This document shows positions 1 through 32,000 of a stretch of 32,000 nt of DNA, piece by piece. The notes below the pieces were generated by a model. It did no database searches. It had not been told where the DNA came from and saw only the letters and a program-made list of their open reading frames with translations. Position numbers and translations under genes: made by a program. This stretch comes from Candidatus Thorarchaeota archaeon (GTDB lineage Archaea; Asgardarchaeota; Heimdallarchaeia; Hodarchaeales; Hodarchaeaceae), in contig JBHLRO010000007.1 in the NCBI GenBank assembly GCA_048882505.1, forward strand, positions 117,826 to 149,825, given 5' to 3'. The stretch's first letter is position 1, and each line of letters begins with the position of its first letter.

Positions 1-51
1 CGCTTGGAGCAATTTCCCTTGAATAAGTCCCAACTGTTCTTTTATATCCAT
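1..51 (-). CDS. Probable 5' end of a gene running off the left edge (MDIKEQLGLIQGKLLQA...)
   Basis: ATG at 51 on the minus strand, open to the window edge, divergent from the radical SAM gene. Only 17 codons are visible. Confidence 0.3.
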   Translation of the reverse strand, partial: MDIKEQLGLIQGKLLQA

Positions 52-240
52 GGTTTTTAATGGAAGAAATCATTTTTCGAAGAAATATCTTCTAAATACT
101 TTCAAAAGAAATCAAAGGATGCGAAGTACAATCGCTTTCGCTTGGTTCTTCTCTTTTATTAGAGACTTTGCTCGTCAAAAACAATGGAACTGAATGATGC
201 CGTCTTTGAAAGTCTTTATTGCTATGTGGTGTTCATAAAG

Positions 241-1701
241 ATGCGTATACTCCTTGTTGTTCCTCCTGGTTTGGATGGGAATTATATTACCAAGTATCAC
301 GCTTCTTCTTTTCTGAATTTCACTGCACCCCCTTTGGGGCTGGCCTACATTGCCGCCGTGTTAGAAAAAAACGGTTATGACCCTCAAATATTAGATTGCA
401 AGGCACTAGGATTAACTTTTCAAGAATATAGGCGCTTCGTAAAACGAATAGATCCTGATTTCGTTGGGATACAAGTTTTAACCGTCAATATCTATGATGC
501 ATTACGATCGGCCCAAATCTCAAAGGAAGAAGGAGTCAACTACGTGGCATTTGGAGGATATCACCCAACAAATATGCCCGAAGAATGTCTTGAAATGAGT
601 AATGGTAATGTAGATGTTGTATTTCGTGGTGAAAGCGAATACTCCATTCTTGAATTCGTAAATTGCATTGAAAATGGCAAAAACTGGCACGAAGTCCCCG
701 GAATATCCTATAAAAGTGGGAAAAGCGGAGACACTGAAGTAATAAAACATAATCCCCAACCTCCATTAATCAAAGACATCGATAGTTTGCCTTTCCCAGC
801 CCGACATTTGCTCCCTATGGATCGTTATCGCGTCTTTGGTACGTCCTTTCCAGCTACTACCTTGGTTACTTCACGTGGTTGTCCGTATAAATGCGATTTT
901 TGTGCCGTTACCGCTTTTTATAATGCACGATGGCGACCCAGATCACCTCAAAATATTAGAGAAGAGATGGAACTGATACGTGATGATTTTGATCTAAAAG
1001 CGGTTGCCTTTGTCGATGACCTCTTCTTCATGTCCAGAAAACGGATCAATCGAATTTGTGAGGAGTTTCTTCGAGAAAAATTGGATGTTTACTGGGGAGC
1101 AACCACCAGGCCCGAAAAAAGCGATTTAGAGCATTTGAGTTTGATGAGAAAGGCGGGATGCAGACTTGTGTTTGTTGGAGTGGAGTCAGGCGATCAGACC
1201 ATCCTAGATAACATCACAAAGGACACCACTGTTTCTCAAATTGAAAAATTCTTTGTAAACATTAAAAAATCAAGAATGGATTCGTTAGCATCCGTCTCTT
1301 TTGGTTTTCCAGGGGAGACCCGTGAAACAGTGATAAATACCGTTAATTGGGTTACTGATGTCTTGGACCCTTCCCTTGCGGTCTTTACCGTCGCGACGCC
1401 GTATCCTGGAACGCGATTCTATCATCAAGCTTTAGCAGAAGGCTGGATCAAGGAAAAAGATTACAGTAAATATAACTTATTTACTCCTGTCATGGATACT
1501 ACCGGATTAACCCGCGAAGAACTAAAAGAACTCACCAAATGGGCTTACAAGAAGTTTTATCTTCGCGTAAGCAAAGCTATGCAGAACACAGCTCGTGAAT
1601 TTCGATATTCACTTGAGAGTTATGGTCTTAGAATGTTTTTGAAGAATTCTATTTTCTTTGCAAAAGGCCTTGTGAATATGCGGCAGATCGCTGCCCTGTA
1701 A
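241..1701 (+). CDS. Cobalamin-binding radical SAM protein (class B methyltransferase/BchE-like family)
   Basis: N-terminal B12-binding domain (MRILLVVPP...PPLGLAYIAAVL, GGYHPT), CxxxCxxC motif in SRGCPYKCDFC, FVDDLF, GVESG, PYPGT. The ORF opens at 184, but the family-typical start is ATG 241. Confidence 0.9.
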   Translation: MRILLVVPPGLDGNYITKYHASSFLNFTAPPLGLAYIAAVLEKNGYDPQILDCKALGLTFQEYRRFVKRIDPDFVGIQVLTVNIYDALRSAQISKEEGVNYVAFGGYHPTNMPEECLEMSNGNVDVVFRGESEYSILEFVNCIENGKNWHEVPGISYKSGKSGDTEVIKHNPQPPLIKDIDSLPFPARHLLPMDRYRVFGTSFPATTLVTSRGCPYKCDFCAVTAFYNARWRPRSPQNIREEMELIRDDFDLKAVAFVDDLFFMSRKRINRICEEFLREKLDVYWGATTRPEKSDLEHLSLMRKAGCRLVFVGVESGDQTILDNITKDTTVSQIEKFFVNIKKSRMDSLASVSFGFPGETRETVINTVNWVTDVLDPSLAVFTVATPYPGTRFYHQALAEGWIKEKDYSKYNLFTPVMDTTGLTREELKELTKWAYKKFYLRVSKAMQNTAREFRYSLESYGLRMFLKNSIFFAKGLVNMRQIAAL

Positions 1702-1797
1702 CCCAAATCAGATCCTTTCTAAGGATTTTTGAATCTTACCTGAAACTTTGCATGTTATGGGCAAAAATAGCTTGATTTAAGGGGACTTGATTACCAG

Positions 1798-2268
1798 ATG
1801 AACCGTTTGCTCTGTAATAATATGCTCAATTACCTGATATGGGCGGATCAAAAGGTTTTTGTGTTTATAGATCAACTAAATGAAAAGGCACTCGATTTTA
1901 GATTACAACCAAACGGAATTTCTATCCGAGAAACCTTGATTCATATTGCAGAGGATCATTGGGAATGGTACCAGGACTTACGTAAAAACTATGACAAGAA
2001 TATCCCGAATTTCCGAAAAATGACTCCAAATGCGCTGAGGGATCGTATTTTTAAAAATAATGCGAGATGGCTAGAGATCTTTAACAATCCCTCACAAGAA
2101 TCATGGATAATAACCCGAAACGGGAAGAACAGAACTATGTCGATTGATGAGCTTGTTTTTCACATTTGCAATCATGCTACCTATCATCGTGGCCAATTAG
2201 CGATGAAATTGCGTTTATTGGGTAAAGATATCCCCTATCTCGATTATGTACCTTATAGATTCGAGTGA
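1798..2268 (+). CDS. DinB/YfiT-like four-helix metalloprotein
   Basis: 156 aa; SIRETLIHI and HICNHATYHRGQL His motifs typical of the DinB family. Confidence 0.8.
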   Translation: MNRLLCNNMLNYLIWADQKVFVFIDQLNEKALDFRLQPNGISIRETLIHIAEDHWEWYQDLRKNYDKNIPNFRKMTPNALRDRIFKNNARWLEIFNNPSQESWIITRNGKNRTMSIDELVFHICNHATYHRGQLAMKLRLLGKDIPYLDYVPYRFE

Positions 2269-2389
2269 TCATTATTCTCCTTCTCATAGCAGAAGCTAGG
2301 GACTTCTTCGGAAGAGTCGTGTTTTGATGGATACTTCTGGATGGCAAGCTGATCTTCTGTTATCTGCACTGGAAAAGAAAGAAAACACT

Positions 2390-2665
2390 TAGGAAAGTGA
2401 TCCAAATCGAGAATTCCAATCACCCTCTAGCATGGCGAGAAAGATCAACGAGTCCCATTAACCAGTGCATTGCAATTGTTTGGGCCCTTAAACTGAAGGG
2501 CGTTGAAGTTTTCTGTTTGTTTATCCAGATATGGGGTATGGTTGGTTAAATCCCCGCGAAAACTACGCTATATTGGTTCAAAACTATCGATGGTTTGTAT
2601 ATCGTCTCCTTAGCGAAGAACTCGACTTCTACAAGGATGATGAAAGTATTCCCCTGGAATCCTGA
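2390..2665 (+). pseudogene. Decayed C-terminal remnant of an S9 (prolyl oligopeptidase/acylaminoacyl-peptidase) family peptidase
   Basis: Manual translation finds consecutive S9-like blocks in three frames: HGEKDQRVPLTSALQLF (from 2431), LKLKGVEVF (2487-2513), FLFVYPDMGYGWLNPREN...NYRWF (2510-2665). Stops and frameshifts separate them. Left boundary is approximate. Confidence 0.65.
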
Positions 2666-2716
2666 GGTAATTTATGAGATCGCAAGGTATCGCAATAGAT
2701 TAGGATGTAGCTCATC

Positions 2717-2748
2717 GATAGGATGAAACTGCGATTGATAATCCTATC
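2717..2748. promoter_or_regulatory. Stem-loop: 8-bp stem GATAGGAT/ATCCTATC, loop GAAACTGCGATTGATA, in a convergent intergenic gap
   Basis: Perfect inverted repeat about 15 nt past the stop of the minus-strand FNR gene. Shares loop motifs with 11234-11260. Function unknown. Confidence 0.4.
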
Positions 2749-2762
2749 CCTAGCAACTAGTG

Positions 2763-3569
2763 TTAATCCCACCTTTCTTTCTTTATTCGCTTCTTATTTA
2801 CTCCGATATCACAGATGTGTTTAATCATTCCGGCAACGAAGGCGGGAGTCCCGCATAAGTAAAACATTGACTTATCTATGTCGAAATTTGCTTTATTTAG
2901 TTCATTTCTAATATCTTCTAAACCAAATCTCCCTCGAGAACCAGCCCAAGCTGAATTTTCATCTTCTCTAGTTAAAGTAATCACTAATCTAGCGTCTCTT
3001 GTTCCTTGGACGAGTTTAGGAAGTTCTTCTTCGAAAATGATATCTTTTTGCGTCCTGCAGGAATAGAAAAGCGTAACTTTGTTAGGTAGTTCGTTATCAT
3101 GGATGTATTCCAAAATACACTTTAGAGGAGTAACCCCTGAACCACCACCAAACATGAAAAGCTGTTCGCTTTCTGGATTTCCCGGTTCCCATACAAAATT
3201 GCCATAAGGACCTCGAAACGGTATTTCATCCCCGACTTTGCGATCATTTAACCACTTGCTAACAGTTGGTTCTTCGGTTTGTCGAACCGTTAGATCGAAA
3301 TATCCTCCCTCTTTCATAGCACGTGTTGGAGAAGAACTTATCGAATATGCTCGAGGGATAATTTTGTCATGTTGTTCAATATAGGGACGAACCATGACAA
3401 ATTGTCCCGGATTAAATCTAAAAGGAGCCTGGTCTTCAGTTAGTGAGGGGGTCACAATCCGTATAGTTTGAGTGTCTGGCGTTTCCCTTATCATCTCTGT
3501 CACAATCCCCACAGTATCAACCATATATCTAGGTTTCTTTTTTATTGGTTTTGTTACTGTAGTTGTCAT
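2763..3569 (-). CDS. Stand-alone FAD/NAD(P)-binding oxidoreductase of the ferredoxin-NAD(P) reductase (FNR) superfamily
   Basis: FNPGQFV, RAYSISSSP, GPYGNF, GGSGVTP, YLCGTPAFV motifs; no Fe-S domain; ends ERWD. Confidence 0.9.
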   Translation of the reverse strand: MTTTVTKPIKKKPRYMVDTVGIVTEMIRETPDTQTIRIVTPSLTEDQAPFRFNPGQFVMVRPYIEQHDKIIPRAYSISSSPTRAMKEGGYFDLTVRQTEEPTVSKWLNDRKVGDEIPFRGPYGNFVWEPGNPESEQLFMFGGGSGVTPLKCILEYIHDNELPNKVTLFYSCRTQKDIIFEEELPKLVQGTRDARLVITLTREDENSAWAGSRGRFGLEDIRNELNKANFDIDKSMFYLCGTPAFVAGMIKHICDIGVNKKRIKKERWD

Positions 3570-3602
3570 CTATTCGACGCTTCCCATGAAAAAATCCTAA
3601 GA

Positions 3603-3923
3603 TTACTCTATATCAAGTTTCTCAACGATAGTATCAATGAGGCGCTGTTCATGTGCCGTTATTACTCCATTAGCTTTTGCCTGTTCTATCACTGAATCGA
3701 TCACAGGTCGCAGCAATTGATGCATGACATCATAGAAATCCTTGTCGTCCATCGGCGCCTCAAGAGTCTGCATAACCTGAGGTTCTAACTTTAACTTCCA
3801 TTCTCCCAACTTATCAATTATTGCTTTTTCTTCTGGGGAAATGGTTCCCCAGCTTTTCGCGATCTCAAAACATGAATCTATTGTCAATTCTAAAATTGCA
3901 AGGATCTCAGATTTTTTTCTCAA
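3603..3923 (-). CDS. Small helical hypothetical protein with an internal duplication
   Basis: 106 aa, TTG start preceded by GGTGA; repeats AKSWGTISPEEKAIID and AKANGVITAHEQRLID. Confidence 0.7.
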   Translation of the reverse strand: MRKKSEILAILELTIDSCFEIAKSWGTISPEEKAIIDKLGEWKLKLEPQVMQTLEAPMDDKDFYDVMHQLLRPVIDSVIEQAKANGVITAHEQRLIDTIVEKLDIE

Positions 3924-4083
3924 AGTCTCACCAGCTTAAACTAAATTAATATCCTACGAAGTTATACTTGAGTACGGAGATGTCTCTCTCTATCATTTCG
4001 TTTCTGATTGCGGTTTTAATAACCTTTTATGCGTGGACAGGAGTTGATTTAAAATCATGATTTAGTGAAGTTCGGGATTACCC

Positions 4084-5073
4084 TTGGATATAATTCCTTT
4101 AGCTGCTGAATCACTTGGGACTAGGGCGACATGTATGCTCATCCACACTGAGGATCAGGTTATTCTATTTGATCCGAGTGTTTCCCTTGGTCCAAGACGT
4201 TATGGGCTTGCACCTCATTTAGAAGAACTCAGTTCTGCATTTTTGTCCCGTCAGCTGATACTAAATGCCGTTAAATGTGCTGAGAAAATCATACAAAGCC
4301 ATTATCATGGAGATCATTTTACACTACGGCTTTATCGGCCGTTTGAGTTTACTGACAAATCTGTATTTCAAAAAACATATGCACAACACGATAAGGTCAT
4401 TCTAGCCAAGGATAATGCAGCCCATATTAACTACAATCAGAAAAAAAGGGCTCGTTGGCTTTGGCAACTACCAAAAATTAACATTTATTCCGCAGATAAT
4501 AGAACATTCCAATTTGGAGAGACAAATATTAGATTCTCTCCTCCTTTACCCCATGGCCCAGTTCCTGGAAGCTGGGTAATTTCTACGACCATATCCGATT
4601 CCTCATCAAGTATTTTGATTACCTCTGATGTTAATGGCCCATCAAGCGATAAGGCGTTGGATTTCATCCTTTCTACCGATGTTGACCTGGTAGTACTTGA
4701 TGGTCCCTCCACGTATCATCCAAAGCAGTCTTCTAAACAATCTTTGGAATCCTTTGAGCGAATCCTTAAGATTATTGATTCAGGAAGCTCTCTCATTATA
4801 GATCATCATTTTTTAAGGGATATTAGGTGGAAAACGATTTTAAGGGAACTAAATATTCTAAACAAGATAAGAACCCTGGCTGAGGTGGTGGGTATTGCTC
4901 CCATTTGTTTAGAGAGTCTAAGAAAGGAACTTCATGAAAATTCTCCCCTTCCGATCGGATTTCATGATAAATTCGTGGCTGGTAGTCCTGATATCCTAAA
5001 AGAAATAAAAGCCACTTCGGAGAAACTTCCTCACGCTAAATTATCTCAAATGATTCAAGATTTAAACAATTAA
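4084..5073 (+). CDS. Metallo-beta-lactamase-fold hydrolase, archaeal UPF0282-like
   Basis: MDIIPLAAESLGTRA...FDPSVSLGPRRYGLAPH N-terminus, SHYHGDH metal motif, LPHG, IIDHHFLRD. Confidence 0.8.
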   Translation: MDIIPLAAESLGTRATCMLIHTEDQVILFDPSVSLGPRRYGLAPHLEELSSAFLSRQLILNAVKCAEKIIQSHYHGDHFTLRLYRPFEFTDKSVFQKTYAQHDKVILAKDNAAHINYNQKKRARWLWQLPKINIYSADNRTFQFGETNIRFSPPLPHGPVPGSWVISTTISDSSSSILITSDVNGPSSDKALDFILSTDVDLVVLDGPSTYHPKQSSKQSLESFERILKIIDSGSSLIIDHHFLRDIRWKTILRELNILNKIRTLAEVVGIAPICLESLRKELHENSPLPIGFHDKFVAGSPDILKEIKATSEKLPHAKLSQMIQDLNN

Positions 5074-5149
5074 CCGAAAGGGGTATCTATTACTAAACAA
5101 AATGGAAACCTAGTGGAAAGTTTTCCCTTTAATTAATCTACAGGTCATC

Positions 5150-6064
5150 GTGAACCATATGATCAACGTAGCCAGCATTCAAATCGCTCCAATCTTTCTT
5201 GACGCCCGAGCAACCTGGGAAAAATTAGAACAGTATATTAGAGAGGCAAGTTCCCAAGGCGCAGAACTAGCGACATGGGGGGAAACCTTGATTCCTGGAT
5301 ATCCGCAATGGGTATCGCCCTCTGGTGGTGCAAAATTTAATGACCCCGTACAGAAGAAAGTATATGGCAAATATTGGCAAGAAAGCCTCACACTTCCGAA
5401 TGATCCAATTATATATGAAATGGAACAGGTTGCGGAGGAATTGGGGATAATGATGATGGGAGGAATTGCAGAGAGGGAAGGAGGTTCCATATTTTGTACT
5501 TTACTCGCTATTAGTCCAGAAGGTAAGTTATTGGGAAGACACCGTAAAATAAAGCCTACTTATGAAGAACGATTGGTGTGGGCTGATGGAGATGGCACTG
5601 GGCTCAAGACATACGATTTAAAGACCCTAAAGGTTGGAGGCCTGAACTGTTGGGAGAACTGGTTACCCCTCGCTCGAGCTAGGCTTCACCTGCAAGGGGA
5701 ACTTCTCCATATCGGTATATGGCCAGGGAGTCTGGGGTTGACCGAGGATATATCCCGATTTATGGCCTTAGAAGGCCGGTCATGGGTAGTAGCTTCCTCA
5801 GGACTACTTAGACCTGAAGATTTTTCGCATTTGGACGGTGAAACGGAGTTCCCGATGAAAGACATTATGACTGCCCATTCAAAAAGCTGGCAAGACGGTG
5901 GTTCCCTGATTGTCGATCCCCGGGGTAATGTGGTCGCTGGTCCCCTTATAGACCAGGAAGGAATACTGTATGCAGCTGTTGATCCGATAACAGCCATAGA
6001 AGAAAGAATGAACTTCGATATCTCAGGGCATTACTCGCGATTTGATATTTTCAATAAACCTTAG
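5150..6064 (+). CDS. Carbon-nitrogen hydrolase, nitrilase branch
   Basis: Glu-Lys-Cys triad: WGETLIPGYP, HRKIKPT, LNCWENWLP; C-terminal FDISGHYSRFD. Start is GTG 5150 or ATG 5159. Confidence 0.9.
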   Translation: MNHMINVASIQIAPIFLDARATWEKLEQYIREASSQGAELATWGETLIPGYPQWVSPSGGAKFNDPVQKKVYGKYWQESLTLPNDPIIYEMEQVAEELGIMMMGGIAEREGGSIFCTLLAISPEGKLLGRHRKIKPTYEERLVWADGDGTGLKTYDLKTLKVGGLNCWENWLPLARARLHLQGELLHIGIWPGSLGLTEDISRFMALEGRSWVVASSGLLRPEDFSHLDGETEFPMKDIMTAHSKSWQDGGSLIVDPRGNVVAGPLIDQEGILYAAVDPITAIEERMNFDISGHYSRFDIFNKP

Positions 6065-6212
6065 AATTACCTGATTATGTGGCGAACCACCAAAAGCAAA
6101 GGTTTTCCAACTTCGTGAAGTCAACTATTGTGAGCGTAAGGTTGATTTAGGAACCTAAGGAAGCGGTTCATCAGAATAAAAAATCGTAGCAAGGAAACCC
6201 GGAGCATTAACA

Positions 6213-7259
6213 TTGGGTAATGAAGCACGATACGTCGAACTGGCACATGGGGCTGGGGGATTGAAAATGGATCAACTTCTAGAATTTATCGGTCATCGCA
6301 TTACTTTAAAGGTTACCTCAAAGGGCCCAGGAAATATTGGGGTTGAAGCACTTGATGACGGCGCCGTAGTCTCCCGAAGAGAATTTCAAGATGGTGATAT
6401 AGTCATAAGTACGGATGCCCACACAGTATCTCCTGTTTTCTTTCCAGGTGGAGATATTGGAAAACTTTCCATGTGTGGAACTCTGAATGATGTCTTGATG
6501 ATGGGTGCCATCCCAATTGCAATGACATCAGCTTTGGTATTAGAGGAGGGATTTGAATTCAGCGCATTAGACATTGTTTTAAGGTCAATGGATGAGATAT
6601 CGAAAGCCAACTCTGTTCCAATCATTGCTGGAGACACTAAAGTAGTCCCTCGCGGGATTATAGACCAAATAATGTTCGTTACAACTGGATTGGGTAAACG
6701 CTGCACCAAACACCCGGTGTTGGATGCTAATACTAGACCTGGTGATGCCATAATCCTTACGGGACCGATAGGATCCCATGGAGTTGCTTTAATGTCCTTT
6801 CGAGAAGGGATCGAATTTGAAGCGGACCTAGAATCAGATGTTTCCTCGTTGGTTCCTCTGCTGGCACCATTATTTACCAAATACACCATTCACACAATGA
6901 AGGATCCAACCCGAGGCGGACTTGCAAGTGCTCTCAATGAAATAGCTCACAAATCCCAGGTCGCCATTAATATCTTACAGCCGAGAATCCCTATTGACCC
7001 CGCTGTGAGATCTGCGGCAGAATTGTTGGGATTAGATCCATTAGAAATCACTTCTGAAGGTCGAGCGATAATAGTTGTACCTCCATCCGATGCTGCAGGT
7101 ATGCTAGCAAGTTTACGAAAACATGAACTAGGGAGATATGCTTCAATCATCGGAACCGCCGAAGAAGGGCCTCCGGGTAAAGTCTTTCTAGAAACAGAGA
7201 TCGGCGGACGACGAAGGCTCCAAAAACCAGTGGGAGAACTGATTCCACGAGTATGTTAG
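6213..7259 (+). CDS. hypE: Hydrogenase maturation carbamoyl dehydratase HypE
   Basis: HGAGG, FFPGGDIGKL, GDTKVV, MKDPTRGG, C-terminal PRVC. Confidence 0.97.
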   Translation: MGNEARYVELAHGAGGLKMDQLLEFIGHRITLKVTSKGPGNIGVEALDDGAVVSRREFQDGDIVISTDAHTVSPVFFPGGDIGKLSMCGTLNDVLMMGAIPIAMTSALVLEEGFEFSALDIVLRSMDEISKANSVPIIAGDTKVVPRGIIDQIMFVTTGLGKRCTKHPVLDANTRPGDAIILTGPIGSHGVALMSFREGIEFEADLESDVSSLVPLLAPLFTKYTIHTMKDPTRGGLASALNEIAHKSQVAINILQPRIPIDPAVRSAAELLGLDPLEITSEGRAIIVVPPSDAAGMLASLRKHELGRYASIIGTAEEGPPGKVFLETEIGGRRRLQKPVGELIPRVC

Positions 7260-7281
7260 ATGGATAAGATGGTAATCTCTG

Positions 7282-8412
7282 ATGAATAGGTCATTGAAAG
7301 AGCTAACCTCGATCTTACGAAGTCAGACTTACACAAAAGACGTATTAATGCGAATTCGCCAAGATCTGGACAAGATGGGAATTACCTCAGAGAATCCCGT
7401 AACAATAATGCATGTGTGTGGCACCCATGAAGATACACTGATGAAATATGGAATTCGTGACCTATTGAAAAGAGAATTGGGTGAACGGCTACGAATGGTA
7501 GCTGGCCCCGGATGTCCTGTTTGTGTATCCCCCGTTCAAGATATTGATTTTGCTATAGCTCTTTCAAATGTTCCCAATGTGATGATTACTTCTTACGGGG
7601 ACATGGTACGTGTACCTGGTAGTACCAGAAGTTTAGAACATCAACGTAAAAACGGGCGAGACATAAGGATTGTTTACAGTGTGACTGACGCTGTTAAGTT
7701 ATCATTAAGATATAAAGAGAAAAATATCGTATTTCTTTCACCTGGGTTTGAAACCACCGTTCCAGGCACTGCTGTAGAGGTGATGAATAAACCTCCGTCA
7801 AATTTTTTTGTTCTTTCATCACACCGACTTGTACCACCTGCGTTAAACATATTAGCGGAACTTTCCGACCTGGCCCTGGACGGATTTATTCTGCCGGGCC
7901 ATGTTAGTGTGATTATTGGAGAGAGAGCTTACGAAAGTCTAGTTGACCGATACCAGAAAGCTTCCGCGATATCAGGTTTTGAACCGTTGGATATATTACA
8001 GGGTATATCTGCAGTTATCAAACAGCTGAAAGATGGAATTCCAAAAGTTATCAATACATATGGAAGAGCAGTTACTCATGAGGGGAATATAGTAGCTCAA
8101 AAATATATAAATAAGGTTTTTCAAACTGTAGATGCCATTTGGAGAGGATTGGGAACGTTTTCTGACTCGGGATTAGATTTCCGTCCTGAATTTGCTCATT
8201 TGGACGCCAGAAGTGTCTTTGGAGACCAGGTACAAGTGGAGCCAACGCGAGAAATGCCTCCAGGTTGTTTGTGTCACAAAGTTGTTATCGGAGTAATAAC
8301 CCCTCATGAATGTCCATTGTATTTGACTCATTGCACCCCAGAAATGCCCATAGGCCCCTGCATGGTTGGATTGGAAGGAACTTGTCGTATTAATGCAATC
8401 TACGGGGAATAA
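7282..8412 (+). CDS. hypD: Hydrogenase maturation scaffold HypD
   Basis: CGTH, GPGCPVC, GFETT, PGHVS and C-terminal Cys cluster ending GPCMV..EGTC. Confidence 0.97.
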   Translation: MNRSLKELTSILRSQTYTKDVLMRIRQDLDKMGITSENPVTIMHVCGTHEDTLMKYGIRDLLKRELGERLRMVAGPGCPVCVSPVQDIDFAIALSNVPNVMITSYGDMVRVPGSTRSLEHQRKNGRDIRIVYSVTDAVKLSLRYKEKNIVFLSPGFETTVPGTAVEVMNKPPSNFFVLSSHRLVPPALNILAELSDLALDGFILPGHVSVIIGERAYESLVDRYQKASAISGFEPLDILQGISAVIKQLKDGIPKVINTYGRAVTHEGNIVAQKYINKVFQTVDAIWRGLGTFSDSGLDFRPEFAHLDARSVFGDQVQVEPTREMPPGCLCHKVVIGVITPHECPLYLTHCTPEMPIGPCMVGLEGTCRINAIYGE

Positions 8413-8416
8413 TCAG

Positions 8417-8656
8417 CTAATACCCCAGCTGTGTGCGTTCTTCACCTGTCATTGCTTGCCAAAGCTTGATATTTTCCAAGGCTTCCTTTGGATCTATTTT
8501 TTGAATGGCAAATCCGGCGTGAACTATAACATAATCATCTAGCTGGGCATTTTCGATTAGGGAAACATTAGCTTCGCGTTTTACCCCCAAAAAATCTACC
8601 AATGCGATTCCATTTTCTCTGATCTGCAATATCCTTCCAGGTATTGCCAAACACAA
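8417..8656 (-). CDS. hypC: Hydrogenase chaperone HypC/HupF
   Basis: MCLAIPG N-terminus, YVIVHAGFAI. Confidence 0.95.
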   Translation of the reverse strand: MCLAIPGRILQIRENGIALVDFLGVKREANVSLIENAQLDDYVIVHAGFAIQKIDPKEALENIKLWQAMTGEERTQLGY

Positions 8657-8777
8657 TACGATTACCTTCTTTTAAGCTGAATTAATATCTTTTAATCCCT
8701 ATAGGTCTGACTAAACGGATTTATGAATCCACTTTAAGGATTTTCTTTTTAAGGTCTCATTAAGCTAAACCAATCAA

Positions 8778-11192
8778 GTGAAGACATTAAGAATCCCTAT
8801 TTTTGGTGCTTGCTGTATGTCCCAACATAATACCTGGGAGTTGAGGATCGAAGGAAGCATCCAAGGGGTTGGTTTTCGACCGTTCGTCTATCGCCTAGCC
8901 CAGGAGGAACAGGTTAAGGGAGAAGTACAAAATAAGGGTAACTTCGTGAGAATAATAATCCAGGGCCCTGAAAAAAGGTTAAAATCATTCAGTCTCAATC
9001 TAAAATTAAAAAAACCTCCGTTGGCTGTAATTGACAAGATAATAAAGACCGTCATCCATACATCGCCAACTTATAATACCTTTAGCATAATAAAGAGCAA
9101 ACTGGAATCGAAAATTCTCTCACCAAGTTATATTCCTCCAGATATTTCTATATGTAACCAATGTCTGGAGGATATGCTGACGGGTGACAGAGCAGAAAGG
9201 AAACACTACTCTTTCACCTCATGTGTTGACTGCGGCCCACGATTTTCTGTTATCAAGGGGATCCCCTACGATCGCCCTCAAACCACAATGGATGCCTTTC
9301 CTCTATGTTCCAAATGCATGAAGGAATACACAGATCCAACTGATCGACGATTTCATGCCCAAACCACTTGCTGTCGGACATGTGGACCCCAATATTATCT
9401 TTCAAACAGATCTGGAATAACATTAGAAACAATAGAATCAAGAGTGATAACGAATAGCCAAAAACTTTTACTAGAGGGTAATATTCTCGCTATCAAGGGT
9501 ATCGGGGGAACCCATCTCGCCTGTAGGGTAGATGACTTCGATATTATTGAAGAACTCAGATCAAGGAAAGGCGATCGGAAGCGAAAGCCTTTTGCCTTGA
9601 TGAGTCTCTCCATTGATCAAATCAACCAATTTTCCCATATTCCCAACGAAAATACAGTTAACTTATTGAATTCGCCCCGTCGCCCCATTGTCCTTCTACC
9701 AAAGCGTGATGACTTTACTCTAGCGCAGAATATCGCCCCTAATTTGCACAACATTGGTGTAATGCTGCCTTATTCAGGATTTCACTATCTTCTGCTGGAT
9801 CACCCGAAACTGAAAACATTGGTAATGACAAGTGCAAATCGATCTCATCTTCCAATCCAAATAGACAATCGTGAAATCTTGAGAAGTTTAAAGGATGTTG
9901 CAGATTATTTTATACTCCATGATCGTGAAATCCACCAGCGAAACGATGATTCTGTGGTAAAACCCTATATTTTTACTCAAAACCACCAGACCACCAATTT
10001 ATTCCTAAGGAGGAGTCGTGGTCAGACTCCCGAACCGCTGGATTGCCCCATTTATAACGATTCATCCCTTATCCTAGGTTTAGGCGCAGAATTACATACG
10101 ACAGCGTCCTTAATAAGCCAAGGCAAACTTTTTTTAACCCAATATATAGGTAATCTTAGATATGAGCCCACTTATAGGTTTTATCAAGATGCTATCCATC
10201 ATATGCAGAATTTATTACAGAATCCTCCTCTGGCAGCTATTGCCCATGATTTGCATCCACTTTATCTGTCAACCGAGTATGCCAAAGATTTAAAAACCAA
10301 AACAAATGTTCCTTCTGTCGCGTTTCAGCATCATTATGCCCACGGCGCTTCATTATTAGCTGATAATGGTCTTTGGGATGAAGAAGCCGTAATTGCGGTA
10401 GCTGATGGCCTTGGATATGGAATCGACGGAAACGTTTGGGGTGGTGAAATTCTCCAATTCTCTTTCCAAGATTATACGCGTGCAGGTCACATCGAGTATG
10501 TTATTCAACCTGGAGGGGATCTTGCTACAAAGTTTCCTTACCGTATGCTTCTTAGCTATCTCGAAAGCGCAGGGGTACCGGAAGAAGAAATCTTAAACAT
10601 TGTAAGCGGTAGTAGCATGATATCCCCAGGATTAGCATACTCTGATGCTCGAATTATTCTTCAGCAAATTGAAAAGAAATTCAACAGTCCATTAACGAGC
10701 TCTACAGGCAGATTTCTAGATGCATGCTCAGTTGCACTAGGGTTTTGTGTTGAAGCCACCTATGAAGGAGAGCCTGCAATTGTACTAGAAGGGCAGGGCT
10801 GGGCGGCAAGACACACAACCGACCCAAATCCTTTCATTAAGGAAAGCCTGAAGGAAGATTTAGGTTTAAATTTTGGTCCAATAGTTCACAAACTGTTAGA
10901 ACTGATCTCTAAACGTGGTTCCAAAAGTGAACTGGCCTGGCATATTCAAGAATTCGTTGGATGGAGCTTTGCTCAAGCTATAATTAGCCAAATTCAGCTT
11001 GAAGGCATCCAAATGGCAGGATTCAGCGGAGGAGTAGCATATAATGATTTAATTACATATTCTCTCATAAATACATTACAAAAGTCTGGTTTGCGCCTTA
11101 AGGGGATTTTACTCCATAAAAATCTTCCTCCTGGTGATGGAGGAATTTCAGCTGGCCAGGCAGTGCTTTTGGCCTCTAGAAATATTGTCTAA
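8778..11192 (+). CDS. hypF: Carbamoyltransferase HypF
   Basis: Acylphosphatase domain (QGVGFRPFVY), zinc-finger CxxC pairs, YrdC-like (KGIGG, MTSAN) and Kae1-like (QHHYAH, DGLGYG, GDGGIS) domains. True start may be ATG 8817. Confidence 0.97.
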   Translation: MKTLRIPIFGACCMSQHNTWELRIEGSIQGVGFRPFVYRLAQEEQVKGEVQNKGNFVRIIIQGPEKRLKSFSLNLKLKKPPLAVIDKIIKTVIHTSPTYNTFSIIKSKLESKILSPSYIPPDISICNQCLEDMLTGDRAERKHYSFTSCVDCGPRFSVIKGIPYDRPQTTMDAFPLCSKCMKEYTDPTDRRFHAQTTCCRTCGPQYYLSNRSGITLETIESRVITNSQKLLLEGNILAIKGIGGTHLACRVDDFDIIEELRSRKGDRKRKPFALMSLSIDQINQFSHIPNENTVNLLNSPRRPIVLLPKRDDFTLAQNIAPNLHNIGVMLPYSGFHYLLLDHPKLKTLVMTSANRSHLPIQIDNREILRSLKDVADYFILHDREIHQRNDDSVVKPYIFTQNHQTTNLFLRRSRGQTPEPLDCPIYNDSSLILGLGAELHTTASLISQGKLFLTQYIGNLRYEPTYRFYQDAIHHMQNLLQNPPLAAIAHDLHPLYLSTEYAKDLKTKTNVPSVAFQHHYAHGASLLADNGLWDEEAVIAVADGLGYGIDGNVWGGEILQFSFQDYTRAGHIEYVIQPGGDLATKFPYRMLLSYLESAGVPEEEILNIVSGSSMISPGLAYSDARIILQQIEKKFNSPLTSSTGRFLDACSVALGFCVEATYEGEPAIVLEGQGWAARHTTDPNPFIKESLKEDLGLNFGPIVHKLLELISKRGSKSELAWHIQEFVGWSFAQAIISQIQLEGIQMAGFSGGVAYNDLITYSLINTLQKSGLRLKGILLHKNLPPGDGGISAGQAVLLASRNIV

Positions 11193-11233
11193 AGCTGGTT
11201 ATACTTGATTATAAGACGAATTCAATATCAAAA

Positions 11234-11260
11234 AGAAAGTGAAACTCCAGATAACTTTCT
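11234..11260. promoter_or_regulatory. Stem-loop: 7-bp stem AGAAAGT/ACTTTCT, loop GAAACTCCAGATA, between convergent hypF and hypA
   Basis: Perfect inverted repeat 5 nt past the hypA stop; may act as a terminator; loop motifs shared with 2717-2748. Confidence 0.4.
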
Positions 11261-11265
11261 ATTCG

Positions 11266-11634
11266 TCATACAACGATCGATTCAACCGTAGTTTCCGTTC
11301 CTGAAAGAATTTCCGTTGTAAAACTCGAACATGACGGACAAGGGTAAACAGGAGCCAAATCCTGTTGACTTGTTGGAATTTCTGATATTTCCCCCTCGAA
11401 ACCGCATGTCTGGCACTTAAGCTCTCCAGGAACCCGTTTTATCACCAAATTGGTTGATCTTGTCAAATCGTTCTCAATCTTTACCAAATCAAAACAAAAA
11501 GCAAATTGATCCAGGTGAATGCTTGAAAAAACCCCGAAAGACATAACGACTTCCTTTATTTTTTTTACGTTTTGATTTTTGGCTTGCGACACTACTGTAT
11601 CAATAACGGACTGTGCGAAGGAGCATTCATGCAT
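11266..11634 (-). CDS. hypA: Hydrogenase nickel-insertion protein HypA
   Basis: MHE N-terminus, CQTC and CPSC zinc sites. Confidence 0.95.
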   Translation of the reverse strand: MHECSFAQSVIDTVVSQAKNQNVKKIKEVVMSFGVFSSIHLDQFAFCFDLVKIENDLTRSTNLVIKRVPGELKCQTCGFEGEISEIPTSQQDLAPVYPCPSCSSFTTEILSGTETTVESIVV

Positions 11635-11695
11635 TTTAGATCCAAATCATCTGTCGAGATGGATTTAAATTAATCTTTCCGATTAACTTTCATGG

Positions 11696-12211
11696 ATGTC
11701 CCTGAGTCCAAAAGCACCTTTAGTTATTCTAGGTATTGGCAACACGGTACGTATGGATGACGGAGCGGGCATCCGTGCAGTTGAAGAACTGGAAAAGAAC
11801 GAGCGCATAAAAACATTCGATATCGCATTCAAGTATCTTAACACGGGGGGTTTGGACATATTGGATGCTATTGATGGTCACCAGTATGCAATCATAGTCG
11901 ATGCCGCTTCACTGGATGATCAAGAATACAACCCTGGCGATATCATCCATTTTCCAGATTTATATGCTTTAAAGGATAGATATCACGAAGAGATCTCATC
12001 GCATAGTATGGGAGTAATTCCTGTCATGAATTTCGCCGAAATTGGAAATTACAATCTTCCGTCCAGAGTCGAGGTTTATGGCATCCAGGTTAAAGAGACC
12101 AGATATTTCAGCGAAGAGCTAACCGAGGCTGTAAGAGCAGGAGTTACAAGATTAACCTCCATTTTAGTAAAAAAGGTCATTAGTTTCTACAATGAGCTTC
12201 CATTAGAATGA
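11696..12211 (+). CDS. Hydrogenase maturation endopeptidase (HyaD/HycI family), copy 1
   Basis: LGIGNTVRMDDGAG, IVDA, SSH motifs; immediately upstream of the first mvh operon. Confidence 0.92.
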   Translation: MSLSPKAPLVILGIGNTVRMDDGAGIRAVEELEKNERIKTFDIAFKYLNTGGLDILDAIDGHQYAIIVDAASLDDQEYNPGDIIHFPDLYALKDRYHEEISSHSMGVIPVMNFAEIGNYNLPSRVEVYGIQVKETRYFSEELTEAVRAGVTRLTSILVKKVISFYNELPLE

Positions 12212-12467
12212 AACGTGAATGAAGAAGCTCTAATGGGATGGGATTGTATTTTCAATTCGCCTTTGTGGAAATGTTTACATTGTAATCGGTTTGTTTCGGA
12301 TACTTCTGGCATTAAAAATAGTATTAATCGCCAGATTAACATATTATAACGTAAATACTTAGAAATTATTTTCTAATGGCTTGATTCCTCTATTAACAAT
12401 AGTTACAAGCAAAACTTTATGTATACGGAATCGGAGGGTAGCATGACCTAATGCGTGAGGACGAAAA

Positions 12468-13391
12468 ATGAGCAAAGCGAAAATTGCCACCGAATGGCTA
12501 ATGGTTTGCTCCGGATGTGAAGTTTCGCTATTAGATATCCATGAAGCAATTGTGGACGTCTTAGAAAAAGCGGATATCGTGCGTTCACCTGTTTTGGCTG
12601 ATGTAAAGGACTTTGTCCCTGCTGACGTAGGAATCATCTCAGGTGGAATCCGGAACGAGCATAATATCCACGTAGCACAGGAAATGCGGAAAAACTGCAA
12701 GATTATTGTTGGATTAGGCAGCTGTGCCTGTTTTGGCGGTATACCCTCTTTAGGCAATATGTATTCTCGTGAAGAGATTCTGCATAAAGTTTACCAAGAT
12801 ACCCTGGGCGTAGACAATCCGTTGGGTCGGTACCCACAGGATGATTTGCCAGCATTGACTGAGCGAGTTCGACCATTGAACTCAGTAATTGATGTGGACA
12901 TAATGCTGCCAGGATGTCCCCCTGTCCCAGAACTTATTGCTACAGCGGTAATGAGCTTATTAGAGGGAAAGCCCCTTGCCTTACCAAGCTATTCTGTTTG
13001 TGAACCCTGTCCCCGGGCAAAAAGAAACATCCAAATTACTGAGCTTAAGCGATGGTATCGATCTGCAAATGAATCTGTTGATCCCGATAGTTGTTTACTT
13101 GAACAGGGTTATCTATGTCTGGGTCCAGCGACGTGGGGTTTGTGCGATGCTCGGTGCACAAAAGTCGGTGTACCGTGTCGAGGATGTCACGGACCATTAA
13201 ATCCAGATCGGGAACCAGGACTTGATATTGCGTCTCTAATGGCTACCCTTACAACAAAACTTCCAATCGAAAAAGTCATGGAGGCGCTAGGTAACGATCC
13301 CTTGGCGTATTTCTATCAACATCAATACGGTGCGACCAAATTCAACAAATTATCTGAAACAAAGCTAAAATCAAAGGCGGTAAGCAAATGA
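12468..13391 (+). CDS. mvhG: Group 3c-type [NiFe]-hydrogenase small subunit (MvhG-like), copy 1
   Basis: CSGC, GSCACFGG, PGCPP, VCEPC, CLLEQGYLCLGP...CDARC...PCRGC. Confidence 0.92.
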   Translation: MSKAKIATEWLMVCSGCEVSLLDIHEAIVDVLEKADIVRSPVLADVKDFVPADVGIISGGIRNEHNIHVAQEMRKNCKIIVGLGSCACFGGIPSLGNMYSREEILHKVYQDTLGVDNPLGRYPQDDLPALTERVRPLNSVIDVDIMLPGCPPVPELIATAVMSLLEGKPLALPSYSVCEPCPRAKRNIQITELKRWYRSANESVDPDSCLLEQGYLCLGPATWGLCDARCTKVGVPCRGCHGPLNPDREPGLDIASLMATLTTKLPIEKVMEALGNDPLAYFYQHQYGATKFNKLSETKLKSKAVSK

Positions 13392-14842
13392 GTGCAACAA
13401 AGATAATTAAAGTAGAACCCGTGTCTCGTATCGAGGGGCATGCTGAGATTAAACTCTTTTTGGACGAATCCGGAAGTTTGGCTGATGCGCAGGTGAAGGT
13501 TGTTGAAGTACGAGGATTCGAGAAATTCCTTATTGGTAGACCTATAGAAGAAATGCCCCTCCTCACTCCTCGGATGTGTGGAATATGCCATGTCCCACAC
13601 CACTTGTGTTCTGCCAAAGCGGTAGATGCCACATTCGGCCTCAATCCTGAAGAAATTCCGCTGACTGCATATAAATTAAGAAGATTAATGATGTACGGTT
13701 CGTATATTCATAGCCACGTTTTACATTTCTTTTATCTGGCTGCACCTGATTTGGTATTGGGGCCTGATTCCAATCCAGCCAAGCGAAATGTCATCGGCCT
13801 CCTCGAAGCAAACCCAGAACTCGTTAAGCAAGTAATAGCCGCCCGAAAAGTAGGTCAAGAGATCACGAAAATCCTTGGAGGACGATCAGTTCACCCCGTA
13901 ACGGCAGTACCTGGGGGACAATCTCACCCACTATCGCTCGCTGATAGGGACAAGATAGAACGAAATGTCAAGGATTTGGCTCAAAATTTCCTACCAATGG
14001 CCAAAGATCTTGCTCTTTCATTATTCGACCAATATGGCGAAGTAATAGATTCTCTAGGAGTGATTTCGACCAAACACATGGGCATGGTCGGAACAAACGG
14101 TAACCTCGAATTCTATGATGGGAAAGTTCGTCTTATTGATGAAAACGCCGATACCTTGGAAGAATATTACGGGATTGAATATCGTAACGTCATCTCTGAA
14201 CGTATCAAGGACTTCTCCTACCTCAAATTCCCGTATTATAAGAAACGGTCATTTGAGGACGGTTGCTATCGTGTAGGACCACTAGGTAGGATTAATGTCG
14301 CAGACCGTATTGATACCCCAATCGCTCAGGAATTATTGAGTGAATTTCGTAACAAGTTCGGTAGACCCGCCCAACAAACGTTACTATATCATTACGCCAG
14401 GATTATTGAATTTGCTCATGCCATTGAAACAGTTCTAGATTTGCTGGCAGATCCCGAAATAACGGGATCGCTTTTACGGACTCCAGTGAAACCACGTGAG
14501 GGCGAAGGAGTAGGAATTGTTGAGGCTCACCGTGGCACGCTATTTCACCATTATCAAACGGATAATAAGGGGATTGTAAGAGATGTAAACCTGATTGTTG
14601 CCACCGTGGGGAATAATGAAGCGATCAATCGGTCTGTACAAGCGGCTGCGAGAAACCTCATTAAAGACAATACCCCTGCAGAGGGTTTAATGAATCGATT
14701 GGAGATGTGTGTCCGGGCTTACGATCCATGCTTTAGCTGCGCCACTCACAATGTCCGTTCAGGTGCAGTAGCCACACGAGTAAAAATATTGGATCATGAA
14801 GACAAACTGATACATGTGATGCAAAATTGGGATGAAAGATAA
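13388..14842 (+). CDS. mvhA: Group 3c-type [NiFe]-hydrogenase large subunit (MvhA-like), copy 1
   Basis: RIEGH, RMCGIC (L1), DPCFSCATH (L2) plus a 30-aa cleavable tail; ATGA overlap with mvhG. Confidence 0.93.
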
Positions 14843-14849
14843 GGTGACG

Positions 14850-17264
14850 ATGATGAAAATTGGAACAGTTATGTGCAATTGTGGGGGAAGTATAAAAAAC
14901 ATCGATTTTGAAGAATTGCAAAGATTCTACAATGAGAATAAATTGAATGAAGCCGATTACTGTGCATTCCATCATAATCTCTGTTCAGAAAAAGGAAAAA
15001 ACTTCATCAAAGAACTCCACAAGCGCGAACAACCCGATTCTGTTGTATTTGCAGCTTGTACACCCAAAACCGCAGGATATCTGTTTCAAGATCTAACCAA
15101 GGAGCTAAAGTTGTCTCCTTTCAAGATCGTGGGGGCAAATATTAGAGAACATGTAGGATGGGTAACCCCAGACAAAACCGAGGCAACTAAAAAGGCAAAA
15201 GCTGTCCTTTTATCTGCCTACAAGAAAGCCAATCACCAACACCAAGTTACTTCAATCAAAATCCCAATGAACGATGCTGCGGTAGTTGTCGGTGCGGGGC
15301 CAGCTGGAATACAAGCAGCGCAAGATCTTGCCGAACGGGGGCATAAGGTTCATCTAATTGACAGAAAATCGTATATTGGTGGTAATGCAGTTAAACTTAG
15401 TCACTTTTTTCCCAGCGATGATTGTGCTGCATGCCTTCCTACTGTGGGTATCAAAGGTGTACACCAATCCAATGTTCGACGGTGTTTTTATAGATCCGCA
15501 TTTGATGTAAATCCTAATATCGAACTTCATATTCGATCTGAAGTTGAATCTGTTAAGGGCCACCTGGGAAATTATTCTCTTGTAATAAGAAAGAAACCAA
15601 CGCATGTAGATATGCATAAATGTGTAGGATGCGGTCTCTGTGTCGAAGCGTGCCCTGTAGAGAAGCCTGATGAGTTTAATCTTGGGCTTACATCACGCAA
15701 AGCTGTTTATCTTCCTGCAATAACATGTAGTACCACCAAATACGTGATTAACCGCGACGAATGTCCAGAGGGATGTACGGAATGTGCAAAGGTATGTCCC
15801 GTTGATGCCATTGAGTTGGATTCTAGTGAAACAAGGGAGCATCTGGCCGCTGGTGGAATTATCTTAGCTACTGGTTTTGAAGAATACGACCCCAAATTGG
15901 TGAGTGAATACCACTACGGTCAACCAGGTTTTCAGAACGTAATTACACAAAGTGAATTGGCCAGATTTCTGGATATAACTGGGCCTACCCGAGGAAACCT
16001 AGTTAGAAAGAACAATGGACACGTTGATCGCGTGGTTATGATTCTTTGTGCTGGATCTCGTTCAAAGAAATATAACGAATGGTGTTCTAACGTCTGTTGT
16101 ATGGTGTCACTGAAACATGCAATCACGATTAAGGAAAGGCATCCTGAAATAGATGTTGTGATTGCCTACATGGACATTCGGGCAGTCGGCCCTCAGTACG
16201 AAGAATATTATACTCGTTGCCGTGAATTAGGGGTCAAGTTCATTCGAGGACGCCCTTCTGAGGTTGAAAGCGATGGAAAATCTCTCTATGTGGTAACTGA
16301 GGATACAACAACCAATCGACTTGAGTCAATCAAGGCTGAAATGGTTGTGTTAAGCATGAGCATGGCTCCCAGCAAAGGCATCGAAACATTGGCAGAAAAC
16401 CTTAACATCGCAATCGGAAGTGACGGATTTTTCAAGGAACTATATTCAAAACTTCGTACAACTGAAACCAAGCAAGCAGGGGTTTTTGTGGCAGGATCTG
16501 CGATTGCTCCTGCAGATATTCCAACGACGGTAACACGCGCTGCATATGCGGCTAGCCAACTCGACCTATTGTTGCGGAACAACTATGTCGGTAAACGCTT
16601 CCCAACCGCTGTTATCGATGAAGGGACTTGTAACAAATGTGAGTCATGTATATCCATTTGTCCCTACGGGGCGATAGAAAAAGTTGCAGTGGCAAATCCT
16701 GGAGTTCAAGTCCAGATCAATCCCATAGGTTGTGTAGGTTGTGGTCTATGTCAGTCTTCCTGCCCCGTATCTGCTATCTCCGTCAATTATTATCAAGAGG
16801 AGGCCGTACTGGATCAAGTAGAGGGTATGTTGTACGATGCCGAATCTGAGACAGAGCCTATTATTGTCACATTCGCCTGTTGGGAGTGTGCTTACGCATC
16901 CACCGATTATATCGGCCAAATGTCCCTAACCCAACCCGATGTTGCCTACCCTCCCAATATTAGGATAATTCCAGTTCAATGTACGGGGAATATTTCACTC
17001 GGGATGATAGAAAAAACCTTCGAACTCGGAGCGGATGGAGTACTAATTGCAGGATGCCTGGAAGATAGATGTCACTATGAAACTGGTTCGAAGACCGCAT
17101 CACATCGCGTTGGTCTGTTCAAACAACTTCTCAAACAGATAGGTATCGACCCACGAAGGATCGAAAAAACACACATTTTCTGTTCCAACTCGAATACATT
17201 TGTTAAAACTGCTCGTAAGATGCTTGGGATCCTACAAGACATTGGAAAGTTGGAACATTCATAG
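14850..17264 (+). CDS. hdrA: HdrA-like flavoprotein fused to a C-terminal MvhD [2Fe-2S] domain
   Basis: CNCG/LCS/AACTP N-domain, GAGPAG FAD motif, inserted and C-terminal 2x[4Fe-4S] domains, CAGSR...CSNVCC, then an MvhD block ([18 protein letters not shown]). The ORF opens at 14832, but GGTGA at 14843-14847 favours ATG 14850 or 14853. Confidence 0.93.
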
Positions 17265-17292
17265 GATGAACCTTAGGGATTGTTGAACTAGT

Positions 17293-17820
17293 ATGACCAC
17301 TACAATTGAACCGACTCTTCAGTCTGAATTTGACCATTTGCTTGATCAAATCAAATCCTGTTATCAATGTGGAACCTGCACAGGTGGATGTCCTGTGTTC
17401 CGAGTTTATCCAGATTTTAATCCAAGGATAATCGTTGAAACCATTCTCACAGGACAAACGGGGCAACTCCTCATCGATGATCTCATCTGGTATTGCTCAT
17501 TGTGCTATACATGTACTACACGATGCCCACAAGGTATCGACGTTGGTCATCTATTGATTGAGCTTAAGAATCTTGCCAGACAGTTAAAGAATGTACCAGA
17601 AGGCATTATTAATGAATTTGAAGCAATAAGAGAAACAGGAATCACCTCAGCTATTTCAGAATCAATCCTGAAGAAACGAGAAAAGTTAGGCCTTCCTCAG
17701 CTTCCCCTCACCGATACAAAGGAGATCCAAAAGCTCCTAGATATTATGGGAGTATCAGAAGAGCTAATTAGGGAAGTTAAGAGACAAAAGGACGATTCCC
17801 TAGAGGAGGTTACTGAGTAA
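17293..17820 (+). CDS. hdrC: Heterodisulfide reductase subunit C
   Basis: CYQCGTCTGGCP and CSLCYTCTTRCP clusters; sits before hdrB. Confidence 0.92.
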   Translation: MTTTIEPTLQSEFDHLLDQIKSCYQCGTCTGGCPVFRVYPDFNPRIIVETILTGQTGQLLIDDLIWYCSLCYTCTTRCPQGIDVGHLLIELKNLARQLKNVPEGIINEFEAIRETGITSAISESILKKREKLGLPQLPLTDTKEIQKLLDIMGVSEELIREVKRQKDDSLEEVTE

Positions 17821-18701
17821 TGTCAAAATATGCTTTATTTCTTGGATGTACAATTCCTTATCGTCTACCATTCGTGGAAGCGGCAGTTCGACAAACCATG
17901 GAGCTTTTCAACATAGAGCTTGTTGATCTTCCCTTTGGATGTTGTCCTGACCCTGGAGGTGCCCAAGCTTTCAGTAGTATAGCTTGGTACGCCCTAGCCG
18001 CTCGAAACCTTAGCATGGCCGAGGAACAGGGATTAGATATCGTAACAGCCTGCTCTGGGTGTTTTGAAACCCTCAAGGTCACAAGGGCTAAGCTTGAATC
18101 GGATCCCCTTCTTCGGCAAGAGATTAATGAGTACCTTTCTGGGATCGACCGTGAATTCAAGGGTACAGTGGATGTGCTGCAATATCAATCCGTGTATTAT
18201 GACGAGATAGGACCAGAGAGAATCGCCGCACAAATAACTGATCCCCTCACGGGATTTCGGTTTGCTACCCATCCTGGTTGTCACTATAGCAAACCTGCAA
18301 ATCTTTTACAAACGGAAGACCCGGAAAAACCTCATAAACTTGATGCTTTGGTTGAAGCCTTAGGCGCACAATCTGTCCCTTATCTTGGCAAGCTATTATG
18401 TTGTGGAGCTGGAACTCGGGGTGTAAATCCATCAGTTTCTTTGGAAATCGCCCACAAAAAGATTCTTGAAGTCGAAAAAGCCAATGTAGACGGGATGGTT
18501 ACTATTTGCCCCTCTTGTTATGTTTCATATGACGTTGGCCAGGTATTAATGGCCAAGCAGTTCGGCAACAAGACGAAAATTCCAGTGTTCGTGTATCCCG
18601 AGCTCCTCGGACTGAGTTTAGGATTAGATTTAAGGCCTGGGCTGCAAATGCATACAATAAAGGCCCGAGATTTCCTAAAGAAGTTCGCAGTAAATGCTTA
18701 G
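17820..18701 (+). CDS. hdrB: Heterodisulfide reductase subunit B (two CCG domains)
   Basis: FLGC, GCCPDP, TACSGC, HPGCH, CCGAG, TICPSC; TAATG coupling to hdrC. Confidence 0.93.
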   Translation: MSKYALFLGCTIPYRLPFVEAAVRQTMELFNIELVDLPFGCCPDPGGAQAFSSIAWYALAARNLSMAEEQGLDIVTACSGCFETLKVTRAKLESDPLLRQEINEYLSGIDREFKGTVDVLQYQSVYYDEIGPERIAAQITDPLTGFRFATHPGCHYSKPANLLQTEDPEKPHKLDALVEALGAQSVPYLGKLLCCGAGTRGVNPSVSLEIAHKKILEVEKANVDGMVTICPSCYVSYDVGQVLMAKQFGNKTKIPVFVYPELLGLSLGLDLRPGLQMHTIKARDFLKKFAVNA

Positions 18702-18776
18702 ACATACTTAACTTTATAGGAATCAGAATCGTCCTTTATCTCGAAACTAGATCCACAAATTAATTGACACGGCTGT

Positions 18777-18896
18777 ATGAATAATTCCATCTGTTTTGGA
18801 GCCTCGAACCCTCCCTATCTGGAATACGGAGCTGCGCTCGTTTTTGGAGTCCTGGCTATATCCACAGCAACTTCCATTTTAATGAAAATGCCTTAA
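18777..18896 (+). CDS. Candidate 39-aa single-pass membrane microprotein
   Basis: MNNSICFGASNPPYLEYGAALVFGVLAISTATSILMKMP*: an uncharged hydrophobic run of about 20 aa, 75 nt after hdrB. Below the ORF-track cutoff; may be spurious or a remnant. Confidence 0.35.
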   Translation: MNNSICFGASNPPYLEYGAALVFGVLAISTATSILMKMP

Positions 18897-18936
18897 TTGG
18901 CTAAGAACAACTAAGGATAGCTTGGGGCATATGCAC

Positions 18937-19347
18937 CTATTTTTGACAAACGCAAGGAAGGGACATACAGTCAGAAGCGATTGGTTGGAGGCCTGTTAGA
19001 TCAAGGTCTTCAGTCGTTATCGTTCCACTGACAGCCTTACTGTTAAGTTCAAGGAACCCGTCAGTTTCTTGTGGCCCTAGTTTAGTTAGCAATGGGAACA
19101 TTTCAATCTCAATATCCCTTAGATCACACGCTGTTTCACATAAAGAATAGCAACCGCTTTCTAGTTTGTTACGGGATAATCTTAACTTTTGTACCAAGTT
19201 GTTGGAAGGAAGCTCGCCTCGTTGATAAAGCGTTCCCATGGTAGATGCTAATACTGCCCATTTCCAACCAAATCTAGAAATCATTTCCCGAATTTCCTCT
19301 TCGGTTTGTCCCGGAAGTGATTCCTTAATTTCTACGGGAGTAGTCAT
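18937..19347 (-). CDS. Cys-rich hypothetical protein, possibly DUF2096-related
   Basis: 136 aa; WAVL...LYQRG...KLRL pattern recalls the archaeal DUF2096 N-terminus (from memory, unverified); six Cys in CYSLCETAC and CMSLPCVC. Confidence 0.7.
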   Translation of the reverse strand: MTTPVEIKESLPGQTEEEIREMISRFGWKWAVLASTMGTLYQRGELPSNNLVQKLRLSRNKLESGCYSLCETACDLRDIEIEMFPLLTKLGPQETDGFLELNSKAVSGTITTEDLDLTGLQPIASDCMSLPCVCQK

Positions 19348-19591
19348 TTTCTATCACTATATTTAAACCGTTCAAGGTTTAATATATGATTGCTCTAATC
19401 TATTAAAAAGTTTTTTCATTTTTTATTGACATTAATGTAAACTTATGAATTTTATTACAACTACCGGGTTCTAGGTTGGTTTTGGAACTTTCTCAATTCA
19501 AAACTTACGAAACCTCTGGCAATAATCATCTTAAATCAAAGAAAGATTAGCTGATAGTGATTCCCTCCCTATGGTCTTGCATGTCAAATCA

Positions 19592-19610
19592 TTGCTGATA
19601 TAATCAGCAA
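19592..19610. promoter_or_regulatory. Perfect palindrome TTGCTGAT-ATA-ATCAGCAA, candidate operator
   Basis: 8-3-8 inverted repeat in the divergent gap, 80 nt upstream of protease 2. Confidence 0.4.
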
Positions 19611-19690
19611 AAAATCTCTAGATCATCTCTTTAATCGGATACAAATTTGACTTAGTAGTAGTATCAATTCATTTTTGTGAGCATAAGTTA

Positions 19691-20197
19691 ATGGACCCCT
19701 CGAAAATCCTAATCCTAGGTATCGGAAACGAACTTGCTGGAGACGATGCTTTGGGCCCGAGAATTCTCCGAGAAATCTCAGAAATCGGACCTCCTGGGAT
19801 CGATTACAAGCAAATCTCAAGTGGGGGGCTCTTAATCCTAGAATCAATCTTGGGATACGAAAAGGTATTAATTATCGATACGATCGAAACGGATTCTCCA
19901 CATAAACGGATTTTGAGAATCACACCCGAGGATTTTTCTAATTCTACATTTCTCAGTTCTCCTCATGATATTAATTTTCCAACTGCTCTAGAATTGGGAA
20001 AAAGAACTGCGAGTGAGCTCATGCCTGGTATAGTTCGGATCATCGGGATTGAAATACCTAGGCAAAAAGAATTTTCGGATCAGATTTCAGCAGAAACCCA
20101 AAGTAAAATCCCTAAGATTATAAAGTTGGTTCTAGAGGAAATTGGGTTCTTTTTGAATGAAAATGATAAGAAAGAAGACGATAAAAAAAGGAAATAA
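19691..20197 (+). CDS. Hydrogenase maturation endopeptidase, copy 2
   Basis: LGIGNELAGDDALG, IIDT, SSPHD motifs; converges on mvhA copy 2. Confidence 0.92.
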   Translation: MDPSKILILGIGNELAGDDALGPRILREISEIGPPGIDYKQISSGGLLILESILGYEKVLIIDTIETDSPHKRILRITPEDFSNSTFLSSPHDINFPTALELGKRTASELMPGIVRIIGIEIPRQKEFSDQISAETQSKIPKIIKLVLEEIGFFLNENDKKEDDKKRK

Positions 20198-20215
20198 GGA
20201 GGAAACTGGCATCTT

Positions 20216-21694
20216 TTACCGTACATACTGGGACTTACGCCATTTTACCCTATTATCCTTATCATGGACAAGAACTTCTAGGGGCATTTGTCCAGGTAGG
20301 CTATGGGTAGCACAGGCAAAGCACGGATCGTACGCTCTAAATGCCATCTCCACCATATTCAACATGCCATCCTCGACCTCTGGCCCATGTATGAACTGTT
20401 GTGCTGCCTTCTTTATCGAAAGGCAAATGGGAGCATTGTTATGAGCCGTTGCTACGATAAGATTCACTCCATCTTTTATGATAACACCCTTCTTGTCAGT
20501 TTTGTAATGGTGGATTAATGTTCCTCTAGGGGCTTCAACTACGCCTACTCCTTCATCAGGTTCATTTGGCTCCGCTCGAAGATCAGTAGAAGTGATTTGC
20601 GGATCTTTTACAAGTTCTAGAAGGCGTTCACTTGCATAGAGTAGCTCTATAACGCGTGCCCAATGATTTCCCAGGGTGTGATGAGCAGGCTTCCCCAGTA
20701 CGTTCATCATGGCCTTGTACTCTTCATTGGCTAATGGAGTTGCCATCCCGTCTGCGACGTTCAATCGTGCCAGAGGTGCAACGCGATAAATGCCTGAATC
20801 CAATCCCTCAATGAGCCCTTTCCACCCTATATTCTTTAGGTAAACGACTTTCAGGTAGGAATACGGCAGCGGTTGTTCTTCAATATATTCCAAGTAATCT
20901 TTGGGAGCAAATTGTGCATACTCCTTCCCCTTAGGATCGATAACTCGGATTTCACCATTATAAAAGTTTACATGTCTATTCTTGTCCACTAGTCCCATAT
21001 AATAACTCTTCATATAGTATCCAGGGTCAAGGACTAAGGCTTTATTTGCCTCGTTACCCAACACAACGTCATGGAAAATTTTTATCGTGAATTTAGAAAA
21101 CTCAACCAAAGATTTAGCCCACTCTTCGATCTGAGCTCGTTCTTCTTCAGAGATGGATTTCAGCATTCCTCCCGGTACACCAGCGCAGGGAAGGACGGCA
21201 TCCGCCGCAATTATTGCTTGAATCCGTTGCGCATAGGAACGATGCTTTATCACTTCCTTTCCAATATCTACTCCAACTGTCTCAACGACCCCGAGAATAT
21301 TTCTCTTGCTCGGTGGAGCCGACGGACCAACTACAAAATCAGGACCACCTAATGCATAGAAATGAGCAATGTGACTATGAATCATGTGTGCAGAGTAATA
21401 GAGCTCCCGAAGTTTTTTCGCGGGTTCTGGAGGATCCACATTGAAAACATCATCCAACGCCTTACTGGATGCCATATGATGAGCACCAGGACATACACCG
21501 CATATCCGGCTAGTTATCCGGGGCATTTCTTCGACCAATCTCCCCTCACAAAAGCGTTCGAACCCTCTCAGTTCTGGAACCTGAAAGTACGCGTTTTCAA
21601 CCGTATTTTGATCATTGAGAAAAATGTGGATTTTCCCATGGCCCTCCAGTCTCGTAATCGGATCAATAACAATATTCTTCGAATTAACCGTCAT
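20216..21694 (-). CDS. mvhA: Group 3c-type [NiFe]-hydrogenase large subunit (MvhA-like), copy 2
   Basis: RLEGH, RICGVC, EAPRG, DPCFACATH plus a 28-aa tail. Confidence 0.93.
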   Translation of the reverse strand: MTVNSKNIVIDPITRLEGHGKIHIFLNDQNTVENAYFQVPELRGFERFCEGRLVEEMPRITSRICGVCPGAHHMASSKALDDVFNVDPPEPAKKLRELYYSAHMIHSHIAHFYALGGPDFVVGPSAPPSKRNILGVVETVGVDIGKEVIKHRSYAQRIQAIIAADAVLPCAGVPGGMLKSISEEERAQIEEWAKSLVEFSKFTIKIFHDVVLGNEANKALVLDPGYYMKSYYMGLVDKNRHVNFYNGEIRVIDPKGKEYAQFAPKDYLEYIEEQPLPYSYLKVVYLKNIGWKGLIEGLDSGIYRVAPLARLNVADGMATPLANEEYKAMMNVLGKPAHHTLGNHWARVIELLYASERLLELVKDPQITSTDLRAEPNEPDEGVGVVEAPRGTLIHHYKTDKKGVIIKDGVNLIVATAHNNAPICLSIKKAAQQFIHGPEVEDGMLNMVEMAFRAYDPCFACATHSLPGQMPLEVLVHDKDNRVKWRKSQYVR

Positions 21695-22660
21695 TTATGC
21701 TTTCCTCCTTAGGAATGCCGATCTTCCGGCCGTAAACTCATACATTGTCCCTGCAAAATCTGGTATTTTTGCAATTACGTCTTCCATCACGGATTCATCA
21801 CTTGCTTCAATAATAGAACCCAAGACACTAGTCATCTTAGCTCCAATGTCGACAATATTGGGGGCAGGTCCAAAACAGCCTCGACAAGGGTAATTTGTCG
21901 TGATACATCTAGCCTCACATCCCCCGCGTGTTGCAGGTCCCAAACAGATTATCCCCTGATCTAGCAAGCATTTTTTGGGATCAATATCCATGACCTCCCA
22001 AATTCTCTTGAATTCCTTGATCACATGTTTTTCAGGCTTTTCCCGGGGACATTCTTTACATAGAGCGAACTCTTCTGCAATCACTGTGCCCCTAGGCGGA
22101 AGTTCACCTGTTAGGAAAGCCGTAACCCCAGCGATAATCCATTTTTTGGTAGGTGGGCATCCCGGGACATAGTAATCAACGGGGACAACTTCATCTAAAG
22201 GATAAACAGCATCGAAGAATTCGGGGATTGTAACTTCACCCTCTTTTGTGGTATAAGAGGTACTAGGGTAAATTTCTTCAGGATTCCTTGTACTTGGTGT
22301 AGTCTTATATACACGCTCAAAAATAGAGTTTTTATCCTTAAAATTTGCAAGAGCCGGTACTCCGCCGCAATGGGCACAGGTTCCGAAAGCCACCAAAAAT
22401 TTGGACTTTTTTCTAAGCAGTTTGGCGACATGTACCGCTTCGGAATTCCTGATGCCTCCATTAAAGAAAGTAACATCAATTGAATTGTCAGGCATTGACT
22501 CGACATCTTGATATTTCGTATCAACAGCTACAGGCCAAAATACAATATCTGCTTTTGCGGCCACATCTAGGACTGCCTCATCTAAGTCTAAAATCGCAAT
22601 TTCGCAACCCCCACACGAAGCGGCCCAATAAAAGGCAATTTTGGGTTTTTCATCACTCAT
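21695..22660 (-). CDS. mvhG: [NiFe]-hydrogenase small subunit (MvhG-like), copy 2
   Basis: SCGGC, GTCAHCGG, PGCPP, LCKEC, CLLDQGIICLGP...CRGC. Confidence 0.92.
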   Translation of the reverse strand: MSDEKPKIAFYWAASCGGCEIAILDLDEAVLDVAAKADIVFWPVAVDTKYQDVESMPDNSIDVTFFNGGIRNSEAVHVAKLLRKKSKFLVAFGTCAHCGGVPALANFKDKNSIFERVYKTTPSTRNPEEIYPSTSYTTKEGEVTIPEFFDAVYPLDEVVPVDYYVPGCPPTKKWIIAGVTAFLTGELPPRGTVIAEEFALCKECPREKPEKHVIKEFKRIWEVMDIDPKKCLLDQGIICLGPATRGGCEARCITTNYPCRGCFGPAPNIVDIGAKMTSVLGSIIEASDESVMEDVIAKIPDFAGTMYEFTAGRSAFLRRKA

Positions 22661-22663
22661 TGA

Positions 22664-23149
22664 TTAGACCTCCATCTTTGAAAACTCACGCTTCTTCAGA
22701 TGTTTACCCCAATTCAAGGGCCCCAGTTCCTTGATCGCATCGGAAAACTCATTTAGAGTCTGTTGGTATTTTTTAGCCTCAGAAGCTGAAATCCATTCGA
22801 TCCTCACGCGAGCTGGTTCAATTCCATATGCATCTAGGAGTTTTTGTAAGAGTTTCATTCTTTTATACGCACTATAATTCCCATCTTCATAATGACAGTC
22901 ACCAAGATGACACCCCCCTATCAATACTCCATCGGCACCTTTTGTGAATGCCTGGACAATGAAGCTGGGATCCACACGTCCAGAGCACGGGACACGGATT
23001 CCAATCACGTCCGCCGATACTGGCATCCTGCTTGTTCCGGCCAAGTCAGCTGCAGCGTGTGTACACCATTTGCAATAAAATCCGATTATCGTTGGCTTGA
23101 ATTCCAATGCTACTTCGGGTTTAGCTTCAATCGCTTCCAAATGTATCAC
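22664..23149 (-). CDS. mvhD: MvhD/FlpD [2Fe-2S] subunit
   Basis: FYCKWC, VPCSGRVDP, GGCHLGDCHY; GTGA overlap with hdrA copy 2. Confidence 0.95.
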   Translation of the reverse strand: MIHLEAIEAKPEVALEFKPTIIGFYCKWCTHAAADLAGTSRMPVSADVIGIRVPCSGRVDPSFIVQAFTKGADGVLIGGCHLGDCHYEDGNYSAYKRMKLLQKLLDAYGIEPARVRIEWISASEAKKYQQTLNEFSDAIKELGPLNWGKHLKKREFSKMEV

Positions 23150-25152
23150 CCCGTTCCATATGCGATTTGTGCAGATTCTATAATTCCTTCGATTTCCGAA
23201 AGAATTGCCTCATCAGAGTAATAATATTGATGAATAGCTCCAGAGGGACAAACAGAAACACATAAACCGCAACCTTGACATTTTATGGCTGTAATTACCG
23301 CTACTTTCTTTTCTGTATCTTCAGCAATTGCGTCGAACGGACAGACAGAAATACACATCTTGCAGTTTGAACAGAGGTCTTCATTGACTGTAGCTATTGT
23401 CGGTTCGACCAGTATGTACCCACGAGATAACAGACTCAAAGCGCCCGACGCTGCAGCCGCTCCCTGGGCCACGGAATCTGGAATATCCTTTGGGCCTTGA
23501 CATGTACCCGCCAAATAAATGCCTTCAACCTGAGTACCAACGGGAGCCAGCTTAGGATGTTTTTCTGTGAAGAAGTTTTCCGCTCCACAGCCTATGCCAA
23601 ACATATTGGCCATTCCCTTTGCATCATGTCGGGCTACGATAGCGTCACTTAGTATAACCATATCTAAGGGAACGTGTAATACTTTTTGACTAATGGAATC
23701 TTCTACTTGGACTACAAGTTTTTCGGTACCATTCTGAATCTGCCTCAATACTTTAGCAGGTTTACCACGAACAAATATGACGCCTTCTTTCTGCAATCGA
23801 TCATAAAATTCCTCATACCCTTTTCCAAAGGCCCTGATATCGATGTAGAACTGAAAAATAGTAGCTTTGGTCCGTTCCTTAATAAGATGCGCGTATTTAA
23901 GGGAATACATGCAACAAACGCGCGAGCAGTACGCGTTGTGATTCTCGTCCCGAGACCCGACGCAATGGATGATTCCGACGGATTTTGGTTGCTGATCTGT
24001 TAGCTTTCCGTCCTTCCTGAGATACAAGGATCCATTCGTTGGCCCAGATGCGTTTAGTAGGATTTCTATTTCCAATGCTTTGAAGACATTATCTAATTCA
24101 CCGTACCCATATTGAGGAACCGTTCGTGCGTCAAATGTCTCGTACCCTGTTGCCAGAATAAGGGCCCCAGCCTCCACTTCTATCAGTTCATCTTCTTGAT
24201 TGAAATCTATTGCCCCTGTTGGACAAATTTTTTCGCATAATGCACACCGCCCCTTAAGGAAATATGTACAATTTGCCCTGTCGATCAACGGGTATGGCGG
24301 GACAGCCTGGGGAAAAGGTCTGTAAATCGCTTTACGGTTCTTTAAACCCATATAAAATTCGCTCGGAATTTTCTTAAGCGGGCATTTCTCTTCACAGAGT
24401 CCACAACCTGTACATAATTCTTCGTCTACGGAACGGGCTTTCTTTCGGATGGTAACTTGAAACTGGCCTGGGGATCCCGAGACATTCTCCACTTCAGAGT
24501 AAGAATAAAGCGTTATATTGGGATGCTGTCCGATATCGACCATTTTGGGGGTTAGAATACAAGAAGCGCAATCTAATGTTGGAAATGTCTTATCAAAACG
24601 TGCCATTTGCCCTCCAATGGAAGAGGATCTTTCAACTAAGACCACCTCCTTTCCTGCATCAGCTACCTGGAGCGATGCCTCAATTCCTGCAATTCCTGCA
24701 CCCACAATGAGAACGCGCTGCGTCACTTCTGTTCTTTCTTCATCTAGGGGTTCTTGAGTGATAACTCGCTTTACAGCAGCGGTAATCAATTTCTTTGCTT
24801 TCTCCAGACTCGCTTTTGAATCCTCTGTTACCCAAGAATCCATTTCTCGAATGTTGGCGATAGTCAACATATACGGATTTAGACCGCTTTTTGCAATTGT
24901 ATTTCGGAAGGTCTTTTCGTGCATTGTTGGTGAACAGGCAGCCACCACAACGTGACTCAATTTCCTCTCTTGAATCGTATCGTGTATGATCGATTGACCT
25001 ACCTCACTACAGACATAGGTTGTATCTTCGACAGTTTCAACATGAGGTAGGGTTCGAATGTACCCCTTTAGTTCGTCGATAGCAATCTTTCCCGCTATAT
25101 TAGTTCCACAATGACAAATAAAAACTCCGATTCTAAATTCTGAGGTGTCCAT
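23146..25152 (-). CDS. hdrA: Heterodisulfide reductase subunit A, copy 2 (canonical architecture)
   Basis: CHCG, GAGIAG, KTFPTLDCASCILTPKM, CVGSR...CSRVCCMYSLK, inserted and C-terminal ferredoxin domains. Confidence 0.95.
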   Translation of the reverse strand: MDTSEFRIGVFICHCGTNIAGKIAIDELKGYIRTLPHVETVEDTTYVCSEVGQSIIHDTIQERKLSHVVVAACSPTMHEKTFRNTIAKSGLNPYMLTIANIREMDSWVTEDSKASLEKAKKLITAAVKRVITQEPLDEERTEVTQRVLIVGAGIAGIEASLQVADAGKEVVLVERSSSIGGQMARFDKTFPTLDCASCILTPKMVDIGQHPNITLYSYSEVENVSGSPGQFQVTIRKKARSVDEELCTGCGLCEEKCPLKKIPSEFYMGLKNRKAIYRPFPQAVPPYPLIDRANCTYFLKGRCALCEKICPTGAIDFNQEDELIEVEAGALILATGYETFDARTVPQYGYGELDNVFKALEIEILLNASGPTNGSLYLRKDGKLTDQQPKSVGIIHCVGSRDENHNAYCSRVCCMYSLKYAHLIKERTKATIFQFYIDIRAFGKGYEEFYDRLQKEGVIFVRGKPAKVLRQIQNGTEKLVVQVEDSISQKVLHVPLDMVILSDAIVARHDAKGMANMFGIGCGAENFFTEKHPKLAPVGTQVEGIYLAGTCQGPKDIPDSVAQGAAAASGALSLLSRGYILVEPTIATVNEDLCSNCKMCISVCPFDAIAEDTEKKVAVITAIKCQGCGLCVSVCPSGAIHQYYYSDEAILSEIEGIIESAQIAYGTG

Positions 25153-25155
25153 TTG

Positions 25156-26328
25156 CTACAGTGCCTCCATAACAATTTCCGCAATGTCTCTAGCCTTGAT
25201 TTGCTGCTCAACATTGCCCACTTTTACCGCATCATCGAACATTAATAGACAGAAATAACACGCAGTCGCCAGCACAGATGCACCGACATCCAGAGCTTGT
25301 TTTAACCTGGGAAGTGATAGCCTCTCTTCTACTCGAGTTTCAGCCCAAATGTTCCCGCCTCCACCGCCGCAGCAAACACTAAACTGGTGGTTATCAGGCA
25401 TTTCCACCAGTTTTACGCCAGGAACTGCCTTAAGGACTCTTCTAGGTTCCTCATAAACACCATTATGTCTGCCGAGGTAGCAAGCATCATGATAAGTTAT
25501 ACGATGTTCCTTATGTCCATTATCGGGAAACTCTAATGCGCCTTCACTAATCAGCCGATCCAAAAACTGGGTATAGTGAAGTACTTCGGTACCTTCAGGG
25601 AGATTGTAGGCGTTCTTAATCCGATTGAATGAATGTGGGGATGTGGTAATGATCGTGGAAGGGTGAACTCGCTTGATTAGGGCCTCATTTTGTTCTCGTT
25701 CATAATCTGCGAGAACCGTTTCACCCATGAAGTTGATACAGTTCCCGCATTCTCTTTCCTTGTTTCCAACGATTCCAAAATTTACCCCCGTACGTTTCAG
25801 AATCGATGAGATGGCCTGCGCTATCTTTTGGGACCGTGGATCGTAAGATGCGGTACATCCAACGAAATACATAACTTCAGTTCCCTTTTCAGCTACGGGA
25901 ACATCCAATCCCTTTGCCCAATCAGCTCTTGCTGCGGATCTCAAGTTGAATGGGTTTCCTGTTTGGAAAAATGACTGTAATGTTTGCGTGTAGGTATATG
26001 GCATTTCGCCGCCCTCTTCGACCGTATGTGCACGGTAGGCTGTGATGATTTCGATAATCTTCACTTTTTTGGGGCAAAATTCTTCGCATGCGGCACAGGT
26101 CGTGCACCGCCAGATCACCTCGTTTTCCGATTCAGGTATTATTCCGAGTTGCGCCATGTGAATGAGTTCTCGAGGATTGAACGAAGAAACTATATTCAAT
26201 GGGCAAATGCCTGTACAATTAGCGCATTGGTAACAGTATTTCAAGTTATCTTGGGATAATGTGATTATCTTGTTACGAAAATCGAGATTGGGAGTATAAT
26301 AACGGGTATTGAGTTCCATAGAATTCAA
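25156..26328 (-). CDS. HdrC-like 2x[4Fe-4S] plus two CCG domains (HdrD/GlpC-like Fe-S oxidoreductase)
   Basis: CYQCANCTGICP, CTTCAACEEFCP, FVGC, YHDAC, CCGGGGG, TACYFC; first CCG domain degenerate. Confidence 0.88.
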   Translation of the reverse strand: MNSMELNTRYYTPNLDFRNKIITLSQDNLKYCYQCANCTGICPLNIVSSFNPRELIHMAQLGIIPESENEVIWRCTTCAACEEFCPKKVKIIEIITAYRAHTVEEGGEMPYTYTQTLQSFFQTGNPFNLRSAARADWAKGLDVPVAEKGTEVMYFVGCTASYDPRSQKIAQAISSILKRTGVNFGIVGNKERECGNCINFMGETVLADYEREQNEALIKRVHPSTIITTSPHSFNRIKNAYNLPEGTEVLHYTQFLDRLISEGALEFPDNGHKEHRITYHDACYLGRHNGVYEEPRRVLKAVPGVKLVEMPDNHQFSVCCGGGGGNIWAETRVEERLSLPRLKQALDVGASVLATACYFCLLMFDDAVKVGNVEQQIKARDIAEIVMEAL

Positions 26329-26724
26329 CTTCTCTAGATGCAGTAAGAATCATGAAATTACGCCCATGATCTGCGTTACGGGATATTAATCTAATTAAAA
26401 CTGATAAATTTGGCAATATTTGGTCGGTTAATAATAGTTTTATCGGTTATATATGTCTTTTCATTGTGTAGAAGGATTAATCATGTTTAAGTTACTTTTA
26501 GGCTGATTAGTGACAAATTCTCTGAATAAAAGCAAAAAAAACCAATAAAACATGAAAAAACTTCGTAAAACCAAATTGGAAATTCACGTTCCAGGCCGAT
26601 ATCCCTCAAATCTAAAAGCGAAATGCTTCAGGATGTTAAACAAGGTGCTTTCAAAGAGACATTAATAATAAAAGATAGGTTTCAGATCAGAATAATAAAA
26701 CCAGAGCACTCCATCCGCATATTT

Positions 26725-26744
26725 ATCGCAGATTATGCTGCGAT
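26725..26744. terminator. Possible terminator or operator hairpin ATCGCAG-ATTATG-CTGCGAT downstream of the gamma-subunit gene
   Basis: 7-bp perfect inverted repeat about 70 nt after the stop at 26814; on the minus strand a pyrimidine-rich tract lies between the stop and the hairpin. Confidence 0.3.
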
Positions 26745-26813
26745 CAGGAAGATAATTTTGGCAAGGAAATGCGAACACAAGTAAAAGGGAGGGGAGGAAG
26801 GGACGATTAATAA

Positions 26814-27395
26814 CTAGGATGTTCCATTGAAGATTTCTTGATAAAGGTCCTTACCAAGCTTGAATGTACGTATATTGTTTTCGGAATTCCGCATCTTCTG
26901 AAAAACCTCGATGTATTGTTTATCAGTAAGATTAGGTTTCCCGGTCTTTGACAAATACTCTGAAAGAAAACCCAAGGACAAAATATTGACGGCCCCCGTT
27001 ACGTTTTCTTCATCGGCCCGCTTTGTAATGGGTACCCGGTACATCGTACCTTTCGTAACTAATTCTTCCGCTTGGGAATCAATGGTGTTCGCGTCTATGA
27101 ATGAAATTGTTCTATCGGTAATGCATTCACATGCCCGGTCAAATCCTTTTTGATCAATCGCGAAAAAGTAATCGGCATCTCCCGCTACATAAATGTAATC
27201 AATGGGATCTGTACTAATCACAACGTCACAAAAGATTGGACCGCCGCGTACCGAGGGTGTGTAGTCTACAGCAAGCGTGGCATGGAGGTTCGCTGTCATA
27301 GCAACGCGGACTAACGCGGATCCCAGAAACTTAATGCCTTGTCCTCCTCTACCCGAGAATCTGAATTTTACTTTCATAGATATTCCCTTGGACAT
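26814..27395 (-). CDS. 2-oxoacid:ferredoxin oxidoreductase gamma subunit
   Basis: GRGGQG, SVRGG, NILSLGFL motifs; partner subunits 1.6 kb downstream on the other strand. Confidence 0.88.
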   Translation of the reverse strand: MSKGISMKVKFRFSGRGGQGIKFLGSALVRVAMTANLHATLAVDYTPSVRGGPIFCDVVISTDPIDYIYVAGDADYFFAIDQKGFDRACECITDRTISFIDANTIDSQAEELVTKGTMYRVPITKRADEENVTGAVNILSLGFLSEYLSKTGKPNLTDKQYIEVFQKMRNSENNIRTFKLGKDLYQEIFNGTS

Positions 27396-27626
27396 AAAGT
27401 TTAGTTTCGTACAATGTCAAACCTTAAAGTACTATAAGTCATACACTAACTATTGTTAACAACGTCTTAGGGAGTTGAGATTTCAGATTCCGAATCTACA
27501 TACTTACCTTTTTGTGAGTGAATTGTATTCATAAAGGGGCAAACTTAACCATCATTGCGATTCCACATATGAAGCATTCATTGAGGGGCACAATGTTTTT
27601 AAGTTGATTTATGTTCAAAATACAGC

Positions 27627-28550
27627 ATGAATCTTTCAGATGAAGTCGGTCCAGTTCTGGTTACGGGAGCTGGATCAGGGATTGGTAAATTGACGACCGA
27701 ACATTTATCCAGAAGGGGAAAAATGGTTTATGCGTCAGCCAGAAACGAGAAACATATAAAATACCTCAACACGCTTTCCAATGTTCTTGGCCTCCGATTG
27801 GATGTAACCTCATCCGAGGATGTCAGTGAAGTTGTAAAACGGGTAGAAGAAGAGGGGAGAGGGTTGTATGGCTTGATCAACAATGCAGGCGTTGCAGATT
27901 TTTGGCCAATAATTGCCACTGATGAAAAGATGCTACATCGTGTGTTTGATGTGAACGTATACGGCCCTTTACGGGTTACAAATGCACTTGCACCTTATAT
28001 AATTAAATCCAAGGGTCGTATAGTGAATATAAGTTCTATATCGGGGCTTTTTACTCCCATGTTCATGTCTGCCTATAGCATGAGCAAGTTTGCATTTGAA
28101 TCGTGGTCAGATGCATTATCGCAAGAGCTTCGGGAATTCGGAGTGAAAGTAATAGTGATTGAACCAGGAACCTTCAACACCAAGATCATAATGTCTACCG
28201 CAGAAATGATACGGGAGCGTACAAAAAAACCGTATTATTCGATCGCCAAAGACCAGATATCCTGGATTGCTGAAAACATCCATACAGAAACCAAGAAACG
28301 GTTGAATTCGCCCACCCCCGAAAAGGTAGTAAATGCGGTAATGGAAGGTCTGTTTGCAATAAAGCCAAAAAAAAGATATTTGGTAACCTCAAAGAAAACC
28401 GGTTACGAAAAAATGCTTTTTTCAATGGTAAATAGGCTGGTTCAATTCTATTACAATAATGAATATGAATTAACCAAAGAAGATCTCTTTAAAATGTTAG
28501 ACAATGCCTTTATGGCTATCAACAATCCAAATGGGGATATATTAACCTAA
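27627..28550 (+). CDS. Classical short-chain dehydrogenase/reductase
   Basis: TGAGSGIG, NNAG, NISS, YSMSK, IEPG. Confidence 0.93.
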   Translation: MNLSDEVGPVLVTGAGSGIGKLTTEHLSRRGKMVYASARNEKHIKYLNTLSNVLGLRLDVTSSEDVSEVVKRVEEEGRGLYGLINNAGVADFWPIIATDEKMLHRVFDVNVYGPLRVTNALAPYIIKSKGRIVNISSISGLFTPMFMSAYSMSKFAFESWSDALSQELREFGVKVIVIEPGTFNTKIIMSTAEMIRERTKKPYYSIAKDQISWIAENIHTETKKRLNSPTPEKVVNAVMEGLFAIKPKKRYLVTSKKTGYEKMLFSMVNRLVQFYYNNEYELTKEDLFKMLDNAFMAINNPNGDILT

Positions 28551-28573
28551 ACATAGGAAATAAAGAAGTGAGA

Positions 28574-28777
28574 TCAAAGATGATACTTACGTAATTCAAT
28601 GAAAAGGAAATTCAAAAATGTCCCAGGATTCTTATAGCGCTTCCAAGACCAAAACACCTTGAAGATAACTCCTTTTAGGCTTAATGTCTCCTTTCGGAGG
28701 TTTATGGTCTTCCACAAGAATTTAAACCTGCTTGCCCACTCCAGCTCCTCATAACTATTGTTAAATTCCGAATACAT
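28574..28777 (-). CDS. Possible small hypothetical protein or gene remnant (67 aa)
   Basis: Fills an otherwise empty gap; no recognisable motif; an in-frame TAA lies a few codons upstream of the ATG. Confidence 0.25.
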   Translation of the reverse strand: MYSEFNNSYEELEWASRFKFLWKTINLRKETLSLKGVIFKVFWSWKRYKNPGTFLNFLFIELRKYHL

Positions 28778-28946
28778 GAAAGTAAAGTCTTAATAAGGAT
28801 ATTTCTTCATTTCAAAAACAGATTATAGAAATATTACAGCGTCAGCGACCCTTATGATGGAAAGACGTTCAAAGCTCCAGTTGACTTAACAATAGAAAGG
28901 CAAATTGCGAAAAGATATAACGTTAGTTCGTCTATTAGGACTTATT

Positions 28947-28962
28947 AGACCTAATTAGGTCT
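28947..28962. promoter_or_regulatory. Perfect 16-bp palindrome AGACCTAATTAGGTCT, candidate operator of the oxidoreductase-hdrA operon
   Basis: Ends 25 nt before the ATG at 28988, just upstream of an AT-rich TATA-like TTTTATTA. Confidence 0.45.
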
Positions 28963-28987
28963 TAACTTTTATTAGAGGATTTTTATA

Positions 28988-29254
28988 ATGATGCGTTCCA
29001 CTCGGAAACCGATTTTACAACCTCCTCAAACTAAAGATTATAGGGTTATGGTGTTAAGCGAGATATGTGACAGTTGTGAACTCTGTATAGAATTTTGTCC
29101 TCGGGATGTCTTAGAGGTCTCGGAGGAGTTCAATAGTCGTATGCTCCACCCGGTTAAGGCCGTCCACCAAGAAGAATGCACGGGCTGTTTACAATGTGAG
29201 AGAATTTGCCCCTCTGTATCGATATTTATACAAGAAATTCCCCTGAAGGTTTAG
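28988..29254 (+). CDS. 2x[4Fe-4S] ferredoxin (oxidoreductase delta subunit)
   Basis: CDSCELCIEFCP and CTGCLQCERICP. Confidence 0.9.
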   Translation: MMRSTRKPILQPPQTKDYRVMVLSEICDSCELCIEFCPRDVLEVSEEFNSRMLHPVKAVHQEECTGCLQCERICPSVSIFIQEIPLKV

Positions 29255-29258
29255 AGAA

Positions 29259-30422
29259 ATGAGTAGTACCACCCAAGAAAGCTCTCAATCGGATTTGATT
29301 TTAACTACTGGAAATTATGCGTCAGCGGAAGGAGCTATTGCTGTGGGTTGCCGGTACTTCGGCGGATATCCGATTACCCCGTCTTCCGAAATTGCCCATT
29401 ATATGTCTCGACGGTTACCTCAGGTTGGCGGGACGTTCGTTCAAATGGAGGATGAGCTTGCCTCAATCGTATCAGTCGTAGGGGCATCTTTTGCTGGAGC
29501 AAAGGCTATGACGGCAACCTCAGGTCCTGGCCTCTCACTGATGGCCGAGACAGTTGGACTGGCATTCATGTTGGAAACTCCTCTGGTTATAGTGACTGTA
29601 ATGAGAGGAGGCCCATCAACAGGTCAACCAACCAAGGCTTCTCAATCGGATGTAATGCAAACTCGGTATCTATCTCACGGCGATTATGAAATGATTGTAT
29701 TATCACCTAATAGTGTCCAAGAAATGTATGATCTAACAATTAGAGCATTCAATCTTTCAGAAAAGTATCGATCTCCCGTTATAGTTGCGAGTGATGGAAT
29801 CACAGGTCAAATGATGGAACCCGTTCGTTATCACTCAGACTTTGAAGTAATCAACCGGAAGCCACCTCAGGTTCCCCCAGAGGATTACAAGCCTTTTGAA
29901 GTGCTAGACGAGGACCTAATACCAGGCATGGCCGTAGCAGGAACCGAATACAACTTTTACGTAACAGGTTTAACACATGATGTTACGGGAAGTCCTGATA
30001 TGCGTCCTGAGGCCGCCGTGTCATTAGTTCAACGTCTTTGCGACAAGATCCGTCGGGGTCGTTCGGAAATAAACGACTGGAAAGAACGTTATGTCGAAGA
30101 TGCAGAAGTTGTGGTCCTCTCCTATGGAATAAACTCACGTGGTGTCCCTGAAGCGGTCGAAAAAGCCCGGAGTAAAGGACATAAGGTTGGATATGTTCGC
30201 ATGCGGAGTTTATGGCCTTTCCCCCAGGAATTAATGGAGAGATTGGCCAAAAATGATGTAAAGAAGGTAATCGTTAGCGAAATGAACTACGGACAGGTTA
30301 TCCGAGAGGTAGAACGATTTCGCCACTTGGGTTTTTCGGTCATTGGCCAACACGTTCCCACCACGATTCCCTTTCACCCGAGTTTTATTTACGATGGTAT
30401 TATGAAGGAGGTAAACCCATGA
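29259..30422 (+). CDS. 2-oxoacid:ferredoxin oxidoreductase alpha subunit (KorA/VorA-like)
   Basis: GYPITPSSE, QMEDE, TATSGPG, MRGGPSTG. Confidence 0.95.
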   Translation: MSSTTQESSQSDLILTTGNYASAEGAIAVGCRYFGGYPITPSSEIAHYMSRRLPQVGGTFVQMEDELASIVSVVGASFAGAKAMTATSGPGLSLMAETVGLAFMLETPLVIVTVMRGGPSTGQPTKASQSDVMQTRYLSHGDYEMIVLSPNSVQEMYDLTIRAFNLSEKYRSPVIVASDGITGQMMEPVRYHSDFEVINRKPPQVPPEDYKPFEVLDEDLIPGMAVAGTEYNFYVTGLTHDVTGSPDMRPEAAVSLVQRLCDKIRRGRSEINDWKERYVEDAEVVVLSYGINSRGVPEAVEKARSKGHKVGYVRMRSLWPFPQELMERLAKNDVKKVIVSEMNYGQVIREVERFRHLGFSVIGQHVPTTIPFHPSFIYDGIMKEVNP

Positions 30423-31288
30423 CAGCACCTCAAGAATTAATCACACCTGATTCCTCCGAAATAATCACTGAAGATCATCCTCTCCATTCTCGACTAAATC
30501 TTCATCGGTTCATTTTTTGTCCAGGATGTCTGATTGGGTCGGTCATTACCTCGATCACGAGCTGTTTAGTGGAAAGAGGGCTGACTCCCAAAGATTACGC
30601 CATTGTTTCTGGAATCGGCTGTACGGGCCGCTCTAGTGGTTGTTTCAAAGCCCCCGCTTTTCACAGTACGCATGGAAGGGCGATACCATTTGCGACTGGC
30701 CTCAAGCTGGCTAATCCAGATTTAGAGGTAATAGTTCTTTCAGGTGACGGAGATTTATTTGCGATTGGAGGGAATCACTTCATCCATGCCTGTAGACGTA
30801 ATATTGAGATCAGCGTTCTTTGTATCAACAACAACGTATATGGTATGACTGGGGGCCAAGTTGCACCTACCACCCAAATAGGGGATTTAACAACCACCAC
30901 CCCTTACGGAAACGTAGAGCCTCCATTCAATCTGGTAAGTTTGGCTGCGTCCGCTGGTGCCAGCTATGTCGCCCGATGGCCAGGATATGACCTCTTGCGG
31001 TTACAGAAAAGCATCAAACTATCAATGGACAACCCTGGGTTTAGTTTCATAGAGGTTTTAGCTCCCTGCTTTACTCAATATGGTAGGAAAAATAAACTGG
31101 GGGACGCGGTTCAGATGCTGGAATGGATTAAGAATCAGGTCCGAATCAAGACTGATGTCGCTCCCCACGATGCAAAATTTGATTACAAGGAAGGTATAAT
31201 CGTTTGTGGGGAGTTTGTGAATTCTCCACGTGTGGGATTCACACAAAGGCTTGCGCGGGTTAGAGAGCAGATTTCGAAAAAGAAGTAG
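30419..31288 (+). CDS. 2-oxoacid:ferredoxin oxidoreductase beta subunit (TPP-binding)
   Basis: FCPGC, GIGC, THGRA, GDGD...NN, YGMTGGQ; ATGA overlap with alpha. Confidence 0.95.
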   Translation: MTAPQELITPDSSEIITEDHPLHSRLNLHRFIFCPGCLIGSVITSITSCLVERGLTPKDYAIVSGIGCTGRSSGCFKAPAFHSTHGRAIPFATGLKLANPDLEVIVLSGDGDLFAIGGNHFIHACRRNIEISVLCINNNVYGMTGGQVAPTTQIGDLTTTTPYGNVEPPFNLVSLAASAGASYVARWPGYDLLRLQKSIKLSMDNPGFSFIEVLAPCFTQYGRKNKLGDAVQMLEWIKNQVRIKTDVAPHDAKFDYKEGIIVCGEFVNSPRVGFTQRLARVREQISKKK

Positions 31289-31317
31289 TGTGATCAAGTG
31301 AACTGGTGAATTAAAAA

Positions 31318-32000
31318 ATGGCTGCGGAAAGTATCGACCAAAAGGATCCTAAAATTGGCGTATTCCTTTGTAAGTGTGGTAAGAATATCGCTGGTAGCGT
31401 TGACATAGATAGGGTTGCAGAACAGATCGAAAACCTACCTGATGTCAAGCTAGTCCAGGTGAATACCTACACTTGCTCTGATCCAGGCCAGGTAGAAATT
31501 GAAAATGCTATCAATGAACAAGGAATTGAAAAAATCGTTGTTTCCGCATGTTCTCCCCGTCTTCATGGGCCGACCTGGAAAACCTTGATGCGTCGTCTTG
31601 GGATGAACCCTGAACTTGTCGAAGTGGCAAACATCAGAGAACAGTGCTCTTGGGTTCATCTACACGAGAAAGAAGAGGCCACAAGGAAAGCTACTGAATT
31701 GATTGAGATGGCGGTCGCTAAGGCAGACCTTTTAGAGCCTGTTGACGAAATCGTTGTTCCCGTGGAAAAGCGAGTTCTAGTTATTGGTGGTGGAGTGGCA
31801 GGTATTCAAGCTTCTCTTGATCTCGCGGATGATTTTGAAGTCGTACTTGTTGAAAAAGAACCTACCATCGGAGGCAGAATGGCATTAATCGATAAGACGT
31901 TTCCTACAATGGATTGTAGCATCTGCATTCTTGGCCCAAAAATGGCTGACGTGGGTAACCATAAGAATATCAATCTAATTTCTAATGCGGAAGTAACCCG
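31318..32000 (+). CDS. hdrA: Heterodisulfide reductase subunit A, copy 3 (5' part, truncated by the window; missing from the ORF track)
   Basis: Manual translation: MAAESIDQKDPKIGVFLCKCGKNIAG...SACSP...NIREQCSWV...GGGVAG...KTFPTMDCSICILGPKM; GGTGA at 31305-31309. Confidence 0.93.
   Translation, partial: MAAESIDQKDPKIGVFLCKCGKNIAGSVDIDRVAEQIENLPDVKLVQVNTYTCSDPGQVEIENAINEQGIEKIVVSACSPRLHGPTWKTLMRRLGMNPELVEVANIREQCSWVHLHEKEEATRKATELIEMAVAKADLLEPVDEIVVPVEKRVLVIGGGVAGIQASLDLADDFEVVLVEKEPTIGGRMALIDKTFPTMDCSICILGPKMADVGNHKNINLISNAEVT

Follow-up and report, generated by a model that had tools for sequence, protein, structure and literature searches.

Two tail-to-tail [NiFe]-hydrogenase/heterodisulfide reductase-type gene clusters of a Hodarchaeales archaeon probably encode separate complexes

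Mvh/Hdr complexes are central to hydrogen-based metabolic models of Asgard archaea (PMC12222021, bioRxiv 10.1101/2024.07.04.601786), the closest prokaryotic relatives of eukaryotes. The window analyzed here, the whole stretch of 32,000 nt from a 94.5%-complete genome (G000), contains two hydrogenase/heterodisulfide-reductase gene clusters that are convergent, tail to tail. Do they form one mixed machine or two enzymes? The initial annotation had described the modules as complementary, each diverging at points where the other looks intact, and had proposed a possible heteromeric HdrA1/HdrA2 system. We favor, with moderate confidence, two separate [NiFe]-hydrogenase/Hdr-type complexes of the cytoplasm whose genes just happen to be convergent neighbors, since relatives keep either module alone with the same "odd" residues. 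The features are as follows.

6213-7259, + strand, HypE (Pfam AIRS/AIRS_C)
7282-8412, + strand, HypD (Pfam HypD)
8417-8656, - strand, 79-aa ORF starting MCLAIPG, which we take to be HypC-like on its N-terminus alone
8778-11192, + strand, HypF (Pfam HypF domains)
11266-11634, - strand, HypA (Pfam HypA)
11696-12211, + strand, module 1 hydrogenase maturation endopeptidase (PF01750 HycI; TIGR00072, 93.5 bits against a cut-off of 47.45)
12468-13391, + strand, MvhG1, [NiFe] small subunit (PF01058; NF045875 VhuG, 268 bits, below the cut-off of 450)
13388-14842, + strand, MvhA1, [NiFe] large subunit, group 3c-like, with EAHRG (NF041785 VhuA, 459 bits against a cut-off of 800)
14832-17264, + strand, HdrA1::MvhD fusion of 810 aa, "type Ia" HdrA (FlpD domain at residues 678-805)
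17293-17820, + strand, HdrC1 (TIGR03290, 98 bits against a cut-off of 160)
17820-18701, + strand, HdrB1 (TIGR03288, 283 bits against a cut-off of 345)
18937-19347, - strand, six-Cys ORF of 136 aa at the junction, outside both conserved modules
19691-20197, + strand, module 2 hydrogenase maturation endopeptidase (TIGR00072, 81.2 bits against a cut-off of 47.45)
20216-21694, - strand, MvhA2, [NiFe] large subunit, with canonical EAPRG (VhuA, 388 bits against a cut-off of 800)
21695-22660, - strand, MvhG2, small subunit (Pfam/NCBIfam)
22664-23149, - strand, MvhD2, separate [2Fe-2S] subunit (PF02662 FlpD, E-value 1.8e-50)
23146-25152, - strand, HdrA2, type I, 668 aa (676 bits against 5ODC chain A)
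25156-26328, - strand, HdrD-like protein of 390 aa (HdrC-like 2x[4Fe-4S] N-terminus and two CCG Pfam stretches)

Module 1 (+ strand) thus reads protease, MvhG, MvhA, HdrA::MvhD, HdrC, HdrB, and module 2 (- strand) contains HdrD-like, HdrA, MvhD, MvhG and MvhA, with its own maturation protease besides. Ten ORFs of the two modules were confirmed at these coordinates, with overlaps or gaps of at most 28 nt within each module and with Pfam and NCBIfam support at E-values from 1e-28 to 1e-236. The junction is genuine: one Logan contig from the probable source sample covers 11000-22039, and a contig from a second study, belonging to a relative with roughly 8-10% base differences in the aligned pieces, joins the end of hdrB1 to mvhA2. 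The layout is identical in G016, the 96%-identical sister of G000, where a contig break falls inside hdrB1. Motif inspection of the hydrogenase and Hdr subunits of both modules revealed that all the metal-site motifs are intact. The hyp maturation genes at 6213-11634 presumably serve both hydrogenases since they are the sole hyp set within the window. Both MvhA proteins extend past DPCxxCxxH, and TIGR00072 proteases adjoin both large-subunit genes: that of module 1 is also encoded upstream of mvhG1 in G016, G003, G018 and G013, and that of module 2 is convergent beside mvhA2 in G016, G009, G011, G021, G023 and G019. The module 2 protease gene had been missed in the initial annotation, made from the letters only. 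As for the 136-aa ORF at the junction, profile searches gave no family match and tblastn matches were confined, among the loci compared, to G000 and G016; this places it outside both conserved modules, and its candidacy as an Hdr accessory factor was rejected.

Module 1 has the same six functional parts as MvhAGD-HdrABC of methanogens (PDB 5ODC, 8RVU, 9SW2, 9SFI), namely the [NiFe] large and small subunits, MvhD, a flavin/Fe-S HdrA, HdrC and a two-CCG HdrB. Every subunit finds its best PDB match in this complex, 5ODC chain F being the best for both MvhA1 (438 bits) and MvhA2, while the NCBIfam equivalog scores for VhuA, VhuG, VhuD, HdrA, HdrB and HdrC are all below their cut-offs. MvhG1 contains 14 Cys, has no twin-arginine signal and shares 54% identity with a Thorarchaeota homolog. 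The metal-site motifs of MvhA1 are [11 protein letters not shown] and DPCFSCATH, and the RxCGxCxxxH and DPCxxCxxH motifs of the methanogen large subunit are kept in both MvhA proteins. The reported AHRG variant is real, MvhA1 reading EAHRG where MvhA2 has EAPRG; EAHRG is common to the 8/8 MvhA1 orthologs and the Thorarchaeota homolog. The description of HdrC and HdrB of module 1 as canonical was likewise borne out, by 8 Cys in two CxxCxxCxxxC motifs (two [4Fe-4S] motifs) in HdrC1 and by two complete CCG motifs in HdrB1 (C10, C41-C42, C78xxC81; C154, C194-C195, C230xxC233).

HdrA1 departs from the methanogen enzyme by its fused MvhD, an Ala in place of E356 and a Cys-bearing insert. The atypical residues pointed out initially were found again in alignments: SELAR replaces LELER of M. 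thermolithotrophicus HdrA, which corresponds to E356 to Ala when counted on the alignment, and about 14 extra residues with one conserved Cys follow the DCxxC motif. Both features occur in all the fused Asgard/Bathyarchaeia HdrA::MvhD proteins examined. K409 is kept, as are the inserted and the C-terminal ferredoxin domains. The lost "REHC" cysteine was rejected as a defect of HdrA1, as it is also absent in HdrA2 and in the whole bacterial type I group. With type Ia HdrA (Methanosarcina HdrA2, NF040770), HdrA1 shares a C-terminal MvhD followed by hdrCB genes, but it is coupled to a hydrogenase, whereas the Methanosarcina HdrA2 enzyme uses F420H2. HdrA1 scores 671 bits with NF040770 (cut-off 1100) and the unfused HdrA2 and MvhD2 of module 2 score higher (785 and 170 bits), which marks the Asgard/Bathyarchaeia fusion as a separate lineage, in agreement with the multiple HdrA-MvhD fusion events reported (PMC12054007).

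We infer from homology to PDB 5ODC how the electrons would travel, and likewise infer bifurcation and the direction of the reaction in vivo. Most likely, H2 would be split or made at MvhA1, and electrons would pass via the iron-sulfur clusters of MvhG1 and the fused MvhD domain to the flavin of HdrA1, then via HdrC1 to the two CCG clusters of HdrB1, where a disulfide would be reduced. Along a second, probable branch, ferredoxin would receive electrons via the inserted ferredoxin domain.

Module 2 fits its first description as a canonical-looking HdrA/MvhD/MvhAG set, judged by the match of HdrA2 to 5ODC chain A, by its conserved E356 and K409, and by EAPRG in MvhA2. Unlike MvhAGD-HdrABC, it has no HdrB/HdrC and instead contains the HdrD-like protein with one complete CCG site. 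The replacement of HdrBC by an HdrC-CCG fusion therefore stands as first proposed, but not the claim that the first CCG domain lacks cysteines: three are kept (GC, then xCGNC), while the CC doublet is lost and CxxC reads SPHS. The second CCG domain is complete, and the first is reduced in all HdrD-like orthologs, more so than in the wider 380-aa family (CCG...SPHC). HdrD/GlpC/TfrB/DsrK-type proteins share the same arrangement of an N-terminal 2x[4Fe-4S] followed by two CCG-type domains; the best named matches are TfrB (140 bits), TmcB, HmcF and DsrK, all far below the family cut-offs, and PDB 9OJN, a 1042-aa iron-sulfur-binding reductase, gives 178 bits. The HdrD-like protein differs from HdrD of HdrDE by its incomplete first CCG and in that, at this locus, its neighbors (HdrA2 and a POR gamma gene) include no membrane protein gene.

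The hydrogenase-MvhD-HdrA wiring of module 2 would be as in module 1, built from a bacterial-type lineage, with the HdrD-like protein as output. As this protein has only one complete CCG site, module 2 would probably target another thiol/disulfide or persulfide than module 1. That the modules may run different reactions, as first suggested, remains likely given their different disulfide-reducing subunits, ancestry and proteases. The absence of mcr and CoM genes noted at the outset extends beyond the window: the 94.5%-complete genome gave no match to PF02249 McrA or PF02679 ComA, while methanogen controls were positive, and CoM-S-S-CoB is therefore an unlikely substrate. DsrC and CdhA had no match above cut-off in the same genome, which gives no support to H2-driven Wood-Ljungdahl carbon fixation.

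The two modules are distant paralogs, with identities of 40% for MvhA, 36% for MvhG and 35% for HdrA. The HdrA tree suggested by the initial annotation (FastTree, 61 HdrA sequences, all key nodes at a support of at least 0.98) spoke against a mixed system, as HdrA1 and HdrA2 fall in separate clades, each with a support of 1.0: HdrA1 in the fused clade with Thor-, Frey-, Jord-, Loki- and Bathyarchaeia proteins, and HdrA2 among Chloroflexota/Acidobacteriota type I proteins. The exact gene order of module 1 was found on one Bathyarchaeia contig. The nearest non-Asgard relatives of HdrA2 sit in hdrC-hdrB-hdrA-mvhD-mvhG-mvhA-hycI operons, and it is in the Chloroflexota/Acidobacteriota operons (loci L048, L049) that the module 2 proteins have their closest relatives outside the Asgard archaea (identities of 55-56% for HdrA, 56% for MvhA and 45-48% for MvhG; over the Chloroflexota and Acidobacteriota HdrA compared, HdrA2 reaches 55-57%, and MvhA2 is 60% identical to a Bathyarchaeia homolog). 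These operons and module 2 have in common the hdrA-mvhD-mvhG-mvhA order and a dedicated protease, but in Hodarchaeales the 390-aa HdrD-like gene occupies the hdrCB position upstream of hdrA and the protease gene is inverted. Judged by these comparisons, module 1 is archaeal in type and module 2 belongs to a bacterial-type lineage.

Among 22 species genomes of the genus, module 1 was detected in 10 and module 2 in 8. Module 1 is alone in G003 (two copies), G007, G012, G013, G014 and G018, with partial copies in G002 and G017; module 2 is alone in G004, G009 (one closed contig), G011, G019, G021 and G023, and in part in G005. The relatives are mostly incomplete MAGs (70-99% complete), so that "alone" is firmest for closed G009 and for G007 and G011 (96-99% complete). 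Both modules were found in G000 and G016 only, where 3.6 double carriers are expected if they are independent; strict mutual exclusion was thus rejected, the figures indicating no association and not demonstrating avoidance. In a tree of the single gene RpoB, G009 (module 2) groups with G014 and G017 (module 1) with a support of 1.0, and G000 branches first, so that, as far as this one gene tells, the pair persists in the lineage that diverged earliest within the genus. Since other species, sisters included, keep one module or the other, the two look like alternative isoenzymes and not like obligate partners.

This distribution weighs heavily on the idea of a hybrid enzyme, in which an HdrA1/HdrA2 heterodimer would let each module supply what the other lacks. 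In G000 and G016 the modules are indeed convergent neighbors, and the DCxxC pair is kept in both HdrAs; in the paper on 5ODC, one DCxxC cysteine of HdrA reportedly reaches over to the partner protomer. However, 15/17 genomes with either module have one only, the variant residues are identical in these single-module genomes, the HdrAs are of different ancestry, and the convergent layout amounts to two separate transcripts. The co-occurrence of paired layout and substitutions in relatives, put forward as a check, was limited to G016. Outcomes that the initial annotation had named as refuting its idea were observed: the two operons are not co-conserved in the genus, and every variant recurs in genomes with a single module. 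We consider such a hybrid highly improbable, disfavored as it is by the distribution, and propose that the idea be dropped. The apparent complementarity of the modules goes with it: being fixed in orthologs from single-module genomes and in the wider clades, the variant residues are inherited signatures of two old paralogous lineages and not a reciprocal adaptation in G000.

If the modules are separate enzymes, as we favor, a division of labor could be imagined in which module 1 is a non-bifurcating H2:disulfide oxidoreductase and module 2 bifurcates. E356 and K409 serve in the literature to tell bifurcating and non-bifurcating HdrA homologs apart (PMC9430772, PMC12054007), and HdrA2 retains both residues while E356 is Ala in HdrA1 and its fused relatives. 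Since E356 is the proposed marker, bifurcation by module 1 is uncertain. However, the K409 that HdrA1 retains is the flavin N5 contact (PMC6405883), its two ferredoxin domains provide the full three-branch wiring, and the E356 criterion is a proposal only, 21.7% of surveyed HdrA representatives being devoid of this residue (PMC12054007). We therefore hold this division to be possible, though rather unlikely. In Hodarchaeales, "Mvh-Hdr" covers at least two enzyme types with different ancestry and output subunits, whose gain or loss distinguishes sister species. The archaeal fused one lacks the residue that others use to call HdrA bifurcating. Caution is thus due when a simple Mvh/Hdr annotation is used to infer hydrogen dependence or energy conservation, and the present work offers specific residues and subunit pairings for testing.

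A last reading concerns the hdrCB genes, as one HdrCB could dock with both HdrA1::MvhD and HdrA2, the HdrD-like protein being the second, alternative output of HdrA2. Orthologs of hdrCB, 57-64% identical to HdrB1, occur in genomes devoid of module 1: in G019 and G021 immediately after the module 2 protease, in G005 on the contig that carries module 2, some 1.3 kb past the inferred end of mvhA2 (from match coordinates only), in closed G009 at 35 kb from module 2, and in G020, where both modules are absent. Nested among the module-1-linked ones in the HdrCB tree, these copies form a single orthologous group with them, and their presence beside module 2, or alone, means that hdrCB might serve both modules; the closest bacterial relatives of module 2 also use HdrCB. 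However, G011 (96% complete), G004 and G023 contain module 2 and the HdrD-like gene but no hdrCB ortholog (best matches of 44-45%), and the HdrD-like gene is in operon position at every module 2 locus. In G019 and G021, hdrCB does not belong to the module 2 operon: past the protease gene, itself in opposite orientation, it forms a unit of its own that diverges from that gene. Moreover, HdrB1 is nearer to Bathyarchaeia HdrB (41% identity) than to the Chloroflexota type (30%), and other HdrA paralogs in these genomes could partner hdrCB instead. A shared reductase is in our opinion unlikely, and so is what it would imply for G000, namely two hydrogenase-HdrA inputs that are interchangeable and share one HdrCB. 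Extended to the genus, again with low confidence, this would give a plug-and-play Hdr in which one HdrCB is fed by interchangeable inputs, either archaeal fused (without E356) or bacterial-type (with its own HdrD-like output), that species swap and of which G000 keeps both. If so, the whole Asgard/Bathyarchaeia fused HdrA::MvhD clade may not bifurcate. In models of eukaryote origins, this clade is routinely drawn as bifurcating Mvh-Hdr.

The window is the final 32 kb of a 149.8-kb contig (genome of 4.3 Mb, 94.5% complete), and the NCBI names on close homologues of its proteins are those of Hodarchaeales/Heimdall-group Asgard archaea. Genes were assigned from Pfam and NCBIfam matches with E-values from 1e-28 to 1e-236. 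Besides two Mvh-Hdr modules the window carries hypE, D, C, F and A, which lie upstream, and the features discussed first are the following:

8417-8656, minus strand: 79-aa ORF flanked by hypD and hypF and oriented opposite to both, which we take to be HypC-like, judging from its N-terminus MCLAIPG alone
11696-18701, plus strand: module 1, in the order maturation endopeptidase, MvhG1, MvhA1, 810-aa HdrA1 with a C-terminal MvhD fusion, HdrC1, HdrB1
18937-19347, minus strand: 136-aa six-cysteine ORF at the junction of the modules, with no family match and, among the loci compared, found only in this genome (G000) and its sister genome G016
19691-20197, plus strand: second hydrogenase maturation endopeptidase (168 aa; TIGR00072, 81 bits versus a cut-off of 47), convergent with mvhA2
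26328-20216, minus strand: module 2, in the order 390-aa HdrD-like protein, HdrA2, MvhD2, MvhG2, MvhA2

Within both modules genes overlap or lie at most 28 nt apart. The junction between them is not an assembly artefact, since one contig from the probable source sample covers 11000-22039, a contig from a separate study, belonging to a relative with about 8-10% base differences over the aligned pieces, joins the end of hdrB1 to mvhA2, and the same arrangement is seen in G016, where a contig break falls within hdrB1. In the relative from the separate study, the 122 nt just upstream of the stop side of the six-cysteine ORF (18815-18936) are replaced by 124 unrelated letters.

The paralogous subunits of the two modules are only 35-40% identical. 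In a tree of 61 HdrA sequences, HdrA1 falls in a fully supported clade of fused proteins, sister to Thorarchaeota proteins, and HdrA2 groups with the type I HdrAs of Chloroflexota and Acidobacteriota. These bacterial relatives of HdrA2 are encoded in hdrC-hdrB-hdrA-mvhD-mvhG-mvhA-hycI operons. Module 2 thus shares their backbone, except that an HdrD-type protein takes the place of HdrCB, a replacement that we consider worth retaining. The initial annotation had seen here an HdrC-CCG fusion standing in for HdrBC. A reading as an HdrC-HdrB fusion was rejected because HdrB1 and the HdrD-like protein share no significant similarity and the best PDB match of the latter is the 9OJN reductase. A Bathyarchaeia contig carries mvhG-mvhA-hdrA::mvhD-hdrC-hdrB, the exact order of module 1, while its MvhA (60% identity to MvhA2) and MvhG (50% to MvhG2) resemble the module 2 subunits more than MvhA1 and MvhG1, which argues that hydrogenase and Hdr parts recombined in evolution. 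This operon is divergently preceded (locus L038, 2580-4285) by genes for a GcvH-type lipoyl carrier and a dihydrolipoamide-dehydrogenase-like protein, which may hint at the thiol substrate used by such operons. On a Thorarchaeota contig (locus L037, 4622-10425), mvhG-mvhA-hdrA::mvhD is followed by a 307-aa protein without Pfam family and hdrCB is absent, so HdrCB does not accompany every member of the fused HdrA clade.

The motifs listed in the initial annotation are all present in the sequence. HdrC1 has two CxxCxxCxxxC motifs and HdrB1 two complete CCG motifs. Counted along the alignment with chain A of 5ODC, the methanogen MvhAGD-HdrABC structure, HdrA1 has SELAR where the M. thermolithotrophicus protein has LELER, which places Ala at flavin-site position E356 while K409 is kept, and about 14 additional residues including one Cys follow its DCxxC motif. 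HdrA2 aligns to the same chain with 676 bits and keeps both E356 and K409. MvhA1 reads EAHRG versus EAPRG in MvhA2, and the four nickel-iron cysteines are kept in both. In the HdrD-like protein, contrary to the initial annotation, the first CCG domain is not devoid of cysteines: three are kept (GC, then xCGNC), but the CC doublet is missing and SPHS replaces the CxxC; the second CCG domain is complete.

We then considered whether these odd residues are peculiar to this genome, which was ruled out by their occurrence across orthologs and wider clades. Ala at E356 and an insert with an invariant Cys (R-[RKH]-C-x-Y-R) were found in every fused HdrA::MvhD examined from Hodarchaeales, and also in proteins named Thorarchaeota, Freyarchaeota, Jordarchaeaceae, Promethearchaeota and Bathyarchaeia by NCBI. 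EAHRG is present in 8/8 MvhA1 orthologs and one Thorarchaeota homolog, and a Bathyarchaeia homolog has EAARG. The xCGNC/SPHS form of the first CCG domain recurs in every module 2 ortholog and in another tier of Asgard proteins, and in the wider family of proteins of about 380 aa (Dehalococcoidia, Desulfobacteraceae, Thermoplasmata) this domain is already reduced (CCG...SPHC). Such a distribution argues that the substitutions are inherited clade signatures, present with or without the other module. The supposed complementary divergence of the modules is a coincidence, the two paralog lineages being old. Worth keeping is that fused HdrA of Asgard archaea and Bathyarchaeia has, across the clade, lost E356 and carries the Cys insert.

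To follow the modules across relatives, we used HdrA1, HdrA2, the HdrD-like protein and MvhA1 as queries against the genus (its 22 species genomes), the remainder of the order and 60 additional genomes from the class, and then read the loci. The five-gene operon of module 1 was found in G003 (twice), G007, G012, G013, G014 and G018, and parts of it in G002 and G017 (HdrA1 58-62% and MvhA1 71-77% identical). The five-gene operon of module 2 with its protease was found in G009, G011, G021 and G023; in G004 and G019 a contig end truncates the locus, and the G005 copy is partial (HdrA2 73-76%, HdrD-like protein 59-69% identical). Module 1 occurs in 10 and module 2 in 8 of the 22 genomes, and both are present only in G000 and G016, whose proteins are 96% identical. 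As 3.6 double carriers would be expected under independence, there is no positive association between the modules, and the co-conservation suspected from the window was not borne out. Within the genus, the paired convergent layout is limited to one lineage. As most relatives are MAGs, single absences are provisional and the main weight lies on closed G009 and on G007 and G011, which are 96-99% complete. In a single-gene RpoB tree from which G016 was left out, G000 is sister to the remaining genus and module states are interleaved; G009, with module 2 only, clusters (support 1.0) with the module 1 carriers G014 and G017.

The RpoB match contained one or two in-frame stops in G003, G010, G018, G019, G021, G025, G026, G028 and G029 (TAA, except TAG in G025), which could come from sequencing errors or from rpoB being split in two, as is usual in archaea; RpoB of G000 is one unbroken 1139-aa frame. 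The two full module 1 copies of G003 (C25 and C189; loci L024 and L025), with HdrA 62% and 59% identical to HdrA1, each adjoin a type II HdrA cluster, and may stem from two strains, this genome being listed with 8% contamination.

Genomes that lack module 1 can also carry HdrC1/HdrB1 orthologs (57-64% identical). The pair lies immediately past the module 2 protease in G019 and G021 and 35 kb away from module 2 in G009, and it is present in G020, where neither module was found; in G005, judged from match coordinates only, the HdrB1 match shares a contig with the partial HdrA2 match, about 1.3 kb past where mvhA2 is inferred to end. A tree of concatenated HdrC and HdrB included two pairs from genomes without module 1, those of G009 and G019, and both nest among the module-1-linked pairs. 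This nesting argues for one orthologous hdrCB pair as the constant element in the genus, with adjoining hydrogenase-HdrA genes varying by species. HdrCB might then work with HdrA2 as well. We consider this improbable, because no hdrCB ortholog was found in G011, G004 and G023, which have module 2, the HdrD-like gene holds its operon position in every module 2, and in G019 and G021 hdrCB forms a unit of its own that diverges from the protease gene and hence lies outside the module 2 operon. What we retain is a constant hdrCB around which input modules are swapped between sister species.

Published reconstructions already include Mvh/Hdr for Hodarchaeales (PMC12222021), and fused HdrA::MvhD is recognised as 'type Ia' (PMC12054007). 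Neither module passed the curated methanogen equivalog cut-offs of NCBIfam and each lacks one defining feature of MvhAGD-HdrABC, which points to variants working like Mvh-Hdr rather than members of that family. By homology to the solved methanogen complexes, MvhG and MvhD would in each module carry electrons between H2 and the HdrA flavin, from which they would move on to ferredoxin and to a disulfide reductase of the CCG type. The wiring of module 1 is complete (both ferredoxin domains, HdrC and a two-CCG HdrB). K409 contacts flavin N5 (PMC6405883), and E356, held to position K409, has been used to separate bifurcating from non-bifurcating HdrA (PMC12054007, PMC9430772), a criterion that is a proposal; 21.7% of HdrA representatives lack E356 in a published survey (PMC12054007). 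Since module 1 keeps K409 and has lost E356, it may or may not bifurcate. Module 2 combines a canonical flavin site with an output subunit bearing a single complete CCG site. We take this arrangement to resemble the DsrK type, an analogy that suggests a different substrate, perhaps protein-bound. Profile searches of the 94.5%-complete genome gave no match for McrA, ComA, DsrC or CdhA, making CoM-S-S-CoB an unlikely substrate, as is DsrC, and leaving H2-driven acetogenesis unsupported.

A third HdrA gene and a further Hdr cluster lie nearby:

31318-31998, plus strand: third HdrA gene, cut by the contig end and starting 29 nt after the beta gene of a 2-oxoacid:ferredoxin oxidoreductase (POR)
G000:C7:111245-117852 (locus L042): fourth Hdr-type cluster, just upstream of the window, its final gene ending at window positions 1-26

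The neighbouring POR genes and third hdrA would fit a ferredoxin-linked role. In G016 (locus L020:7883-14045), the ortholog of the third HdrA has 796 aa, and HdrC and HdrB paralogs of its own come next (42-43% identity to HdrC1/HdrB1), so a POR-linked third Hdr module probably continues past the contig end. The fourth cluster encodes an HdrC-like and an HdrB-like protein, an HdrD-like protein of 378 aa, a type II HdrA (1041 aa, two flavin domains) and MvhD, and in G003, G013 and G018 this cluster directly adjoins the module 1 protease.
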